From: an uncultured Acidobacteriaceae bacterium | GTDB lineage: Bacteria; Acidobacteriota; Terriglobia; Terriglobales; Acidobacteriaceae | Assembly (NCBI GenBank): GCA_964246235.1 | Contig: CAXTPR010000010.1 | Location: forward strand, 1,946 to 65,945 | Direction: 5' to 3' | Length of the DNA stretch: 64,000 nucleotides | Part shown: piece after piece, positions 1-64,000 of the stretch | Numbering within the stretch: the stretch's first letter is position 1 | How the letters are laid out: the number at the start of each line of letters is the position of its first letter | Translations under genes and position numbers: made by a program | Notes under the pieces: model-generated | What the model saw: the letters and a program-made list of their open reading frames with translations, nothing else | Told to the model about the DNA's origin: nothing | Databases searched by the model: none

Positions 1-209
1 GCGAAGAGGCGCGACGGCAAGACACGCGAGTCGTTCAATACCAGCAGGTCGCCGGGCTGAAGGAGCTGCGGCAAATCACGGAACAGGCAATCGTCCCATG
101 CGCCGGATTGCCTGTTCACAGCGAGCATGCGGCTGGAGCCGCGCTCCGCCGGCGGGTGCTGCGCGATCAGATCGTCGGGAAGGCGGTAGTCGAAGCAAGA
201 AACAAGCAT
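1..209 (-). CDS. queA: S-adenosylmethionine:tRNA ribosyltransferase-isomerase QueA, 5' part (runs off window)
   Basis: Not in ORF track. Hand translation from ATG at 209: [29 protein letters not shown]...[25 protein letters not shown], the characteristic QueA N-terminus (FDYxLPxxLIAQ, [11 protein letters not shown]). Confidence 0.93.
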
Positions 210-212
210 GGG

Positions 213-866
213 TTAGCGAGTGGGCGAAGGAGCATCATGAGTTGACTCTTGCGACATGCTCACGGCGGTGTCGAGAGCTTGCTGGACGGCCTCAAGCTGC
301 GGAGCAACGTGCGCGGGCCATGTAAAGGTGACAGTGGAGAACGGTCTGGGGACGAGGAAGCGGTCCCAGGACTTCAGCTCCCAGGCACGGTCGGGCACGG
401 CATAAAACATACCGATCCATGTTGCCTGAACCAGCGCGGCAAGCTGAACCGGGCCGGCCTTGGCCACCATGTTCGGACCGCTCGGACCGTCGGCGGTGAA
501 GGCGCAACGGTGGCCGGCGTTATAGGCTTCAGCCATGCCGCGCAGCCCGGTTGCGCCGCCGCGAGAAGACGATCCCCGCACCGGCAGGAAACCCAGCCGC
601 TCCACCGTGCGCGCGATGAGCTCGCCATCGAAACTGGGCGAGATGAGGATGGCGATACCCTTGTTGCGGAAGCGGTAGGCGCAGGTGAGCAGGCAGCGAT
701 GCCAGAAGGCGAACACCACCGGCCCGGGCAGGGTGATGCCCACCGGCACGCCCGGCGCGTTGATGTCACGGTAGCGCAGCGTGATCCCCAGGACGCGGAT
801 GGACAGGGCGGCCAGTGGGGGAAGGACCGCCAGGAAATAGCGCTGCTTGCGGGTGAAGGCAGGCAC
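213..866 (-). CDS. DUF374 / lysophospholipid acyltransferase-family protein
   Basis: Motifs FAFWH, ILISPSFDGELIAR, VRGSSSRGG, AFTADGPSGP. Start placed at GTG 866, because the longer ORF overlaps the divergent gene and a TACCCT -10 lies 6 nt upstream. Stop is 3 nt before the queA start. Confidence 0.8.
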   Translation of the reverse strand: MPAFTRKQRYFLAVLPPLAALSIRVLGITLRYRDINAPGVPVGITLPGPVVFAFWHRCLLTCAYRFRNKGIAILISPSFDGELIARTVERLGFLPVRGSSSRGGATGLRGMAEAYNAGHRCAFTADGPSGPNMVAKAGPVQLAALVQATWIGMFYAVPDRAWELKSWDRFLVPRPFSTVTFTWPAHVAPQLEAVQQALDTAVSMSQESTHDAPSPTR

Positions 867-872
867 ATCATC

Positions 873-878
873 AGGGTA
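873..878 (-). promoter_or_regulatory. Putative -10 element (TACCCT) 6 nt before GTG, leaderless-type
   Basis: Minus strand reads TACCCT-GATGAT-GTG. Confidence 0.45.
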
Positions 879-938
879 CAGGGGCCGGGGATTGCAGCAG
901 AGACCCTTGTAGCCGTTGACCTGGCCGAGCGGCCGACG

Positions 939-944
939 TATGCT
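939..944 (+). promoter_or_regulatory. Putative -10 element (TATGCT) 7 nt before ATG, leaderless-type
   Basis: TATGCT-GTGCCGC-ATG(952), with no SD sequence. Confidence 0.55.
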
Positions 945-951
945 GTGCCGC

Positions 952-1377
952 ATGGCGACTGCCAGGAAGGGTGCACCGGGAAAGAAGCTTGCGAAGCTCG
1001 TCCTGAAGGACGACGTCGCGATCTTCCACCAGCTGCGTGAGGTGTTCGCGGAAATGCTGCCCAAGCTGCGGGCGCGAACGGACACTGAAACGGAGTACAC
1101 GCTGCACACGCGCGTCGCTTCGCCTTTCAAACAGCACAAGGGTGCGCCCGTGTTCTTCAGTAGCGTGCGCCGAGGCAAGGCGTACGTGAGCTTCCACCTG
1201 TTTCCGCTGTACATGAACCCGGAGCTCACGGGCACAATCTCGCCCGAGTTGAAGAAGCGCATGCAGGGAAAGACATGCTTCAACTTCAAAGCCGAACCGG
1301 AGCCGGCAACATTCGTCGAGCTGAAGAAGCTGGCCGATGCAGGGCTGAAGATCTTCGAAACGAAGGGCTGGGCGTAG
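952..1377 (+). CDS. DUF1801 (YdhG-like) family protein
   Basis: Motifs VRRGKAYVSFHLFPLYMNPEL and LKKRMQGKTCFNFK are typical of this small family. Confidence 0.7.
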   Translation: MATARKGAPGKKLAKLVLKDDVAIFHQLREVFAEMLPKLRARTDTETEYTLHTRVASPFKQHKGAPVFFSSVRRGKAYVSFHLFPLYMNPELTGTISPELKKRMQGKTCFNFKAEPEPATFVELKKLADAGLKIFETKGWA

Positions 1378-1392
1378 AAGCCGCTGGGCCGC

Positions 1393-2619
1393 TCAGCTGT
1401 ACTTCAGCCAGCGCAGGATCTCGGGCAGGTTCGGCTTTTTGCCGTACATCAGGATGCCGACACGGTAGATGCGGCTGGCGACCCAGACCACCAGGGCAAT
1501 TGTGAGCACCATCCCCAGCAGTGCGCCGATAACCTCGGCTGGATTGGGCTTGCCGACGATCAGGCGGGTGTACATGATCAGCGGCGCGGTGAAGGGAAAG
1601 TACGAGAAACCCTTGGAGAGCGGACTGTCGGGGTCCGTTACGACCTTCATAATGACGACGGAGCAGGCGATAAGCGGCAGCATCAGGAAAATGTTCATCT
1701 GCTGCAGCTCCTGCTCGGAGTTGGTCATGGCGCCGAGAGCAGCCGCGATGCTGGAGTACAGGAGGTAGCCGAGCAGGAAGAAGACTACAAACATCACCGC
1801 CTGGGGACCCGTGGGCAGCACGGTGACATCCTGACCGATGAGCTGGTACTTGATGGCGGCGACCGCGACCACGATCCAGATGCCGACCTGGGTAAGCCCC
1901 ACGGCGCCGACTCCGATCACCTTGCCGGCCAGCATCTCGCTGGGCCGGATGGTGGACAGCAGCACCTCGAAAACGCGCGAAGTCTTCTCCTCGATGATGG
2001 AGCGCGCCACGTTCATCCCGTAGAACAGGATGACGAAGTACATCAGCAGGAACATGCCGTAGGCGCTCCCGAACGCGGCCTTGGAGTTGCTGGTCTTGAG
2101 GTCGACGGGTGCAAGCAACGCGCTGACGTCGCCGCTGGCCATGCCGGAGTGAGCCAGCCGCTCGCGGGTGAGGGAACCGCGGATGGCATCGGCGATGCGG
2201 TCCTTGGTGACCACGTCGGCACGCGATTTCGGCACCCACTCATACTGGCCGCGGGAAGTGGACTGCGCGCCCGGCCTGGCGATCAGGTAGCCGTCGAGAG
2301 AGCTTTGTCTCGTCTTGAGTTCGGCGTTAAGCGTGTCTCGAACGTTGGGCTCGGAAGGAGAATGAACGTCGATCTGCGGTGGCGTGTCGCCTTTGTGACG
2401 AAGCTCTTCGCGGAGATTGGCGGCCAGGGCCGGGTCGTCGGTGATCACGGCAATGTGCTTCGAGGAGCCGAGGTCGCGATTAATGTATGCTGCGCCGAAG
2501 AGCAGGCCGCCCATCAGCACGGGGATGAGCACCGTCATGATGGCGAAGCTCTTTGCCCTCACCCGCTCCAGGTACTCACGGCGCGCCACCAGCAGGATGT
2601 TCTTGAGTGCGTCAGGCAT
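1393..2619 (-). CDS. ABC-2 type transporter permease (NatB-like)
   Basis: ILLVARREYLERV start, EEKTSRVFEVLLS motif, six hydrophobic C-terminal segments. ATG 2619 overlaps the ATPase stop by 8 nt. Confidence 0.9.
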   Translation of the reverse strand: MPDALKNILLVARREYLERVRAKSFAIMTVLIPVLMGGLLFGAAYINRDLGSSKHIAVITDDPALAANLREELRHKGDTPPQIDVHSPSEPNVRDTLNAELKTRQSSLDGYLIARPGAQSTSRGQYEWVPKSRADVVTKDRIADAIRGSLTRERLAHSGMASGDVSALLAPVDLKTSNSKAAFGSAYGMFLLMYFVILFYGMNVARSIIEEKTSRVFEVLLSTIRPSEMLAGKVIGVGAVGLTQVGIWIVVAVAAIKYQLIGQDVTVLPTGPQAVMFVVFFLLGYLLYSSIAAALGAMTNSEQELQQMNIFLMLPLIACSVVIMKVVTDPDSPLSKGFSYFPFTAPLIMYTRLIVGKPNPAEVIGALLGMVLTIALVVWVASRIYRVGILMYGKKPNLPEILRWLKYS

Positions 2620-3544
2620 CGACACGGCCTCCGGCCTCGGCATATTCAGGCGTGCCCTTGACGATGGATATAAAAATCTCTTCCAGCGTGGGCTCCACGA
2701 CCTCAAAGCGGCTGATCTGCGTGCCGCGGGCGATGGCTTCCGCAAGCAGCGACTGCGCTGCCTCCGGGGAGGTCAGCGTGATTTCCGCAATGCCGGCGTA
2801 GTCCTTGGCCTCGGCGACGGCGGGGTGCTGAAGAAAACCGCTGTCACCGGAAAAAACCATCTGCACGCGGTTACGCGGGTAGCGCGATTTCACCTCGCGC
2901 ATGCTGCCGTCCAGCACCAGACGGCCGCGATAGATGATGGCGATCTCGTCGCACAGCTTCTCCACCTGATCCATGCGGTGGGTGCTGAACAGCACAGCCT
3001 TGCCTTGCTTGCGCAGATCGACCAGCGTGTCCATCAGCAGCGTGGCGTTCACCGGGTCGAGACCGCTGAAGGGCTCGTCCATGATGATGAGGTCAGGCTC
3101 ATGGAGCAGCGCGGCAATGAACTGGATCTTCTGCTGCATACCCTTGGAAAGCTCTTCCGTCTTCTTCTCGACGGCCTCGGTGATCTCCATGCGCTCGCAC
3201 CACTGCAGCGAGCGCCGGCGGGCAGTCGCCTCATCCAACCCATGCAACTGACCGAGAAAAATCAACTGCTCGATGACCTTCATCTTCTTGTAAAGGCCGC
3301 GCTCTTCCGGCAGGTAACCGACGCGGCTGAGCGCTTCGCGCGTGAACGGCTTGCCGAACAGCCGGACCGTGCCGGAGTCGGGCACCGTCATGCCGATCAT
3401 CATGCGGATGGAGCTGGTCTTACCCGAGCCATTCGGCCCCAACAGACCAAACATGGTGCCGGGCTCGATGTTGAGCGTTAGGCCTTCTACAGCAACCTTG
3501 TTCTCATAGACCTTGCGGATGTTCTGGAGTTCAGCGACGGGCAT
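2612..3544 (-). CDS. ABC transporter ATP-binding protein
   Basis: Walker A GPNGSGKT, signature LSKGMQQ, Walker B IIMDEP, H-loop STH. Confidence 0.95.
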   Translation of the reverse strand: MPVAELQNIRKVYENKVAVEGLTLNIEPGTMFGLLGPNGSGKTSSIRMMIGMTVPDSGTVRLFGKPFTREALSRVGYLPEERGLYKKMKVIEQLIFLGQLHGLDEATARRRSLQWCERMEITEAVEKKTEELSKGMQQKIQFIAALLHEPDLIIMDEPFSGLDPVNATLLMDTLVDLRKQGKAVLFSTHRMDQVEKLCDEIAIIYRGRLVLDGSMREVKSRYPRNRVQMVFSGDSGFLQHPAVAEAKDYAGIAEITLTSPEAAQSLLAEAIARGTQISRFEVVEPTLEEIFISIVKGTPEYAEAGGRVDA

Positions 3545-3574
3545 TGCGGGGTACAGCTAGTGTAGCGCAGGGCG

Positions 3575-4052
3575 TCAGGGCTTGGCCTGCAGTAGCAGGT
3601 CCAAAGCTACAACCTGCGTCACGACAGACAGTATGCAGCAGCCCATGTGACCGTACCCTCCCCAGTATGGCTTGCTCTTAGCGTCCAAGTACACTTGCCT
3701 GGCAAAGATCACGCCACATAGAGCGGCCTGCACGGTGTCGCTCTGCCTCTGCGGCTGAGTGCGGAGGATGAAGGCGAGCGTTGAAACCGTTCAAAAGGGC
3801 GATCATTGACTAGCGGTACTTCAATGCCGTCCATTTGAGAGTCTCTGGGGTTGGCTTTGGACTGAAACCGCAACAGCACATTGTGTCGGTCGACTGCGTG
3901 CCACCGGATTCCATCCAAACACCAGGATTGTTGTTGTCGGTCCAAGTGCACTTGCTGTCCTCAACCATGGAATCTTCGAACCCATGTGATGCAGTGGCGC
4001 TGAACTCGACAACCCTGTGCTGGAAGCTCTCCGGGTGAGCTTTGACGGCACT
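3575..4052 (-). pseudogene. Frameshifted hypothetical protein (three consecutive frames)
   Basis: Minus-strand pieces: HPESFQHRVVEFSATASHGFEDSM...GVWMESGGTQSTDTMCCCG (4052-3835), MDGIEVPLVNDRPFERFQ (3834-3781), and LAFILR...YWGGYGHMGCCILSVVTQV..KP* (stop 3575). They join via two single-base losses. The pieces match, from memory, a family of Acidobacteria hypothetical proteins. Confidence 0.55.
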
Positions 4053-4076
4053 TCACGCCGGAAGTATAGGGCAAGC

Positions 4077-4102
4077 AAAAGGCGCACCCTGAGGCGCGCC
4101 TT
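4077..4102 (-). terminator. Rho-independent terminator after rplQ
   Basis: Stem AAGGCGC/GCGCCTT followed by TTTT on the minus strand, about 20 nt after the rplQ stop. Confidence 0.7.
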
Positions 4103-4124
4103 CTCTTTTGGAAAGAATCGATGA

Positions 4125-4604
4125 CTACGGTTCGACCGACGGATCGGGCTGGTCGCCGGGGCCGCGCTCTTCGAGCTGCTTCTGCAGCTCTTCGCGGCGC
4201 TTGTGACGGGCTTCTTCGCGCTTCTGCGCCTTTTCGTTCAGCTCGGCTTCGGCGCCGAGCAGCTCGATGTAGGCCATCTCGCCGGCATCGCCCTTGCGGG
4301 GGCCGGTGCGTGTGATGCGCGAATAGCCGCCGTTGCGCTCGGCATAGCGCGGGGCCACGGTCTTGAAGAGACGGTCAACGGACTCAGGCGTCATGAGGTA
4401 CGCCAGCGCCTGGCGGCGGGCATGCACCGAGCCGTTCTTGCCGAGCGTGATCATCTTCTCCACCAGAGGTCGCGAGGCCTTGGCCTTGGTGATGGTGGTG
4501 TGGACGCGGTCGTTGACGATGATGGACGTAACCAGGTTACGAAGCAGCGCCCTTCGGTGAGAGGTGTTACGGCCTAACTTGAATCCGCCCTTACGATGGC
4601 GCAT
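4125..4604 (-). CDS. rplQ: 50S ribosomal protein L17
   Basis: MRHRKGGFKLGRNTSHRRALLRNL...RNGGYSRI. Confidence 0.98.
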   Translation of the reverse strand: MRHRKGGFKLGRNTSHRRALLRNLVTSIIVNDRVHTTITKAKASRPLVEKMITLGKNGSVHARRQALAYLMTPESVDRLFKTVAPRYAERNGGYSRITRTGPRKGDAGEMAYIELLGAEAELNEKAQKREEARHKRREELQKQLEERGPGDQPDPSVEP

Positions 4605-4672
4605 AGCTTCGTCTCCTTCGGTCCAGCTTCGCTGTCGAACGGTGTGGTTCGGTTGGTACGGTTTTGAGAGTT

Positions 4673-4720
4673 GTAGCGCAGCGGAGGAAAGCAGATTCCT
4701 CCACTGCGCTACGGAATGAC
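4673..4720. repeat. REP-like palindrome (copy A) between rpoA and rplQ
   Basis: 17-bp inverted repeat GTAGCGCAGCGGAGGAA / TTCCTCCACTGCGCTAC with one mismatch. Minus strand contains GTCATTCC...GAGGAATCTGCT. Confidence 0.75.
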
Positions 4721-4772
4721 TACCAAAGAGCTACGGAAACAATCAGAGTCAAGCGTCTGACAGCCAAGGCTG

Positions 4773-5867
4773 CTAGAAGCTCTCCGTCTCGTTGTCGAGA
4801 TCGAGATCGTCGTCTTCGTCGTCCTCTTCCTCGTCATCGAAGCTGCCGTAGCTCGCCGCCAGCGTCGCCGCAGGCAGGACCGAGGTCGGGCCCGGGACCG
4901 GCTGACCGGTTTCGTCGATACGCATGCCCAGCGAGAGGCCCATCTGCGCGAGGATTTCCTTGATCTCGTTCAGGGATTTGCGGCCGAAGTTCTTGGTCTT
5001 CAGCATCTCGGCTTCGGTCTTCTGGATGAGCTCGCCGATCGTCGCGATGTTGGCATTCTTCAGGCAGTTGTAGCTGCGCACGGAAAGCTCAAGCTCTTCG
5101 ACCGAGCGGTTCAGGTTCTCATTGCGGATCGCCGGACCGTCGAGCCCATCGTGACCACCCGCCTCCATCTCCTCTTCGAAGTTGATGAAGATGGTCATGT
5201 GGTCTTTGAGCAGCTTGGCCGAAAGCCCCAGGGCGTCAGCAGGGAGCACTGTCCCGTTGGTCCAGATCTCCATGGTGAGCTTGTCGTAATCGGTGATCTG
5301 ACCGAGACGGGCTGCCTCGACGAGGTAGTTGACCTTGCGCACCGGCGAGTGAACCGAGTCGACCGGGATGAAGCCCAGGCCGAGGTCGGTGTCGAAGTTC
5401 TTGTCCGCCGAGACATAGCCACGGCCGCGCTTGAGGCGCATTTCCATGTCGATGCGGCCACCCTCCGAGACCGTGCAGATGTACACGTTCGGATCGAGGA
5501 TCTCGACGTCGCCGTCGGCCTCGATCATGCCCGAGGTCACCTGGCCGGCGGCATCGGCGCGCAGGTAGAGCGCCTTGGGGCCGTCGCCGTTGAGCTTGAA
5601 CGGGATCTGCTTGAGGTTGAGGATGATGTCGGTCGCATCTTCGACAACGCCCGAGATCGACTGAAACTCATGGAGCACGCCTTCAATGCGGACGGCCGTC
5701 ACGGCAGCGCCTTCAATCGACGAAAGCAGTGTACGGCGCAGGGCGTTGCCAATCGTGGTGCCAAAGCCGCGCTCAAAGGGCTGCGCGGAGAACTTGCCGA
5801 AGTTCGGGGTAAGGGATTCGTTGTCGACGGCGAGACGCTTGGGCTTCTGGAAACCTCTCCAAAGCAT
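4773..5867 (-). CDS. rpoA: DNA-directed RNA polymerase subunit alpha
   Basis: [21 protein letters not shown]; [15 protein letters not shown] and [14 protein letters not shown]; acidic C-terminal tail. Confidence 0.99.
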
Positions 5868-5988
5868 GGGTGTATTCCTTTCTTCCTGCCGCGCGAAGCA
5901 TTCTGCGCGGGTCAGGGGTGAGACGGATGGAGCTACGCGGATGGCTCCGTGTGGTTTGACAACAAAGTGATGCCGCGCAGCCTGCCTG

Positions 5989-6621
5989 TTACTTGCTGTA
6001 CAGTTCGACGATCTGCTGCTCGTTGACCGGGAGCTGGATGTCTTCGCGGCGGGGCAGCGAGATGATCTTGCCGCTGAGAAGATCAGGTTGCGCGCTGATC
6101 CAGCTCACGCGGTTCATGCCGTTGGCGAAATCCTTCGCTACCGCGAGCAGAACCATCTCCTTTGCGCCCTCACGGATCGAGACCTCATCGCCGACCTTGC
6201 ACTGGAAGCTCGGGATGTTGACCTTGCGGCCGTTGACCTGCACGTGGCCGTGACGAACGATCTGGCGGGCCTGGCGGCGCGCAATCGCAAAGCCGAGCCG
6301 GTAGCAGACGTTGTCGAGGCGCGTTTCCAGCTGCTGCAGCAGCAGGTCGCCGGTGACACCGGTCTTGTTGGAGGCCTTCTCGTAGTAGGCGCGGAACTGG
6401 GTTTCGAGCGTGAAGTAGATGCGCTTGGCCTTCTGCTTCTCGCGGAGCTGCAGGCCGTACCCGATGAGCTTCTTGACCTTCTTGTTCTGGCCGTGCTGGC
6501 CTGGGGGGAAGTTCCGCTTTTCAACGGGGCACTTGTCGGTGAAGCACTTGGGGCCTTTGAGGAAGAGCTTGACGCCGTCGCGGCGGCACATGCGGCAGAC
6601 GGGTCCTGTATAACGTGCCAT
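5989..6621 (-). CDS. rpsD: 30S ribosomal protein S4 (zinc-binding C+ form)
   Basis: [16 protein letters not shown]...[26 protein letters not shown]. Confidence 0.99.
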
Positions 6622-6697
6622 TTTCTTTGTCCTTTACTTCAGGTGTCGATCGCTTTACGCGCAGTGCGCTTCGTCACGATCCCATGATGGTTGTTAT

Positions 6698-6868
6698 CTA
6701 CTGCGTGCGCCTCGGCCAGAGGACTATAGGCACAGTAACCAGTAAACAGATCAGAGTGTCAAACCAGAAGCGGCCCATGCCACGGTGGAACACAGCAGTC
6801 ACAATTCCGATGACGAGAACCGCGAAGCTAAGCAGCATCGCAAGCCGCAAAATCCTTGACTGTGGCAT
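6698..6868 (-). CDS. Small (56 aa) two-TM hypothetical membrane protein inside the alpha operon
   Basis: GGAGG SD then ATG at 6868, 16 nt after the rpsK stop. MPQSRILRLAMLLSFAVLVIGIVTAVFHRGMGRFWFDTLICLLVTVPIVLWPRRTQ has two hydrophobic stretches. Confidence 0.65.
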   Translation of the reverse strand: MPQSRILRLAMLLSFAVLVIGIVTAVFHRGMGRFWFDTLICLLVTVPIVLWPRRTQ

Positions 6869-6884
6869 GGTGCCTCCTGGTTCG

Positions 6885-7307
6885 TTACACACGTCTCCGC
6901 TTGGGCGGACGGCAGCCGTTGTGCGGCATCGGCGTGACGTCGCGGATGCTGCGCACCTCGACGCCGGCGGCAGCGAGGGCGCGGATGGCGCTCTCACGGC
7001 CGGAGCCGGGACCGGACACGCGCACATCCACCGAGCGCAGGCCGTGGTCCTTGGCTGCATTGGCGGCGTTGACGGCGGCCTGCTGCGCGGCAAACGGGGT
7101 TCCCTTGCGGGAGCCGCGGAAGCCGAGCGAGCCCGAGCTCTTCCAGCTGAGCGTGTTGCCCTGCTGGTCAGTGATGGTGACGATGGTGTTGTTGAAGCTG
7201 GCCTGGATAAAGACCAATCCGAATGGAACATTTTTCCGTTCCCGCTTCTTGAACTTCTTGCCTTTGCCGCTCTTGGAGCTGGCAGACTTCTGCGCTGTCT
7301 TCGCCAT
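6885..7307 (-). CDS. rpsK: 30S ribosomal protein S11
   Basis: [38 protein letters not shown]. Confidence 0.99.
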
Positions 7308-7311
7308 GAGC

Positions 7312-7692
7312 TTACTTGGTCACTTTCTTTTTGCCGGCAACGGTGCCCTTGCGCGGACCTTTGCGTGTACGTGCGTTGGTGTGGGTGCGCTGACCGCGGA
7401 CCGGGAGCGAGCGGCGGTGGCGCAGGCCACGGTAGCTCTGGATTTCGATCAGGCGCTTGATATTCAGGCCGATCTCCTTGCGGAGGTCGCCTTCGATGCC
7501 GCCTTCCTGCTCGATCACGTTACGAATCTTGTTGAGCTGATCCTCGTCGAGGGTCGCCATCTTGACGTACGGGTCGACGCCGGCCTTCTCGAGGATCGAG
7601 AGGGCGCGGGGGTCGCCGATGCCATAGATGTAGGTAAGCGCGATGCGCGTCTGCTTGTTTCCTGGCAGATCGACGCCGGCGATACGGGCCAT
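7312..7692 (-). CDS. rpsM: 30S ribosomal protein S13
   Basis: [10 protein letters not shown] start at ATG 7692; [26 protein letters not shown]. Confidence 0.99.
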
Positions 7693-7921
7693 GGTGTGCC
7701 TTTCGGTGGGAGCTGGCGAGCTTGTCGCCGAGCGGGGTGATGGGTGGAGCGGCTGACCTGGCCATAGCCGTTGCTCATGGCCTCCAGTCTCCTCCGGGTT
7801 CAACGCACGCCTTTGGTTCGGCGAACTCGCCCGGTGGGGCCGCGTGGGATGCGAGAGATCAGGGAGGAGAGATCAGAAAGGAGAGTTTGTTGACTGTCCT
7901 CGCATTTCTGTTCTCTCGCCT

Positions 7922-8038
7922 CTACCCCTGGCGCTGCTTATGCTTGGCGCTGGCGCTGCAGATGACGCGCACAACACCGCGACGATGAATCACTTTGCAC
8001 TTGTCGCAAATCTTCTTTACGGACGCACGGACCTTCAT
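7922..8038 (-). CDS. rpmJ: 50S ribosomal protein L36 (zinc-ribbon C+ form)
   Basis: Not in ORF track. Hand translation [38 protein letters not shown] (38 aa). Confidence 0.98.
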
Positions 8039-8115
8039 AAAACCTCAGTTCTACGTTGTGAGCTGTCCGTTGTACGTTGCGCTCTCTTCGTAGAACGCAC
8101 AACGTGCAGCTCGCC

Positions 8116-8337
8116 TTACTTATAGCGGTACACAATGCGCCCGCGGCTCAGGTCATAGGGGCTAAGTTCGATGGCTACGCGGTCGCCGGGGAGGATACGG
8201 ATGAAATTCTTGCGCATGCGGCCAGATACATGAGCCAGCACCTGGTGCTTGCCTGTTTCCAACTCGACTTTGAACAGCGCATTGGGCAGGGTCTCGACGA
8301 CCGTGGCCATAACCTCAATTGCATCTTCCTTCGACAA
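8116..8337 (-). CDS. infA: Translation initiation factor IF-1
   Basis: TTG start after GAAGGAG; SKEDAIEV...[34 protein letters not shown]. Confidence 0.98.
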
Positions 8338-8551
8338 ACGCTCTCCTTCGGAGCGAGCCTCACCGGGAATCCCGAAGGCCGCTCTTCTCAACTGCCTGAA
8401 ACCTGTTTCGTGGCTTTATTGTGCCTAGCGCCCCTTCGAGGGCTCCATGAACACGGTGGAACGGACACGCACCGTCTCATAGAATATCGTACTTTGGGCG
8501 TTTCGGAAAGTACCGTTCCGTCGTGACGTTTGCCGGCAGTGCCCGATCTGC

Positions 8552-8557
8552 TACGCT
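8552..8557 (+). promoter_or_regulatory. Putative extended -10 (TGc-TACGCT) 7 nt before ATG, leaderless-type
   Basis: TGC-TACGCT-GCTGCGC-ATG(8565). Confidence 0.55.
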
Positions 8558-8564
8558 GCTGCGC

Positions 8565-9290
8565 ATGCCGACGCTTCCCCCAGCAACCCACCCCCGGCCG
8601 GTTCGTACACTGCGACGGCAGTGGATTCGGACGCTTGCGTTCGTTTTCGGGCTTTGCGCCACGCTCTCGGCCGCTCCGGCCAAGGTGCACACGGTCACCT
8701 TCGGCCCGGTGCGCCGGGTGCCCTACACCCCGCCCGAAGCGACCCCTGAAAACAGGAGCGAAGAAGCCACCAGTCTGCGCGTGCGGCCGCTGTTCGTGGA
8801 CGAGAAGCAGAAGGAGTGGACCATGGGCGAGATTCATGACGTGACCGACCGCTCCTTGGTGGTGCGGCGGGCTCTGCATATCAACGACAGCCTGCCGGCG
8901 GAGGCGCCGCGCTGGACATGGCAACCCGGTCCATGGCTGCTGGTCGACCGCAGCACCGGGCACATCACGGCGCTGCATCTGCCCGACTTCGACCCGGAAG
9001 TCAGCGAAGCTGTCTGGTTCCGCGACTACGCGGCCTATTGTGGCATCGCGACAACGGCCAAAGGCGGTCTAGTTGCAGTGGTGGCGGAACTGGGGGCGCG
9101 CCGAGCGGTGGTGCAGAAGGTCATCGCGCCCTGGCCGCAGGAAAACGCGCCGCACCCGGTTTGCGCGCCTGCACGCTGGCAGCGCACCCCCATGCGCGCC
9201 ACCCTGCAGATGGCCGGTAAGGAGCCCATAACCTTCGAAGTCGTCGGCACGGTCTCCTTGGTGGAGGAAGGCGAAGGGAACGAGCCTTGA
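8565..9290 (+). CDS. Conserved hypothetical secreted protein
   Basis: Signal-peptide-like segment (TLAFVFGLCATLSAAPA) followed by a Trp-rich globular domain (WQPGPWLLVDR, WFRDYAAYCG), with coding-like codon usage. Confidence 0.75.
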   Translation: MPTLPPATHPRPVRTLRRQWIRTLAFVFGLCATLSAAPAKVHTVTFGPVRRVPYTPPEATPENRSEEATSLRVRPLFVDEKQKEWTMGEIHDVTDRSLVVRRALHINDSLPAEAPRWTWQPGPWLLVDRSTGHITALHLPDFDPEVSEAVWFRDYAAYCGIATTAKGGLVAVVAELGARRAVVQKVIAPWPQENAPHPVCAPARWQRTPMRATLQMAGKEPITFEVVGTVSLVEEGEGNEP

Positions 9291-9505
9291 TCGTGACTTT
9301 CCGCCACAGCCAGTACCCGCCACAATGTAGTACCCGCCAGGGGTTACTACTGAGGAGCGTCCAAATCGTGAACTCCACAGAAATTTTGTAACGCGACGCA
9401 TAGTATCGTGAAAGCAGAACCGGAGATGAGGCGAATGGAAGGAACGATACACAGCAACAGCACCCGCATGATCCCCTCCGGCGCGAGGAAAGGAACCCCA
9501 ATCGT

Positions 9506-10039
9506 ATGTGGAAACCGAATCAGCCCGGCAGCGGAGCGCCCGCAACACCCGAACCAGCACGCCCGGTGCAGCCAGTGAGCACGAGCACTCCGCCGTTCGA
9601 CTCCACGCCCCGTCCCACGCCCACCGGCGCTCCCGGTGCCGTCCCCTCCGGGGAACAGGCCACAATCGGCAAGAGCCTCATCGTCAAGGGTGAGCTTTCC
9701 GGCTCCGAGTCACTCTATATCGACGGCAAGGTGGAAGGCGCCATCACCCTGCCCGGCAACCGCGTCACCATCGGCCGCAACGGCCAGGTCGCGGCCAACA
9801 TCTCCGCCCGCGAAATCGTGGTGCTCGGCAAGGTCCGCGGCAACTGTCAGGCTTCCGACCGGGTAGACATCCGCTCGGAAGGCTCGCTGACCGGCGATGT
9901 GATCGCGGCGCGCATCAGCATTGAGGATGGCGCATTCTTCAAGGGCGGCATCGACATTCGCAAACCCGGGGCCGATGCCAAGGGCAGTGCTCCGGCAGCG
10001 GCTCCGGCAGAGCCGGTGCCCGCTGGCGCTGCCAGCTAA
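9506..10039 (+). CDS. Bactofilin (polymer-forming cytoskeletal protein, CcmA/DUF583)
   Basis: Pro-rich N-terminus, then ATIGKSLIVKGELSGSESLYIDGKVEG...ISIEDGAFFKGGIDI beta-helix repeats. Confidence 0.92.
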   Translation: MWKPNQPGSGAPATPEPARPVQPVSTSTPPFDSTPRPTPTGAPGAVPSGEQATIGKSLIVKGELSGSESLYIDGKVEGAITLPGNRVTIGRNGQVAANISAREIVVLGKVRGNCQASDRVDIRSEGSLTGDVIAARISIEDGAFFKGGIDIRKPGADAKGSAPAAAPAEPVPAGAAS

Positions 10040-10055
10040 ACGTAGTCCGCAGACC

Positions 10056-10090
10056 AAGGGCCGCATCACTCCGATGCGGCCCTTTGGTTT
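10056..10090 (+). terminator. Rho-independent terminator after bactofilin
   Basis: Perfect 12-bp stem AAGGGCCGCATC/GATGCGGCCCTT followed by T-rich sequence. Confidence 0.8.
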
Positions 10091-10117
10091 TCGCTATGCA
10101 CTTCCATCCTCACACCG

Positions 10118-10774
10118 TCACACTGCCGGTACGCTGACCTGCAGCATGCGCTTGAGACGGTTGATTTCGTTGAACTTGTACTGAAAGTACAGGCCGCCGA
10201 AGAAGAAGGTGAGGAAGCCGTCGAGGCGCAGGCCGATGGGCTCCGGGCCGTTGAAGTGGCGGAGCAGCTCAGTGCGGAAGACAAAGCGCGCGATCAGGCG
10301 AATCGTCCATGTGAGCAGCCCTACGGAGATCGAGTGCGGCACATACACGACTGGCGCCCCCCAGATCCAGTGGGCAACGCTGTGGTAGGTGCTCGACAGG
10401 GTGATCAGCGCCAGAACCCCTTCCGCGATGTAGAAGTACAGGGCCGTCGAGGCAGAGTCGATCTTTTTGAGCCAGGCCGACGTATAGATGTTCCAGCCGG
10501 TGAAGAACAGCCCTCCGGAAAGCACATCGGCCAGCAGTGCCGCCCACCACGGCAGGTCGGGCGGATCCGGATAAAGCGATGGGACGGCGCTGGAGACAGG
10601 CGGCTCCGCCACGGACGCCAGCGGGAAAAGCTGAGAGATGGGCAGCCACTCCGCCGCACCTTCGGCCTGCACAAGATCGTTGGTGACGATGTTGCCGGAA
10701 GCCATATACTGCTGGACCTGCTCCAGGGTATAGGGACCGAACACCTCGCCGTTGCGCGCGATGCGATATGTCAT
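10118..10774 (-). CDS. GYF_2 (DUF4339) domain membrane protein
   Basis: N-terminal YRIARNGEVFGPYT...DLV..EG..EWLPI GYF_2 pattern, then several TM segments ending FFFGGLYFQYKFNEI. Confidence 0.78.
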   Translation of the reverse strand: MTYRIARNGEVFGPYTLEQVQQYMASGNIVTNDLVQAEGAAEWLPISQLFPLASVAEPPVSSAVPSLYPDPPDLPWWAALLADVLSGGLFFTGWNIYTSAWLKKIDSASTALYFYIAEGVLALITLSSTYHSVAHWIWGAPVVYVPHSISVGLLTWTIRLIARFVFRTELLRHFNGPEPIGLRLDGFLTFFFGGLYFQYKFNEINRLKRMLQVSVPAV

Positions 10775-11098
10775 GGCGTTCCTCGCTTGAAAGTGGCGGC
10801 TGCGCTTGAAGTGGCTGCTGCGCCCGGGAGCTCCAGGAACAGTCTAGCCGCGTATACCGTTCCATACGCGCGACAGGTTCGTGCGGTTCAACGAGCATGC
10901 CCTATGCACCTGCGCTGCAGGTCAGGCGCGGGGAGAACTTGCTCCGGATGGCGCCGCGATCACCCTTAGGGCATTTCCCCGAGGGGCTGGAGTCGCTACG
11001 AACAAAGTCAAGGGAGCTTGGTGTCACCCAGGATAACGGCAACGGCAGTGCCGCGCGTCTATCGCCCACGAAGAGACCTGTCGGGATGGGGAGAGATG

Positions 11099-12010
11099 TT
11101 ACCGCGTGCCGGGCTCGACCAGCAGGGGACGATTGAGGCTGAAGACGATCTCCGTGTTCTCCGGTAGGGTCTGCTCCTGCTCGTGCCGCAGCCACCAGAC
11201 CGTGGCCACGCCAACACCGACGGTCGCGCCGACCGCAGCTCCCACGCCACCGCCGATCATGGCGCCTGCCACCGTCGCGCTGGCGGTGGTGAGGCCAACG
11301 CCGGCGGCGGTTCCCTTGACGTTCGTCTTGCCGTGGATCACGCCTTCGCCGTTGACACTGGCATCCTTGACGGAAGGCAGGTCGACGACCTGCGCCTGCA
11401 GACGATGCCGCGCTCCGTCGGGGAACGTGACCCATTCGGGGACGAGCTGGATCAGCGCGCCACCGTGCATGCGGTTGCCGCTATGCACCTGAGCCACACG
11501 CCCGGTGAGTATGGCGCCGGCAGGCAGAAGAACTTCGCCCTGACGAACCGCCGGTTGCAGGAGACGTGCGCTGAAGACTGCTCCGCGTTCCGTGGCGACT
11601 GTGGACACCTCCGTTGCGAGGCGCGTGTGCAGCAGCGTTCCTGCAGGAAGTTCATGCGGTGCGGAGGCCACATCCATGACCACGCCGCTGGTAGGGTCGT
11701 CGGTGACGTTGAGCTCCGCGCGGCTGACGCCGCCTGTTTCGTCGGGCACGTAGGGGCTTGAAGCAGGCGGGAGCGTGGCTGGAGGCGGCACTCGCTCCAC
11801 GAGGACTGGCTGCGGCATTTCCGTCTGCACTGTCGAAGCAGCAGGCACGGCCGGTGACGGCTTGACGTAGTGCTGGGTCTGAGTGGGTGTGATGGCGATG
11901 GTGTCGTTGAGAGCTTCCGGGTGCGACGTACCGGTCATCTGAGCCAGCAGGCCAGCAGGCAACAGCAGGAACGCGGTAGCCGAGAGGCTGTTCGGAATCA
12001 CCTTCTTCAT
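11099..12010 (-). CDS. Hypothetical secreted protein with TrbI/VirB10-like beta domain and glycine zipper
   Basis: Signal peptide MKKVIPNSLSATAFLLL, Pro-rich linker, LPAGTLLHTRL and LPAGAILTGRV repeats, GVGAAVGA zipper. Confidence 0.7.
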   Translation of the reverse strand: MKKVIPNSLSATAFLLLPAGLLAQMTGTSHPEALNDTIAITPTQTQHYVKPSPAVPAASTVQTEMPQPVLVERVPPPATLPPASSPYVPDETGGVSRAELNVTDDPTSGVVMDVASAPHELPAGTLLHTRLATEVSTVATERGAVFSARLLQPAVRQGEVLLPAGAILTGRVAQVHSGNRMHGGALIQLVPEWVTFPDGARHRLQAQVVDLPSVKDASVNGEGVIHGKTNVKGTAAGVGLTTASATVAGAMIGGGVGAAVGATVGVGVATVWWLRHEQEQTLPENTEIVFSLNRPLLVEPGTR

Positions 12011-12091
12011 GGAAGTCCTCACTGTGACAATCGTGAACCCGCGCAGCGGGTTCGAGCACCGTTGCGCGCATGGCTCTGTGGAGAGCATAGG

Positions 12092-12141
12092 CCGTCAACG
12101 TGCTGAGACCCAGCGGAAAGCGGGTCTCAGCACCTTGACGG
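12092..12141. other. Strong intergenic hairpin (20-bp stem, one mismatch)
   Basis: CCGTCAA(C)GTGCTGAGACCC-10 nt-GGGTCTCAGCAC(C)TTGACGG. Confidence 0.7.
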
Positions 12142-12307
12142 TAACTACGCAGTTTCGGGGTGGGCTTGCAATGCCGCCGTCTACGACAGGGGATCTCTCC
12201 GCTGCTAGCCGCAGACGCGCAGTTTCCGGTCCAGAGGACACCCTCGCAGAGGAACGTGCCGAAGCGCCTGCATGCGTACAAGCCCGGCGATCCGGAGCCA
12301 TGTTCCG

Positions 12308-13459
12308 TCAGCGGGCCTGATCGGGTTCGCCGGCGATCACACGCGCGTAGAACGCCTCGTACTGCGGGATGATGCGGGAGGCGCAGAAGTGGTCCTGGGC
12401 GGTGCGCCGGGCAAGCCCTGCCATGCGCTCCAGAGCGGCGGGGTCGGTGAGGAGCGACAACGCGCCTGCGGCCATGGCGTCCACATCGCCCACGTCGCAG
12501 AGCAGGCCGTTGACACCGGACTCGATCAGCTCCGGCACGCCGCCGACGCGGGTCGCGACGGACGGAACGCAGCAGGCCATTGCTTCCAGCGCCGCGAGCC
12601 CGAACGATTCCATCTCGCTCGGCATGAGCATGAGATCCGAAAGCGCGAGCAGCTCCTGCACATTGTCCTGCTTGCCCACGAAGTGACAGCGGTCGAGAAC
12701 GCCGTGACGCCGGGCGAGGAACTCGGCGGCGGATCGATCCGGGCCATCACCGATGAGCAGCAGACGGGAGGGAACCTGCTTCGAAACGCGCGCGAAGACT
12801 TCAATGACATCGAGGACGCGCTTGACCGGTCGAAAGTTGGAGAGATGCACGAGCAGGCGCTCGTCCTCGCGGGCAAAGCGGGGTCGCTGCTCGCGGACGA
12901 GCTCCGGCTTGCGCACGTAGAGATCGCAGTTGACGAAATTGCGGACGACCTCGATCTCGCGGGCGATGCCGAAGGCTTCGCGGGTGCGCTCGCGCAGATG
13001 AGCCGAGATGGCGGTCACGCCATCGGATTGCTCGATGCCGAAGCGTGTGATGGGCAGATAGCTGCGGTCAAGGCCGACCAGCGTGATGTCGGTTCCGTGG
13101 AGGGTGGTGATAAACGGCAGGCGAACACCGCGGCCTGCGAGCATCTGGCGAGCCAGCAGCGCGGAGACCGAATGCGGGATGGCGTAGTGGACGTGCAGCA
13201 GGTCAAGGGAGTACAGCTCGGCGACTTCAGCCATGCGCGTGGCGAGGGCCAGGTCGTACGGTGGGTACTCGAAGAGCGGGTAGTTGGTGACCGGGACTTC
13301 GTGGTAACGAATGTTGGCTTCGCGGCCGGTGAGACGAAAGGGCTGCGAATAAGTGATGAAGTGAACCTCGTGCCCGCGCGCGGCGAGCTCGATGCCAAGC
13401 TCAGTGGCAACTACGCCGGAGCCGCCGTATGTGGGATAGCAGGTAATGCCGATTTTCAT
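12308..13459 (-). CDS. bshA: N-acetyl-alpha-D-glucosaminyl L-malate synthase BshA (GT4)
   Basis: MKIGITCYPTYGGSGVVATELG, LHVHYAIPH, TTLHGTDITLVG, HLSNFRPVKR, ESFGLAALEAM. Confidence 0.95.
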   Translation of the reverse strand: MKIGITCYPTYGGSGVVATELGIELAARGHEVHFITYSQPFRLTGREANIRYHEVPVTNYPLFEYPPYDLALATRMAEVAELYSLDLLHVHYAIPHSVSALLARQMLAGRGVRLPFITTLHGTDITLVGLDRSYLPITRFGIEQSDGVTAISAHLRERTREAFGIAREIEVVRNFVNCDLYVRKPELVREQRPRFAREDERLLVHLSNFRPVKRVLDVIEVFARVSKQVPSRLLLIGDGPDRSAAEFLARRHGVLDRCHFVGKQDNVQELLALSDLMLMPSEMESFGLAALEAMACCVPSVATRVGGVPELIESGVNGLLCDVGDVDAMAAGALSLLTDPAALERMAGLARRTAQDHFCASRIIPQYEAFYARVIAGEPDQAR

Positions 13460-13489
13460 AGCGGATGAGCCGGTTAGCGACTTGACGAA

Positions 13490-14374
13490 TTATGGACGAG
13501 GCGAGGAGCTCAGCTTTCCGTAGTGGATGAGTTCGGGGCCGGGAAGTTGCGGATTGTTGCTGCTGCGGCCAAACGCGGAAAGCAGTGCCTGGCGTTCGAT
13601 ATCGCGGGTGCCGCGCAGGCGAGTGGTGATGCGGTCGAGATCGGGGTCGTTGTAGCCGGGGTGACAGACGAGTTCCCAGAGGCCGTCCTCCATGGCGGCG
13701 AGAAGCTTGTAAAGGCAAGTCTCGTCGAGGCGGCCCGTGGCCGAAATGCCGATTGTGCCGTCGGGGGTGAGGACGGCTCCGCTGCGGATCTGCGGCAAGA
13801 CCTGAAAGCTGTTCCGGAATTGCGCTATCAGGCGGACCTGCAAGTGACGCATGGGAGCTGAGTGGCCGATCGCCAGCGACCACCCGCTCTCGAAGGGATT
13901 GCGGATGGCCGGGATGCCGGCCCGCTCGGCGACGAGGAGAAGAGGGCGCGCAACCCCAGGGAGGATGTGGGTGTGCTTGTGGGTATCCAGGTGCGTGACC
14001 TGGATGCCGGCGGTTTGAAGACGCTGCACCTGCGCGGCGGCTTCGCGGGCGATCTCGTTTTCGCGGACACGGCCGCGAAGAACCGCAAAGAGGAAATCCG
14101 GGAGGGAGGCGCGGAACGTCCTGCGGTCCGGACCGAGGAGGGTTGGAACATGCGCAGGCGGGCTGACGGGAGTGCCGTCGGTGAGGACGATGTGACAGCC
14201 GACGCCAAGTTGCGGGTTGGCTTTTGCGACAGCCACGGCGTGGTCGAAGGCCGGTCCATTCGCCATGAGGGTGGCGGAGGTGAGGGCGCCTGCCTGGTGG
14301 ATTTCCCCGATGGCGCGGTTGACGCCGGGGGTCAGGCCGAAATCGTCCGCGTTGAGGATGAGGCGAGCGGCCAT
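13490..14374 (-). CDS. ChbG/HpnK (YdjC) family carbohydrate deacetylase
   Basis: LILNADDFG, SATLMANG, GVGCHIVL, THLDTHKHTH, WELVCHPG. Confidence 0.9.
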   Translation of the reverse strand: MAARLILNADDFGLTPGVNRAIGEIHQAGALTSATLMANGPAFDHAVAVAKANPQLGVGCHIVLTDGTPVSPPAHVPTLLGPDRRTFRASLPDFLFAVLRGRVRENEIAREAAAQVQRLQTAGIQVTHLDTHKHTHILPGVARPLLLVAERAGIPAIRNPFESGWSLAIGHSAPMRHLQVRLIAQFRNSFQVLPQIRSGAVLTPDGTIGISATGRLDETCLYKLLAAMEDGLWELVCHPGYNDPDLDRITTRLRGTRDIERQALLSAFGRSSNNPQLPGPELIHYGKLSSSPRP

Positions 14375-14423
14375 CAAGCCTTTACTTTATGCGAGTGGAA
14401 AGCACGGGCCATCTGCGCGAGAC

Positions 14424-14882
14424 CTATTTAGCTTCCGCCGCTGCCTCCAGTGCCGCCATGTCGAGCTTGATCATGCCCATGAGTGCACGCATGGCGGCAG
14501 GCGACTGGCTCAGCTGGCCGATGTTTGCGGGCACCACCTGCCAGCACAGGCCGAACTTGTCTTTCAGCCAGCCGCACTGCACTTCCTTGCCTCCATCTGC
14601 GGTGAGTGCGCTCCAGTAGTAATCGATCTCGTCCTGCGTGGCGCAGAAAACCGACAGCGAGATCGCCTCCGTGAAGGGGTACATCGGGCCGCCGTTGAAC
14701 GCAATGTACTGCTGTCCTTCGATCTCGAAGGGAATGGTGACAACCGTTCCTTTGGCCCATGGGCCGCCTTCCGTCGCTCGCACGGTATCCAGACGCTTGC
14801 CATTCTTGAATACGGAAAGATAAAACTCGACGGCTTCTTCGGCTTTGTTGTTAAACCAGAGAAATGGTGTGACTTGTGGCAT
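14424..14882 (-). CDS. VOC family protein (PhnB / 3-demethylubiquinone-9 methyltransferase-like)
   Basis: VTPFLWFNNKAEEAVEFY, AFNGGP, QDEIDYYW, CGWLKDKFGLCWQV. Confidence 0.92.
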   Translation of the reverse strand: MPQVTPFLWFNNKAEEAVEFYLSVFKNGKRLDTVRATEGGPWAKGTVVTIPFEIEGQQYIAFNGGPMYPFTEAISLSVFCATQDEIDYYWSALTADGGKEVQCGWLKDKFGLCWQVVPANIGQLSQSPAAMRALMGMIKLDMAALEAAAEAK

Positions 14883-14895
14883 GGCGACCCTCTAT

Positions 14896-16593
14896 CTACA
14901 GCATTTGATCATTGGCCGTGGCCAGTGTCGCATCTTTGGCGGCGCGGGACCAGAAAATCCGCAAGTCGGTGACGTTGTGCATCGTGAAGTTCGGCTGCGG
15001 CGGCGCGGTCACCGCTAAGAAGTCGGCGCGATGCACGTCTTCCAGGTAGACCGCCGGACGTGGATCGAGGTTGGAGGGCGCGAACTCCACGTGCGAGAGC
15101 TCCAGATTCTTCAGGTGGCGCACGAACAGGCCATGACAGGGCGTTGGCCCAAAACGCAGCAGTTCCGGGTAGCCATCTTCATTCTCCGGCACATGCAGCG
15201 TGTGCCAGTCAGGCATGGGCGTGCTCTGCTCTCCCCAGTTGGTCAGCGCGTCCTTGGGCAGTCCGAGATGACCGAAGAAGCAGTTGGAAATCTTCACGTT
15301 TTCGATCGCGTTTGCCGGTATGCCGGAAAGGATGGACGCCGTGGACGCATTGGAATTGTGGCTCACCAGATTGTCGATCACGACACGCCGCAACGTGCCC
15401 GCCCGCATGGTCTCCTTGGGCCCCCGGTTGCGGCGGTTCAGACGCAAGAACAGCGGCGCATCCACGCAGTCGCGGATGGTGTTGCCGGTGATGGCGATAT
15501 CTTCGAGGTAGGCTCCATCGCTGGTTTCGAGCGAGATGCCCTTGCAGCCTTCGATCACGTTGCCGCTGATGGTGATGTTGCGGAAGCCGCCATTGGACTC
15601 CGTGCCGCACTTGATACGGCCGTTGCGTGGCGGATGGACATCCGGGCCGAACTTCTTCCAGGTGCCCGCAAGCACCGATCCCAGCTCATAGGTGCCGGTC
15701 ACGAAATTGTTCGAGATCGTCACGTTGTCGGTGGAGCGCGCATAGCCCAGCGCATAGCTGGACTTCGGGCAGATCGCGTCGTCCCAGGGTGAGTTCACCG
15801 TGCAGTTGGACACGCGTACGTTGCGGCAGCAATCGATATCGAAGCCGTCGCGGTCGGTGTCGATCAGGAGGTTGTCGAGCGTCATGTTGTCCACGCCGGT
15901 GGCCAGCAGGGCGAAGTGTCCGCCCTTGAGCACCTGAAAGTCGCGCAGCAGGACGTTGCGGCAGTTCTTCAGCGCGAACGTCTTGTTCCCCACGCCGGCC
16001 TGCTCGGCCTGGAAAGCCGTGTAGCCGCCGCGCATCTCGGTAATGCGGCTGCCGTGCGAAAGGCCCTTGCCCCAGATCAGCCCCGGCCCCGTCACGCTGA
16101 AGTCGTGCTGGTCTTCGGCGTAGAAGAGCGAGTTGCGCCAGTGGTTGTGGCCGTAATCCTGGTAGGGCTCCCAGACCTTGTCTGCACCGTTAGGCTCGGC
16201 CGCATCGTAGGTGCCGCCGTTATAACCGCTGGTTTCGCCGGGTTTGGGAGAGTCCGCCGCCTGGATCGTGCAGCCGTGCGACAGGTAGAGCGACACGTTG
16301 CTGAGCATGCGGATGGTGAAGCAGAGGTACGTTCCCGCCGGAAACAAGAGCGTGCCGCCTCCCGCCGCGGCCACGGCCGCAATGGCCTTATTGACAGCCG
16401 GCGTGTCCACAGCCTTTCCGTCGCCGGTCGCGCCGAACGTACGTACGTTGAAGATCGCCTCTGCGGCGCTCGGGTGCGGCTGGGTCTGCGCAGGCGGCAG
16501 GATAGGCGTCGCCTGGCCGCGCGCCAGCGCAACGTGACCAACGGTGGAGGCAAGGGCAAGGGGCGAGAGCTTCAGTAAATCGCGACGGTCCAT
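14896..16593 (-). CDS. Glycoside hydrolase family 28-like beta-helix protein, probable Tat substrate
   Basis: MDRRDLLK twin-arginine signal; FNVRTFGATGDG, DRDGFDID, DDAICPKS, IKCGTES. Confidence 0.85.
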   Translation of the reverse strand: MDRRDLLKLSPLALASTVGHVALARGQATPILPPAQTQPHPSAAEAIFNVRTFGATGDGKAVDTPAVNKAIAAVAAAGGGTLLFPAGTYLCFTIRMLSNVSLYLSHGCTIQAADSPKPGETSGYNGGTYDAAEPNGADKVWEPYQDYGHNHWRNSLFYAEDQHDFSVTGPGLIWGKGLSHGSRITEMRGGYTAFQAEQAGVGNKTFALKNCRNVLLRDFQVLKGGHFALLATGVDNMTLDNLLIDTDRDGFDIDCCRNVRVSNCTVNSPWDDAICPKSSYALGYARSTDNVTISNNFVTGTYELGSVLAGTWKKFGPDVHPPRNGRIKCGTESNGGFRNITISGNVIEGCKGISLETSDGAYLEDIAITGNTIRDCVDAPLFLRLNRRNRGPKETMRAGTLRRVVIDNLVSHNSNASTASILSGIPANAIENVKISNCFFGHLGLPKDALTNWGEQSTPMPDWHTLHVPENEDGYPELLRFGPTPCHGLFVRHLKNLELSHVEFAPSNLDPRPAVYLEDVHRADFLAVTAPPQPNFTMHNVTDLRIFWSRAAKDATLATANDQML

Positions 16594-16660
16594 GGCAACG
16601 GAATGGTAGCACCGTGATCTACGACGTTGTCGCGCAGCACGCGATGGGCCTGTCTCAGAG

Positions 16661-17275
16661 TTACTGCACCAACCCGGAAGAAGGCTCATCCATCTCGGGC
16701 TGTGTCGAAGGGCTCAGGAAGCCCATCGGCAAAGCTTCCCAAACTTCAAGCTGGAGAAAGGCGAGGCCAAGCTGCTCGGCATGGGGTGCCACGCGTTCGC
16801 GAACGCGTGCGGCGAACACCTCCGGAGACCCCACTATCGAACCTCCGGTTTGTTGCCGTGCCGCTGAGAGGATCGCGCGACGTACCCTCACGTAAAGCGC
16901 CTCTGCCGCGTTGGCGCTGTTCGCGTAGTACGTGGCTGCGTCCACCGTGCGGTACTCGCCGCTCAGGCTGAGGCGCACAACGGCAGAGTCGCTGCCGAGT
17001 ACGTCCACACCAAGCATCTGGAGTGGCTTGGGTCGTGCATCCACAAGAATGATGCGCTGTCGCGGGCGAATCCAGCAGGGCCCCGGCTGAGCCACTCGAA
17101 CGACGCTGTCAGCTTGGACGATGACGCCGAGTTGATTGGGAAGGATGATCTCGCGCTTCGGAACCAGAAACCTACCACTGAGGGCCCGAAACACGACTGC
17201 GGCAGCGACCGTAAAGGCCAAGACTTCAACTGCAACACCCGCAACGATCTCTGGAGCCGATTCAAGCAAAAGCAT
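16661..17275 (-). CDS. SPFH/band-7 domain membrane protein
   Basis: N-terminal TM anchor, then PHB-domain-like segments (ILVDARP..LQM, ALYVRVRRAIL, AEQLGLAFLQLEV). Confidence 0.62.
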   Translation of the reverse strand: MLLLESAPEIVAGVAVEVLAFTVAAAVVFRALSGRFLVPKREIILPNQLGVIVQADSVVRVAQPGPCWIRPRQRIILVDARPKPLQMLGVDVLGSDSAVVRLSLSGEYRTVDAATYYANSANAAEALYVRVRRAILSAARQQTGGSIVGSPEVFAARVRERVAPHAEQLGLAFLQLEVWEALPMGFLSPSTQPEMDEPSSGLVQ

Positions 17276-17281
17276 TCGAGA

Positions 17282-17287
17282 AGCATA
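17282..17287 (-). promoter_or_regulatory. Putative -10 (TATGCT) 6 nt before ATG, leaderless-type
   Basis: Minus strand reads TATGCT-TCTCGA-ATG(17275). Confidence 0.5.
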
Positions 17288-17318
17288 CTGCAGCCACTTT
17301 CACGCTTATGCGTTCTGC

Positions 17319-19148
17319 CTACTCCAACGCGATGAGCAACCCCTCGCCGCCCTCCAGCGTGACCTCGCCCTCCACCGCCGCGCCTTCGCCATCCAGCAGC
17401 GTGGTCAAGACCACCGTCCCCTTGGGGCTCTGCGTCTTGATCTCCTCGCTGCCCAGGTTCAGCAGCACCAGGAAGTCGCTGCTGTGGCCCTCCTCCAGGC
17501 CCACGCGCCGATAGCGCAGCAGCGTGCCCTTCGCGGCAATGTCGGCTATGCCGCCCACATGCAGCGTGTCATGCTGGCGGCGCAGGTGCAACAGCTTGCG
17601 ATAGAGGGTCAGCATGGAGCGCTTGTCTTGGCGCTGCACCGCCGCGTTGCGGGTCGGCCAGTCCGCCTGCAGCGGCAGCCAGGGCGTGGCCTCGGGTGTG
17701 GTGAACCCCGCGTTGGGTGCGTTCACCCACAGCATGGGCGAGCGCTCTGGGTCGCGGCCACGGCCCTTGCCGGGTTCATTCTTCTCGGCAGGATCGCGCA
17801 CCTGGCCGGGCGCGATCGGCACGTCCTCCATACCCAGCTCGTCGCCATAATAGAGCGTGGGCGTGCCGCGCAGCGTAAGCAGCAGCATCGCCGCCACACG
17901 CGCCTGCTTCGCACCGATGCGTGAAGCCAGGCGCGGCTGGTCGTGGTTGCCGAGCACGTAGTTCGGCCAGGCACCAGGAGGGAGCAGCCGTTCGTAGGTG
18001 GTGATGATCTCGGCGACGGCTGCGGCGTTCCATGCGGTCTGGATGAGGTGGAAGTTGAAAGGGAGGTTCGCGCCCTGAAGCTGGCCGCGCATACCGGCCG
18101 CCGGCCTCTCCGGCATGCCGTAGTAGCGGACCAGCTCCGGCAGGGGCAGGTAAATTTCGCCGATCAGCACACGGTTGCTCAGCCCAGAGGCGAGACTCCG
18201 TTGATCACGTGCAGGAGCAGACGCAGATCCTCCGCCTTCGGCGAAGGATGACAAGAAAGAGGGCGACTTCGGTTCCGTCCCCTTCTCCTTGTTCCCTGTT
18301 TCCTTTCTCCCCGGCAGTGTGTCCGGGTAGCCATCGAGGATCGTCCGCATCTCCGCCACGATCTCGTGCGTTTCCGGCTGATCGGATGTGTAGACCGGCA
18401 GCGTGGCAGCGTAATCGTGCATGTCTCCGTGGTAGTCCGGGTTAGGCGGGTTGCTGCGGAAGTGTGCGTCCTTGATGAGCAGCCAAAGCACATCCATGCG
18501 GAAGCCGTCGACACCGCGGTCCAGCCAGAATTGCATAGCCGCATAGATCGCGGCGCGTACCCTGGAACTGCGCCAGTTCAGGTCGGGCTGCTCCTTCAGA
18601 AAGGAGTGGCAGTAGAACTGCTCGGTTTCGGCGTCCCACGTCCATGCCGGGCCGCCCAAGTGCGACATCCAGTTGTTGGGATATTGCACGCTGCGTGGCC
18701 GGGTGTCTTCGCCAGGCTGCAGCCCTGGGTACGGCGCGGGGTCGTGCCACAGGTACCAGTCGCGCTTGGGGCTTTCGCGCGAGGCGCGCGACTCGCGGAA
18801 CCACGGATGAAGATCGGAGCTGTGATTTGGCACGAAGTCCAGAATCACGCGAAGACCCTTGCCATGTGCGGTAGCTAGCAGGTCATCGAAGTCGGCCAGC
18901 GTGCCGAAGAGCGCGTCCACGCCGGTGTAGTCGGCTACGTCGTAGCCGAAGTCCGCCATCGGCGAGGGATAGAAGGGTGAGATCCAGAGAGCGTCTACGC
19001 CCAGGCCGGCGATGTAGTCCAGACGAGCCGTAATGCCGCGTAGATCCCCGATGCCGTCGCCGCCGGTGTCCTGAAAGCTGCGCGGGTAGATCTGGTAGAT
19101 CACGCCCGTTTGCCACCACTGCTGCCCTGAAACCTCAGTGTCCGCCAT
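17319..19148 (-). CDS. GH13 alpha-glucosidase / alpha-amylase family protein with a 50-aa insertion
   Basis: YQIYPRSFQD, DFGYDVADY, DFVPNHSS; catalytic DGFRMDV, LIGEIY and LGNHD all intact. Confidence 0.93.
   Translation of the reverse strand: MADTEVSGQQWWQTGVIYQIYPRSFQDTGGDGIGDLRGITARLDYIAGLGVDALWISPFYPSPMADFGYDVADYTGVDALFGTLADFDDLLATAHGKGLRVILDFVPNHSSDLHPWFRESRASRESPKRDWYLWHDPAPYPGLQPGEDTRPRSVQYPNNWMSHLGGPAWTWDAETEQFYCHSFLKEQPDLNWRSSRVRAAIYAAMQFWLDRGVDGFRMDVLWLLIKDAHFRSNPPNPDYHGDMHDYAATLPVYTSDQPETHEIVAEMRTILDGYPDTLPGRKETGNKEKGTEPKSPSFLSSFAEGGGSASAPARDQRSLASGLSNRVLIGEIYLPLPELVRYYGMPERPAAGMRGQLQGANLPFNFHLIQTAWNAAAVAEIITTYERLLPPGAWPNYVLGNHDQPRLASRIGAKQARVAAMLLLTLRGTPTLYYGDELGMEDVPIAPGQVRDPAEKNEPGKGRGRDPERSPMLWVNAPNAGFTTPEATPWLPLQADWPTRNAAVQRQDKRSMLTLYRKLLHLRRQHDTLHVGGIADIAAKGTLLRYRRVGLEEGHSSDFLVLLNLGSEEIKTQSPKGTVVLTTLLDGEGAAVEGEVTLEGGEGLLIALE
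18223..18254 (-). repeat. REP-like palindrome (copy B) in frame inside the GH13 gene
   Basis: Minus strand TTGTCATCCTTCGCCGAAGGCGGAGGATCTGC has the same ends as copy A. Confidence 0.72.
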
Positions 19149-19286
19149 ACGGCTGATTGGATGCAGGAGGCGCGTTCAGGGAAAGGTTCAACGCCAGGCG
19201 CGCCACGAGCGAGCAGGAACGCGAAGCAGCCGTGGCGTTCCCTTGGCGTGCTTCGCGCTCTCGGCGTCAAGGCTTCCGCTCGCGCG

Positions 19287-19292
19287 TAGCAT
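19287..19292 (+). promoter_or_regulatory. Putative -10 (TAGCAT) 7 nt before ATG 19300, leaderless-type
   Basis: TAGCAT-GAAAAAC-ATG. Confidence 0.45.
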
Positions 19293-19299
19293 GAAAAAC

Positions 19300-19944
19300 A
19301 TGATCGCCGCCGCCAATGAGTTGGATGACCTGCTGCTGGAAGCCGAGCGCGCCCATGGCCACCTTTGCGCAGGCCAGGTCCTCGGGGTGCGCATGGCCCT
19401 GCTGGCCTTCGCGCGGCTGGGCGTCCATGAGCCTCGCAAGCGCACGCTCGCGAGCGGCGAGATCAACCCGGACCGCAAGCGCCTGGTCGTCTTCTGCGAG
19501 ATCGACCGCTGCGCGACGGACGCCATTGGGGTGTGCAGCGGCGCGCGTGTAGGCAAACGCGCGCTCAAGCTGCGCGACTGGGGCAAGATGGCCGCCACGT
19601 TCGTCGATCTGAACCGCCCCTTGGGCGCTGGCGACTACGAGGGGCTGCGCGTCGTCGCGCTGGAAAGCTCCAAGGAACTCGCGCGCGGCTTGTGTCCGGA
19701 GCTGCCGAAAGGCGAGCAGCAGATGCGCGCCTATCGCGAGCTGCCCGATAGGGACCTGTTCGGCGAAGTGCGTGTGCGCGTGCCGCTGCCGCCCAGCGAG
19801 TTTCCCGGCTACAAGGGCGAGCGCTTGGTGTGCCCACGCTGCGGCGAGGGGGTAAACTTCGATCGCTTTACCGACCGTGATGGCGAGCGCCTGTGCGTCA
19901 GCTGCGCCGAGCCCTCACTGCGCTACTACGAGCCTCTGACATGA
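19300..19944 (+). CDS. FmdE/FwdE family protein with C-terminal zinc finger
   Basis: HGHLCAGQVLGVRM, EIDRCATDAI, CPRCGE...CVSC. Alternative start at ATG 19291. Confidence 0.88.
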   Translation: MIAAANELDDLLLEAERAHGHLCAGQVLGVRMALLAFARLGVHEPRKRTLASGEINPDRKRLVVFCEIDRCATDAIGVCSGARVGKRALKLRDWGKMAATFVDLNRPLGAGDYEGLRVVALESSKELARGLCPELPKGEQQMRAYRELPDRDLFGEVRVRVPLPPSEFPGYKGERLVCPRCGEGVNFDRFTDRDGERLCVSCAEPSLRYYEPLT

Positions 19945-20012
19945 GTACAACGCAGAAGCCGCCCCAGTGGAGCGGGCGGCTTCGTATGCGAACGTTCGAT
20001 TTCAAGGTGGGC

Positions 20013-20363
20013 TTAGTAGCGGGGGCCGTAGAAGCCATCGTGATGACGGAACCACTCATGCCTCCGCCACTCCTCCTGGCGGCGCAGCTCTTCATAGCGG
20101 CGATGCTCCCAGTAACCGGGACCGGGACCGGGACCATAGCCATACCCGTAGCCGGGTTCGATAAATCGTGGCGGAGGCGGGGGCGGCGCGTAGTAGCGCG
20201 GGCCGCCAAACTGCACGCCGATGGCGAAGTGTTGAGCCTGCGCGGCTGGTGCGGCCGCGAGGGCGGCTCCGGCAAGCGCTGCGGCTGCCAGAACGCGGGT
20301 TGCTTTCCCATTCAGGTTGCGGATGCTGCATGTAAGCTTCGCGGTGATGTCGGATAGCTTCAT
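20013..20363 (-). CDS. Small secreted Pro/Gly/Tyr-rich protein
   Basis: GGAGG SD and ATG 20363; Ala-rich signal ending AQA-Q; PPPPPP, GYGYGYGPGPGPG, and Arg/Glu/Trp-rich tail. Confidence 0.75.
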   Translation of the reverse strand: MKLSDITAKLTCSIRNLNGKATRVLAAAALAGAALAAAPAAQAQHFAIGVQFGGPRYYAPPPPPPRFIEPGYGYGYGPGPGPGYWEHRRYEELRRQEEWRRHEWFRHHDGFYGPRY

Positions 20364-20473
20364 GGTGTTACCTCCTGCAGGCGCTTGCTGCTTTCGCCGT
20401 GCCTTTAGATAAACGCCGAGCCACGCACCGTGTTGCGCGCAACATTCTGCCGAGGCTGTGTTCACAGGAACCG

Positions 20474-22231
20474 CTACTGCATAGTGAGAATGCCGCTCGC
20501 CGCGTCCTTGCCCGGTGCGGTACACGTAAAGCTCTCTGCGGCTTTTGGCGTGCCTGTCCCGTTGTAGCGCGGGTACATAGGCCACTCACACAGGGGACGG
20601 GTGCGTCCATTGTGATTGTCAGTCACCGTGAGCGTGGACGGCGCCACGCCCCGGTCCGCCCAGTCGTCCAGCACGCCGATCGGGTCGAAACCGGCGTCGA
20701 AGCGGCCGTCGCCATGGCCGAAACCGGGAATGATGTAGAGCCGCGCGAAGCTGGCCACCGCCTCCGCGCCCATGGTGCGTTGCAGCCTCTGGTAGAAGTC
20801 GATCGTGGAGGCTGTTGGGATGATGTTGTCGCGGCTTCCGTGCACCAGCAGGAGCTTGCCGCCTTTGGCGAGGAAGCGCTGCAGGTTGGTGTCGGTCGCG
20901 TCGATCTCGCGGCCTTCAATGAGCAGCTCATCGTTGTAGGACTGCCCGGTCGTGGTGTCGAAGTGGAGCGCGTTGTAGTGGTGGCCGACGCTGAGGAAGT
21001 TGCGCAGCACGTCATCCCCGATGACATAGCCGAAGGAGTTGAAAAGAAAGATCGGGCTGTGCAGCGGAAACGGCAGCAGGCCCATGGCGCCGGTGAGGTC
21101 TACCCCCGCGAGCACGTTATAGCCGGGCATGCTGTCGATGCCGTGCGATACGGACATTACGGTGCGTTGCGGCGTGGCGAAGACCTCCAGAGTATGCAAC
21201 TGCGCGTCGGAAAGGCAGCCGTGGTGGCTTCTGCCATCCGCACAGCGAAAGCTGCTCGCTGGTACATGGCACGCGTCCGGGTTGGAGATGATCTTGTCCT
21301 TGAGACCATCAGCGGCATCGCACGCCTTTTCCACGGCGTGCGCGATCAGCTTGGTCTTGGAGACGCTCAGAAACCCCCCCTTGGCGTACAGCGCCTGCGC
21401 GGTGCGAATGAACTGCAGGTCGAGCTCAATCTGGTTCCATGCCGCATAGGCGGCGAGCACGCCGTCGTAGTCCTGCGGGTAGCGCTCGGCGGCGCGCAGG
21501 GCTTCGCGGCCTCCTGTCGAACCGCCTGCGAAGTACACCCGGCTCGGAGCTTTGCCGTAATGCGCCACAAGGAGCGCGACGGCCACATCATGAACCTTCT
21601 TGACCGCGTCGCCGGCGAAGTTGCGCTGCTGCTCCGCGTTGCGCGCAAACTTCGCGTTCAGCGCGTTGACGGCATCCGGAAAGGGAAAGTAATTGCGGTG
21701 ATGGCCGCCGTCGGAGCCGAATGTGGCGAAGCCTCGGCCCAGTGGCGTGGTCAGCGTTTTCAGTCCCACGGCCGTTCGCCCGCGACCGTCCGCAGGCTTC
21801 AGGTAACCGTCGAAGGTGCCCCCGCCGAAGTGGACGGCTTTGCCGTTCCAAGGCTCCGGCAGGTTCAGCTCGAAGCGGATGTCGTCGGCGTCCGCATCGA
21901 CCGGATGGATACGGCCCGTGATCCTGCAGAACGGCTCTCTTCCCTGATGAGCCTCATGCGCCGAAGTGACCGCGGCGCCGGTCGTCGGCAACCCGATCTG
22001 GGAGGCCGGCAAGGTGAAGTGCCGCAGCGCGCGACACTCGGTTTGCGCGTGGGCCGGCACGGGAAAGAAGCATGCCAGGAGCGCCGTAGCAAGTCCCGCA
22101 GACCAGTGTGTGGTGCCAGGACGCGATCCACCGAAGCGAGACCGCTGGTCCCTGGCCGACATCCTGACCGACATCCTGGCTGACATCCTGGCTGACATCG
22201 AGTGTTGCACTACCTTCAGAATACGACGCAA
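20474..22231 (-). CDS. Tannase/feruloyl esterase family alpha/beta hydrolase (start uncertain)
   Basis: FELNLPEPWNGK, SDGGH, YFAGGSTGGRE nucleophile elbow, YPQDYDG, KLLLVHG..D, PGFGHG, RPLC.WP.YP. Confidence 0.92.
   Translation of the reverse strand: MRRILKVVQHSMSARMSARMSVRMSARDQRSRFGGSRPGTTHWSAGLATALLACFFPVPAHAQTECRALRHFTLPASQIGLPTTGAAVTSAHEAHQGREPFCRITGRIHPVDADADDIRFELNLPEPWNGKAVHFGGGTFDGYLKPADGRGRTAVGLKTLTTPLGRGFATFGSDGGHHRNYFPFPDAVNALNAKFARNAEQQRNFAGDAVKKVHDVAVALLVAHYGKAPSRVYFAGGSTGGREALRAAERYPQDYDGVLAAYAAWNQIELDLQFIRTAQALYAKGGFLSVSKTKLIAHAVEKACDAADGLKDKIISNPDACHVPASSFRCADGRSHHGCLSDAQLHTLEVFATPQRTVMSVSHGIDSMPGYNVLAGVDLTGAMGLLPFPLHSPIFLFNSFGYVIGDDVLRNFLSVGHHYNALHFDTTTGQSYNDELLIEGREIDATDTNLQRFLAKGGKLLLVHGSRDNIIPTASTIDFYQRLQRTMGAEAVASFARLYIIPGFGHGDGRFDAGFDPIGVLDDWADRGVAPSTLTVTDNHNGRTRPLCEWPMYPRYNGTGTPKAAESFTCTAPGKDAASGILTMQ
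22151..22198. repeat. Tandem repeat, 4 x 12 bp, encoding MSAR-like units
   Basis: CCTGGCCGACAT CCTGACCGACAT CCTGGCTGACAT CCTGGCTGACAT. Confidence 0.9.
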
Positions 22232-22338
22232 CCTCCTGAGGGCATCGCTGCACGTGGGCCGGATGGGAGCGGCGCCCTATTCGCGCCGCCGCCCTCACCC
22301 CCAGCAGGACAGGATCTGCGCGTGTCTGACTTCGAGCC

Positions 22339-23325
22339 TCAACAACCCACACGTCGGCGGCCGCCCAGCACCTTCACTTGCCGGCCCACCGGCGCTGCTT
22401 CGCTCTGGCCGGGTGCCGCAATCCGCGGCTGACACGAGGGGCACCAGTAGGTCGAGCGCACCTGCTCGCCCTGCTTGCGCATCTGCACCAGCGCGCCGCA
22501 GCGTCGGCACTCCTGGCCCTGCCGGCCGTACACCCACAGCCGGTCGCCCGCGTTCATGTTGTTGGTGGTGCGCCGGTTGCCGCTGTAGGTCACGATGCCG
22601 TTCCCCAGCACGCCGGTTCCATCCTTGCCGTCGTTCACGTTGGCGCGCAGCCACTTCGCGCTGACCTCGGCCATCACTTCCATTTCGCGCCCGGTAACCG
22701 TGCGCAGGGCGCGGAACGGGTTGACGCCCGCTGCGAACGCCACCTCGCTCTTGTACACATTGCCGAGCCCCGCAATCACACGCTGGTTCAGCAGCGCTAC
22801 GGCGATCTCCTCGTCGGGGTGCGAAGTAGCCCGCGCTCGCAGCGCCGCCACGCCCTGGGCCACGGTGTACCCGTCTCCCAGCGCGTCCACGCCCAGCTTG
22901 GGTATTTGGGAGTACCTGGCAAGCGAGCGCTCCGTGTGGAACTCCGCGACCGGCACATTGAACGCCACCGCCACAAAGTCGCCGCACTCAATCGCGCAAC
23001 GCATACGGCTGCGCGGCATCCACCACGTCTCCGCCACGCCGTTGTTGCCCATCGCCGTGCGGTAGATGTGCCACGAGCCCGACATCAGCATGTGCGTCAC
23101 GAGGATCAGAGGCTCGGCTTGATGCGCAGCCGCGCCGGCGGAGAGGTGGATCAAACACCACTTCCCGCGCGCCTCCACCTTCTCCACTGTGCGTCCCGCA
23201 AGCTGCTTGTCATCGTTTACGCTGGCCAGCGTAGCCACGTTCGCTTCGAACGCTGTGACCACCTTGCCGCCAAGGGCCTTCTGCAACGCACGGGCACTGC
23301 GATAGATTGTGTCGCCTTCAGGCAT
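22339..23325 (-). CDS. Fpg/Nei family DNA glycosylase/AP lyase (endonuclease VIII-like)
   Basis: MPEGDT catalytic N-terminus, H2TH LLNQRVIAGLGNVYKSE, zinc finger CRRC...CPSC. Confidence 0.93.
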   Translation of the reverse strand: MPEGDTIYRSARALQKALGGKVVTAFEANVATLASVNDDKQLAGRTVEKVEARGKWCLIHLSAGAAAHQAEPLILVTHMLMSGSWHIYRTAMGNNGVAETWWMPRSRMRCAIECGDFVAVAFNVPVAEFHTERSLARYSQIPKLGVDALGDGYTVAQGVAALRARATSHPDEEIAVALLNQRVIAGLGNVYKSEVAFAAGVNPFRALRTVTGREMEVMAEVSAKWLRANVNDGKDGTGVLGNGIVTYSGNRRTTNNMNAGDRLWVYGRQGQECRRCGALVQMRKQGEQVRSTYWCPSCQPRIAAPGQSEAAPVGRQVKVLGGRRRVGC

Positions 23326-23403
23326 GGCTCAGGCCACCCTTGCCGCCGGCATACTGTTCAGCCAAACCACACAACCTTCCACCTGCTCCCGCACCTTCGT
23401 TCA

Positions 23404-24468
23404 TTAATTGTGCATCGCTTCGGAACACTGAATCGGATGATCGTGATCGGTGCTGGCATGTTGCGGGATCGCGCCCTGCTCCTTCAGCGTCTTTTCGGCC
23501 ACGGCCGCGGCGATTTCCGAGTTCACTTCCGCGCCCAGCAACAGCATCAGTCCGGTGATGTAGAACCACGTCAGCAGGATAATGACCGCGCCCAGCGATC
23601 CGTATGTCGCGGAGTAGCTGTTGAAGTAGTGCAGGTACACGCGCAGCCCCAGAGAAGCGGCAATCCAGCCGATGATCCCGATGGCCGCCCCCGGCGTGAA
23701 CCAGCGCCAGTGGCTGTTTTTTACGTCCGGCGCGTAGTAATAGATGATGGCGAACAGCAACATCAACAGCAGCAGCACCAGCACCCACGCCAGCAGCTTC
23801 ACCGTTCCCACTTCACCCAGCATCACGTAGTGCTGGTGGTGCAGGCCACGCACCTGCTTCACCGTAAAATCCGATGCCAGCAGCACGCCCAGCGTCATGA
23901 CGATCACCAGGCTGAGCATGAGCGTGACCAGCATCGCTTCGAGCTTCGCCTTCCAGTAAGGCCGTGTTTCCTTCACCTTGTAGACGATGTTGGCTGTGTC
24001 CTGGATCGCACCGAACCCCACACTCGCCGACCACAGCGCAAATACCAGGCCGAAGGCGATCTTGCCGCCGCTGCTGGCCTGCGTGGTTTGGTTGAATGTG
24101 TCGATCACCATCTGGTACGCCGAGTGTGGAATGACGATGGCGAGGTATTCCAGCATTGCGCTGTAGACCGCCGAAGCCCGCTTCGCGGCCAGGCCCATGA
24201 TGCTCGACGCGAACACCAGTGTAGGAAACAACGCGAACAGGAAGTAATAACCAAGCTCTGCCGCGCGTGACACCAAGTTGTCGTCAATAAATGACTTGAA
24301 GGTGCGCTTCATGACAACCGCCGCCGAAGCGCCTTGAAAGTCCCACAAGTTGTGCATGGGGGTCACCGACACATGGTCCCAGACACGCTGCGCCAGCGGA
24401 TCGACGTGTGCGATGGTGTGATCCTTGGGGTCCGCAGTTTTTGCTGACACGGTTGCGGGTTCAGCCAT
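23404..24468 (-). CDS. YihY/BrkB family membrane protein
   Basis: AAELGYYFLFALFP, ALWSASVG, YSATYGSLGAVIILLTWFY. GAGGAG SD before ATG 24468. Confidence 0.93.
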   Translation of the reverse strand: MAEPATVSAKTADPKDHTIAHVDPLAQRVWDHVSVTPMHNLWDFQGASAAVVMKRTFKSFIDDNLVSRAAELGYYFLFALFPTLVFASSIMGLAAKRASAVYSAMLEYLAIVIPHSAYQMVIDTFNQTTQASSGGKIAFGLVFALWSASVGFGAIQDTANIVYKVKETRPYWKAKLEAMLVTLMLSLVIVMTLGVLLASDFTVKQVRGLHHQHYVMLGEVGTVKLLAWVLVLLLLMLLFAIIYYYAPDVKNSHWRWFTPGAAIGIIGWIAASLGLRVYLHYFNSYSATYGSLGAVIILLTWFYITGLMLLLGAEVNSEIAAAVAEKTLKEQGAIPQHASTDHDHPIQCSEAMHN

Positions 24469-24605
24469 TTTCCGGTTCTCCTCGGCCCAGGCGTTCAGAC
24501 TAACTCTCGGCTCTAAGATGCAGAGTCTTCCGCCTAGGTTAGAGCAGGAGCGGGCAGGAACCACCCGCTGCGTCCTTCAGGGCCGCAGGCTCATCCACTG
24601 TCTAG

Positions 24606-25643
24606 ATGGCCCGCAGTTTCCCCTTTCCGCTCCGCAAGCTCGCCCAGCTTTACCATCTGGTCCGCGAAAGCCACCAGCAGCCGCTCAGCGGCGAACCACG
24701 GCTCATGCCCGTTGCAGCAATCGAGGAGACCTCGGTGACCTTCATCGGGCACTCCTCGTTCCTCGTCCAGACCGCCGGCCTGGGGGTCCTGATCGATCCG
24801 GTCTTCTCCACGCGGCTCGTCCTGCTGCGCCGCCAGCGCCGCGCCGGAGTGCTGGTGGGCGCACTGCCGCGCGTTGACGCCGTGCTGCTCACGCACGCCC
24901 ACATGGACCATCTCGACCGGCCCTCGTTGCGCGCCGTTACCCGCGAGATGCACCGCCGCGGCCTGCCGGCCCCCGTCGTCATCGTCCCTGACGGCGTAGC
25001 GGACCTCGTGGCCGGCCTGGGTTTCCGCAGCATCACGGAACTCCGCTGGTGGGAGTCCACCAGCTTGTCCCTGCCGCTTTCTCCCTCGCCAGCCAGGCCC
25101 TCTTCCGTGTTGTCCTTCCCGAATGGGGTGAAGGAATCCGCTTCCCGGCCCGCTGCCGGAGTCACCCTCACCATTACCGCCACTCCCTGTAAGCATTGGG
25201 GAGCGCGCCTGTTCCGCGACACGCATCGGGGCTTCGGCGGCTATGTGCTCTCGGGCCCATCCGTGCCGACGCTGTACCATTCCGGTGACACAGCCCGCTT
25301 CAGCGGCTTCACTGAGATCGGCCGTCGTCTCCGTCCCGAGATTGCGATGCTCCCAATCGGAGCCTACTTCCCGGACAGCTACCGAGCCGTTCACACCAGC
25401 CCCGAAGAAGCGCTTGAAGCTTTCCAGGATCTCGGCGCTGCCACCCTGATCCCCATGCATTACGGCAGCTTCCGTCTCGGCCGCGAGCCCATGTCCGAGC
25501 CGTTACCCCGGCTGCTCGCCGCCGCACGCCGCGAAGGCCTTGCCCACCGCATCAGGCCGCTCACCGAAGGCGAGACATGGATCCCCGGCAACAGGTTCGG
25601 AGCGGCAGAGTTGACGAAACCTGAAGTGGCTCTAAGCCGCTAG
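24606..25643 (+). CDS. MBL-fold metallo-hydrolase (NAPE-PLD/RomA-like)
   Basis: TFIGHSSF, LIDPVFS, THAHMDHLD metal motif, YHSGDT, LPIGAY, IPMHYGSF. Confidence 0.92.
   Translation: MARSFPFPLRKLAQLYHLVRESHQQPLSGEPRLMPVAAIEETSVTFIGHSSFLVQTAGLGVLIDPVFSTRLVLLRRQRRAGVLVGALPRVDAVLLTHAHMDHLDRPSLRAVTREMHRRGLPAPVVIVPDGVADLVAGLGFRSITELRWWESTSLSLPLSPSPARPSSVLSFPNGVKESASRPAAGVTLTITATPCKHWGARLFRDTHRGFGGYVLSGPSVPTLYHSGDTARFSGFTEIGRRLRPEIAMLPIGAYFPDSYRAVHTSPEEALEAFQDLGAATLIPMHYGSFRLGREPMSEPLPRLLAAARREGLAHRIRPLTEGETWIPGNRFGAAELTKPEVALSR
25110..25143 (+). repeat. Degenerate REP-like element (copy C) in frame inside the MBL hydrolase gene
   Basis: TTGTCCTTCCCGAATGGGGTGAAGGAATCCGCTT resembles copies A and B and lies in a Ser/Pro-rich loop insertion. 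Confidence 0.55.
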
Positions 25644-25699
25644 AGAAGCTTGCGTCGGCACAAGTCCTTAGCGCGGGGATCCGTCGGCAGGAGGAGCGC

Positions 25700-26572
25700 T
25701 CAGAAACGTCCCACGCCGCTCCGCAGCCCGCCCAGGATTGCCTCCAGAGCGCGCTCCGGAGGACCCTCCGGAACCGGTACGTCCATCTTGCCGCACAGGT
25801 TCGTTAGAATCCGCTGCGCCATCGTCTCGCGCGTGTCCATCGGCAGGTCCAGCGCCCGCGCAAAGAAGGTGTCGATGACCAGCAGGTCGTTCGCCCCTAG
25901 CCGCGCCAGCGCATCGGCAGGGAAGAGTGCACCCGCCGCCGCTGCGTCCCGCGCGCGCCAGATAGCCCAGGCATTGGCCGGCGTCTGGGCTGGCTGCGTG
26001 ATGAAAGTGCCGCCGCCCACCACGATCGGCTGCTCCTCGTGCGCTTCGTGCACCACGATGGTTCCGGCAGCGAGGTCGCCGATCCGCTTGTTGCGCCGGT
26101 TGCAGACCATGGTGATGACCCCCACCAGATACCAGCTTGGCAGCAGGTCTACCACGCGCAGCAGATTGCGCGCCATAGACTCAAAGAGTGTGATCTGCCG
26201 CCCCGCATCCTTGATCACCCGCAGCTTCAACAGCCGCTTGCCGGGCGTCTGCCCCTGCCAGAAGGCCTCGAAAAGCGCGAAGTAGCCCCACCACAGGCAG
26301 AACAGCACAAAAACGATTGCGGCCACGAACCACTTGCCCGCCGTGTCGAGACCCTTGGATGCATGCGCAGCTGAGCCCGACGGGTTGACCGCTTCGCCCC
26401 ACAGAACCATCCCCAGCCCGATCAGAAAGTAAATTGCGCCCTGGATCAGGTGGTCCACGATGACGGCGATGCCGCGGCTGCCGATCCCGGCTACGGGAAA
26501 GCGCAGCGCCACGCCTTCCGGCGTGTCAATATGAAGCTGATCGGAAAAGTTCTGCCGTGCGAACGCGCCCAT
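25700..26572 (-). CDS. RDD family membrane protein
   Basis: IDTPEGV, SRGIAVIVD, GQTPGKRLLKLRVI, RNLLRVVD, KRIGDLAAGTIVV. Confidence 0.92.
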   Translation of the reverse strand: MGAFARQNFSDQLHIDTPEGVALRFPVAGIGSRGIAVIVDHLIQGAIYFLIGLGMVLWGEAVNPSGSAAHASKGLDTAGKWFVAAIVFVLFCLWWGYFALFEAFWQGQTPGKRLLKLRVIKDAGRQITLFESMARNLLRVVDLLPSWYLVGVITMVCNRRNKRIGDLAAGTIVVHEAHEEQPIVVGGGTFITQPAQTPANAWAIWRARDAAAAGALFPADALARLGANDLLVIDTFFARALDLPMDTRETMAQRILTNLCGKMDVPVPEGPPERALEAILGGLRSGVGRF

Positions 26573-26596
26573 CGTTTTCGCCTGTGCTCCAGCCTT

Positions 26597-27592
26597 ATGC
26601 CGTCAACCATCTGGATCGACAACCGCAAGAATAACTGGAACCGGCTCGACGTGTTGCTGCGCCAGGTTGAATCGGCCGGCGTTCGCTCCCTGCCCAGCGC
26701 CAATCTGCGTGAACTGGGCCTGCTTTACCGCCAGGCTGCCTCCGACCTCAGCGCCGTGCGCAGCGAAGCCGCCCCCGGTCCACTCGAACAGTACCTCAAC
26801 CGCCTCGTGAGCCGCGCTCACAACTTCGTCTACGCTGGGCGTCGCACCTCGCTCGCCGGCCTGTGGCGCTTCTTCGCGCACGGCTACCCGCGCCTGCTGC
26901 GGAGGCTTTCAGGCTATGTTGCCCTGGCCACCGGCATCTTCGTCTTCGGAGCCCTGCTTTCGTCCCTCCTGATCGCCCTTCACCCGGAGCGTGGTCCCAT
27001 GCTGCTCGGCCCCGCCATGATGGACAAGATCAACCACCACCAGATGTGGACCGACAGCATCCTTAGCTCCGAGCCGCAGGCCTCGTCCGCGATCGCCACC
27101 AACAACATCGCGGTCTGCTTCTACACCTTTGCCGGAGGCCTCCTTGCGGGCCTGGGCACGCTATGGTTCCTGTTCTTTAACGGCCTGGAGATTGGCCTGG
27201 TAGCCACCGTCTGTGCCCAGCACGGCATGTCGCTCAGCCTGTGGAGCTTCGTCGCGGCGCATGGCGCATTGGAGCTGCCCAGCATCATGCTCGCTGGCGC
27301 GGCCGGACTCCGCCTCGGTGCCGGAATCCTTTTCCCCGGCATGCTGCGCCGCCGCGAGTCCGTCGCCCTCGCCGGCCAGGAGGCCGTGCAGCTGGTCAGC
27401 GGCACCATCCCGCTGCTGCTCGTGGCCGGCTGCCTGGAAGCCTTCCTCGACCCCGGCCATGCCCCCATGGCGCTCAAATTCTCGCTCTGCGCTGTTCTGT
27501 TCACCGGCCTGTGCTGGTGGCTCGGCGAAGGCGGACGCGTGCTGGCCGACGCAGGGGAAAGAGCAAAGGCGGCCAGCAGCCATTCGCCATAG
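26597..27592 (+). CDS. Stage II sporulation protein M (DUF95) family membrane protein
   Basis: LYRQAASDL..., YLNRLVSRAH, IATNNIAV, FFNG, AAHGALELPSI, AGCLEAFL. Confidence 0.9.
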   Translation: MPSTIWIDNRKNNWNRLDVLLRQVESAGVRSLPSANLRELGLLYRQAASDLSAVRSEAAPGPLEQYLNRLVSRAHNFVYAGRRTSLAGLWRFFAHGYPRLLRRLSGYVALATGIFVFGALLSSLLIALHPERGPMLLGPAMMDKINHHQMWTDSILSSEPQASSAIATNNIAVCFYTFAGGLLAGLGTLWFLFFNGLEIGLVATVCAQHGMSLSLWSFVAAHGALELPSIMLAGAAGLRLGAGILFPGMLRRRESVALAGQEAVQLVSGTIPLLLVAGCLEAFLDPGHAPMALKFSLCAVLFTGLCWWLGEGGRVLADAGERAKAASSHSP

Positions 27593-27811
27593 CTATGCCT
27601 TTGCTGGTCTTGCGCTTGCCCGGGATGCGATGACGGATCGAAGCGCAGCATTGACCGACTCGGAGTCGGGAAAGCTTGCTGTCAGGTCAGGCTCTAGGAG
27701 AACCAGAATGCTGCCGCGCTTGTATTCTGCTGCATACCTGCCGCGTATCCCCTTGCTGAAATCCAGATTCGGGCGGGGTGCCAAGGGGTCTTCTTCAAAC
27801 GTCTTCTTCAT
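27593..27811 (-). CDS. Putative BrnA-like antitoxin
   Basis: 72 aa, DFSKGIRGRYA...VLLEPDL...FPDSESVNAALR. Overlaps the 3' end of brnT by 17 nt. Confidence 0.72.
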   Translation of the reverse strand: MKKTFEEDPLAPRPNLDFSKGIRGRYAAEYKRGSILVLLEPDLTASFPDSESVNAALRSVIASRASARPAKA

Positions 27812-28073
27812 ATTCGCGTCGCTCCTCCGCAGTCGCGGGCAGCACGCCAATCAGTCGCACGGTGGAGTCCACCCGAGTGTAAACGACAAACAGCAGACGG
27901 CCTCGGTCGGATTCACCCACCACAATCCAGCGTTCCTCATCCCATGAGTGCTGATCGTCGCGCAGGTGTGATCCAAGTGGGTCGCCAAACACAGAAGCGG
28001 CCTCGCGGAACGAGACGCCATGCTTGCGAAAGTTGGACGCCGCTTTACCCGAGTGAAACTCGAACGTGAGCAT
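27795..28073 (-). CDS. brnT: BrnT family toxin (DUF497)
   Basis: FEFHSGKAASNFRKHGVSFREAASVFGDP, EERWIVVG, LLFVVYT, VRLIG, EERREYEE. Confidence 0.88.
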   Translation of the reverse strand: MLTFEFHSGKAASNFRKHGVSFREAASVFGDPLGSHLRDDQHSWDEERWIVVGESDRGRLLFVVYTRVDSTVRLIGVLPATAEERREYEEDV

Positions 28074-28078
28074 GGCCC

Positions 28079-29815
28079 TTACAGCCGCCCCTCCGCCTTC
28101 ACCTGCAGGTACTTCCCGATCGCGTTCACCCCTGCTTCCTCCGCGCTGGTTTCCACGATCAGCACCCCCTGCCGCTCCAGCAGCGCCACCGTTTCGCGCC
28201 GACGCTCCAACATCTCCTGCGCCGCGGCGCTCACGTACATCTCGTCGCGCGTCGTCGGCACTCGCGCTGCCATGGTCTCCAGCTCCGGGTGTTTCAACAG
28301 CACCAGCACCACCAGATGCTGCCGCACCAGCTCCGCGGCCGCCGCCACGATCTCCGGCCGCCCCGCCTGGTCAGCCATCTCCGTCACCCACACGATCAGC
28401 CCCCGCCGCCGCTGCACGTTCCGCAGCCGCGCCATGGCCTGCAGGTGGTCCGCCTCCGCGCGCTCGCTCCGGGTGCGGCTCAGCAGGTCGATCATCATCC
28501 GCAGGTGCCCGGCCCCCTGGCCGGCCGGGAGCAGCTGCTGAATGCCACGCCCATAGGCCATCATCCCAACCTTGTCGCCGGACTGGTCGATCACCTGCGC
28601 CAGCATCGCCGCCGCCGTGGCTGCCTGATCCAGTTGCGTCACCGTGAGCCGGTGCGCCCGGTCGCGCTCCGCCTCGGTTTCCGCAACGAACTCGCCCCCG
28701 CCGCGCTTCAGCTCCAGCGCCGTGCCGCTCAGCCGGCCTGCATCGAGAACCACCCACACCTGCTGCGAGCGCTCCACCGTGAACTGCCGCGTCACCGGCT
28801 TTCCGCGCCGCGCCGTGGCCGTCCAGCTTACGTTGCGCAGCTCATCGCCAGGCTGGTAGTCGCGCAGGCTTTCGAAGTCGCGGCCCACGCCCCGCAGCCG
28901 CAGCCGCCGCTTCTCCTGCGCAATCTGCCGCGCCCGCTGCAGGAAGAACTGAGTCCGGTCGCGCGCCTCTTCGAGTGCCGGAAACACCCGCACCCGCTGG
29001 GCACGCGACGCCTGCCGCGCATACGCTTGCGCCACGGCGGCTGCTTCGGCCTTTCTGGCTCGCCTGTCCCACATCCAGAGGCACACCGCCGCCGCGACCA
29101 GCCCGGTCATCACCAGACCTTCAACCCAGGCATGGCGGACCCGGAGAAAACCCGTCAGCACGGCGGCGCAGGCCAGCACCACGCTCCCAGACCGCCGCAG
29201 GGCGCGTCCTCGCGACGTCTTCACCGGCTCGGCCGCGTGCAGGGGAGCTTCGGTCCGCGCGCCCGCACCGGGCGCGTTCACCGGCAGCGCCGCGCACCAG
29301 CGCTCGGCCAGCGCCCCGCGGTATCCTGCCCGGTACCGCAGGTACACCCTGCCCAGGGCGTGGTCGCCCCGCTCCCGAGGCCACACCGTCGTCACGCTCG
29401 CCACATCCTCGCGCGGGTACAGTGGGAGCCTCTGTTCGCGCGGCTTGCCCACCAGCGCGGCGTGCAGGTCATCCACACAGCGCAGGTCCAGCACGCTGTC
29501 GGCCTCCAGCCGCACCGTCAGCTCCACCCGCGTGTCTTGCCCCAGCTGCGGCGAATCCAGGAAGGCTCGCGTCACCGTAAGCCGTTCCGGCGCGGGCAGC
29601 CGCACAGCCTCGACGATCCAGATCAGTAGCAGCAGGCCATCCCACGCCGGCACAAACCAGATTGCCTGCGGGTGCCGAAATGCCGGAACCGCCATCAGGA
29701 ACCCCGCCGCGAACAGCCCCATCGCCAGTGGCGTCATCCCGAACCGCCACCACCGCCCGGCGCGGCCAATGGGCCGGGCCGTCGCACTTGCGGGTTGTGG
29801 GAGGAGGGTCTGCAT
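28079..29815 (-). CDS. DUF58 domain (MoxR-associated, vWA-like) protein with internal insertion
   Basis: PRERGDH.LG, GRDFESLRDYQPGDELRNVSWTATARRG, LDAGR MIDAS-like motif. ATG 29815 overlaps the upstream TGA (TGATG). Confidence 0.9.
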   Translation of the reverse strand: MQTLLPQPASATARPIGRAGRWWRFGMTPLAMGLFAAGFLMAVPAFRHPQAIWFVPAWDGLLLLIWIVEAVRLPAPERLTVTRAFLDSPQLGQDTRVELTVRLEADSVLDLRCVDDLHAALVGKPREQRLPLYPREDVASVTTVWPRERGDHALGRVYLRYRAGYRGALAERWCAALPVNAPGAGARTEAPLHAAEPVKTSRGRALRRSGSVVLACAAVLTGFLRVRHAWVEGLVMTGLVAAAVCLWMWDRRARKAEAAAVAQAYARQASRAQRVRVFPALEEARDRTQFFLQRARQIAQEKRRLRLRGVGRDFESLRDYQPGDELRNVSWTATARRGKPVTRQFTVERSQQVWVVLDAGRLSGTALELKRGGGEFVAETEAERDRAHRLTVTQLDQAATAAAMLAQVIDQSGDKVGMMAYGRGIQQLLPAGQGAGHLRMMIDLLSRTRSERAEADHLQAMARLRNVQRRRGLIVWVTEMADQAGRPEIVAAAAELVRQHLVVLVLLKHPELETMAARVPTTRDEMYVSAAAQEMLERRRETVALLERQGVLIVETSAEEAGVNAIGKYLQVKAEGRL

Positions 29816-30384
29816 CAGAGCTTTTTGTGCTCTTGAGTCAGCATTTCCGTAAGCATAAGTTGCGCTTGATTCTGTTCCCCTCGCGTTCCCATGAACCGGA
29901 CGGACCACCGTGCGTCCTTTGATCGGCAATCGAGGCTCATCGTGTGAAACCTCGCAAGACTTGTCTTGAAGCAAAGCAGCGGCTGCCCAGTGATGTCCAC
30001 GAAAGTGTCGTCCTCCGCAACTTCTTCGGTAGGCGAGACAGGCTCATGAATGTGCAGCCATCTTGCCTGGACATCTTGCACCCGTTCCGACGGCAGTTCC
30101 GATCTGCTGGCCGAGAACATCGCGTCGGGACGGACGAAGAAGGGAACTGGCTTTTCTACCGACAACTCATTTCCCCATCTCGCACTTGTCTGTGTCCATG
30201 CAAACGGAAGAGCAACGTGGAATGAATGCCAGCTTGCACTGCGGTGCGTCAGCCAGCGTAAGACGGACTGTAGATATGGCCATGCGCAAAGCAGAACGAG
30301 CGCACAACAAGGAAGTCCTACCAGCGCGGTAAGCGTCCTTCTACTGAGGGGCCGATGCCAGATGGATATGCTCGCTCGAGTCAT
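29815..30384 (-). CDS. Orphan hypothetical protein with N-terminal TM/signal, inside the MoxR operon
   Basis: 189-aa ORF starting 4 nt after the moxR stop and ending in a TGATG junction with DUF58; visibly more AT-rich than its flanks. Confidence 0.65.
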   Translation of the reverse strand: MTRASISIWHRPLSRRTLTALVGLPCCALVLLCAWPYLQSVLRWLTHRSASWHSFHVALPFAWTQTSARWGNELSVEKPVPFFVRPDAMFSASRSELPSERVQDVQARWLHIHEPVSPTEEVAEDDTFVDITGQPLLCFKTSLARFHTMSLDCRSKDARWSVRFMGTRGEQNQAQLMLTEMLTQEHKKL

Positions 30385-30388
30385 ACAC

Positions 30389-31420
30389 CTACTTGGGCAC
30401 CTGCACAGCCGCCAGAATATCCCGCACCACGCGGTCCGTATCGAACCCCTCCAACTCCGCCTCGGGCCGCAGCACCAGCCGATGCCGCAGCGCGGGTACG
30501 GCCGCTTCCTTCACGTCGTCGGGGATCACGAAGTCCCGCCCCTCGCGCGCCGCATAGCCCTTGGCGACAAGCAGAAGACTCGCCGCCGCGCGCGGGCTCG
30601 CTCCCAGGCTCACCGCCGGCCACTCCCGTGTGCGCCGGACGACGGCCAGCAGGTAGTCGAAGATCGCCGGCTCCATGCGCACCGCGCGAATCTCTGCGCG
30701 CGCTCGCACCAGTAGCTCGTACGCAACCGGCTCGATCGGCGTATCGGCTAATCCAGTTGCCGTATGCGCCGCATGGTGCCGCTCCAGTACTGTCCGCTCG
30801 TCCGCAAGCTCCGGATACCCGATCTTGATCTTCAGCAGAAAACGGTCGAGCTGCGCTTCCGGCAGCGGGTAGGTGCCTTCGAACTCCACCGGGTTCTGCG
30901 TCGCGAACACGGTGAACAGCGGATCGAGCGTGTGCGTCTCGCCATCGGCCGTCACCTGCCGCTCCTCCATGCTCTCCAGCAGCGCCGCCTGCGTGCGCGG
31001 CGGCATGCGGTTGATCTCATCGGCCAGCAGAAACTGCGTGAAAACCGGCCCCTTGTGAAACTCGAAGTCACCCGGCTTGTCCCCAAAGGGCGGCGAAAAC
31101 ACATTGGTGCCCAGAATGTCCGCCGGCATCATGTCCGGGGTGGCCTGCACACGGCGGTAATCCAGCGCCAGGAAGCGCGCCAGCGTCTTGACCGCGAGCG
31201 TCTTCGCCACCCCGGGAACGCCCTCCACCAGCGCATGCCCGCCACACAAGGTGGTCATCAGCGCCTGCGCCACGGCCTCTTCCTGCCCGGCGATCACGCG
31301 CCCGATCTGTTCCTGTCCGCGCGCGAAGAGCTCCGCCGCCGCACTGATCCCGGACACGGCCTCTGCCGCCTGCGTCGCAGCCCCGCTACCCTCCTGCTCT
31401 GCCACTCCCAACTCGCTCAT
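30389..31420 (-). CDS. moxR: MoxR family AAA+ ATPase
   Basis: GHALVEGVPGVAKT, LADEINRMPPRTQAALLESMEE, ATQNPVEFEGTYPLPEAQLDRF, GASPRA. Confidence 0.96.
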   Translation of the reverse strand: MSELGVAEQEGSGAATQAAEAVSGISAAAELFARGQEQIGRVIAGQEEAVAQALMTTLCGGHALVEGVPGVAKTLAVKTLARFLALDYRRVQATPDMMPADILGTNVFSPPFGDKPGDFEFHKGPVFTQFLLADEINRMPPRTQAALLESMEERQVTADGETHTLDPLFTVFATQNPVEFEGTYPLPEAQLDRFLLKIKIGYPELADERTVLERHHAAHTATGLADTPIEPVAYELLVRARAEIRAVRMEPAIFDYLLAVVRRTREWPAVSLGASPRAAASLLLVAKGYAAREGRDFVIPDDVKEAAVPALRHRLVLRPEAELEGFDTDRVVRDILAAVQVPK

Positions 31421-31421
31421 C

Positions 31422-32714
31422 TCACCTCTCAGCTCCCACCAGACGTTTGTCTTCTGCACTCGCAGCTTCCGCCTGCGCCCCGCTACCCGGTGTCCCTGTT
31501 CCAGACGTCAGCATCGCACGAAGCCGCTCCTCATCACTCGCCATCGCGCGCACCAGTCTCAGCGCATCGCCGGAAGACAGCGTTTCCCCACCCACTCCGC
31601 TTTCCGCCGAACGGGCCTGCTCCAGGTGAATTCTCAGCTCGTTCCAGCCGCCCGGCTCGCTCCCAAAGCGCATCGCCAGCGTCTCCACAATGGCATCCGC
31701 GCCGCCGCGCACCGTCTCTCGGCTCAGCCCCGCTTCGCTCATCAGCACGCGTTCCAGCCGACGTTGGGCCGCCTCGATCACGGGTTCCGTGGCCCGCGCT
31801 TTCGCGTAGAGACCTCCCATGCTCGCGGTAAACTCCACCGGCGACGAGCGTGGCACCGTCACCGGCATCCGCAGCGGTCCCTTGCGGCGGCTGAAGCTCC
31901 AGACCAGCAGCAGGAAAAGCAGAACGAACTGGGAGAACATTACCCACAGGGGCCGGGTATCGAAGCTCCCCGGAGCGGCCTTCGCGTGATCGCTGAAGCC
32001 GTATTCGTCGAAGAGCACCGCCCGGCCTTCACCTACGCTCGCCAGCAAGAGCCGCAGGTTCGCATCGCGCTTCAGCCCGGCGTTGGTCAGCGGAGTGGCC
32101 GAAGTCCACCACACCGCTTCGCCCGCGCCCACGGGGTACCGCACCACCACCGGCTTGCCCAGGCAGCGCTGCTCCACGCGAAATTGCGGCCCTTCCGAGG
32201 CCCAGGTGCCGGCGTACTCCATCTCCGCCGAGCCCGCCGCCGCCAGCTCGCCCGGGCCCTCCGGGGTGGTCTCGCAGGTGCCCGGCGCCAGCTTGCCGGG
32301 CGCGTCCGTCCTGCCGCCCGGCAGCAGGCTGGCGCGCCACGCGGAGCCGGTCAGCAGCACCCGGCCGCCGCGAGCCATGAACGAGTTCAACTCGGCTGCC
32401 AACGCCTGCCGGTCCTCCAGGGGAATGGTAGGCTCCGCCAGCACCAGCGTGGTATGCGCTGCGTCCAGCCGCGCCATGCGCGTGGTGGGCTCGTCCCAGC
32501 GCACCGCCGTCCTGCCCATCCCCTGCAGCGTAAGAAACGCTGCCCTTGCACCTTGCGGCCCGGTGTTGCTGGTCGTGGGGCGCTTGTCCTCTTCGGTTTG
32601 CCGTGGAGTGAACAGCGCGATCACCACGATCAAGGACACCACGCCGCCCAGGAGCCAGGCCAGCAGCTTGCGGTCGCCGTGAATATCCATCACGCTTGTG
32701 CCCGCCGCGCTCAT
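31422..32714 (-). CDS. DUF4350 domain-containing membrane protein
   Basis: N-terminal TM, NTGPQGARAAF, GEAVW...LTN, VLFDEY, C-terminal TM and RSSPVEF; lies upstream of moxR. Confidence 0.8.
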   Translation of the reverse strand: MSAAGTSVMDIHGDRKLLAWLLGGVVSLIVVIALFTPRQTEEDKRPTTSNTGPQGARAAFLTLQGMGRTAVRWDEPTTRMARLDAAHTTLVLAEPTIPLEDRQALAAELNSFMARGGRVLLTGSAWRASLLPGGRTDAPGKLAPGTCETTPEGPGELAAAGSAEMEYAGTWASEGPQFRVEQRCLGKPVVVRYPVGAGEAVWWTSATPLTNAGLKRDANLRLLLASVGEGRAVLFDEYGFSDHAKAAPGSFDTRPLWVMFSQFVLLFLLLVWSFSRRKGPLRMPVTVPRSSPVEFTASMGGLYAKARATEPVIEAAQRRLERVLMSEAGLSRETVRGGADAIVETLAMRFGSEPGGWNELRIHLEQARSAESGVGGETLSSGDALRLVRAMASDEERLRAMLTSGTGTPGSGAQAEAASAEDKRLVGAER

Positions 32715-33790
32715 GCCCGCTCGCTCGCTCCTGTACCAGGCAGCAGCTCGCTTCGCAGCCCGGTGCCAGCCGAACCGGAGGAGCCGTCTCCCGTCTCGCT
32801 CAGCCGCTCAAACCAACGTCGCGCACGCAGGTAGTCTGCCGCCTCCGCGGGCCGTAGACCATACCACACCCGCTCCAGCAGGCTCGTCAGGCTGCCCAGC
32901 GACTCCCGCTGCGGTGATCCCGGCTGCAGCAGCCGGACGTACTCCCGCGGTGTCCGCGCCGGATTGTGCCGCCACGCGCGACGGCCCTCCAGGCGCACGA
33001 TCGCCGCCCAGTACAGGCAGTGCACCGCCTCGCGCCACTCTCCGGCGCGGCTCGCCTGCTCGGCCAGCGTCGCCCAGTCCGTCGCCTCCCGGTCCCAGGC
33101 TCCCAGCTTTGCCTGGTCGCCGCGCAGGGTCGCTGCAAGCCGCTGCCGCTGGAAGTTTCTCCGCACATAAAACAGCAGGCCCAACGCCGTACCCAGGAAG
33201 AATATCCACTCCATGGCTACACCGATCCACGGTGCGCGGGTGCCCAGCTGGCCTACACCCGCAAACAACCTCCCGATGGCTCGCCAGAACCTGGCCACCA
33301 GCCGGTCCCACCACGAGGGCGGTGCCACGGCGCCGAACTCCGGCCTTGCCAGAACACCGTCCGCGGTGGAGCGTGCTTTGCGAAAGTCTGTTGCCGGATC
33401 CCGCTCCGGCCCCGCGATCTTGCGGTCGATCTCCCCCAGCCGAGCCGCGCTTGCGTCCATGGCGCGTTGCCGGTCGTCCGGTTTGGCCGTCCTCGCTGTC
33501 TCCAGTGCCTCGCGAAGCCAATCCCACCGCATGGCGAAGCTGGGCCGCGCGCCGTCCGCTGCCACGGTCCCATCGGCAGGGGCATTCGCCGCTTTGCAAA
33601 CGCTGGCTGCGGAGGCACACCCGCGCACGACATCCTGCATCTGCGCGATCTCAGCGCGCAGGTCGGCCCGCGATCGCTCCTGCACCTGGCCCATGCAGGG
33701 CAGCAGGTATGCCGCCAGGAGTGCAAGTACCGGCACCGCGTTGTGCGAGCGTGGACGTCGCGCGCTGCCATGGGAAATCCGTCGCGTCAT
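32711..33790 (-). CDS. DUF4129 domain-containing protein
   Basis: GEWREAVHCLYWAAIVRLE, RTPREY, LERVWYG C-terminal motif and a central TM. Confidence 0.82.
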   Translation of the reverse strand: MTRRISHGSARRPRSHNAVPVLALLAAYLLPCMGQVQERSRADLRAEIAQMQDVVRGCASAASVCKAANAPADGTVAADGARPSFAMRWDWLREALETARTAKPDDRQRAMDASAARLGEIDRKIAGPERDPATDFRKARSTADGVLARPEFGAVAPPSWWDRLVARFWRAIGRLFAGVGQLGTRAPWIGVAMEWIFFLGTALGLLFYVRRNFQRQRLAATLRGDQAKLGAWDREATDWATLAEQASRAGEWREAVHCLYWAAIVRLEGRRAWRHNPARTPREYVRLLQPGSPQRESLGSLTSLLERVWYGLRPAEAADYLRARRWFERLSETGDGSSGSAGTGLRSELLPGTGASERA

Positions 33791-33791
33791 T

Positions 33792-35024
33792 TCAGAGGCC
33801 CGAGGCTCCTCCCGGCGGCTCTGCCATCGGCTCCGCAGCCGCCTCCACGCCGCCTCGCTTCGTCAGGAGTGGCGCCGCAGAAGGTGTCTCCGCCACAGGT
33901 GGTTCCGCCAGGGATGGCTCCGCCATCGTTCCCCGGCCGGAGCCGTCGCCCGGCGCCGACTCATCCCCCAGCAGAACCGCCACATCGAACGCCTCCTTGC
34001 GCACCCGCTGGTCGAAGTACACCAGCGTGATCCCGATCAGGATCACCGGCGAGATCACGGTGTAGCCCGCGAACACCACGGCGAGCGTCACGATCTCGGT
34101 TAGCAGCAGGTGTCCGCCGCTGCTTCGGGTGGCAATCACCAGGATGAAAACCATCGTTGCCAGCAGAATGCCCATCACCATGTACAGGGCTCCGGCAATC
34201 AGCAGTACCAGGAACAGCTTGCCCTTGGCCCCCGCCGAAAGCGTCTTGCTGCGGCGTATGGAAGCCCGCACGCCTAGCCCTTCGCGCACCGCAATCGGTA
34301 CGGCCAGCAGGTTGCGGAGGTACAGGATCAGCCCGGCTACCATCGCCGCCAGAAGCAGGAACACCAGCCCGCCCGTCGCCGCCACGGAGCCGATCGCCGA
34401 GAACGACCGGCCGTTCAAGAGCCACACGCCGCCGAATGCCAACAGGACCAGGAGGGCGGGCCATGCCGCGCTCCCCAGCTGCCACAGCGCGATGCCCACA
34501 TACCGCAGGGAGCGGCCCGCCGTCGCGCGGATGGAATCCTTCACCGTGGCGCTGCGGCGGAGGTAGACCTCGCCCATAGCCCACACCGTGGCCGCCTGGG
34601 TGATTGCAAACGCCAGCACGAAGATCGCTGACATCAACAGCGTCAGCAGCCCGGACGTAACCCCCAGCGTCAGAATATTGCCTCTGCGCAACATCCAGTG
34701 CTGCGCCAGCAGTTGCGCCGCCTGGCCCACCAGCCGCACCACCGCAGACAGCGAAGCGATCCCGGCGAACAGCAGAAAGCGCGAACGATAGAGCGAGAAA
34801 GTGCGATCCAGCACCTCGCCCGTGCTCAGCGGCCGCAGCTCGTAGATCGGTGCGAGTCCGGGGCCGCCGTAGCTGTCGCTCGCGGCGTGCGCCGTCTCCT
34901 GGTTTCGTGCCAGAGTGGCCGGCGCCATCCAGCGGTACGTTCCTGCGCCTTCGCTTGAAGGAGTTGCGTCGTAGGGCGACGGGTCGATTTTGTCGGGAGG
35001 CAGCAACGGAGGGCCGGATGCCAT
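33792..35024 (-). CDS. Multi-pass membrane protein heading the MoxR cluster
   Basis: LRPLSTGEVLDRTFSLYR, six TM segments, LVYFDQRVRKEAFD. Start uncertain (35024 or 35036). Confidence 0.8.
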   Translation of the reverse strand: MASGPPLLPPDKIDPSPYDATPSSEGAGTYRWMAPATLARNQETAHAASDSYGGPGLAPIYELRPLSTGEVLDRTFSLYRSRFLLFAGIASLSAVVRLVGQAAQLLAQHWMLRRGNILTLGVTSGLLTLLMSAIFVLAFAITQAATVWAMGEVYLRRSATVKDSIRATAGRSLRYVGIALWQLGSAAWPALLVLLAFGGVWLLNGRSFSAIGSVAATGGLVFLLLAAMVAGLILYLRNLLAVPIAVREGLGVRASIRRSKTLSAGAKGKLFLVLLIAGALYMVMGILLATMVFILVIATRSSGGHLLLTEIVTLAVVFAGYTVISPVILIGITLVYFDQRVRKEAFDVAVLLGDESAPGDGSGRGTMAEPSLAEPPVAETPSAAPLLTKRGGVEAAAEPMAEPPGGASGL

Positions 35025-35402
35025 GAAGTCGTCCATGTGGTGGTGCGGATGAGATGCGAAGCGGAGCAGCAAGGGAAAGCAGGCGCGTGGCGGAAAGAAT
35101 AGCACTCCACACCGCAGCCAATGTTCGCCGCGCGCGAAAGAAAGCGAAGGAAACGCTCTGTTGAAAGAGAGAAGTTGCAGCTCGCGTAACGTGACCCTGC
35201 AATGGCAGCGCCTGTTTGTGCGATGCGCGCCAGTATGTGATATCACGGGCGCAGAATAGCGTCATATCGCTCTGCACGGGCCGCCCTTGTCGCGTAGACT
35301 AACCCCGACGACTTGGCGCATCCGTACATCCGCGTGAGACTCCACGTGAGACCCGCTTGGATCGCGGGGAGTTCGTGGACGGCCATTTCCCGTGAGCACA
35401 CC

Positions 35403-35882
35403 ATGCCTCTCCTGCTGACTTCCGCTCTGCCCCGACCGATCCACGGAAGCGCCGCACCGCCGGGTTCCGTGCTGCAAACTCCGACCCCTCTCCCCAGGAG
35501 CAGCGGCGTCCCAAAGGGTACCCGGCAGCCGCGCATCCTCGTGGTGGATGATGAGTCCGTGATCGCCGACACGATCGTCCAGATCCTCAACCGCAGCGGC
35601 TTCGTGGCCGAGGCTGCCTACAACGGCAGGGAGGCGGTCGAGGCCGCGCGCAAACACTGTCCCGAACTCGTCCTGAGCGATGTCATGATGCCTGCCTTCG
35701 ACGGTGTCGAGACGGCCATCGCCATTCGCGAGTTCTGTCCCGACACCCGTATCGTGCTCTTCAGCGGCCAGGCTTCCACCATCGAAATCCTGTCCCGCGC
35801 ACAGAAGCGCGGCCACACCTTCGAGCTCCTTCCCAAGCCCATTCATCCCGCTCAGCTCATCAAGCACCTGCGCGAGTCTTGA
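35403..35882 (+). CDS. Single-domain response regulator (receiver only)
   Basis: ILVVDDE, VLSDVMMP (phospho-Asp), FSGQ, LPKP. Confidence 0.9.
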   Translation: MPLLLTSALPRPIHGSAAPPGSVLQTPTPLPRSSGVPKGTRQPRILVVDDESVIADTIVQILNRSGFVAEAAYNGREAVEAARKHCPELVLSDVMMPAFDGVETAIAIREFCPDTRIVLFSGQASTIEILSRAQKRGHTFELLPKPIHPAQLIKHLRES

Positions 35883-36028
35883 GAGCAGGAAGCAGGAGAC
35901 GGAAAGCAGCAGCACCGGAAGCAGCAGGAACCGGAAAAGAAGGACTGGCTGTCGCTTTCCTGGTCTCATCCCCGCAGGGAACTGCGTTCGCCGGGTGCCC
36001 GCATCTGTCTGCAAAACGAGCTTGCTGC

Positions 36029-36034
36029 TAGGCT
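36029..36034 (+). promoter_or_regulatory. Putative extended -10 (TGc-TAGGCT) 6 nt before ATG, leaderless-type
   Basis: TGC-TAGGCT-CAACCC-ATG(36041). Confidence 0.55.
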
Positions 36035-36040
36035 CAACCC

Positions 36041-37189
36041 ATGCGACGACCTCTGCTTGCCCTCTCCCTCGCAGTCTCCGCACTCTTGTCCGCCGCTGCA
36101 CAAGCACCGGATCCGGCCCTCACCCTTCTCCAGCGCTTGGCAGACGCTCCCGGCCCTCCCGGATACGAGGACCCCGTCCGCGCCATCGTCGTCCAGGGGA
36201 TGAAGCCCCTGACCTCCGCGCCGCTCCGCTATGACGGCATGGGCTCGGTCGTCGCACAGCTGGGTTCGAGCGGGCCGAAGGTCATGGTGGACGCCCACAT
36301 GGACGAGCTCGGCGGCATGGTCCGCCGCATCGCCCCCAATGGCATGCTCACCATGCAGATGCTTGGCGGCTGGCTCGATCAGGCTCTGCCCGACCAGCGT
36401 TGGATCATCCTTGGCTCGAAAGGCCCGGTACACGCCGTCACCGGCATCCGCGACGTGCACGTCGCCACCCCCGCCGAGCGCACCGCCGTCATCCCGCGCG
36501 ACGCGGAGTTCCTGGACATCGGCGCGCGCACCCCAGCCGAAGCCCGCGCCATGGGCATCGAGCCCGGTGACCCTGTCACCCCCGACTCACCCTTTACCGT
36601 GCTCAACGGTTCCGATAACTACCTTGGCAAGGCCTGGGACGACCGCATCGGCATCGCGGTCATGCTCACCGCGATGACACGGCTGGCCAAGCTGCCCCAC
36701 CCCAACCAGGTCTTCTTCGTCGCCACCACGCAGGAGGAGATCGGTCTGCGCGGGGCACGGACGGCAGCCAACATGGTCCGTCCCGACCTCGGCCTCGCGC
36801 TCGAGGGTGGCATCGCCAACGACACCGGCGGCCATCAGGAGGAAACTCAGGCGCATCTCGGCGGCGGCCCGGGCATCTTTCTTTACGACTCCTCCGCCAT
36901 CCCCAACCGCAAGCTCGTCCGCTTCGTCGAAGACACCGCGAAGGCGAACAACATCCCCCTGCAGCTCGACCTTGTGCAGGGCTACGGCGACGACAGCGCC
37001 GAAATCCAGACCTCCGGCACCGGCGCGCCCACACTCAACATCGTCACACCCGTGCGCTATACCCACGCCCACAATGGCGTGGTCAACCGCGGCGACTTCG
37101 ATAAGACGGTGGACCTCATGGTCGATCTGCTGCAGCACCTCGATCAGAAGACCGTCGACAGCATCCGCGACTTCACACCTGCGCAGTGA
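36041..37189 (+). CDS. M42 family aminopeptidase with signal peptide
   Basis: DAHMDELG, KAWDDRIG, TQEEIGLRGA, RYTHAH. Confidence 0.93.
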   Translation: MRRPLLALSLAVSALLSAAAQAPDPALTLLQRLADAPGPPGYEDPVRAIVVQGMKPLTSAPLRYDGMGSVVAQLGSSGPKVMVDAHMDELGGMVRRIAPNGMLTMQMLGGWLDQALPDQRWIILGSKGPVHAVTGIRDVHVATPAERTAVIPRDAEFLDIGARTPAEARAMGIEPGDPVTPDSPFTVLNGSDNYLGKAWDDRIGIAVMLTAMTRLAKLPHPNQVFFVATTQEEIGLRGARTAANMVRPDLGLALEGGIANDTGGHQEETQAHLGGGPGIFLYDSSAIPNRKLVRFVEDTAKANNIPLQLDLVQGYGDDSAEIQTSGTGAPTLNIVTPVRYTHAHNGVVNRGDFDKTVDLMVDLLQHLDQKTVDSIRDFTPAQ

Positions 37190-37201
37190 TGCAAGACCGA
37201 T

Positions 37202-37581
37202 ATGTATCTGCGCTTCATTACGTCCGGGCTCGACGAAGACTCACGCATGCCAGGAGGCTTGATTACTGAGGCCTATGGGCTTCTAAACAGCGGCGACCTC
37301 AACCAGGCCGAGTGGAAGAAGCTACGTGAACTTCTCGATTGGTTCAACGAGCATCTACCTCACCCACCCGAGAAGTTCAGAGCCAGTCGGGCAATCTTCT
37401 GGTTCCGTTCCGACGCGCAGCTGTGCATTTCAAGAGTGTGGAAATGGCGAACCTTCTACGCGCGAACCATAGACATATCTCCGTGCTGAAATGCCGCAGA
37501 TTGGCGAACATCTCCTATCGAGACAAGCTTCAGGTCGCTGCCTTCCCGTCGCCATTGGACGACCGGACCATCGAGCACTGA
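37202..37581 (+). pseudogene. Hypothetical protein split by a single-base frameshift near 37440
   Basis: Frame 1 reads MYLRF...WFNEHL...AIFWFR...RVW. The continuation EMANLLRANHRHISVLK...QVAAFP is in the adjacent frame; adding one G (TGGAAA to TGGGAA) fuses them. Confidence 0.6.
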
Positions 37582-37650
37582 CCCATCCAAGCGTCCTCCA
37601 GCTCCCAACCCGCGTCCAATCCTGAACAGACGCAAGGAGCGAAGCCCCGT

Positions 37651-38694
37651 ATGGCCCACCAACTTCCCATCGCCATCTACTACGAGCAGCCCCACTGGTT
37701 CAAGCCGCTCTTCGCCGAGCTCGACCGCCGCGGCACCAACTACGTCAAGCTCTTCGCTCCCGAGCACTTCTACTCGCCTGCCGACCGCTCCGAAGACATG
37801 TACTCGCTGGTCTTCAACCGCATGTCACCCTCGGCCTGGAACCGCGACCACGGCGACCAGATCTTCTACACGCTCGGCTTCCTGGAACACCTGGAGAGCA
37901 GGGGAGTGAAGGTCCTCAACGGCATGAAGGCTTTCTCCTCTGAACTGAGCAAGGCCGGTCAGCTCGTGCTGCAGGAAAAGCTGGGCCTGCCTTACCCCAA
38001 GGCTCGCGTGATCCACCGGCCTGGGCAGGCCATCGCCGCCTCCGAAGGTCTGCGCTGGCCGATCGTGGTCAAACCCAACATCGGTGGGTCGGGAGCGGGG
38101 GTCAAGCGCTTCGACGGGCTTTCCCAGCTCCGCCACGCTGTAGACGCCGAGTCCGGCTCGCCCGACGCGCTTCAGTTCGGCCTCGACTCCACCGCATTGG
38201 TGCAGGAGTTTATCCCCGCGCAGGACGCCCACATCGTGCGCGTCGAAGTGCTCAATGGCAAGTTTCTCTACGCCATCAAGATCCACATCACCGGCGAGAC
38301 CTTCGACCTCTGCCCTGCCGACATCTGCCGCACGACCTCTGGGACGGACCTCAACCGCGCCGCCTGTGCCATTGACGCCCCCAAGTCCGGCATCACCGTG
38401 GAAGCCTTCACTCCGCCCGATGATGCCATCGCCGATGTCGAGCTGCTCATGAAGCACTCCGGCATCGACATCGGTGGTGTCGAGTACATGACCGATTCCC
38501 GCGATGGCCGGCGCTACTACTACGACACCAACGCCCTTAGCAACTTCGTCGCCGACGGCCCCAACGTGCTCGGCTTCGATCCCTTCGCCAAGCTGGCAGA
38601 CTGGCTGGAAGCCGAAGCCGGTCTCGAGCTAAGTGTCTTTACCGGCAATACGCCCGAAGCGAACGAAGCGCTCGCCGCGGAGCTGACCACGTAG
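37651..38694 (+). CDS. ATP-grasp domain protein (RimK/glutathione synthetase-like)
   Basis: FNRMSPS, SKAGQL, PIVVKPNIGGSGAGV, VQEFIP, GGVEY, YYDTNALSNF. Confidence 0.88.
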   Translation: MAHQLPIAIYYEQPHWFKPLFAELDRRGTNYVKLFAPEHFYSPADRSEDMYSLVFNRMSPSAWNRDHGDQIFYTLGFLEHLESRGVKVLNGMKAFSSELSKAGQLVLQEKLGLPYPKARVIHRPGQAIAASEGLRWPIVVKPNIGGSGAGVKRFDGLSQLRHAVDAESGSPDALQFGLDSTALVQEFIPAQDAHIVRVEVLNGKFLYAIKIHITGETFDLCPADICRTTSGTDLNRAACAIDAPKSGITVEAFTPPDDAIADVELLMKHSGIDIGGVEYMTDSRDGRRYYYDTNALSNFVADGPNVLGFDPFAKLADWLEAEAGLELSVFTGNTPEANEALAAELTT

Positions 38695-38801
38695 CGAACC
38701 ATGCAGCTGTCCACGCAGCTGATCAGACGGCGTGGAGAAGCGCTCTTGGCACCGGCCGGAGTAGGTGCTAGCGTTCTTCTAGCGGTAGGGGAGGAGGCGT
38801 T

Positions 38802-39359
38802 ATGTCAGCCCATCTTGTTCTCGCAGCCATGGTTCTCGGATCGATTTCGTTCACGTCGCACGCTCAGGCCACGTCCACCCTCGTTCTTTCGGGGGTGGGA
38901 TGTCCCGTTGCCTTCTCCGCGAGTCGCGAGGGCGCGCTCCTCGCCCGTGCCCGAACGCCGTTCCCCGGCAGCAACTCCGGCGCTGATCCTGCGGCGCTCG
39001 TCAACGTGCACTTCGCAAGGGCTTCTGTCGCACAGATCGTTGAGGTACAGGGCAGCGTTTATGGCGCTACAGCTGCACCGCATTTCCAGCAGACGTCGGA
39101 CTACGTCGTAGACACGGCAGGGCCGCAAGCGCGCCACCAGTTCTTCCAACTCACCGGCTTCGGACCCAATGCTCCCGCCCTTGATTGGAAGCTCAGCGTC
39201 AGAGTGGTGCCCGTGATCCAGGGAGTCCGCTTCACGCAGATCCGCCTGTCGGATGGCACCGTGTGGCACGAGTCGGAGCACTCCCACTGCGTGGCCCGGG
39301 TCGGCGGCTTGCTGCCTGTAAGCGTCACGTCGTCCTCCGCAGCCAGCTCGCCGCGGTAG
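38802..39359 (+). CDS. Hypothetical secreted protein
   Basis: GGAGG SD; signal peptide ending SHAQA; GCPVAFSA and a C-terminal HCV cysteine. Confidence 0.65.
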   Translation: MSAHLVLAAMVLGSISFTSHAQATSTLVLSGVGCPVAFSASREGALLARARTPFPGSNSGADPAALVNVHFARASVAQIVEVQGSVYGATAAPHFQQTSDYVVDTAGPQARHQFFQLTGFGPNAPALDWKLSVRVVPVIQGVRFTQIRLSDGTVWHESEHSHCVARVGGLLPVSVTSSSAASSPR

Positions 39360-39421
39360 GTGTCGGCCTGAGCCGAACCGAGCCGCCCGGTCGTAAAACA
39401 ATGACGTCGCGCAACGCGCAA

Positions 39422-39464
39422 AACAAAGGGCTTGCACCCGGATTTCGGTGCAAGCCCCTTTGTT
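39422..39464. terminator. Bidirectional Rho-independent terminator
   Basis: Perfect 11-bp stem GGGCTTGCACC/GGTGCAAGCCC flanked by AACAAA and TTTGTT, between convergent genes. Confidence 0.85.
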
Positions 39465-39474
39465 CTTGTGCTAC

Positions 39475-40512
39475 TTACCTTGCTGACTTTTTCGCCGCCT
39501 TGTGTAGCGGCGTCGAGGCAGACTTGCGGTCTTCCTGCGCCGTGGCTCCGGGGCTATCCGGCGTGCTGCCCTGAAAGCGCGAGTGGTGGCCGTCGTTCGG
39601 CTGAAGCGGTGAGATACCACCCTTCTTCATCAACTCCGCAGCGATCTGGTAGATCTCCTCAGGAGCATAGTCAGGCGAGAACAGTGTGGGGCAGTCGCCG
39701 ATCACTGGACCTTCCGCCGCATACTCCGGTGCGCCCTGGATGACTTCCAGCGGCTCGCCGTCGGCCCAATCGGCCGGTCCGGACCAAACGCCAGCCACAT
39801 CCCCATAGTCGGTATCGGAGAACGTGTACAGCTTGCGGTGGCTGCCGATGGCCTGCCACTTGCGGGCCTCGGGAATTTTCGCGTCGTCGATGTTGGGAGT
39901 GGGCAGCATCTTGGTGACTTCCACGCCGGTGATCTTGCGCAAGGCCAGGGCATAGGCGGCCTGGTGAACGCCGCCGCGCACCATCAGGTAGCCGATCACG
40001 TTGCGGGCTGCCGCGTTGGTCGTCATCTGGTAGCAGCGATGCTTGTGCAGGCGCGCGCCTGTTTCCAGGAAGAAGTTATGCAGCAGATCGGTAACCAGGT
40101 TGCCGGATGAAAAGACATCCTTACCCGTCCAGAAGTGGCCCATAGAGTCCATGACCTGATGTCCGCCGCCGCCAACAATGGTGTGGTGGGTGTTGCGAAG
40201 GTTGGCAGCTGCCTGCAACGGCGCATCCACCGGCTCGCCTTCCGGTACGGAGCCTTCGAGCATCAGGTTGATCGCAGTGGAGATCAGCTCCACGTGGCCC
40301 AGCTCTTCGGCCGTAATCGATGCGATCAGGTCGTAGAACGGCTTCAGCTTCTTCTTCTCTTTGAAGCCGAACGACTGGTGCAGGTAGTTGTTCAGCGTAG
40401 ACATCTCGCCGAACTTGCCGCCCAGCAGCTCCTGGATAGCGGCGGCTCCATTCGGGTCAGGGCTGGCGGGCTTTTCTAACGGAATCAGCAATTTTTCAGA
40501 ACGAAAGAACAT
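39475..40512 (-). CDS. Manganese catalase family protein
   Basis: GGKFGEMST, AEELGHVE, NFFLETGAR, RGGVHQ: di-Mn ligand motifs. Confidence 0.93.
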   Translation of the reverse strand: MFFRSEKLLIPLEKPASPDPNGAAAIQELLGGKFGEMSTLNNYLHQSFGFKEKKKLKPFYDLIASITAEELGHVELISTAINLMLEGSVPEGEPVDAPLQAAANLRNTHHTIVGGGGHQVMDSMGHFWTGKDVFSSGNLVTDLLHNFFLETGARLHKHRCYQMTTNAAARNVIGYLMVRGGVHQAAYALALRKITGVEVTKMLPTPNIDDAKIPEARKWQAIGSHRKLYTFSDTDYGDVAGVWSGPADWADGEPLEVIQGAPEYAAEGPVIGDCPTLFSPDYAPEEIYQIAAELMKKGGISPLQPNDGHHSRFQGSTPDSPGATAQEDRKSASTPLHKAAKKSAR

Positions 40513-40927
40513 GAGTACCCCAAAATCCATCGGGTGAGCGTGCTTTGAGAGAGGTGCCCGAGACCACGCAGGCCTCCAAGGGCAAGACAGTTGTATGAGG
40601 TGCGATGCGAAGCGGAGAGCAGATGGACGTACAGGTGCCCGACTCCGTTTTCATGCTGCGCACGTAGCTTCTGCCCTCAAAGACCATTCGTTCCTCGCTG
40701 ACAAGCGCCGAAGGCCGCGCTTGCTCCGCATGCAGGTGCGTCGTAGAGTTCCTGTGCGGGCTCCGCTGAGGGCAATCGCAGCCAACTACGATGGCGACGC
40801 TCTCACCTTCCGATCCGGAAGCGCACAGCTTCTTCGGACACTTCAGGAAGGTGCGCGGTGTATACCCGGAACTCGATCGCAACCCAAATCCTCCCGTACT
40901 GACCTTCCGAAAGTGTCTGCTTCATTG

Positions 40928-40990
40928 TCCTGCACCCTAAGCCCTGCACCCTAAGCCCTGCGCCCTAAGCCCTGCACCCTATACCCTATC
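40928..40990. repeat. Heptamer tandem array (9 units, CCCTgca/CCCTaag)
   Basis: TCCTGCA CCCTAAG CCCTGCA CCCTAAG CCCTGCG CCCTAAG CCCTGCA CCCTATA CCCTATC. Confidence 0.9.
40982..40987 (+). promoter_or_regulatory. Putative -10 (TACCCT) 6 nt before ATG, embedded in the heptamer array
   Basis: TACCCT-ATCCCC-ATG(40994), with no SD. Confidence 0.5.
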
Positions 40991-40993
40991 CCC

Positions 40994-42322
40994 ATGCGCT
41001 ACGGTTTCTGGCTCCCCGTCTTTGGCGGCTGGCTTCGCAACATCGACGACGAAGGCATGCCCGCCACCTGGGAGTACACTCGCACGCTTGCTGAGCAGGC
41101 CGAGGCCCTCGGTTACGACCTTACCCTTATCGCCGAGCTCAATCTCAACGACATCAAGGGTCCGCAGGCCGACTCGCTCGACGCCTGGAGCACTGCCGCC
41201 GCGCTCGCAGCGGTGACGAAGAAGATCGAGTTGATGGTCGCCGTGCGGCCCACGTTCCACAACCCCGCCGTGCTCGCCAAGCAAGCCGCCAATATCGACC
41301 GCATCAGCGGCGGTCGCCTCACCCTCAATGTGGTCAGCTCCTGGTGGCGCGACGAGGCCCTCAAGTATGGCATCCCCTTCGACGAGCACGACGACCGCTA
41401 CGCCCGCACTTCCGAGTGGCTCGACGTGCTCGATGGCTGCTGGAAGCAGCAGGGCATGTCCCACCAGGGCCGCTTCTATGACGTGCGGGAAAACATCCTT
41501 GCCCCCAAGCCGTTCCCTCACCGCACCTACTCCGGCGCGCCACCCGCCGACGATCCCGAGTCCGAAAAACCAGGCTATTTTCCCGACTCCGAGCCGTTCT
41601 CGGGAGGCTGGAATGCGCCCGACCCCGGCGTGCCGCACCCCGCCCCGCCGGCCGATGCCGAATCCGAGAAGCCGAGCTACTTCCCCGACTCGGAGCCCTT
41701 CAGCGGGGCCTGGAACACTCCGGATCCGGGCGCTTCCTCCACGCGCGCTTCAAGCCTTCAGTTAGCCGCGTCTCCTCGGAATCGTCGGAACTCCGGCAGC
41801 CGCTACCCCGCCGGCCGTCCCACGCTCTATGCCGGCGGCGAATCCGAAACCGCCAAGAACCTCATCGCCGCCAAGTGTGACGCTTACCTCATGCATGGCG
41901 ACGACCCCCGCACCATCGCCGCCAAGGTCGAAGACATGAAGCAGCGCCGTGCCCGGCATCCCGAGCTCCCGTCGATGCTCTTCGGCGTCACCGGTTACTG
42001 CATCGTGCGCGACTCACAAGGCGAAGCCGAACGTGAGGTTGAGCGCATCACCGCCGCGCCCGACCCGGGCACATCACCCGCCGGCTTCGCCAACTTCGAG
42101 CAGTGGACCACCGGTTCGCAGCTGGAAAAGAAGCTCAGCCTGCGCGACTACTCGGTCTCGAACCGCGGTCTGCAATCCGGCCTGATCGGCACGCCGGAGA
42201 CCGTAAGGCAACGCCTCGCCGACTTCGAAGCCGCCGGCTGCTCGCTTGTTTTGCTGCAGAGCTCGCCTCAGCATGAGGAGATGGCCCGCTTTGCCAAGCA
42301 GGTGATGACTCCAAGCAGGTGA
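40994..42322 (+). CDS. LLM-class flavin-dependent monooxygenase (SsuD/SfnG-like) with about 100-aa internal insertion
   Basis: YGFWLPVFGG, DAWSTAAALAAVT, AVRP, NIDRISGGRLTLNVV, RPTLYAGGES, GLIGTPE. Confidence 0.92.
   Translation: MRYGFWLPVFGGWLRNIDDEGMPATWEYTRTLAEQAEALGYDLTLIAELNLNDIKGPQADSLDAWSTAAALAAVTKKIELMVAVRPTFHNPAVLAKQAANIDRISGGRLTLNVVSSWWRDEALKYGIPFDEHDDRYARTSEWLDVLDGCWKQQGMSHQGRFYDVRENILAPKPFPHRTYSGAPPADDPESEKPGYFPDSEPFSGGWNAPDPGVPHPAPPADAESEKPSYFPDSEPFSGAWNTPDPGASSTRASSLQLAASPRNRRNSGSRYPAGRPTLYAGGESETAKNLIAAKCDAYLMHGDDPRTIAAKVEDMKQRRARHPELPSMLFGVTGYCIVRDSQGEAEREVERITAAPDPGTSPAGFANFEQWTTGSQLEKKLSLRDYSVSNRGLQSGLIGTPETVRQRLADFEAAGCSLVLLQSSPQHEEMARFAKQVMTPSR
41540..41731 (+). repeat. 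Intragenic duplicated 29-30 aa peptide
   Basis: PPADDPESEKPGYFPDSEPFSGGWNAPDPG (41540-41629) and PPADAESEKPSYFPDSEPFSGAWNTPDPG (41645-41731). Confidence 0.92.
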
Positions 42323-42345
42323 TCAGTCAGCGATGCATGCACTCG

Positions 42346-43716
42346 TTATCGCCGGCCAGTTACCAGTTCCTTACCGAGGACATCCTTGTCCAACCTACGC
42401 TGCTCGCCGGTCGCGAACGTCTTTACCGTGTACTGACCGCTTCGCACCTCGTGCTCGCCCAGCAGCACGATGTGCCGCGCGACCTTGTCTGCCGTCTCGA
42501 AGCTCCTGCCGAGCTTGAATCGGCCGTCCCCCACCTCCACGTTCAGGCCGTGCCGCCGAAGCACGCGAGCCAGCGCCAGCGCGGCGGGGTTCTGCTCCGC
42601 TCCCACCGGAGCGATGTAGGCATCGAGCTTAGGGATCATACGGGGAGTTCCCTGCGCCATGGCATCCTGCTCGGCCTGCGCCTGCAGCGTGAGGATCAGC
42701 CGGTCCTCGCCGATGGCGAAGCCGATCCCGGGCGCGCGCGGTCCCCCGAGCATCTCGCTCAGGCCGTCGTAGCGGCCGCCGCCGAGCAGGGCATTCTGCG
42801 TTCCCAGCCCTGTGGTCACGGTGAACTCGAACGTGGTGCGCGTGTAGTAGTCCAGCCCGCGCACCAGCCGCGGGTTCACGTGGTACGGCACTCCACATGC
42901 GTCGAGCGCTGCAAGCACCTGCGCGAAGTGCGCCTGCGAGTCCTCGGCCAGGAAATCAGCGACCTTCGGCAGGGCGTCAATGATCTCCTGGTCGCCCTCG
43001 TCCTTCGAATCCAGCACGCGCAGCGGATTGGTCTCGGCGCGCCGCTGGTTATCGGGGCACAGGCGGGCCTTGACCGGCGCGAGCGCTTCGCGCAACGCCG
43101 CGTTGTAGCGCACGCGGTCCTCGGCCGAACCCACCGAGTTCAACTCCAGCCGCCAGCCGCGCACGCCCAGCTCGTCCAGCAGAGAGGTGAGCATTTCCAG
43201 CACTTCAGCATCGCGCAGCGGCGACTCCGCCCCCGAGCTCGCCGGCCCAATGACTTCCGCGCCGATCTGCCAGAACTGCCGGTAGCGTCCGCGCTGCGGC
43301 CGCTCGCGACGGAACTGCGGCCCGATGTAGTAAAGCTTCTGCAGGCCGCCGGTTTCGCCCAGCTGGTGCTCGATGTAGGCCCGCACCACGCCGGCGGTGG
43401 ACTCGGGCCGCAGGGTGAGAGACTGAGCCTTTTCACTAGCGGCACGCGCCCGGTCCTCCCACGTGAACATCTCCTTGCTTACGATGTCGGTCTCCTGGCC
43501 CACGCCGCGCGCAAACAGCTCGGTCGCTTCGAAAACCGGCGTGCGAATCTCGCCAAAGCCATAGCGCGCAAACAGCGCGCGAGCTATGGTGTCTACGTGA
43601 TTCCACAGGGGCGTCTGGTCGGGCAGTAGGTCGCGTGTCCCGCGAATGGCCTTGATGACCTTGCCAGCGGCATTCGGTTCAGCTTTGCGCTCCCGCTGCT
43701 TTTCGACGTTGCTCAT
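42346..43716 (-). CDS. hisS: Histidine--tRNA ligase
   Basis: IRGTRDLLP, RTPVFEATELF, LRPESTA, FRRERPQRGRYRQF, LVRGLDYY, GGRYDGL. Confidence 0.99.
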   Translation of the reverse strand: MSNVEKQRERKAEPNAAGKVIKAIRGTRDLLPDQTPLWNHVDTIARALFARYGFGEIRTPVFEATELFARGVGQETDIVSKEMFTWEDRARAASEKAQSLTLRPESTAGVVRAYIEHQLGETGGLQKLYYIGPQFRRERPQRGRYRQFWQIGAEVIGPASSGAESPLRDAEVLEMLTSLLDELGVRGWRLELNSVGSAEDRVRYNAALREALAPVKARLCPDNQRRAETNPLRVLDSKDEGDQEIIDALPKVADFLAEDSQAHFAQVLAALDACGVPYHVNPRLVRGLDYYTRTTFEFTVTTGLGTQNALLGGGRYDGLSEMLGGPRAPGIGFAIGEDRLILTLQAQAEQDAMAQGTPRMIPKLDAYIAPVGAEQNPAALALARVLRRHGLNVEVGDGRFKLGRSFETADKVARHIVLLGEHEVRSGQYTVKTFATGEQRRLDKDVLGKELVTGRR

Positions 43717-43723
43717 GCGGTCA

Positions 43724-43729
43724 AGTCTA
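43724..43729 (-). promoter_or_regulatory. Putative -10 (TAGACT) 7 nt before the hisS ATG, leaderless-type
   Basis: Minus strand reads TAGACT-TGACCGC-ATG. Confidence 0.6.
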
Positions 43730-43874
43730 GTGGAGCATGAAGAAGAGGAGAGCTATGCTCTCCCTCCGGCGCGCACAGTGCTGCTCCCCTGCCCGTGGAC
43801 GGGTGCGCCTGCGGCGGTTCCGCCGGCATCCACGCTGCGGAACTGCCGACACTTATGCCTGAGGTTTTCAGGCT

Positions 43875-44345
43875 TCAATCCGCGATTCCCGGGTCGGGCG
43901 TATCCCGGCCGAGCGCCGTCGCCAGGGCATTCAGGTGGTCCTGCTCGTCGCGCAGGATCTCGCGTAAGTCTTCGCTCAGCGCAAACTCATTCAGCGCGTC
44001 GGCCTGCTTGACGCGGCGGCGATAATTCGCGATCGTCACCCGCTCATTCTCAAGATCGAATTCCAGCATGTCGGTTGCCTTCTCGCTGGTCTTCACTTCC
44101 TTCGGCGTCACTGCCGGCATGCCGCCCAGCAGATCGACCCAGTAGCTGATGGTGAGCGCGTGCTTGAGCTCTTCCTTGGCGTGCACCTTGAGCTCGTCGG
44201 CGATGTTCATGTACTCCGCGCCCTTGAGCACCTGCGAGTAGTTCACGTACGCGATGATGGCCTGGTACTCGCGCTCGAGGTCCTGGTTGAGAAGGTCAAT
44301 GAGTTGTTCCTTGGTGGTGGTCGGGGCGATTTCTGAGCTTGCCAT
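43875..44345 (-). CDS. Ferritin-like (bacterioferritin-like) di-iron protein
   Basis: LNQDLEREYQAI, EELKHA, LENE, DEQDH four-helix ligand pattern. Confidence 0.87.
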   Translation of the reverse strand: MASSEIAPTTTKEQLIDLLNQDLEREYQAIIAYVNYSQVLKGAEYMNIADELKVHAKEELKHALTISYWVDLLGGMPAVTPKEVKTSEKATDMLEFDLENERVTIANYRRRVKQADALNEFALSEDLREILRDEQDHLNALATALGRDTPDPGIAD

Positions 44346-44412
44346 GATTGCTACTTGTCCTTTCAGCGTCTGCTGGTTGTTCTCTTTAGGATGCAGACCG
44401 GGTCTCCCGGCT

Positions 44413-46257
44413 TCAGCGCCGCAGCAGCAACACCGCCGCCGAGCCGAAGACGGCCAGTCCCACCGTGAGCCAGGCGACGTAGTCCCCGGGATGCCCGCTC
44501 TGAAAAGCGCGCAGAGGCCGCAGCCGGCCCTCCAGAAAGGGACCCAGCCGCAGCCGACGCTGCAGCCGGTTGCGGAACACAGACGTACACGCGAGGGCAA
44601 AGGCCGCCATCAGCGCAACAGTGGAGTGCAGTGCAGCGGAAGGCACGGCTTCGCGCCAGCCAGGCTGCGTGAGCGGTACGCCTTGGCCGGCGTACACGGT
44701 GTGCAGGTACGCCGGCTGGCTCGCCAGGACCGCTGCCGCGTCGCGTAGCACCGGCAGCCACCCGGGCAGAAACGACAGCGCGATCCCAGCCAGCACGCAG
44801 AAGGCGGCAGGCAGGAAGTGGAACGGGTAGATCTTCGTGTCGCGAGCTCCATCCTCCGGTCGTTCTCCCACCTCGGCCGCGGCGTCGGTGAGGGGTCCAT
44901 CGCCCCAGCCCAGGAACGTGCTCATGCCCGTGCGCAGCACGGCAGCCGCGGTCATCATGCCGCCGAAGAAGAACAGCGCCGACACGCCATGCACACCGTT
45001 TCGTTCCGCCGCGTGCTCGGCGCCGGCAGTAGCCAGCAGCAGTGCAGACCCCGGCACTCCCGCCAGGCCGGCCGCGCCGAGAAACCACAGCAGGCCCACC
45101 CAGGGCAGCTCGCGCCCGCGGCGGTACAGCTGCCTCTCGGTCACCGTCCGCAGCCGATGCAGCAGCATGCCCGTCACAAAAAAAAGGCCGCCCTTGATCA
45201 GTGCATGGGCGAGCAGGTACAGAAGCATGGCCGCAATCGCCAGCGGTCCGCCGATGCTGAACGTCAGCAGCATCAGACCCGCGTGGCAGATCGTGCTGAA
45301 CGCCAACAGGCGCTTGAGATGATGTTCCGCGTAGCACATGATCCCGCCCAGGACCACGGTCACCGCCGCAAACGCATACAGCATTCCACGCGCGGCCAGG
45401 GGGTGCCATGCCAGGCACTGCGCAAAAATCGTGGTGTGCAGCCGCACGATGGCATACAGGCCAAGCTCCACCATGATCCCGCTGAACAGGACACACACCG
45501 GTGTGGGCGCGACGGCGTGCGCATCCGGCAGCCACAGGTGGAACGGGGCGATCGCCCCTTTGACAAGGAATCCACAGGTGAGCAGCGTAAACGCAAACAG
45601 AACCAATGGATCGTGCCGCGCGCCCCCGCCCGCACCGAGGCTCAGGCCGATCTGCGCCATGTTCAGTGCGCCGGTCATCGCGTACAGCAGTGCGATGCCC
45701 GTGAGCACCAGGAACGCGGCCACCGTGTTGGTCACCGCGAAGTTGAGGCTGCCCTGCAGCGGCGAAGGCTCCGCGGTCTTCAACCCGCACAGCGCGAACG
45801 CGGCGGTGCTCATCAGCTCGAAGAAGACGAACATGTTGAACAGGTCGCCGGTCAGCACGAACCCCGACATGGCGGCGAGAAACACCAGCATCAGCGGCTG
45901 GTAATGGCCTTGTCCGCAATCGACAAATCGCCAGCTGAAGACGAGGGCCAGCACGGTCAGCAGGGCCGCCAGCGTGGCCAGCCCGGCGCCGATGGGCTCG
46001 ACCACAAACGAGATGCCCAGCACCATCGAGCCGCGTGGGTACCAGTTGCCGAACCAGTAGGTGAAGGCTCCATGTGAGGCGCGCGTCAACAGAAGCGAAG
46101 CTGTTAAGAGGTTCAACGCAACGAAAAAAATGGCTGCCGAGTCCATCGCCGCACGGCTCAGCCATTTGCGGAACGCGGAGAGCAGGGCCGCGCCGAGCAG
46201 CGGCACAGCGACCGGCGCACCCGGCAGCAGGCCCGTGACATGCGCGAGGCTCGGCAT
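44413..46257 (-). CDS. mrpD: Antiporter-like proton-conducting subunit (MrpD/MbhH-type)
   Basis: GDLFNMFVFFELM, VKGAIAPFHLWLPDAHAVAPTPV, LKRLLAFS, AHALIKGGLF. Confidence 0.88.
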   Translation of the reverse strand: MPSLAHVTGLLPGAPVAVPLLGAALLSAFRKWLSRAAMDSAAIFFVALNLLTASLLLTRASHGAFTYWFGNWYPRGSMVLGISFVVEPIGAGLATLAALLTVLALVFSWRFVDCGQGHYQPLMLVFLAAMSGFVLTGDLFNMFVFFELMSTAAFALCGLKTAEPSPLQGSLNFAVTNTVAAFLVLTGIALLYAMTGALNMAQIGLSLGAGGGARHDPLVLFAFTLLTCGFLVKGAIAPFHLWLPDAHAVAPTPVCVLFSGIMVELGLYAIVRLHTTIFAQCLAWHPLAARGMLYAFAAVTVVLGGIMCYAEHHLKRLLAFSTICHAGLMLLTFSIGGPLAIAAMLLYLLAHALIKGGLFFVTGMLLHRLRTVTERQLYRRGRELPWVGLLWFLGAAGLAGVPGSALLLATAGAEHAAERNGVHGVSALFFFGGMMTAAAVLRTGMSTFLGWGDGPLTDAAAEVGERPEDGARDTKIYPFHFLPAAFCVLAGIALSFLPGWLPVLRDAAAVLASQPAYLHTVYAGQGVPLTQPGWREAVPSAALHSTVALMAAFALACTSVFRNRLQRRLRLGPFLEGRLRPLRAFQSGHPGDYVAWLTVGLAVFGSAAVLLLRR

Positions 46258-46263
46258 CTTCGG

Positions 46264-46620
46264 CTAGCCTCGCATCTCGCGCAGGTCCTCCGGCGAAACG
46301 CTGCCCGAGAGCTCATGCGCCTTGACCACCATGGCCAGCAGGAGCGCGACCACAACCGCTTCCACCACCACATCGGTCAGCATGAGAGCTTGCACCACCG
46401 GGTCGACCGTCAGCTTGCCGACGGGAATGTCGGCGAAGATCGGGGCCGCGCCGCCCAGCCGGTAGCCGATGGCCAGAAGCAGCACATACGTCGAGCTCTG
46501 CAGCACGGCCAGGCAGACCACCGCATGTACCAGATGCTTGCTCGTGACGATCCCATAAAGTCCGCAGAAGAACAGCCACGCGGCTACGAAGAAGGGAAAG
46601 GCATGCAGGAGGTGGGGCAT
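46264..46620 (-). CDS. mrpC: Mrp/Mnh subunit C (NuoK-like)
   Basis: GLYGIV.SKHL, DPVVQALMLTDVV. Confidence 0.87.
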   Translation of the reverse strand: MPHLLHAFPFFVAAWLFFCGLYGIVTSKHLVHAVVCLAVLQSSTYVLLLAIGYRLGGAAPIFADIPVGKLTVDPVVQALMLTDVVVEAVVVALLLAMVVKAHELSGSVSPEDLREMRG

Positions 46621-47369
46621 CAGTCCTCCGCCTCCTGCGCGGCGATGATCTCCTGCAGGTAGGTGTAGATCACCAGGATGAACGCTGCCGTGACCTCCAC
46701 GCCGACGGTGGCGCTGATGATCGCTATGTTGCCCGAAGAGAAGACAGCGCCGGTAGCGCCCAGCGGCAGCATGTTGGTCAGCAGCGGCAGGCCAAAGAGC
46801 AGAGGCACGAGCCCGATGACCGCGTAAGCGCCGGCGCCAAGCGCTTCAATCACCTCCACCCCGGTATGCGTGGTGATGCGCTTGAACGCCTTCGTGTTCT
46901 CGCACACGTAGACCAGCACCGGGCAGGTCGCCAGGATCACGCCGGCCTGGAAGCCGCCGCCGGGCGTGAGCTGCCCATGCAGGCCGATGTAGAAGCCGAA
47001 GCACAGCGTGACCAGCAGCGCAGGCATATTGATCGCGCGCACCGCCGCGCTCAGCTTGAACTCATCGTTAAGCCCGCCGTGCTGCTCCGGGCGCTCGTCC
47101 TTCTCGCGGCGCAGCAGCATCATCACGCCCAGCACCGCGGCAAACAGGATGTACTCTTCGCCCAGCGTGTCGAAGCCGCGATAGTCGTAGTTGATCGCGT
47201 TGACGGTATCGGTGGTATGGCGCTCGTACACCGCAAGCCGCGCAATGAAATCACCGTACGGGCCGCGGTAGTCTCCCCAGCCGGGCAGGTTGAGCGAGGC
47301 GTAGCAGAAGAGTCCCAAAAAGAGGACCCCGGCGACAAGGAACACGCGCGTGCGTACACGATCGCTCAT
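46620..47369 (-). CDS. mrpB: Mrp/Mnh subunit B (MnhB domain)
   Basis: DYRGFDTLGE, HGQLTPGGGFQAG. Start ATG 47369 overlaps the DUF4040 stop. Confidence 0.9.
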   Translation of the reverse strand: MSDRVRTRVFLVAGVLFLGLFCYASLNLPGWGDYRGPYGDFIARLAVYERHTTDTVNAINYDYRGFDTLGEEYILFAAVLGVMMLLRREKDERPEQHGGLNDEFKLSAAVRAINMPALLVTLCFGFYIGLHGQLTPGGGFQAGVILATCPVLVYVCENTKAFKRITTHTGVEVIEALGAGAYAVIGLVPLLFGLPLLTNMLPLGATGAVFSSGNIAIISATVGVEVTAAFILVIYTYLQEIIAAQEAED

Positions 47370-47653
47370 GAGCGGCGCTCCCTGCCTGAGTCGCTGCTTG
47401 AGGCTTTCCGCCCCGCCGGACCGCGCGCCCGCATCCGGCTCAGCGCCAGGATGATCATCAGCGGCAGCGCCACCGCGCCCACCGTGATCTGGCTCAGCGC
47501 CACATCGGGTGCCTGGAAAACGAAGAACATCAGCGCCATCAACAGGCCGTAAAATCCCAGCGCTAGCAATTGGTTCACCACATCGCGCGTGCTGACGACT
47601 GCAAAGCCGGTGATGGCGATGAGCAGCAGAAGACCGGTGCCGAACCAAATCAT
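47366..47653 (-). CDS. DUF4040 protein (MrpA C-terminal / MbhD-like fragment)
   Basis: FQAPDVALSQITVG motif with three TM segments. Confidence 0.85.
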   Translation of the reverse strand: MIWFGTGLLLLIAITGFAVVSTRDVVNQLLALGFYGLLMALMFFVFQAPDVALSQITVGAVALPLMIILALSRMRARGPAGRKASSSDSGRERRS

Positions 47654-48006
47654 GAGCGGCTCTCCTGAGGATCATCCGTGTCGCGTGCGAACTCCATCGG
47701 ATCGCCATCCAGCGGCTCCCAGTGGCCGATGTCGCGGGTGCGGAAGGCCCGCGCGGTGGCATGCCCCACCACCGAATTGATGCCCAGCAGGATGATCGCG
47801 ATGAGCAGCGTCTTCCACGCCGCCTGGCTCGGTCCTGTGCGCAGAAACACGGCTGCCGTAAGGAACAAGGCGCCGACTGCCGGCAGCGCCAGGTAGTGGA
47901 GCGCCTGCATGGGCTCGCGCATGCGGACCATGCCCACCGCACCCAACCAGCAGCTCAGCACTACCACCACCAGCAAGGCCAATTCGAGGAGGGCGCGCAC
48001 GCTCAC
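47650..48006 (-). CDS. mrpG: Mrp/Mnh subunit G
   Basis: GAVGMVRMREPMQALH, GHATARA. Confidence 0.78.
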   Translation of the reverse strand: MSVRALLELALLVVVVLSCWLGAVGMVRMREPMQALHYLALPAVGALFLTAAVFLRTGPSQAAWKTLLIAIILLGINSVVGHATARAFRTRDIGHWEPLDGDPMEFARDTDDPQESRS

Positions 48007-48254
48007 AGGTACCTTCCCAGAAAGCGGGCGAACAGCAGGCCGCTGCCGAATCCCATGATCGCGAGAGCCAGTGCGATGTCAATGAACGGAATACGCCCGA
48101 AGCCTACGGTGAACAGGACGAGCGCTGTCGTCACGATCAGGCCCGTCATCTCCAGCCCTACCAGCCGCCGCTCCGGCGAGCCGCGCAGGCACATCCAGGC
48201 ACAGGGGACCAGGGCAGCCGAAACCAAAGCGCCCGCCGCTGTCCAGAGGTTCAT
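48003..48254 (-). CDS. mrpF: Mrp/Mnh subunit F
   Basis: RGSPERRLVGLE, FIDIALALAIMGF..LLFARFL. Confidence 0.8.
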   Translation of the reverse strand: MNLWTAAGALVSAALVPCAWMCLRGSPERRLVGLEMTGLIVTTALVLFTVGFGRIPFIDIALALAIMGFGSGLLFARFLGRYL

Positions 48255-48316
48255 GCCGAAGAAGTTCAGAACGTCTCCCCAAGCTCTCGTGCAGCGTCTT
48301 CGTGCCGGTGATTTGC

Positions 48317-48832
48317 TTACGGCTGGCCGGCCAGATTCTTTGTCATCCGGGAAACGGGGCTCCGTGCGATCTGGTGTGTGAGCATGCGCGATTGTTTCCA
48401 GTCCACTCCCAGGATGATCGAGTTCGGACTCATCGAAGCATACAGCGTTGCCAGCACCCGTTTTCCCACCAGGTCCGGTTGCTCCCGTGAGGTGCGAAAA
48501 CCGCTCACGCGGTAGAACGATCCGGCCCGTTTGCCGCAGAGGTCCAACACGAGCACACGCGTGACCGTCCACGCGTCCGACAGCAGGTACCATGGGAGGC
48601 GCCACACCTGCAGCACGTCGGCAGCGCTCAACTGGATGCGCTGCGTCGAGTGCTGCCAGACCACCAGCAGAAAAACAAGGCTCAACACCACGGCGAACGC
48701 GCCAACCAGCATTTCCTGCGCCTTCACCCCGGCGGTAAACAGAATCCACTCGCCCGCCAGCAGCGCCGCTACAACCGCCACCGCGACAAGAGATACTTTA
48801 CGGAGCGGCTTGGCCGGTGCGGAGGGCGCCAT
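48317..48832 (-). CDS. mrpE: Mrp/Mnh subunit E
   Basis: Two N-terminal TMs; LATLYASMSPNSIILGVD matches the MnhE ltPgT region; first gene of the operon. Confidence 0.72.
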   Translation of the reverse strand: MAPSAPAKPLRKVSLVAVAVVAALLAGEWILFTAGVKAQEMLVGAFAVVLSLVFLLVVWQHSTQRIQLSAADVLQVWRLPWYLLSDAWTVTRVLVLDLCGKRAGSFYRVSGFRTSREQPDLVGKRVLATLYASMSPNSIILGVDWKQSRMLTHQIARSPVSRMTKNLAGQP

Positions 48833-48992
48833 GCTGCTAAAGGACGGTGCGGGGCCGGGCCGGGATGCTCAAGCCGTGTTGTTTGTTTGGTAAATCGTTC
48901 CCTCTCCGCTCGGATGGTTGCCCTTCCGAGCCGAAAGGTCGCCGCCTCCGTTCGCACCCTTCCCAAGCGCATCGAAAGGGCAAGACGTACCC

Positions 48993-50105
48993 ATGAGCTC
49001 CTGGAGTCGAATCTCGCCCGACACACTGGTATTTCCCTGGGCCAACCGGACGCCGCTTCGTGGCCTGCACTCGACGGTGGCCATCGCGCTTGCACTCCTC
49101 CTCGGGCACTATACAAACCACGCCGGCGCGGGCTCCATCGCCGCGGGCGCAGCCTTTACAGTAGGCTTTGCAGTCTTCCATGAGGCTCTGGCCTCTTCGC
49201 TGCTCAGCATGGCTTTTCTGACCCTCGGCATCGCCTCCGCCACGCTGGCCGGCAGCCTGGGCGCGAGCCGCCAGGGGTTTGTCCTGTTCCTGTGCGTGCT
49301 CGCCGCTGTCAACTACGGCCTGCTGCAGGGGCTGGGCAACACGGCCGGCTGGATCGGCCAGCAGTGCGCCGTGTTCGTCATCATCGCCAGCGGTTTCAAT
49401 CATGGCCGCCATTACGCGGCGGGCCGGGCTCTCATGGTGCTGCTGGGCGGCGGGATGCAGATGGTGGTCTACACCGCCGTCAAGCTTCTCCAGCGCTCGC
49501 CCAAAGCACCCAGGCCGGACTACGCCCGCCAGCTGCACACGCGCTTGGGTCAGCTTTGGCGAGGGCTTCGCAAAGAGCTGCACTGGTCGGCCGAGACCAC
49601 CAGCTACGTGCTCCGCCTGGCCGTGGTGCTGCTGGTCAGCACCGCCATTTACCAGCGCCTGCCCTACGGCAACGGCTACTGGGCCCCCATGACCGCGCTG
49701 CTGGTGCTGAAGCCGGAATGGTCGGGCACGCTGAGCCGCAGCATCGCGCGGCTTACGGGCACACTGGCCGGCGCGGCGCTCGCCCTGCTGCTGGCTCATT
49801 CGCTGCCCCTACCCGGAGCTCTCCTTTTTGCACTGGTGCTGGTGTTCGCCTGGGCGTGCTACCTGCTGCAGGCGGTAAACTACGCCGCATTTTCCTTTTC
49901 GATCACCCTGTACACCGTGTTTTCTTTCCGGCTAGGCGGTTTTTCGCAACCCGCCGCGGCGCATCTGCGGCTCATCAACACAGCCATCGGCGGCTGCGTC
50001 GCGCTGGTCATCGACCTTCTCTGGGACAAGCTCAGCGGGGTGCCGGGGCGCGTGTTCCAGCGGTCCTCCGCGTCCAAGCCGGAAGCGGCCGCCTCGCCCC
50101 TGTAA
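48993..50105 (+). CDS. FUSC family membrane protein
   Basis: About 10 TM segments; NGYWAPMTALLVLKP, RLTGTLAG, RLINTAIG. Confidence 0.85.
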   Translation: MSSWSRISPDTLVFPWANRTPLRGLHSTVAIALALLLGHYTNHAGAGSIAAGAAFTVGFAVFHEALASSLLSMAFLTLGIASATLAGSLGASRQGFVLFLCVLAAVNYGLLQGLGNTAGWIGQQCAVFVIIASGFNHGRHYAAGRALMVLLGGGMQMVVYTAVKLLQRSPKAPRPDYARQLHTRLGQLWRGLRKELHWSAETTSYVLRLAVVLLVSTAIYQRLPYGNGYWAPMTALLVLKPEWSGTLSRSIARLTGTLAGAALALLLAHSLPLPGALLFALVLVFAWACYLLQAVNYAAFSFSITLYTVFSFRLGGFSQPAAAHLRLINTAIGGCVALVIDLLWDKLSGVPGRVFQRSSASKPEAAASPL

Positions 50106-50149
50106 AGAGTCACCCTTCCCAGCACACAAGCAAAGAGCCCTGCCGCCGA

Positions 50150-50710
50150 TCAGGGCTGGCTGGATTGGGAAGCAGGCGTTGCCGCCGCGGTCCGCAGATA
50201 GAGCGTGGGACCGCGCAGGAAGTCGGTGGTGCCTCCCGCTACGCCTCCCGCGGCGAGCCCCAGAACCCCGCCCCCCAGCGTGTAGACATCACGGGTGAGA
50301 TCGGAGAAGTCGAGGAATGCGTGCGGCTCTGGCGGAGCCTCGACGTGGCCCACGATCGCCCCCACTGCCAGGCCGGTGCCGAGGCCGATTCCCATGCCCA
50401 CCAGGGCTGAACGCAGGGGCCGCGTCCGCTTGACGCTCCTCACCTCTGTGCGCGGGAAGGTGTACTGAGTATGACCGCTGCTGCACAGCAGCGCTTCGTC
50501 CGTCACGGACTCCAGCACGCATTTCCTGCTCATTCTGTCGCCTGCGACGTGTACTTTGGTGCGGGGCGGCAGGCGCTTGGGGGCAGATTCGAGCTGCTCC
50601 CAGTTGCTCCCGGGAGCAGGCCGTTGCGCGGCCAGCGGAGAAAGCGAGGACGCGCACAGGGCGAGAGCGAGAAAGGGCGCGCAGCGGAGGCGGCGAGATG
50701 TGCAGAGCAT
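50150..50710 (-). CDS. Hypothetical exported/membrane protein
   Basis: Signal-like N-terminus, Sm-like beta segment, and C-terminal glycine-zipper TMs (GIGLGTGLAVGAIVG). Confidence 0.65.
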   Translation of the reverse strand: MLCTSRRLRCAPFLALALCASSLSPLAAQRPAPGSNWEQLESAPKRLPPRTKVHVAGDRMSRKCVLESVTDEALLCSSGHTQYTFPRTEVRSVKRTRPLRSALVGMGIGLGTGLAVGAIVGHVEAPPEPHAFLDFSDLTRDVYTLGGGVLGLAAGGVAGGTTDFLRGPTLYLRTAAATPASQSSQP

Positions 50711-50857
50711 GGCAAAAGCTCCTGTTCGAACGACCTGCCGATCAGACCACGCCCGCGAAGCGTACGCATCCCTCATTTGAGGGAATCGATGGTGAGGATG
50801 ACCTCCCTACGCAGTATGCCGGGAAGCGTGCGCGTTGTTCGTACAATAGGAAGCACT

Positions 50858-52714
50858 GTGACACTCGACTTTTTAGGAACACGGGAGCGTACGCACGTCT
50901 GCGGTGAGCTCCGCACCGCCGACGCCGGCACCGTCGTAACGCTCATGGGGTGGGTCAACCGCCGCCGCGATCACGGGAATCTCATCTTCTTGGACCTCCG
51001 CGACCGCTCCGGCATCACGCAGGTGGTGTTTGACAAGGAAGCTTCGCCCGAGGCCCACGCCAGGGCAGAAGCGGCGCGGCCCGAGTATGTGGTTGCGGTC
51101 ACCGGCAAGGTGCGCGTGCGCGGCGCGGGTTTGGCCAACCCCAACATGGAAACGGGCGAGATCGAAGTGGTTGCTTCCGAAGCCCTGCTGCTGAACGATG
51201 CGAAGACCCCGCCGTTTTCTCCCGCCGAAGACACCGTCGCCAACGAGGAAGTGCGCCTGGCCTACCGCTATCTCGACCTGCGCCGCGCCGAGATGCAGAA
51301 GAACTTCGCTCTGCGCAGCCGCGTGGCCATGGCGATCCGCAACTTCCTCGTCGAGCAGGGCTTCCTGGAGATAGAAACGCCCTTCATGACGCGATCGACA
51401 CCCGAAGGGGCAAGGGACTACCTGGTGCCCAGCCGCGTGCACCCGGGTCAGTTCTATGCGCTGCCGCAGTCGCCCCAGATATTCAAACAGATCCTCATGA
51501 TCTCGGGCTTCGACCGCTACTTCCAGATCGCCCGCTGCTTCCGCGACGAAGACCTCCGAGCCGACCGCCAGCCGGAGTTCACGCAGATCGATCTGGAGAT
51601 GACCTTCCCGCAGCAAGGCACTGTTTTTCGCGTCGTGGAAGGCTTCCTGCGCGCCGCCTTTGCTGCCGCCGGGGTCACGCTGCCCGAAGGCGCGTTCCAC
51701 CAGATGACCTACGATCAAGCCATCGCGAAGTATGGCATCGATAAGCCGGACATGCGGCTGCCGGCGATGGTGGACCTTTCGCAGGTGCTCACCCCCGAGC
51801 TGCGGGAGACGCTTAAGATCGACCCCATGCTGCCGGTTTACGGCTTCACCATTCCCAGAGCGGGTGTGATGAGTGGGACGCAGAAGCGCAGCTTCGTTGA
51901 CGACATACGCAACGGCTTCGGGGATTGCGGCCTCGATTTCCTCGATGTCGCGCGCCTCCGCACCAACCAGGCGTTCCTTCCACTTGCGGAAGCCATCGCC
52001 GCCAAGCTCACTGCCGAGCAGATGGTGTTCAACGGCGAGAACTTCACGACCGAAGACCTCGCCGTCGTGATCACGCCCAAGCCCGGCACGGCCGTCCTGT
52101 GGAACAACGACCGGCAATGGATTCCCAAGCGCGTCGGTTCGCTGCGGCTGGAGCTGGCGAAGAAGTTTGCCGACAAGCACGGCCTTTTCATCCCAGCCAA
52201 CACCGCTGCCGACTTCAAGTTCCTTTGGGTGACCGACTTCCCCATGTACGAGTGGAACGAGGAAGGGGAGCGCTGGGACGCCGCGCACCATCCCTTCACC
52301 TCGCCGCATGAGGACGACATCAAGAGCGGCGCGCTTTACAACGACAAAGGCGCGGTGCGCGCGCTGGCCTATGACATCGTGCTCAACGGAACCGAACTCG
52401 GCTCCGGCTCCATCCGCATCCATCGCCAGGACGTGCAGGCCGAGATCTTCCGCACACTCGGCATGACGGATGAAGAAGCCCGCGAACGTTTCGGCTTCTT
52501 CCTGCAGGCGCTGGAGTACGGCACGCCCCCGCACGGCGGCATCGCGCTCGGCCTGGACCGCATTGTGATGATTCTTGCTGGCGCCCAGAGCCTGCGCGAA
52601 GTCATCGCCTTCCCCAAGACGGCCAGGGCCATCGACCTGATGGTCGATGCGCCCACGCCGGTCAGCGAGGGGCAGTTGCGCGAGCTGAACCTGCGCATCG
52701 CGCACCGGAGTTGA
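50858..52714 (+). CDS. aspS: Aspartate--tRNA ligase (possibly non-discriminating)
   Basis: GTG start; RTHVCGEL, RRDHG, STPEGARDY, PQSPQIFKQ, FRDEDLRADRQPEFTQID, PPHGGIALGLDR. His in RRDHG is the residue associated with non-discriminating enzymes. Confidence 0.98.
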   Translation: MTLDFLGTRERTHVCGELRTADAGTVVTLMGWVNRRRDHGNLIFLDLRDRSGITQVVFDKEASPEAHARAEAARPEYVVAVTGKVRVRGAGLANPNMETGEIEVVASEALLLNDAKTPPFSPAEDTVANEEVRLAYRYLDLRRAEMQKNFALRSRVAMAIRNFLVEQGFLEIETPFMTRSTPEGARDYLVPSRVHPGQFYALPQSPQIFKQILMISGFDRYFQIARCFRDEDLRADRQPEFTQIDLEMTFPQQGTVFRVVEGFLRAAFAAAGVTLPEGAFHQMTYDQAIAKYGIDKPDMRLPAMVDLSQVLTPELRETLKIDPMLPVYGFTIPRAGVMSGTQKRSFVDDIRNGFGDCGLDFLDVARLRTNQAFLPLAEAIAAKLTAEQMVFNGENFTTEDLAVVITPKPGTAVLWNNDRQWIPKRVGSLRLELAKKFADKHGLFIPANTAADFKFLWVTDFPMYEWNEEGERWDAAHHPFTSPHEDDIKSGALYNDKGAVRALAYDIVLNGTELGSGSIRIHRQDVQAEIFRTLGMTDEEARERFGFFLQALEYGTPPHGGIALGLDRIVMILAGAQSLREVIAFPKTARAIDLMVDAPTPVSEGQLRELNLRIAHRS

Positions 52715-52777
52715 GCCTTGGGAGCAGCAGACCGGGAGCGGTTTACGGGTTAGAATAGCGTTCACCAGAGGATCGAA

Positions 52778-53029
52778 ATGCCCGAAGATCTGACCTCATC
52801 GTGCATAGGAAGTGCCTCGGTGGCGCACGACTCGGTACCAGTACTGCGCAAGCTCACCCGCCCGGAGGCACGCGAGGAGCAGCGGCGCTACAGGATGCGG
52901 CTGACTCCTGAGGAACGGCTCCACGCCTCGACCGAGCTTACGCGCCGTATGTACCTGTTGCGGGGGATCGACCTCCATGAACTTGAAGCAGACTGGACTG
53001 CTCGCCGCGTTCCTCGAAGCCGGCGTTGA
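52778..53029 (+). CDS. Small hypothetical protein, partner of the nucleotidyltransferase (antitoxin-like)
   Basis: TAGAAT -10 and AGAGGA SD upstream; MRLTPEERL helix motif; overlaps the next gene by 53 nt. Confidence 0.6.
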   Translation: MPEDLTSSCIGSASVAHDSVPVLRKLTRPEAREEQRRYRMRLTPEERLHASTELTRRMYLLRGIDLHELEADWTARRVPRSRR

Positions 53030-53450
53030 GTTCGCCGTGGTGGGCGGTGTCGCCGTCAACGTGCACGGCTACCTGCGCGCCACGAACGATCTCGACATCT
53101 TCATCCGGCCCACGGAAGAGAACGCGCGACTCGCTTTCCGGGCCTTGGAAGCCGTCGGTGCTCCGCTCACAGAGCTGGAGCCGAACGACCTGCTCGACGA
53201 CCAGGCAAATCTCCGCTTCGGACCCGACGAAGATCACATAGACATCCTTTCTTCCATCGGCGACATGTCCTTCGATCAAGTGTGGAGAGGCCGAACGGAG
53301 ATCAGCGTAGAGGGATGGGCCGTGCCCTTCATCTCCAAGGCCGATCTCATCGCGAACAAACAGCAGGTGGGGCGTCTACGCGATCTTGCCGACGCCGAAG
53401 AACTGAGTTCACTTCCCGATGTGGATTCGTCCCCGCGATCGAAAGCGTGA
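52977..53450 (+). CDS. Nucleotidyltransferase family protein (DUF6036/MNT-like)
   Basis: FAVVGGVAV..HG..RATNDLD (GG..DxD), IDIL, LIANK...GRLRDLAD. Confidence 0.85.
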   Translation: MNLKQTGLLAAFLEAGVEFAVVGGVAVNVHGYLRATNDLDIFIRPTEENARLAFRALEAVGAPLTELEPNDLLDDQANLRFGPDEDHIDILSSIGDMSFDQVWRGRTEISVEGWAVPFISKADLIANKQQVGRLRDLADAEELSSLPDVDSSPRSKA

Positions 53451-53561
53451 CGTTCGCCCCAATGAAGCACGTGTAATCCACGCGACTTCCGGCTGAGCGG
53501 CTCATCGTATAGAAACGCGGTCTGCGAACCGGGCCGCGATCTCGAAAGGCCAAAACACCCC

Positions 53562-54164
53562 ATGAAGATTCTGCACCTCGATTCCAGCGTGACCGGCGAG
53601 AAGTCCGTCAGCCGTCCGCTCACCCAGGAAGCCGCCGGGAAGCTCAAGGCGCTCTATCCGGACGCGGAGTATGTGTATCGCGACCTGATCAAAGAGCCGC
53701 TTCGTCACTACACGGCCGTAGTCCGCTTCTACGGTAAGGACGAAACGAACCTGACAGCCGAGCAGAAGCGGGAACTGGCCACGGGCGAGGAACTCCTGCA
53801 GGAGTTCCGCAGCGCCGATGTGGTGCTTATCGGCGCACCCATGTACAACTTCGGCATCCCGTCTCAACTCAAAGCCTGGATCGATCATCTCGCCGTGCCT
53901 GGTGTCGCTTTCCGGTACGGGGCTAACGGCCCGGAGGGTCTCTTCGGCGGGAAGCGCATCATTGTCATCAGCTCGCGAGGTGGCCTTTATGGCCCGGGTT
54001 CACCCACGCAAACCTGGGATCACCAGGAAGCCTACCTGCGCCAGGTCTTCCAGTTTTTCGGCATTACGGATATCACGGTGATCACGGCGGAAGGCGTTGG
54101 CTCCCCGGCGAACCGCGACAAAGCCATCGCCGACGCGAAGGAAAAGATCGTCGCGCTCAAATAG
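53562..54164 (+). CDS. azoR: FMN-dependent NADH-azoreductase
   Basis: ILHLDSS...SVSR, APMYNFGIPSQLKAWID, SRGG, EAYLR.VF.FFG. Confidence 0.95.
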   Translation: MKILHLDSSVTGEKSVSRPLTQEAAGKLKALYPDAEYVYRDLIKEPLRHYTAVVRFYGKDETNLTAEQKRELATGEELLQEFRSADVVLIGAPMYNFGIPSQLKAWIDHLAVPGVAFRYGANGPEGLFGGKRIIVISSRGGLYGPGSPTQTWDHQEAYLRQVFQFFGITDITVITAEGVGSPANRDKAIADAKEKIVALK

Positions 54165-54241
54165 GTCAGTAAACGTCAGTGAGCGGCGTAGACGTCACGG
54201 CAGGACGCCCAGGTAGGCAGGCGTCACGGCAAGACGCACGG

Positions 54242-54319
54242 GGCTCGCTTCGGCGGGCCTCCACTATCTTCAGCCGTGTTCGTACAGGTTGAGACAGGCT
54301 GCGCCGAAGCGCAGCCTGT
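54242..54319. terminator. Two hairpins between the convergent azoR and small secreted gene
   Basis: GGGCTCGC-TTCG-GCGGGCC (UUCG loop) and a perfect 11-bp ACAGGCTGCGC-CGAA-GCGCAGCCTGT; U-tracts are weak. Confidence 0.55.
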
Positions 54320-54337
54320 TCCAGCCAGAGGCGAACA

Positions 54338-54760
54338 TTACCGCGGATGGTAGCCGCCATGGAAGCCTTCGTGGTGGCCTTCGCCCTGCGGTCCATGCCA
54401 GTCGTTGCCGTGGAAGTTCTGGAAGTGATCGGGCGGCTCATGCCAGCCGCCATGGCTCGGATAGGCGCCGTGATAGCCGTAACGCGGGTCGAAGTCGTGG
54501 TTCACGGGGCCGAACCAGCCAGGGCGTCCGCGGTACCACGGCCCGGCGCCGATAAACACGCCACCATTGAACCAATCGCCCCCGTAGTAGCCATAGGGGG
54601 CGCAGTTGTAGGGCGCATACCCGTAGTAGCCATAGGGACAAACCGGCGCCGCTCCTATACCGATTCCAACGCGTACCTGTGCATGGGCCTGAGCCGCAGG
54701 CGCAAAAGCCAGCACAACGGCTGCAATGCCTGAAAGCCATAAGACGTTCAGCTTTTTCAT
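54338..54760 (-). CDS. Small secreted Gly/Tyr/His-rich protein
   Basis: GAGGTG SD and ATG 54760; signal peptide to AHA-Q; CPYGYYGYAPYNCAPYGYYG; His-rich tail. Confidence 0.8.
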   Translation of the reverse strand: MKKLNVLWLSGIAAVVLAFAPAAQAHAQVRVGIGIGAAPVCPYGYYGYAPYNCAPYGYYGGDWFNGGVFIGAGPWYRGRPGWFGPVNHDFDPRYGYHGAYPSHGGWHEPPDHFQNFHGNDWHGPQGEGHHEGFHGGYHPR

Positions 54761-54855
54761 AAACACCTCATGTCATAAGACACCGGCGCGAATCGAAATG
54801 TTGCTGAGGCAAGCTCGCATGCACGCCGTCTCGGAAGACCCGTGCTCGCCGAGCA

Positions 54856-55803
54856 CTACGCTGTGCGCGGACGGGCTGCACCCTTCTTCCGTGGCGGCAA
54901 GGGCTTCTTCAGCTGCGAGAACTCCGGCAGCACTTTCTTGCGTTCCACCTTCTTGCCGGCGGCGGCGCGGCTCAGAGCCTGCACCTCGCCCGCCGTCAGC
55001 TCGCGAAAGCCTCCCGGCGGCACATCCAATGTCAGCGCACCGTACCCGATGCGCCGGATCTTCTCCACGTGGTGCCCCACCTCTTCGAACATCTTGCGCA
55101 GCTGCCGATTTCTGCCCTCGGTGAGCGTCACCTCAAACCACGGGTTTTCGCCGCTGCGCACCTGCTCGATCCGGGCCGGCTGCGTGAGCACCCGGTCGCG
55201 CCGCGCCTGCCCACCTGCGGCGCGTACCTCGTTCAGCCGTCCTCGATCGATCATGATGCCGCGCCGAAGCTGGTCGATTGTTTCGGGTGCGGGTTTGCCG
55301 GAGACCTTGACTAGGTACGTCTTCTCCACGCCCGCCGACGCCTTGGAGAGCCGGTTGGCCAGCTCGCCGTCGTTGGTCATCAGCAACAGGCCTTCGCTCA
55401 GGTAATCCAGTCGCCCCACCGGGTACAGCCGCGGCAGCCTGGAATGTTCGCCGGTCACCTTCTTCTGCGATTCCTGTCCCAGCAGCTTCGAGACTGTCGG
55501 TCTGCCCTCCGGATCGTCCAGTGTGGTCACAAACCCGCGCGGCTTGTTCAGCAGGAAGTAGCGCTGCGGCTCCGGCCCATGCAACAGCTTGCCGTCCACG
55601 CGAATGTGGTCGCGGCCGGCATCGGCCCGCGTCCCCAGCTCGGTGACGGTCTCGCCGTTCACCTGTACGCGGCCTTCCAGGATGATTTGTTCCGCAGCGC
55701 GCCGCGACGCGATCCCCGCCTTAGCGAGGATTTTCTGCAGCCGGTCGCCCATCGGTTGCGGCGCGTCCCTGTTCTCGCCGCTCTTTTTTGTCCCGGCACT
55801 CAT
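54856..55803 (-). CDS. rluB: Pseudouridine synthase (RluB/RsuA family, S4 domain)
   Basis: RLQKILAKAGIASRR, LNKPRG, PVGRLDYLSEGLL, EGRNRQLRKMF; sits downstream of scpB. Confidence 0.9.
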   Translation of the reverse strand: MSAGTKKSGENRDAPQPMGDRLQKILAKAGIASRRAAEQIILEGRVQVNGETVTELGTRADAGRDHIRVDGKLLHGPEPQRYFLLNKPRGFVTTLDDPEGRPTVSKLLGQESQKKVTGEHSRLPRLYPVGRLDYLSEGLLLMTNDGELANRLSKASAGVEKTYLVKVSGKPAPETIDQLRRGIMIDRGRLNEVRAAGGQARRDRVLTQPARIEQVRSGENPWFEVTLTEGRNRQLRKMFEEVGHHVEKIRRIGYGALTLDVPPGGFRELTAGEVQALSRAAAGKKVERKKVLPEFSQLKKPLPPRKKGAARPRTA

Positions 55804-55841
55804 GGGTTACCTTATCGCTCCGATGCTGATTCGCGGAGTCC

Positions 55842-57317
55842 TTAGCTTGTGAGCCTGTTCGGCGAGATCGGTTCGACCGGCTGCACGGCCACCGTGGTCG
55901 ACTCTCCCGCTACCATCACGGTCAAGCCGTCGGAGCTGCGCAGCTTCGGGTAGCTGCGTACGGTATGCGCCGCGCGGTCGGCGAAGAAGATTTCGATCAC
56001 CGATCCATCAATCCACACACTGATGTCATCGTGTGTGGGAGAGGGCGCGGCTATTGCCTGCCCATTGACCTCGATCTCCGCAGCCGAGGTGCGATGCACG
56101 TGCAGCAGCTCCAGGTTCTTCTGGACTACCACGAAGCCGGTGTTCTTTGCCGGCAGGGTGGCCCTGATCCTCAGCGCCAGACTGGAAAAATGGCCACCCG
56201 CCAGCTCCGTGCCCCCCGTCTTGCGCGGGGAACCGGCCAACAACTCATCCGCCGCGGCCGGCACACTCATGCGCAGCAAGCCGTCCGTGTTCACGTGCAG
56301 CACACGCGGCAAGGCCATGCACCCCGACCAGCCCGCCGCGATGTACTCCGTCTTATCGCGCTTCTCCGGAATCCATCCCCACAGGATGCGCTCGCCCTGC
56401 GGCCCCAGCATGCTCTTGGGGGCGTAGTACGCACCCGTGTCCAGCAGGCCGCGCTGCTTTGGCACGAACTTCATCTCTGCCGTGAGCTCACCTGTCATCC
56501 AGTACACCCTGCGCTCGGTGGAGTACAGCAGCACGTGGCTGCCATCCAGCGCGAACAGGTCCGGGCACTCCCACATCGTGCCTGCATCTACCGTGTCCGC
56601 CGTGTGCTTGCCATTTCCCGGCGCGGAAATCAACTCATGCACAAACGTCCAGTCCGCCTTCGGACCGTCTGGCACGGTAGCCTTGTAGAGTAGAATGCAG
56701 CCGTTGCCATCCACCTGTCCCGAGCCCAGGATCATGTACCAGTGCGCGCCATCACGCCACACCTGCGGATCGCGAAAGCCGGCGATGTGGTCCAGCGGCG
56801 GCTTGCCGATCACAGGCTGTGCCTGCTTCGTCCAGTGCCGAAGGTCCGGATCGGTCGAAACCGCCACCGCCTGCTGCTCGCGTTGCGGGCTGCCGACCAG
56901 GGTAACCTCGGCCGGGGTTGGAGCCGGAGCCACAGCGGTGTAGAAGGCCAGGCAACGATCGCCGTCCTTTACGCAGGATCCGGAAAACACGCCATAGCTG
57001 TCGATGCCTGGCTCCGGAACCATCGCCAGCGGCAGGTGCCGCCAGCGCACCATGTCCGGGCTGACCGCATGCGCCCAGCTGATATCGCCCCAGTCCGCGC
57101 CGCCATGTGGGTTGACCTGGTAGAACAGGTGCACCTGGCCGCCCCACACGATAGGACCATTGGGGTCGTTCATCCACCCGCGGGCGGGGAGCAAATGATA
57201 CTGCGGCCGCAGAGGATCGGTAGCCAGCGCGGAAGACGCCACATCCGCGAGCGAGCGCAACGGCAGCACAGCTGCGAGCGCCGCCGCCCCGGCTACGAAG
57301 TCTCGCCTCGTTGTCAT
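55842..57317 (-). CDS. GH32 beta-fructofuranosidase / sucrose hydrolase, probable Tat substrate
   Basis: TRRDFV twin-arginine signal; catalytic WMNDPNG, FSGS, FRDP, WECPD. Confidence 0.95.
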   Translation of the reverse strand: MTTRRDFVAGAAALAAVLPLRSLADVASSALATDPLRPQYHLLPARGWMNDPNGPIVWGGQVHLFYQVNPHGGADWGDISWAHAVSPDMVRWRHLPLAMVPEPGIDSYGVFSGSCVKDGDRCLAFYTAVAPAPTPAEVTLVGSPQREQQAVAVSTDPDLRHWTKQAQPVIGKPPLDHIAGFRDPQVWRDGAHWYMILGSGQVDGNGCILLYKATVPDGPKADWTFVHELISAPGNGKHTADTVDAGTMWECPDLFALDGSHVLLYSTERRVYWMTGELTAEMKFVPKQRGLLDTGAYYAPKSMLGPQGERILWGWIPEKRDKTEYIAAGWSGCMALPRVLHVNTDGLLRMSVPAAADELLAGSPRKTGGTELAGGHFSSLALRIRATLPAKNTGFVVVQKNLELLHVHRTSAAEIEVNGQAIAAPSPTHDDISVWIDGSVIEIFFADRAAHTVRSYPKLRSSDGLTVMVAGESTTVAVQPVEPISPNRLTS

Positions 57318-57341
57318 GTCGTCTCCTTCACAGCGGGGCTG

Positions 57342-57533
57342 CTAGGGCTGCGCCGGCCGGATCGGCTGCTTTGGATGAGGCTCGTTCCCGCGCGGCCGCG
57401 TCACGTCCGGAGCGTTGGGGTCAAGCGGCTGCTCCGGCATGTACTCGTTATCGCCTTCCGACGTAGCGAGGGTGTCTGGAGCGTTCTCCGGCACGCTGTC
57501 GGGTGCTTCAGTCGGTGTGGTGGGATATGGCAC
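57342..57533 (-). CDS. Small acidic Pro-rich hypothetical protein
   Basis: GTG 3 nt after the scpB stop and ending 24 nt before GH32; contains ATSEGDNEYMPEQP. Confidence 0.55.
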   Translation of the reverse strand: MPYPTTPTEAPDSVPENAPDTLATSEGDNEYMPEQPLDPNAPDVTRPRGNEPHPKQPIRPAQP

Positions 57534-57536
57534 GGC

Positions 57537-58808
57537 TCAGGCCCCTGTCTCGTCACTGCCGGTGTAAGGCTCGTGATTGTCAATGGCTTTGGTATCGGCT
57601 TCCGCCGGGGTATCCGGCACTCCATCAGCCTGCGCCTCGTGCACATCACGCATAGACTGCACCGATTCAACAGCTCTGGCGGCCTCCTGCGAGACGCCCG
57701 AACTGGGGCCGGCGCCGCTTTCTGCTTCACTGCCTTCCCTGCCCGAGCTCCGTGGACTCACCATCTCCGCGGAGCTTTCGGCTACATCCGCCGCAGCCGG
57801 CGCCGTATTCAATTCGTCGAGCGCTGGCGATTTATCGTCGCTGACCGTCTCCTCGGATGTTCTCGCCGCTGTTGCTTCGTCCATCGCAATCTCCTCTTGC
57901 ACCGCGCCGTCCACATCACGGTCCAACTCACCCGCCATCTTCTCAAACTCTTCGATGCTCGGCAGCTCGTTGATGTCTTTCAGGCCGAAGCGGACCAGGA
58001 ACTCCTTTGTCGTCTTGTAGAGGATGGGCCGGCCGATCACCGCCTTGCGCCCCGCCGTCGTGATCAGCTTGCGCGCCATCAGGCTGCCCAGCACGCCGCC
58101 GCTATCCACGCCGCGAATTTCGCCGATCTCCGGCGCCGTGACCGGCTGCTTGTAGGCGATGACCGCCAGCGTCTCCAGGGCCTGCAGGCTCAGCTTCAGC
58201 GGCGGCTTCAGGGATTTTACAAAGCCACGCACCGCGTCGTGATACTCCGGCTTGGTCGCCAGGCGGAAGCCGCCCGCGACCTCGCGGATCTCCAGGCCCC
58301 GGTCCGAGCCGGCGTACTCTGCAATGAGCCGATCCAGCAGCGAGCGGAAGTACTCCCGCAGACGCCGCTCCCGTTCGCGGGCCAGCTTCTTTTCATCAAG
58401 TGCTGGCTGCTCCGGAGTCTCCCTTGCAGAGTCCCCGCCCACTTCGGCAGGTTCTTCACCTTTCTGTCCGACATCGTCCTCTTGGCTGGCACTGCTTTCC
58501 TGGGTGTCCTCCCGCAGCGCAGCGGAGGACTCTGCTTCTTCTCCGTCAGCCGCGCCATCTCCTTCCAGCTCCGGATTGTCCATCACTTCGGCGTTCACAG
58601 CGTCCTGGTCGCCGGAGGCTTCACCCGCGGGAGCTTCACTGTCGGCCCACTGCGCCACCTCGTCGCCGAGCGGGAGAGACCCCTGCCGGGCATCCAGCGT
58701 ATCCATCTCCGCCTGCGCTTCCTCACCCAGCAGCCCGATCAGCTGCGGCAGAGTCACTGGTTCTTCGGAGGCATAGATGACGGCTTCGATCTTGGCTTGC
58801 AGACTCAT
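57537..58808 (-). CDS. scpB: SMC-Scp complex subunit ScpB with long acidic insertions
   Basis: MSLQAKIEAVIYASEEPV, EVAGGFRLATKPE, LETLAVIAYKQPVT, GRPILYKTT.EFL..FGL. Confidence 0.95.
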   Translation of the reverse strand: MSLQAKIEAVIYASEEPVTLPQLIGLLGEEAQAEMDTLDARQGSLPLGDEVAQWADSEAPAGEASGDQDAVNAEVMDNPELEGDGAADGEEAESSAALREDTQESSASQEDDVGQKGEEPAEVGGDSARETPEQPALDEKKLARERERRLREYFRSLLDRLIAEYAGSDRGLEIREVAGGFRLATKPEYHDAVRGFVKSLKPPLKLSLQALETLAVIAYKQPVTAPEIGEIRGVDSGGVLGSLMARKLITTAGRKAVIGRPILYKTTKEFLVRFGLKDINELPSIEEFEKMAGELDRDVDGAVQEEIAMDEATAARTSEETVSDDKSPALDELNTAPAAADVAESSAEMVSPRSSGREGSEAESGAGPSSGVSQEAARAVESVQSMRDVHEAQADGVPDTPAEADTKAIDNHEPYTGSDETGA

Positions 58809-59208
58809 GCGGTACGCGGCTTCCAGTGCTAAGGGGCGGGCTCCAAGGAGTGTACCAACGCGTCGCGTCTGAATCTCCCTGGACCATCTGAAATCGCGTT
58901 TTCGGGAACTGAAGACTTCCGCAGCGCGTAAGGAAACTGCATAGCGCAATCTCGAAGCCCAGCTGTTGTGACGAGCTTTGCTCCTCGGGCCTTTTCAGAC
59001 CGCAGCTTGTTACACGCGTTGCCCTACTGTTGGCCGTGTGCCTTCCGACTCAATTGATGGAGTTCTCCGTGCGTGCAGCCGTTCGCCTTCTCCCTTATTT
59101 TTATGCTCGCTGTACTCTCCGCTGCCATCCCGCGGCCAATCCGTTACCCGCCCGCAGCAGGTTGCGGCGAGCTCTCTCGCCAAACCACAAACAATCCAAG
59201 GAGCCAAC

Positions 59209-59676
59209 ATGTCGAATCATGGACATCAACAAGCGGACGCAGCGATCCGCAGCCTCATTCAACAACTTCAAACAGCCTGGAACGCAGGCGACGCCGCTGC
59301 CTGGGCAGCCGTCTTCACCGAAGACGCACGCTTCGTGACGCTGCGCGGTGATGTTTTCAGCAACCGGCAGGAAATCGAGGACTCGCATCGGCGAATCTTC
59401 GAAGGTTTCTACAAAGGCAGCCATAATGGCATCTCGGTAGAAAGCCTGACGTTTCCGGCTCCCGACACCGCGGTCGCGTACGCTATGCACGAGGTGACAG
59501 GCTACGCCGCGCTACCACCGGGTATACCTGCTTCCGAGGCTGGCATGCTGCGAGCTAGGATGCTGCTCGTTGCCGTGCGCCACGGCGAGCGATGGGCTTT
59601 CGTGGCTGCGGAAAACGTGGCGATCTTTCCGAAACCAGCAGTCGCGCCAGGTATAGGCAGTGCACCGAAGCCGTAG
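59209..59676 (+). CDS. SgcJ/EcaC (SnoaL/NTF2-like, DUF4440) family protein
   Basis: AAGGAG SD; AWNAGDAAAWAAVFTEDARFVT, FLGR-like position, W...AAEN. Confidence 0.85.
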   Translation: MSNHGHQQADAAIRSLIQQLQTAWNAGDAAAWAAVFTEDARFVTLRGDVFSNRQEIEDSHRRIFEGFYKGSHNGISVESLTFPAPDTAVAYAMHEVTGYAALPPGIPASEAGMLRARMLLVAVRHGERWAFVAAENVAIFPKPAVAPGIGSAPKP

Positions 59677-59806
59677 GAGAACCGACCCGCGAAGCAGCAA
59701 GGATCCTTCAGCTTTCCTCGTGCGAAGAAAGACGTGAATGAATCGTTGTACCGCTCCGTCCGGAACCAGGCATTTTCGCAAGCGAGTTTAAGAACCCGCT
59801 ATGGTC

Positions 59807-61072
59807 TCAGTACTTCGGAAGGCTGGTGTCGATCCTCTCGGCCCAGGCGGTAATTCCACCCGCAAGGTTCGAGACGTGCGTAAAGCCAGCCTGCTTGAGT
59901 GCGAGCGCGGCCTTTTGCGAGCGGCCGCCGGACTTGCAGTGGACCACGATCTCCGTGTCTTTGCCCACCGGGATCTCACCGACGCGGGCAGGCAGCTCGC
60001 CCACAGGGAGAAGCGGCGCGCCCAGATTCACAATCGCGTACTCGTGGGGCTCGCGCACATCCAGAACGTAGGGAGGCTTGTTTTCACCGCGTGCGGCGGC
60101 GTCAAGACGGGCCTTCAACTGCTCCGCTGACATCTGCGGTATGCCGTCCACTTCCGGCAGATCTTGGTTGTTCATGTCGTGTGAGCTTACCTCAAGCGGC
60201 CCCGTGCCGGTGGGCGGCGCGATGCCGCAGAACTGGTTGTAATCGATCAGCTCGGTGATCTCGCGCGTGCCGCAGGCGGGGCACTCGGGGTTCTTGCGCA
60301 GCTTGAGGGTACGGAAGCCCATGCCGAGCGCATCGACCAGGAGTAGACGGCCGATCAGGGGCTCGCCTATGCCGAGGATCAGCTTGATCACTTCGGTGGC
60401 CTGGATGACGCCAACCAGCCCGGGCAGGATGCCCAGCACGCCTCCCTCCGCGCAGCTCGGCACCAGGCCCGGCGGTGGCGGCTCGGGATAAAGGCAGCGG
60501 TAGCACGGTCCCTGCTCGGTGGCGAATACGCTGGCCTGGCCTTCGAAGCGGAAGATGCTGCCATAGGCGTTCGGCTTGCCGGTGAGGACGCAGGCGTCGT
60601 TGACCAGGTAGCGGGTCTGGAAGTTGTCGGTGCCGTCGGCGATGACGTCGTAATCGCGGAAGATCTCGAGCGCATTGGCCGAAGTCAGCATGGTGTTGTG
60701 CTTCACGACCTTCACGTTCTTGTTGAGGCCCTTGAGCATCTGCTCCGCGGAATCGACTTTCAGCTGACCGACCGTGGCTTGCGAGTGGATAATCTGCCGC
60801 TGCAGATTCGACTCGTCCACCACGTCGAAGTCGACCAGGCCGATGGTGCCGACGCCCGCTGCGGTGAGATACAGCGCGAGCGGCGCACCCAGTCCACCCG
60901 TGCCCACGCAGAGCACCTTGGCGGCCTTGAGCTTCTGCTGGCCTTCCATGCCCACTTCCGGAAGGATCAGGTGGCGCGAGTAGCGGGCAATCTCCTCATG
61001 GCTAAGGCGAGGAAGCTGGTCCGGTGCGACGGTGACAGGCAGCTCGGCGGTACGTTCTTCGGTTGCGGTCAT
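59807..61072 (-). CDS. moeB: MoeB/MoeZ-type adenylyltransferase with C-terminal rhodanese
   Basis: RYSRHLILPEVG, VGTGGLG, SNLQRQ, DGTDNF, CYRC, CAEGGVLG, CPAC; rhodanese HCKSGGRS. Confidence 0.96.
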   Translation of the reverse strand: MTATEERTAELPVTVAPDQLPRLSHEEIARYSRHLILPEVGMEGQQKLKAAKVLCVGTGGLGAPLALYLTAAGVGTIGLVDFDVVDESNLQRQIIHSQATVGQLKVDSAEQMLKGLNKNVKVVKHNTMLTSANALEIFRDYDVIADGTDNFQTRYLVNDACVLTGKPNAYGSIFRFEGQASVFATEQGPCYRCLYPEPPPPGLVPSCAEGGVLGILPGLVGVIQATEVIKLILGIGEPLIGRLLLVDALGMGFRTLKLRKNPECPACGTREITELIDYNQFCGIAPPTGTGPLEVSSHDMNNQDLPEVDGIPQMSAEQLKARLDAAARGENKPPYVLDVREPHEYAIVNLGAPLLPVGELPARVGEIPVGKDTEIVVHCKSGGRSQKAALALKQAGFTHVSNLAGGITAWAERIDTSLPKY

Positions 61073-61190
61073 GATCTGTCTCCATAGAGAAGATGCGGAG
61101 AAGCGCCGGAGAGATGCGGCCAGGGAGAAACCAGGAGAAAGGCGCCGCAGGCGGATGGTACAGTGCTTTGGACCCGTAAGGAGACGTTCA

Positions 61191-62378
61191 ATGCGCTTGG
61201 TACGTGCTGCTCTGGCTGCTTCTCTTCTGTTTCCCGCGGTGCGCCTGCAGGCGCAAGCTGCCGCCACACCGCCCATGGGCTGGAACAGCTGGAACCATTT
61301 TGCCGGCAAGGTAACGGACGCCGATGTTCGCTCTGCGGCGGACCAACTGGTGAGCACCGGCATGCGCGATGCCGGCTACGTCTACGTGAACGTCGACGAC
61401 ACATGGCAGGGCAAGCGCGATGCGCAGGGTGTGATCCACGCGAACGAACGCTTTCCAGATATGAAGGCGTTGGCCGGCTACGTGCATTCCAAAGGGTTGA
61501 AGTTCGGGATCTACTCCGGCCCCGGAGCGCAGACCTGCGCGCGCTACGAGGGCAGCCTGGGACACGAGGTGCAGGATGCGCAAACCTATGCGGAGTGGGG
61601 CGTGGATTTTCTGAAGTACGACCTCTGCTCATTTCAGGAAGACATGCGGCGGGAGCGCGATGCGCATCCCGGCGATCCCGGTAGCGAGTACAGGATGATG
61701 ATTGCGGCGTTTCGCAAGATGGGAGACGCGCTGCAGGCCGCGGGCAAGGCAACCGGCAGGCCCATTGTGTACAGCCTGTGCCAGTACGGTGTGGCGCAGC
61801 CCTGGGTGTGGGGTCCTGGCTTGGGCGCGGCCATGTGGCGGACGACGGACGACATCAGTGACGACTTCAATCGCATGATGCTGATCGCCTACGGACAGGT
61901 GGGGCTGGCGAAGTATGCGGGGCCAGGGCACTGGAACGATCCGGACATGCTGGAGGTCGGCAACGGCAAAATGAACACGGAGGAGTACCGGACCCACATG
62001 AGCCTGTGGGCGATCCTGGCGGCGCCGCTGCTGGCGGGAAATGACCTAAGCAAGATGAGTGAAGCGGACAAAGCGATCCTGATGAACAAGGAGGTCATCG
62101 CGATCGATCAGGACCCGCTGGGCAAACAGGGCGACCGGGTGTGGCAGGGCGGGGATTTCAGCGTATGGACCAGGCCCTTGAGCGGCGGCCGCACGGCGAT
62201 CGCCGTGGTGAACGCAGCGAACACGCGTGAGGTGTCGTTCGAGCTGCGGGACATCGGCTTTCCGCAGGGAGCGACGCTGCACGACGTGTGGACCGGCAAG
62301 GATCTGGGCCGGCGCACGGGACTGCTCAGCGACACGCTGCCGGTTCATGGGGTCAAGCTGTATATCGCCAGCCGGTGA
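61191..62378 (+). CDS. GH27 alpha-galactosidase, secreted
   Basis: AAGGAG SD; signal peptide; PPMGWNSWN, VDDTW, GVDFLKYDLC, WRTTDDI, HWNDPDML. Confidence 0.95.
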   Translation: MRLVRAALAASLLFPAVRLQAQAAATPPMGWNSWNHFAGKVTDADVRSAADQLVSTGMRDAGYVYVNVDDTWQGKRDAQGVIHANERFPDMKALAGYVHSKGLKFGIYSGPGAQTCARYEGSLGHEVQDAQTYAEWGVDFLKYDLCSFQEDMRRERDAHPGDPGSEYRMMIAAFRKMGDALQAAGKATGRPIVYSLCQYGVAQPWVWGPGLGAAMWRTTDDISDDFNRMMLIAYGQVGLAKYAGPGHWNDPDMLEVGNGKMNTEEYRTHMSLWAILAAPLLAGNDLSKMSEADKAILMNKEVIAIDQDPLGKQGDRVWQGGDFSVWTRPLSGGRTAIAVVNAANTREVSFELRDIGFPQGATLHDVWTGKDLGRRTGLLSDTLPVHGVKLYIASR

Positions 62379-62410
62379 GTGCAGCCGGCAGTTTGTTTCT
62401 CTTGGGATGC

Positions 62411-62692
62411 TTAGCGACAGCGGCCGCCGGCAATGGAGGGGATGATGGTGAGCTCAGCAGCATCATCCACCGCGGTATTTTCCTTCTCCGGGAGGTAGCG
62501 GACGTCCTCGTCGTTGAGGTAGACGTTCACAAAGCTGCGCAGCTTGCCTTCCGGCGTGAAAAGATGCTGGCGCATGGCCGGGAACTGCTGCACGAGGTCT
62601 TCCAGGCCCGCTGCGACGGTGGTTCCTCCGGCGGTGACTGTCTCCTGCTTGTCGGTGTAGGCGCGCAGCGGAGTGGGGATGTGAATCTTCAT
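62411..62692 (-). CDS. MoaD/ThiS (CysO-like) sulfur carrier with masked C-terminal GG
   Basis: IHIPTPLRAYT, LRSFVNVYLNDED, IIPSIAGG followed by RCR*. Confidence 0.92.
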   Translation of the reverse strand: MKIHIPTPLRAYTDKQETVTAGGTTVAAGLEDLVQQFPAMRQHLFTPEGKLRSFVNVYLNDEDVRYLPEKENTAVDDAAELTIIPSIAGGRCR

Positions 62693-62829
62693 CGTAGGTG
62701 TATTGTCTCTCACGGCTAACGGCGCGGGTGGCGGCGTTCTGTTTTCAGTGAGATGACCGGAACGAGCCATACGGCGCAAGGCTCCCACCAGATTCGCAGC
62801 GAATACGGCGCTCACACATCGAATAGCGC

Positions 62830-64000
62830 ATGGGTCCTTCCTACATCGCCGGCCTGGCAGGCTCGGCCCCCAGCCTCGACTCTGACACGGTACGCTTCGC
62901 CTTCGACAATACCTATGCTCGTCTTCCTGATCGCTTCTACGCGCGATTGAACCCCACGCCGGTGGCCGCGCCCCGGCTCGTCAAGCTGAACGTGGGACTG
63001 GCGGAACACCTGGGTCTCGATCCAGGGTCGCTGGCGAGCGCGGAGGGCGTGGAGGTGCTGGCCGGGAACCGGGTAGCGAAGGGAGCCGAGCCGTTGGCCA
63101 TCGCCTATGCCGGGCATCAGTTCGGCTACTTCGTGCCGCAGCTCGGCGATGGCCGCGCCAACCTGCTGGGTGAGGTGATCGGGCAGGACGGCGTCCGGTA
63201 CGACATTCAGCTCAAGGGATCGGGGCCTACGCCGTTCTCGCGGCGCGGCGACGGCCGGGCCGCGCTGGGGCCGGTGCTGCGTGAATACGTGATCAGCGAG
63301 GCCATGGCAGCACTCCGCGTGCCGACAACGCGGGCCCTTGCGGCGATCGGCACCGGCGAGCGTGTCGTTCGCGAGACGATGCTGCCAGGAGCGGTGTTCG
63401 TGCGCGTGGCTGCGAGTCATCTTCGCGTGGGGACGTTTCAATACTTCGCCGCGCGCGGCGATACCGAAGGCCTTCGCGCGCTGGCGGACTATGCGATCGG
63501 CCGGCACTACCCGGAAGCGGCGCATGACCCGGAAGCGGCGCATTCCGATCGGCCGTATCTGGCTCTGCTGGAAGGTGTGGTCCGGCGGCAGGCGCGGCTG
63601 GTCGCCCAGTGGATGGGGCTGGGCTTCATCCACGGTGTGATGAACACCGACAACACGTCGATCTCCGGCGAGACGATCGACTACGGTCCCTGCGCCTTTC
63701 TGGAGATCTACGAGCCGGACAAGGTGTTCAGCTCCATTGATGCGAACGGGCGATATGCCTACAGCAACCAGCCCGCCGCCATGCACTGGAACCTCACGCG
63801 TCTTGCCGAGGCGCTGCTGCCGCTGCTGCGGCAGGAGGCGGGCAGCGATGACGCCGGGCTCGATGCCGCGAAACAGGCGCTGGCCGGCTTTGCCCCGGAG
63901 CATGAAGCTGCCCGTCTGGCGGGTCTGCGCCGCAAGCTGGGGCTGCTGTCCGAGCAGGAGGGCGATGCAGCTTTGGCGGAAGACCTGCTGGAGCGCATGG
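62830..64000 (+). CDS. selO: Protein adenylyltransferase SelO (YdiU/UPF0061), 5' part (runs off window)
   Basis: Not in ORF track. Hand reading gives [56 protein letters not shown]. Confidence 0.96.

Follow-up and report, generated by a model that had tools for sequence, protein, structure and literature searches.

Evidence for a dispersed REP-like palindromic repeat carried in frame in the α4-to-β5 loop of an acidobacterial GH13 α-glucosidase

How can a GH13 α-glucosidase carry fifty extra codons shortly ahead of its catalytic acid/base, and where does such DNA come from? The question is raised by a gene in the window, that is, the whole 64,000-nt stretch of acidobacterial DNA analysed here, for which a first-pass annotation had proposed that intergenic-type DNA, made up of heptamer runs and a REP copy, was inserted in frame into an active-site region in the manner of the Rickettsia palindromic elements (RPEs). 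The evidence presented below makes it very probable that a dispersed REP-like palindromic repeat does sit in frame in the α4-to-β5 loop of a functional-looking GH13 α-glucosidase.

An intact GH13 gene with an expanded loop

The gene (17319..19148, minus strand, as are the features mapped within it below) encodes a 609-residue GH13 α-glucosidase-like protein and is intact by the ORF list and Pfam: PF00128 matches at full length (residues 19-531, E = 9e-124), DUF3459 is present besides, and the gene order FmdE-like/GH13/Band_7 is also kept in relatives. The motifs DFVPNH, GFRMD(219), GE(331)IY and NHD(403) that define GH13 are invariant, and PF00128 and Foldseek agree on the assignment. The catalytic motifs had been described as undamaged, and an alignment of 56 orthologs bears this out, with invariant columns for the nucleophile D219 (region II, GFRMDV; codon 18492..18494), the general acid/base E331 (region III, GEIY; codon 18156..18158), located in strand 327-331 at the C-terminal end of β5, H402, and the transition-state stabiliser D403 (region IV, NHD; codon 17940..17942). 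The best Foldseek match for the model is 3WY4, an entry titled as an E271Q mutant, and E331 is probably the counterpart of that E271, as suggested by the conserved GE motif rather than by residue-level alignment. A search for RNA runs containing the window's GH13 gene found none; the insert is presumably translated and the enzyme presumably active, and the predicted tryptic peptide spanning the repeat is SPSFLSSFAEGGGSASAPAR.

The flagged codons D276-N325 (DTLPGRKETGNKEKGTEPKSPSFLSSFAEGGGSASAPARDQRSLASGLSN; 18174..18323) form an expanded α4-to-β5 loop. In translation they amount, as first described, to exactly 150 nt or 50 stop-free codons between LDGYP and RVLIGEIY, with the correction that five residues (RVLIG) rather than four separate them from E331. 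In the AlphaFold2 model (pTM 0.83), the insert is the α4-to-β5 connection between a confident helix (258-272) and strand 327-331, and appears there as a disordered stretch with pLDDT below 50 for residues 282-322. Since in a (β/α)8 barrel the α-to-β connections and the catalytic strand ends occupy opposite faces, the earlier wording "active-site region" is true in the linear sequence only: in the fold, the insert would lie on the N-terminal face of the barrel, opposite the active site, a placement that follows from barrel topology and not from measured distances.

The 150 nt do not represent a single insertion event. A repeat origin is demonstrable for about 38-47 nt of them only, and the flanks are common to repeat-less orthologs: both ends of the loop (N-terminal DTL... 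and C-terminal ...LxxGLSN) recur in the closest palindrome-less orthologs, L001 and L003, which also have purine-rich tracts comparable to the one on the coding strand here (KETGNKEKGTEPK; 18267..18313). That tract contains the AGGAAAC and AGGGAAC heptamers that had been reported, though not in runs, as merely two adjacent copies are present (18291-18304) and Tandem Repeats Finder detected no heptamer array in the insert. The whole 150-nt insert folds no better than shuffles (z = -1.0), Rfam returned no family at the element, with a spurious sub-threshold IRES_Bip match elsewhere in the gene, promoter and terminator scanning gave nothing at the insert, and a protein search with the 50-residue insert as query produced no candidate.

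Distant orthologs (38-55% identity), obtained by a metagenome scan with ortholog alignment, read ...YPD directly followed by RVLIGEIY. Because the stretch from EMR to RVLIGEIY measures 18-29 residues in 76 of the 77 usable sequences, mostly 19, the loop is absent from these and is not a conserved feature of distant orthologs; on this alignment, the uninterrupted YPD-RVLIGEIY is the ancestral state. A loop of 13-87 residues is found in the 120 close GH13 orthologs, its length correlating with that of the protein (r = 0.92).

A palindromic element dispersed among Acidobacteriaceae

The REP copy proposed to lie inside the insert was recovered as a palindrome, GCAGATCCTCCGCCTTCGGCGAAGGATGACAA, at 18223-18254 (chance expectation 0), with a 10-bp stem and a 3-nt loop. 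It belongs to the core of a dispersed element (TTGTCATCCTTCGCCGAAGGCGGAGGATCTGCGTCTGC; 18217..18254), delimited by matches in an independent sequencing run (X1), by a genome scan and by the family consensus, and encoding L299-A311 (LSSFAEGGGSASA). The hairpin (18227..18249) pairs the arms 18240-18249 (ATCCTTCGCC) and 18227-18236 (GGCGGAGGAT) around a GAA loop (18237-18239), with nine Watson-Crick pairs and one G-U pair on the coding strand and an RNA fold of -16 kcal/mol; on the opposite strand, an A-C mismatch stands in place of the G-U pair. A 3' extension assigned by flank consensus (GTCTGCTCCTGC, S-A-P-A; 18211..18222) matches the T/C-rich hexamer-type flank downstream of family copies. 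The element's share of the protein comes to ~13-17 residues (LSSFAEGGGSASAPA), a peptide also present in a LigA gene (L046). The only related element elsewhere in the window, at 4673-4712 (up to 4720), belongs to a different, GTAG-headed subfamily.

The window holds one copy, as no second occurrence of this palindrome was found in its 64 kb (up to 3 mismatches; 19-nt core; blastn-short), and the status of the element as a repeat was therefore established outside it. Copy-number evidence comes from the public run X1, which derives from a close relative: at least six other contigs carry the core between unrelated flanks, with matches running from 18212, 18217, 18219 or 18221 to 18253-18263 at 1-3 mismatches. 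A scan of species-representative genomes with the pattern GTCATCCTTC-N6-14-GGAGGATCTGC, in which the bases forming the G-U pair are fixed, gave more than 118 matching stretches, nearly all from Acidobacteriaceae, among them cultured members of Granulicella (G. rosea, G. aggregans and Granulicella sp. L46). Among the matches listed, there are several copies per genome (at least nine in G. rosea), and the window's exact 30-mer (30/30) recurs at 18 other loci in several Acidobacteriaceae genomes, most of them outside confirmed genes. A match in a deltaproteobacterial MAG (L071) was discarded as a chance match with no palindrome. The family consensus combines a GTCAT head and a CTGC tail with a 9-10-bp stem and a GMA loop; the loop varies, stem pairing is preserved, the 5' flank carries a TAG, and the conserved unit spans ~50 nt including flanks. 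Two hallmarks of REPs are present, namely a palindromic stem-loop (10-bp stem and 3-nt loop in a 30-38-nt unit) and a mainly extragenic location, with only 6-8 of the 133 listed copies in frame in confirmed genes.

These in-frame copies have Pfam domains on either side in LigA (L046), an aconitase-family protein (L108, where the PDB alignment is interrupted at the insert), two ABC exporters (L084 and L112), RecG (L079), MutS (L006) and RlmN (L063); in an OB+HD protein (L065) Pfam domains lie only upstream of the copy, and the open frame and GC3 on either side back the gene. Several other long open frames spanning family copies had no two-sided Pfam support and were left out of the genic count (L017, L026, L036, L048, L049, L054, L087, L106, L110, L113 and L120). 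The in-gene copies use two of the five open frames. Neither at five in-gene copies nor at the copy in the window was a target-site duplication seen, so "insertion" could equally denote recombination or gene conversion between copies.

The GH13 loop has itself been occupied more than once. Across orthologs, repeats of at least five subfamilies occur in it, inserted either way round. Of the three closest orthologs, L001 and L003 have no palindrome and L002 has a member of a sister subfamily at the identical codon, and the DNA of five further orthologs (L202-L206) shows GTCAT-headed elements of other subfamilies, with L202 bearing the window's family in reverse and encoding the peptide KQILRFAKDD. 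Two of the ortholog-loop subfamilies are dispersed as well, 27 copies of one and 9 of the other occurring in 0.9 Mb of unrelated loci. As read from these loops, several repeat subfamilies have repeatedly landed, or been retained, in the α4-to-β5 connection, a wider pattern that the first-pass annotation had not reported. Since the window and L002 share both the position and a homologous downstream flank but differ in subfamily, the pair fits replacement better than simple descent.

Origin and persistence of the repeat-bearing loop

Two alternatives would deny the repeat its role in the gene altogether. The in-frame insert could be absent from the cell if assembly had joined unrelated sequences via a short repeat, whose length here is close to the assembler word, and the X1 contigs at the locus indeed break exactly at 18217-18246 with an overlap of only 30 nt. 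Each half of the gene nevertheless enters the repeat on its own X1 contig (17300-18246 and 18217-18368), and this independent run reproduces the window sequence across the insert; the reading frame remains open through the insert, and orthologs from independent metagenome assemblies (L002, L202-L206) have repeats in the same loop, L002 along with the downstream flank that it has in common with the window. We consider such an artefact very improbable. Hardly more credible is a home-grown loop, produced by local slippage or low-complexity drift with a palindrome that is fortuitous or convergent, even though the loop is low in complexity and hypervariable in every close ortholog, its flanks exist where the palindrome does not, and no origin from a repeat can be demonstrated for the purine-rich half. 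For the core, this reading is contradicted by the 30/30 identity to the 18 listed copies in other genomes, by the multiple copies with unrelated flanks in X1 and by the chance expectation of 0, while the extended match LSSFAEGGGSASAPA recurs in the unrelated LigA gene.

Two further alternatives accept the element and dispute its consequences. That it disables the gene, either en route to a pseudogene or by crippling the enzyme five residues before its acid/base catalyst, is suggested by the proximity of E331 in sequence and by five non-synonymous changes among the nine differences from strain X1, a number too small for a selection test; yet the ORF is full-length, the catalytic residues are invariant, the fold is confident elsewhere, and by barrel topology the loop leads into β5 on the side of the barrel away from the active site. 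Moreover, orthologs with loops of up to 87 residues persist in many lineages with 70-85% identity outside the loop, indicating that the remainder of the protein is under purifying selection, and we judge a disabling insertion to be improbable. A domesticated element, functional as an mRNA hairpin (in pausing, stability or as an RNase site) or as a disordered peptide (a linker, interaction or localisation signal), would account for the retention of repeats by this loop; owing to the G-U pair, only the transcribed GTCAT strand forms an uninterrupted stem, in-gene copies are restricted to two of five open frames, the hot spot recurs across orthologs, and a strand-biased stem with G-T pairs has been read as a sign of RNA-level action (Di Nocera et al., PMC3733652). 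A conserved function is, however, at odds with orthologs that hold unrelated subfamilies in both orientations and at very different lengths, many having no insert, and antisense copies are unable to form the G-U-containing stem in mRNA. The strand bias of the family as a whole is in turn not independent of a search pattern that fixed the G-U bases, and we give domestication only a small chance.

We therefore favour a dispersed repeat accommodated in a permissive loop, and propose that a member of a REP-like family abundant in Acidobacteriaceae, Granulicella and Edaphobacter among them, came to sit in frame in the GH13 loop, where the element and older low-complexity loop material would together form a 49-50-residue disordered excursion. 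The latter would be tolerated because, by barrel topology, it emerges at the N-terminal face, away from the catalytic strand ends. The element may have arrived through transposition, or through recombination of one repeat copy with another, with Y1/HUH transposases reported in Acidobacteria as the obvious mobilising candidates, given the Y1 relatives TIRYT (PMC3733652) and class 3 TnpAY1 (PMC6006769) described there. Selection would then have kept only frame-preserving copies that are not read in the single frame with a stop, lack the TAG usually found ahead of the head, and encode small or hydrophilic peptides. Repeated colonisation of the same loop in related enzymes would make it a permissive sink for these elements, perhaps even a target that they prefer. 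A bolder version, which we put forward tentatively and think rather less likely to be right than wrong, holds that the GTCAT...CTGC palindromes are active and self-targeting, inserting near earlier copies or hexamer-run flanks and building long loops stepwise. If so, housekeeping and repair proteins would acquire long disordered loops (up to 87 residues here) at a small number of permissive positions, the GH13 α4-β5 loop would be an insertion hot spot at the DNA level, beyond selective tolerance, and repeat-to-repeat replacement would explain the different subfamilies at an identical codon in the window and L002.

To our knowledge, in-frame palindromic repeats, a textbook case of selfish DNA making protein sequence, have been described chiefly in Rickettsia and in few other genomes; the case described here points to the same process being widespread in free-living soil Acidobacteriaceae. 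It further offers a natural series in which the loop of one enzyme extends from 0 added residues, as in distant relatives, to ~80, with identifiable subfamilies in both orientations, and which allows tests of the insertion tolerance of a TIM-barrel α-to-β loop and of site choice by the element versus filtering by selection. On the practical side, such repeats break short-read assemblies within genes, split HMM alignments and inflate "hypothetical" motifs (LSSFAEGGGSA, KQILRFAKDD) in metagenome annotations.

Comparison with known systems

The closest solved structures, Halomonas sp. H11 HaG (3WY1-4) and Xanthomonas XgtA (6AAV), share the fold and catalytic motifs of the window's enzyme (Foldseek E about 1e-52, target-normalised TM 0.87-0.88), but none has a long α4-to-β5 excursion, and in the HMMER alignment 6AAV has ~24 residues where the query has ~83. 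As for the DNA, MITEs that insert in frame are the subject of a review (PMC10969869). The cyanobacterial Nezha and the neisserial Correia/NEMIS are examples. The element resembles such MITEs as a non-autonomous repeat open to co-translation with host genes. MITEs nonetheless measure 70-300 bp and have terminal inverted repeats and target-site duplications, whereas the acidobacterial element is a single short hairpin in a unit of ~50 nt including flanks, with no duplication at its in-gene or window copies.

Closer in form are the GTAG/CGTC-tagged REPs found inside genes (Di Nocera, De Gregorio and Rocco 2013, PMC3733652), which are likewise 20-40-nt imperfect palindromes with G-T pairs in the stem, mostly extragenic, and in frame within ORFs in a minority of cases where replication and repair genes are prominent, as LigA, MutS and RecG are here. 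They differ in the head: in place of a conserved GTAG or CGTC, the palindrome here ends in GCAG beside the stem and, on the other strand, in GTCAT. Neither this acidobacterial family nor its hosts Granulicella and Edaphobacter appear in the main text of that paper.

In behaviour, the nearest parallel is with the RPEs, as the first-pass annotation had suggested: in both cases a dispersed palindrome is found in intergenic DNA and in frame within otherwise conserved genes, adding peptide at structurally permissive surface sites without destroying the ORF. The Rickettsia palindromic elements, RPE-1 to RPE-8, were reportedly described by Ogata et al. in 2000; they are also discussed in PMC3733652. 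Multiple copies with unrelated flanks, a loop missing in distant orthologs, in-frame family copies in other genes and a disordered loop in the model all uphold the proposal of a REP-type in-frame insertion creating new peptide sequence, and by analogy support RPE-like behaviour at permissive sites. Given that the two differ in host phylum, in length and in consensus, we claim that behaviour and not membership or any sequence relationship to the RPEs: the core is ~38-47 nt as against roughly 100-150 nt for RPE-1, and the host is a free-living soil member of the Acidobacteriaceae with a large genome rather than a reduced intracellular Rickettsia. What further sets the present system apart is that a single loop of a single enzyme family has been hit repeatedly, by several subfamilies.

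An in-frame palindrome in a GH13 gene

The single 609-codon ORF on the minus strand at 17319-19148 encodes a GH13 alpha-glucosidase-like protein that contains the complete PF00128 alpha-amylase catalytic domain (E = 9e-124), with DUF3459 found by Pfam at the C-terminus. Between ...ILDGYP and RVLIGEIY... sits an insert (18174-18323, minus strand) whose 150 nt translate, exactly as the first-pass annotation had proposed, into 50 stop-free codons, D276-N325 (DTLPGRKETGNKEKGTEPKSPSFLSSFAEGGGSASAPARDQRSLASGLSN); the catalytic motifs are intact as claimed there (D219, E331, H402 and D403 are invariant), but the acid/base catalyst E331 is set apart from the insert by five residues rather than four. 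The palindrome quoted in that annotation was located by sequence search at 18223-18254 (0 matches expected by chance), as a single copy with no other found in the 64-kb window. Its coding strand reads GTC-ATCCTTCGCC-GAA-GGCGGAGGAT-CTGC and is predicted by RNA folding to form a hairpin of -16 kcal/mol with a 10-bp stem, including one G-U pair, and a GAA loop, whereas on the opposite strand an A-C mismatch replaces the G-U pair. The accompanying "heptamer runs" amount to no more than two adjacent heptamers at 18291-18304; Tandem Repeats Finder reports no run or array.

In an AlphaFold2 model built with 56 sequences (pTM 0.83), the insert falls, on the loop placement called for earlier, in a low-confidence stretch (residues 282-322, pLDDT below 50) between a confident helix (258-272) and a confident strand (327-331), which makes it the predicted alpha4-to-beta5 connection. 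The best structural matches are Halomonas alpha-glucosidase 3WY1-4 and XgtA 6AAV (TM 0.87-0.88, normalised to target). (beta/alpha)8 barrels carry their catalytic residues at the C-terminal strand ends and their alpha-to-beta connections on the opposite face; by this general topology the insert would face away from the active site. The description "active-site region" thus holds in linear sequence and not in space, which would explain why the insert is tolerated. A second segment with pLDDT below 50, residues 346-356 (window 18081-18113, GMPERPAAGMRGQLQG region), is missing from the 6AAV alignment; no repeat was seen in it, and it looks like a smaller lineage-specific loop.

Polarity and variation of the GH13 loop

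A metagenome scan supplied 77 usable distant orthologs (38-55% identity); in 76 of them the stretch from EMR to the end of RVLIGEIY measures 18-29 residues, mostly 19, and those displayed read ...YPD followed directly by RVLIGEIY. The ancestral loop was therefore essentially zero, with 49 residues added in the window; for distant orthologs this bears out the absence of the insert, which the first-pass annotation had proposed to check in close ones. Within the close clade (120 Acidobacteriaceae proteins, 66-82% identity) this loop is the main internal indel site, its length tracking protein length (r = 0.92): it spans 13 to 87 residues, occurs as 91 distinct sequences, and in its shortest form reads YGPTMGAANGGSS-RVLIGEIY.

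Leaving the loop aside, the three closest orthologs, L001, L002 and L003, match the window at 85-87% identity. L001 and L003 have loops of 26-28 residues that lack the palindrome and share their ends with the window (DTLxxG..., ...LxxxLSN), so that the repeat-specific addition in the window would, on this comparison, amount to about 25 residues, the remaining loop being older. L002 has acquired a 32-nt palindrome from a sister subfamily (TTGTCATTCCGCAGCGAAGCGGAGGAATCTGC), placed at the identical codon and reading frame and followed by a homologous flank: one shared position thus holds different subfamilies, which suggests repeat-for-repeat replacement or re-insertion beside an existing copy. 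At L002 2300-2345 the right arm of the palindrome finds a better pairing partner in the downstream flank (GCGGAGGA-AUCUGC-UUCCGCUC, z = -2.3) than in its own left arm, and the same alternative hairpin occurs in a window element at 4673-4712; the two may consist of palindromes that overlap or are nested.

The DNA of five further orthologs was also compared. The L202 gene (protein P0100) holds the same family in opposite orientation (GCAGATCCTCCGCTTCGCGAAGGATGAC, encoding KQILRFAKDD) plus a second head fragment; a short-loop ortholog shares 82% identity with P0100, so the P0100 insertion is a separate event from that in the window. L203 (P0104) has three GTCAT-headed units in tandem, L204 (P0010) one such unit, L205 (P0092) two units, of VISTEAAQ... 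and NLSSRPE...ERLA type, and L206 (P0023) the long GTCATCCTGAGC type. Repeat-derived peptides are recognisable in at least 16 of the 120 close orthologs, an undercount because other loops hold xDD or RNDS motifs encoded by GGATGAC or GGAATGAC; two other loop subfamilies are dispersed too, occurring 27 and 9 times across 0.9 Mb of unrelated loci. This repeated colonisation of a single enzyme loop is the feature most deserving attention.

A dispersed repeat family and its in-gene copies

That the insert arose by misassembly, a possibility raised in the first-pass annotation, was weighed with X1, an independent public sequencing run from a close relative. X1 reproduces the sequence across the insert, with 9 substitutions across the GH13 gene, on three contigs: one spans 17300-18246 and another 18217-18368, with the last running on from 18339. 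The contigs end exactly inside the palindrome, where summed depth rises from ~9 to ~50, because at least six more contigs with unrelated flanks match from 18212/18217/18219/18221 to 18253-18263 with 1-3 mismatches, showing that the palindrome core (18217-18254) is multi-copy in the X1 organism. As each gene half reaches the repeat on its own contig, and orthologs from independent assemblies also carry repeats in the same loop, misassembly is unlikely. Near the N-terminal end of the gene, 18908 is followed directly by 19080 on one X1 contig, which leaves out 171 nt; the shorter side of this junction is only 20 nt, and the contig probably reflects a paralogue or chance anchor rather than a deletion variant.

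The palindrome is a dispersed repeat. Scanning one genome per prokaryotic species for GTCATCCTTC-N(6-14)-GGAGGATCTGC returned at least 118 matching stretches; among the matches listed Acidobacteriaceae account for nearly all, with Granulicella rosea DSM 18704 (at least 9 copies), G. aggregans, Granulicella sp. L46, Edaphobacter and many MAGs represented. The at least 133 listed copies group into a small number of variants (a GCC...GGC stem and a GCA loop, at least 28; a stem 1 bp shorter, GCGAAGC, at least 27; the window's exact 30-mer, at least 18) in which stems stay paired and loops vary. With flanks the consensus is C-T-TTTT-AG-TT-[GTCAT...CTGC]-TTTTGCCTTT, with pyrimidine-rich hexamer-type runs on both sides. 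Three copies at L032 2420-2875 stand at exactly 213-nt spacing with near-identical flanks, so the palindrome can belong to a larger unit that is itself repeated in tandem. Copies in MAGs labelled Gammaproteobacteria or Rhodanobacteraceae (L037, L054, L056, L074, L068, L092, L111) reflect either mis-binned acidobacterial contigs or cross-phylum spread. The window also holds a related REP-like element of another, GTAG-headed subfamily with a 17-bp stem at 4673-4720, between ORFs 4125-4604 and 4773-5867 (GTAGCGCAGCGGAGGAA-AGCAGA-TTCCTCCACTGCGCTAC, then GGAATGAC; other strand GTCATTCCGTAGCGCAGTGGAGGAATCTGC). Direct-repeat family D5, a 14-nt unit (CCTGCACCCTAAGC), occurs in the window as four tandem copies at 40929-40984.

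Requiring an open frame of at least 90 codons to either side, and testing twenty copies with Pfam, places about 5-7% of the at least 133 listed copies in frame within genes. Pfam domains flank the repeat on both sides in seven loci: an NAD-dependent DNA ligase (L046, between Zn finger and HhH, with a peptide, LSSFAEGGGSASAPA, identical to the window's), an aconitase-family large subunit (L108, LSSFAEGGGSA inside the domain, where the PDB alignment breaks), two ABC exporters (L084 and L112, sense frame, TMD-NBD linker), and, antisense between domains, RecG (L079, KQILRFAKDD), RlmN (L063) and MutS (L006, several units). An OB+HD protein (L065) has Pfam domains upstream only, with open-frame and GC3 support on both sides; this independent two-sided test recovered six of the in-gene copies. 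L071 passed it too, as a chance match that is not palindromic. In-gene copies use only two of five stop-free frames, LSSFAxGGGSA and KQILRxAKDD, and lack the consensus TAG, a stop in the LSS frame. In the MutS gene (L006:3804-6770, an Edaphobacter MAG), consecutive antisense units between domains II and III (VLRFAKDD... KQILRFAKDD... KQVLRSAK...) make up an in-frame cluster of several repeats within a gene for mismatch repair.

Mechanism and comparison with known systems

The palindrome lies in frame in an intact gene and was ancestrally absent, and in-frame repeats of this kind recur in the GH13 loop and in other genes. We infer that the repeat is translated as part of an active enzyme; a search for RNA runs holding the gene found none. 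Selection would filter the reading frame and peptide type of in-gene copies. Target-site duplication is not visible at the in-gene copies inspected. Relatives of Y1/HUH transposases are encoded in Acidobacteria (PMC3733652, PMC6006769). The palindrome does not show the features of a MITE, nor does it belong to the GTAG/CGTC-tagged superfamilies: its ends are GCAG and GTCAT, and the defining tetranucleotide is absent. No account of in-frame palindromic repeats from Acidobacteria came up in our full-text searches of the literature. The likeness to Rickettsia palindromic elements drawn in the first-pass annotation is upheld by the in-frame copy in an intact gene, the ancestral absence of the loop and the recurrence in other genes, as one of behaviour only and with no claim of family membership. 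Di Nocera et al. (PMC3733652) surveyed intragenic REPs of other phyla that behave alike and among which repair genes are prominent, as they are among the in-frame copies described here.

Follow-up and report, generated by a model that had tools for sequence, protein, structure and literature searches.

In the 64,000-nucleotide stretch of DNA analysed here (the window), a gene at 40994–42322 on the forward strand (stop codon included) encodes a 442-residue luciferase-like, class C, SsuD/SfnG-type FMNH2-dependent monooxygenase of a soil acidobacterium. The family is identified by Pfam PF00296 (Bac_luciferase; E 4.8e-56, 190.8 bits against a gathering cut-off of 27.9), whose match comes in two stretches with an insert between them, by NCBIfam scores and by a structural match to PDB 3RAO. 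The best NCBIfam model is SfnG (TIGR04021; 200.2 bits, equivalog cut-off 382.95), with a score lowered because the insert splits the match; SsuD (TIGR03565) reaches 145.8 bits against a curated cut-off of 518.2. As both scores fall below the equivalog cut-offs, the substrate assignment is only putative. Orthologs carry the label 'dimethylsulfone monooxygenase' in JGI. The closest structure is 3RAO, a B. cereus LLM (383 bits, E 2.4e-113, ~42% identity over the core), versus 141 bits for the bona fide SfnG 8T0U. Foldseek comparison of an AF2 model with 3RAO gave E 2.7e-32 and a target-normalised TM of 0.74–0.76, with 8VW6, 7JV3 and 8T0U also matching. The core of the model is mostly confident, the mean pLDDT being brought down to 67 by the insert, and the predicted fold is that of a class C two-component FMN monooxygenase, a (beta/alpha)8 barrel with an IR-2 hairpin and a lid. 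A Pfam scan of window ORFs found no sulfur-assimilation operon around the gene.

The N-terminal barrel part (residues 1–180; 40994–41533, forward strand) ends in an IR-2-type beta-hairpin, GRFYDVRENILAPKPFPHRTYS, and residues 2–173 align to SfnG 8T0U as far as the end of that hairpin. The C-terminal part (residues 275–442; 41816–42319, forward strand) opens with the core strand RPTLYAGGES, modeled as a strand at 277–281, and includes the presumed active-site lid (about residues 355–395), with low pLDDT at 362–391. In this enzyme class the lid is termed IR-3 and IR-2 is defined likewise; in SfnG, IR-2 takes part in dimer and tetramer interfaces alike, and the tetramer interface is electrostatic (PMC11588060).

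Between the two parts lies a loop insertion of 94 residues (residues 181–274; 41534–41815, forward strand), at a site that holds 6–7 residues in orthologs. An earlier note on this DNA had described an insert of ~100 codons in a TIM-barrel loop of a flavin monooxygenase; enzyme class and loop stand, and the size becomes 94 residues, a net gain of ~87 over the nearest insert-free orthologs with their 7-residue loop (RTYS-RAPEGLT-RPTLY) or of about 92–95 measured against 3RAO. The insert is rich in Pro (20%), Ser (15%), Ala (13%) and Gly (10%), with an acidic block (−11) ahead of a basic one (+5). In the AF2 monomer model it appears disordered and undocked from the barrel (pLDDT <50 and no secondary structure over residues 188–269; insert pLDDT 34–44), a low confidence that is weak evidence either way with only two informative alignment rows over the insert.

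A tandem peptide repeat under purifying selection

The insert holds two repeat units. Unit 1 (residues 182–212; 41537–41629, forward strand; APPADDPESEKPGYFPDSEPFSGGWNAPDPG) contains a constrained 24-residue core at 41558–41629 (residues 189–212), and unit 2 (residues 217–246; 41642–41731, forward strand; APPADAESEKPSYFPDSEPFSGAWNTPDPG) contains its counterpart at 41660–41731 (residues 223–246); by tblastn, unit 2 aligned with 84% identity over 31 residues (E 1e-15). The units are separated by a poorly conserved spacer, VPHP (41630–41641, forward strand; TPNP in the ortholog that shares the insert), and followed by a Ser/Arg-rich basic tail (residues 247–274; 41732–41815, forward strand; net charge +5), which is unconserved in sequence in that ortholog and keeps its basic, Ser-rich character there (+3). 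The 24-residue motif reads ESEKP[GS]YFPDSEPFSG[GA]WN[AT]PDPG (consensus ESEKPGYFPDSEPFSGAWNTPDPG), and each copy has a net charge of −4, five prolines and four aromatic residues. Upstream, the unit grows with a one-residue indel (APPADD-P / APPADA) to ~31 residues, giving a 31-mer peptide, APPADDPESEKPGYFPDSEPFSGAWNTPDPG, and a period of 34 residues. His and Cys are both absent from the motif, and a Pfam search of the insert relaxed to E 10 gave no family. A self-excising insert was considered and rejected: Pfam shows no Hint/intein match, and direct reading of the boundaries shows no Cys/Ser/Thr plus HN-type junction.

Alignment bears out the earlier note's count in full. The copies agree at 21 of 24 residues, with three replacements (G/S, G/A and A/T); among the 21 identical residues, 7 codons are the same and 14 differ, including TCG versus AGC for Ser. 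At the DNA level 20 of 72 nucleotides differ (72% identity), and third positions of codons account for 15 of these differences. Between copies pS is 0.93 and pN 0.10 (p = 6e-7), and in 100,000 simulations of 20 random substitutions none left three or fewer amino-acid changes (mean 12.7). If codons had been drawn independently, 10.5 ± 2.1 shared ones would be expected, against the seven seen. At synonymous sites the copies have reached full saturation, and the duplication is old and not the product of recent slippage, as the note had proposed; TRF with a minimum score of 30 found no tandem repeat here. Rfam has no match to the repeat, and the predicted RNA fold of the insert is unexceptional (z = −1.22; 29 of 200 shuffles fold equally well, no significant hairpin), so that on all three counts a DNA- or RNA-level role was set aside.

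The comparison with the orthologous repeats (window against L001) likewise agrees with the selection on the peptide that the note had suspected. The repeats differ by 22 synonymous and 6 non-synonymous changes, an omega of ~0.03 (binomial p = 4e-10) estimated from two carrier sequences, four copies and 48 codons. By the same measure the catalytic core has an omega of 0.11–0.15, the linkers 0.39 and the tail 0.50, and linkers and tail do not differ from neutral (tail p = 0.19). Across the two orthologs the cores of the repeat thus form conserved islands of the kind expected of a short linear motif (0.03 versus 0.39–0.50), and the codon data show a peptide under strong purifying selection with flanks that are not. 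In the four known copies, 21 of 24 core positions and 22 of 32 aligned columns are invariant.

Synonymous divergence is higher in the repeats than in the catalytic core (Fisher p = 0.004). We do not read this excess as selection for recoding, because the weaker codon bias of the insert (GC3 0.77, typical of coding sequence, versus 0.83) is its likeliest cause. Overlapping ORFs do exist (40979–41638, reverse strand; 41328–41765, forward strand) and were considered as a source of the constraint; synonymous sites are free in the main frame, which argues against a second constrained frame. The age of the insertion is supported by the two carriers, which have their two copies at the same positions and whose enzyme cores differ from each other (pN 0.071, pS 0.41) by as much as they differ from insert-free orthologs. 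Dating of the insertion by core dS was rejected, since synonymous sites are near saturation in all core pairs (0.40–0.58), leaving phylogeny blind to a single gain versus a gain with losses.

Distribution, genomic setting and a recurrent insertion site

The motif is known from two sequences, each from its own lineage: the window protein and one ortholog in an uncultured Acidobacteriaceae MAG, both with two copies at the same positions. Searches of GTDB genomes, JGI metagenomes, IMG/VR and 1.84 billion protein cluster representatives found it nowhere else, in keeping with the earlier note, whose author had not recognised it. A 32-position HMM built from the four copies had zero matches among the cluster representatives, a search that misses proteins whose 50% representative lacks the motif. 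A degenerate DNA pattern matched only the carrier ortholog's contig in GTDB, gave one out-of-frame chance match in a low-GC AraD-like gene in JGI metagenomes and had no match in IMG/VR; the 64-kb window holds no other DNA copy of the unit. A word-index protein search with 68 residues of the insert returned one candidate and missed the protein itself, being apparently blind to the low-complexity stretch, and its result was given no weight. Because the motif occurs in no other searched protein or genome, there is no co-varying partner family and no function to transfer. Catalysis does not need the insert, as orthologs at the same distance (P0006, P0013 and others) evidently function in its absence.

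The surroundings of the gene lend no support to the specific partners and functions proposed in the earlier note. The Pfam scan covered 39 of the window's 47 candidate ORFs (the eight left out are short, and five scanned ORFs had no Pfam match). Within the scanned ORFs there is no ATP-grasp enzyme, contrary to the note's suggestion of a nearby one that modifies the motif, no kinase or other modifying enzyme, beside the gene or elsewhere, and no encapsulin or BMC shell gene. The gene has no flavin reductase as a neighbor; 11 kb separate it from the nearest gene for a Flavodoxin_2/FMN_red protein (53562–54164), which shares no operon with the monooxygenase. No partner gene is conserved beside the monooxygenase in both carrier loci. 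The locus itself is soundly assembled, which disposes of the artefact that the note had allowed for: 41129–41623 and 41682–41975 are covered at about 99% identity by contigs from a separate public run (X1), the carrier ortholog (P0002) was assembled independently twice with the same architecture (ENA/NCBI and Logan), and the reading frame of the insert is intact. The X1 contigs break between the copies (41624–41681), where depth is low.

A further property of the locus escaped the earlier note. Orthologs are hypervariable at the same loop, which throughout Acidobacteriaceae is a hot spot for insertions: neutrally evolving, in-frame REP/MITE-like palindromic repeats, from at least five unrelated families, sit there in many relatives, and the same elements turn up again in intergenic DNA and within a GlmS-like gene. 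Together with the confinement of the motif to two sequences, this hypervariability lowers the motif's generality. Intragenic REPs and Rickettsia palindromic elements (RPEs; Ogata et al. 2002, as cited in PMC3733652) are documented (PMC3733652). As a neutral control, two in-frame REP-like copies in the relative L006 differ at 8 nucleotides, with 5 codons changing the amino acid, a pattern opposite to the mostly synonymous differences between the motif copies. The repeat lacks the multi-copy character of REP, RPE or MITE elements in the window, GTDB, JGI and IMG/VR, and its descent from the REP-like inserts of L005–L007 was rejected as detectable homology, local alignments on both strands being no better than shuffles. 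The loop accommodates foreign in-frame DNA and takes it up time and again; the insertion probably originated in this setting and was kept thereafter because its peptide had gained a function.

Candidate roles of the motif

Tentatively, and with slightly less than even confidence, we favor the reading that the insert is a lineage-restricted, selectively kept, disordered loop that carries a bivalent short linear motif as a peptide ligand, next to the IR-2 hairpin and an oligomer interface. The loop would leave the enzyme straight after the IR-2 beta-hairpin and ahead of the next core strand, on the side of the barrel that, judged by position, faces away from the FMN site and adjoins the dimer- and tetramer-interface surfaces as in SfnG. 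Each copy is proposed to engage a pocket, either of another protein or of an adjacent subunit within one oligomer, by way of its aromatic and proline side chains and the acidic residues around them; with two copies in every chain, and so at least four per oligomer, avidity would rise. A fast-evolving basic tail follows the copies. The binding function is suggested by composition and conservation pattern only.

Several other explanations deserve weight. A less probable one is that the motifs become ordered by packing on the IR-2 hairpin or across the dimer or tetramer interface, altering or stabilizing quaternary structure and recruiting no foreign partner. The insertion begins right after the equivalent of IR-2, which lies in both SfnG interfaces, the constraint on the repeats matches that on the catalytic core, and acidic repeats with a basic tail suggest electrostatic self-association of the kind seen at the SfnG tetramer interface (PMC11588060). 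Against it, the insert is unstructured and undocked in the AF2 model, albeit a monomer model that, with two informative sequences, is blind to inter-subunit packing, and interface-forming core sequences are identical in close insert-free orthologs. A docking site for the two-component flavin reductase, or a compartment-targeting peptide, both raised in the earlier note, seems unlikely. Two-component monooxygenases can interact with their reductases, and the protein at 53562–54164 offers a candidate, but the mapped SsuD contact is the lid (IR-3) and not this loop (PMC11588060), the candidate is distant and in no operon with the gene, and insert-free orthologs need the same reductase. For targeting, the scanned ORFs include no shell gene, and to our knowledge the motif resembles no targeting peptide. 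We give equally little credence to a modification site (phosphorylation of Ser/Thr/Tyr or similar) or to an acidic patch that binds cations with low affinity, readings that take in the note's modification, metal and cofactor ideas. Conserved S, S, S, Y and T occur in each motif, in a context that is acidic, Pro-rich and probably exposed; no modifying enzyme was seen beside the gene or in the scanned ORFs, the lack of His and Cys disfavors cation binding as well as the metal-binding idea of the note, and a modification site by itself would hardly call for invariance at 21 of 24 positions, four aromatic residues among them.

The insertion hot spot makes it natural to ask whether the insert is a non-functional passenger, a REP/MITE/RPE-like remnant or junk tolerated by the loop. 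The REP-like families in ortholog loops and the documented intragenic elements give this reading its plausibility, but the overwhelmingly synonymous copy differences run opposite to the L006 control, no further DNA copy was found in the window, GTDB, JGI or IMG/VR and no significant hairpin in the insert, and the REP-derived inserts of L005–L007 do not resemble it as DNA; as a description of the present-day insert it is improbable and largely refuted, though the insert may have begun as a REP that was exapted later. An assembly or annotation artefact has a negligible chance: nothing was found for it, the break of the X1 contigs at low depth being the one feature to set on its side, and the intact frame, coding-like GC3, independent contigs over both copies and twice-assembled ortholog speak against it. 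A more speculative extension of the peptide-ligand reading, which we consider rather improbable, treats the loop as a nursery of function, a single permissive site of a highly conserved enzyme in which, in Acidobacteriaceae, mobile palindromic repeats and other DNA were inserted in frame repeatedly and, in one lineage, duplicated into a new, sequence-specific bivalent ligand as constrained as the core; this would be de novo motif birth in a bacterium, possibly recruiting the enzyme into a lineage-specific complex.

Should the motif prove to be a genuine interaction module, it would illustrate how a bacterium can equip a long-established housekeeping enzyme with a new peptide ligand open to selection, by way of a permissive loop. 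Eukaryotic short linear motifs are thought to arise in this way, and bacterial cases have rarely been documented. The 24-mer peptide would then be a handle for fishing out its partner in a poorly studied phylum. In practical terms, protein engineering gains a site in class C flavin monooxygenases at which ~90 additional residues are tolerated. These implications extend to two carrier lineages, with close relatives whose enzyme works without the insert, and the function of the motif is a proposal.

Comparison with known systems

Among class C monooxygenases (3RAO; SsuD 8VW6 and 1M41; MsuD 7JV3; SfnG 8T0U), the fold and insertion regions are the same and the IR-2 hairpin and lid are recognizable; the solved relatives have ~5 residues where the window enzyme has 94. 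RPE and REP insertions similarly place short foreign segments in frame in the surface loops of housekeeping enzymes, which survive the event, as happens at this very loop in orthologs. Unlike them, the window repeat is not multi-copy DNA, is not significantly palindromic and is kept as peptide and not as DNA, whereas RPE- and REP-derived peptides are regarded as unconstrained passengers. Multi-core RiPP precursors also have tandem near-identical peptide units with variable spacers, but here the units sit mid-enzyme, with no leader peptide and no flanking maturase, protease or radical-SAM genes, and the resemblance is superficial.

Bacterial precedents for conserved binding peptides include the partner-binding microdomains in the C-terminal half of RNase E and the acidic C-terminal tip of SSB, DDDIPF. 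D-S-E-P-F of the motif resembles D-D-I-P-F of SSB superficially only, the latter needing a free C-terminus. Motifs of the RNase E/SSB type have known partners and lie in terminal tails, whereas the window motif is internal to a barrel loop and found in two sequences. Short linear motifs of disordered regions form strongly conserved islands of 10–25 residues in fast-evolving sequence; they are rich in acidic, aromatic and proline residues, commonly repeated for avidity and in many cases confined to a single lineage, traits that the motif described here shares.

Repeat copies and their host enzyme

The monooxygenase ORF (window positions 40994..42322, + strand, 442 aa) encloses the repeat region, and its aligned reading places copy 1 at 41558-41629 (aa 189-212, + strand) and copy 2 at 41660-41731 (aa 223-246, + strand). 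In the alignment, ~100 residues separate the equivalents of LAPKPFP and LYAGGES, versus ~5 in the Bacillus cereus luciferase-like monooxygenase 3RAO, in agreement with the insertion of about 100 codons between LAPKP and RPTLYAGGES described in the earlier note. Its codon counts were reproduced as well: the copies share 21/24 residues, with 3 replacements, and the identical residues use the same codon at 7/21 positions and a different one at 14/21, including TCG vs AGC for Ser. Allowing a one-residue indel, the unit reaches further upstream (APPADD-P / APPADA), to a length of ~31 aa that recurs every 34 aa. Tandem Repeats Finder detected no DNA-level repeat in the insert, and no second motif copy was found elsewhere in the window as peptide or DNA.

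Contigs from X1, an independent public sequencing run with a near-identical strain, span 41129-41623 and 41682-41975 at ~99% identity; both copies were therefore seen in an independent run. The ortholog P0002 (444 aa), from an uncultured Acidobacteriaceae MAG, has the same architecture with two units at matching positions, and was recovered by two separate assemblies, one an ENA/NCBI MAG and the other from Logan. These independent assemblies contradict an assembly artefact, which we consider virtually inconceivable. X1 (contig record 2; window 41110-42307) also contains a second ortholog, ~86% identical as DNA, whose loop is 291 nt shorter with 51 nt instead, so that both loop variants occur within one sample.

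PF00296 matches the 442-aa protein in two stretches with the repeat region between them (Pfam; E 4.8e-56), identifying it as a luciferase-like flavin monooxygenase. The top NCBIfam models, SfnG (200 bits) and SsuD (146 bits), stay below their equivalog cut-offs (383 and 518 bits). Among solved structures, the protein lies closest to 3RAO (E 2.4e-113) and to the SsuD structure 8VW6, with genuine SfnG (8T0U) and MsuD/SsuD farther away. We therefore class it as a two-component FMNH2-dependent monooxygenase of the SsuD/SfnG class (class C) whose substrate assignment is putative; as an enzyme it falls within a known family and is unremarkable there. Its neighbours by Pfam are Mn catalase, HisS, a ferritin-like protein and an Mrp antiporter. 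The catalase and ferritin-like genes point to oxidative stress, not sulfur assimilation, as the theme of the locus and so cast doubt on the pipeline label 'dimethylsulfone monooxygenase' given to orthologs. The manganese catalase gene (39475-40530, − strand) is divergent from the adjoining monooxygenase gene, a pairing also present at the related locus L011, and the ferritin/Dps-like gene (43875-44600, − strand) lies just past HisS. The window yielded a single candidate flavin reductase, a 200-aa Flavodoxin_2 / NADPH-dependent FMN reductase-like protein (53562-54164, + strand) encoded 11 kb from the monooxygenase gene.

A MoxR-type operon (DUF58, AAA_3 ATPase, DUF4350, DUF4129; 28079-33790, − strand) precedes the monooxygenase gene by ~7 kb, and a similar distance separates the two in the related loci L005 and L006, in support of orthology and synteny across Acidobacteriaceae. 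Its DUF58 protein has 631 aa in the window vs 519 aa in L006. Further along, the OB domain of an aspartyl-tRNA synthetase ORF (50471-52714, + strand, 747 aa) begins only at residue 156, so that either its start was called wrongly or the protein is extended at the N-terminus by a long segment, and a ThiF-rhodanese fusion (MoeZ/MoeB-like sulfur-carrier activating enzyme; 59807-61363, − strand) is close to the window end.

Constraint on the repeated peptide

Nucleotide differences between the copies number 20/72, with 15/20 at third codon positions, and none of 100,000 simulations with 20 random substitutions kept amino-acid changes at three or fewer. The same-codon count of 7, versus 10.5 ± 2.1 expected from independent draws at window codon usage, indicates that synonymous sites between the copies are fully randomised. 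Divergence between the copies reached pS 0.93 against pN 0.10 (p = 6e-7). Codon-wise comparison of the window gene with that of P0002 (L001) gave omega ~0.03 for the two 24-codon repeat cores (22 synonymous and 6 non-synonymous differences; p = 4e-10 vs neutrality), an estimate from two genes and 48 codons, against 0.11-0.15 for the catalytic core (pS 0.41), 0.39 for the linkers and 0.50 for the tail (aa 247-275); neutrality was not rejected for linkers or tail. The four known copies are invariant at 21/24 core positions and 22/32 aligned columns. Taken together, the low repeat omega, the pS/pN of the copies and the four-copy invariance support the view that the duplication is old and that selection on the peptide has maintained it, as had been proposed from the recoded codons.

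An orphan motif in a permissive loop

Distribution of the motif is extremely restricted. That relatives might share it, as the earlier note considered, held for P0002 and for no other of the 120 top-ranked homologs, out of >8000 in a collection of 5.8 billion proteins; P0002 scored 864 bits and the next match 712 bits, so further carriers would have come out at the top. Degenerate back-translation of FPDxEPFSGxWN matched the P0002 contig only among 185,579 GTDB species genomes, and a looser DNA pattern gave just one out-of-frame chance match in JGI metagenomes and zero in IMG/VR. The earlier note did not recognise the motif; here too no Pfam match to the insert appeared up to E 10, and an HMM built from the four copies had no match in 1.84 billion cluster representatives. 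A word-index protein search with the 68-aa insert failed to return the window's own protein; its negatives are untrustworthy for low-complexity, Pro-rich queries.

Across orthologs (window, P0002-P0120), the RTYS-RPTLYAGG loop ranges from 6-7 up to 98 residues; the cores of Acidobacteriaceae orthologs share 83-91% identity with the window protein. In most of the nearest relatives the loop reads RAPEGLT (7 residues), and many others contain unrelated inserts recurring from gene to gene, of at least five types (LSSRPERSxVERPA, VILSxAxSxxSKDP, GAPSSPTASSSxKVGS, GFSPLN..GFSPG, LIPNPxSLIP and others). This range and variety mark the loop, in an otherwise very conserved enzyme, as a permissive site and a strong hot spot for insertions. 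At the DNA level, the relatives' recurring inserts are mobile palindromic repeats. Parts of the L005 insert (8125-8180, 9048-9122) are repeated in downstream intergenic DNA, and L006, part of a complete 4.9-Mb genome, contains a 57-nt element twice in frame, once inside the monooxygenase loop and once inside a GlmS-like gene (product 686 aa) (10616-10672 and 17967-18023; 86% identical; ..PGA[PS]SSP..S.SVRVGSS). The protein of the L007 GlmS-like gene (11258-13327) holds a ELSSRPEQSEVERPA-type element. Short palindromic REP/MITE-like elements sit in frame in several housekeeping genes of related Acidobacteriaceae.

The L006 copies differ at 8 nucleotides, with the amino acid changed in 5 codons, and are a built-in neutral control contrasting with the window repeat. 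Core pS is near saturation in all pairs (0.40-0.58), and core pN to the window protein is 0.071 for P0002 versus 0.059-0.062 for P0003 and P0006, which have no motif repeat; the insert has therefore been kept in two lineages mutually as diverged as from non-carriers. A neutral passenger in this permissive loop is very unlikely, contradicted by the substitution pattern. The window insert may have a REP origin; it showed neither DNA similarity to the relatives' palindromic elements nor a significant hairpin (z = -1.2).

Position of the insert and its putative role

AlphaFold2 (112 homologs) modelled the barrel and left aa 188-269 at pLDDT 34-44 with no secondary structure, which, given only two informative alignment rows over the insert, is weak evidence that it may be disordered; the composition (P 20%, S 15%, A 13%, G 10%) agrees. 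Its charge blocks are opposed, the repeat-bearing segment being -11 and the Ser/Arg-rich tail +5; the P0002 tail differs in sequence yet is also basic (+3). Query aa 2-173 align to SfnG as far as the end of the IR-2 beta-hairpin, so that the insert exits directly after IR-2, ahead of the next core strand (277-281). The IR-2 of P. fluorescens SfnG participates in dimer and tetramer interfaces, and IR-3 forms its active-site lid (PMC11588060). From TIM-barrel topology, we infer that the insert faces away from the FMN site, near subunit interfaces.

We tentatively propose, at slightly less than even chances, that the loop is disordered and displays the two units as a bivalent short linear motif, a peptide that would bind in a pocket of either a different protein or an adjacent subunit. 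We favour this reading because four aromatic and five proline residues are strictly conserved in an acidic frame, the spacers evolve freely, duplication gives avidity, and the motifs are probably exposed on a non-catalytic surface. Its closest rival, that the motifs gain order inside the enzyme's own oligomer interface, is unlikely though conceivable. A modification site is improbable; the nearby ATP-grasp enzyme once suggested as modifier was not found by Pfam in 39/47 candidate window ORFs. Also raised earlier, and equally improbable, is that the insert specifically docks the flavin reductase or targets the enzyme to a compartment: in SsuD, reductase contact has been mapped to the lid, and the gene is not flanked by one for a reductase, shell protein or modifying enzyme. 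A bivalent ligand is the putative function of a motif that is narrow in distribution and that close relatives do without.

The constrained motif occupies a loop where relatives have neutral junk. As an evolutionary observation this is solid and somewhat surprising, and it offers an obvious handle for experiments. In-frame REP/RPE insertion is a known phenomenon (PMC3733652); we found no literature description of in-frame palindromic elements in Acidobacteria, where they resemble Rickettsia RPEs. Loops that tolerate insertions, REP elements inserted in frame and linear motifs in disordered regions are all features of known kinds; what is new is the orphan motif itself, together with clear evidence from sequence comparison of constraint as strong as that on the catalytic core.
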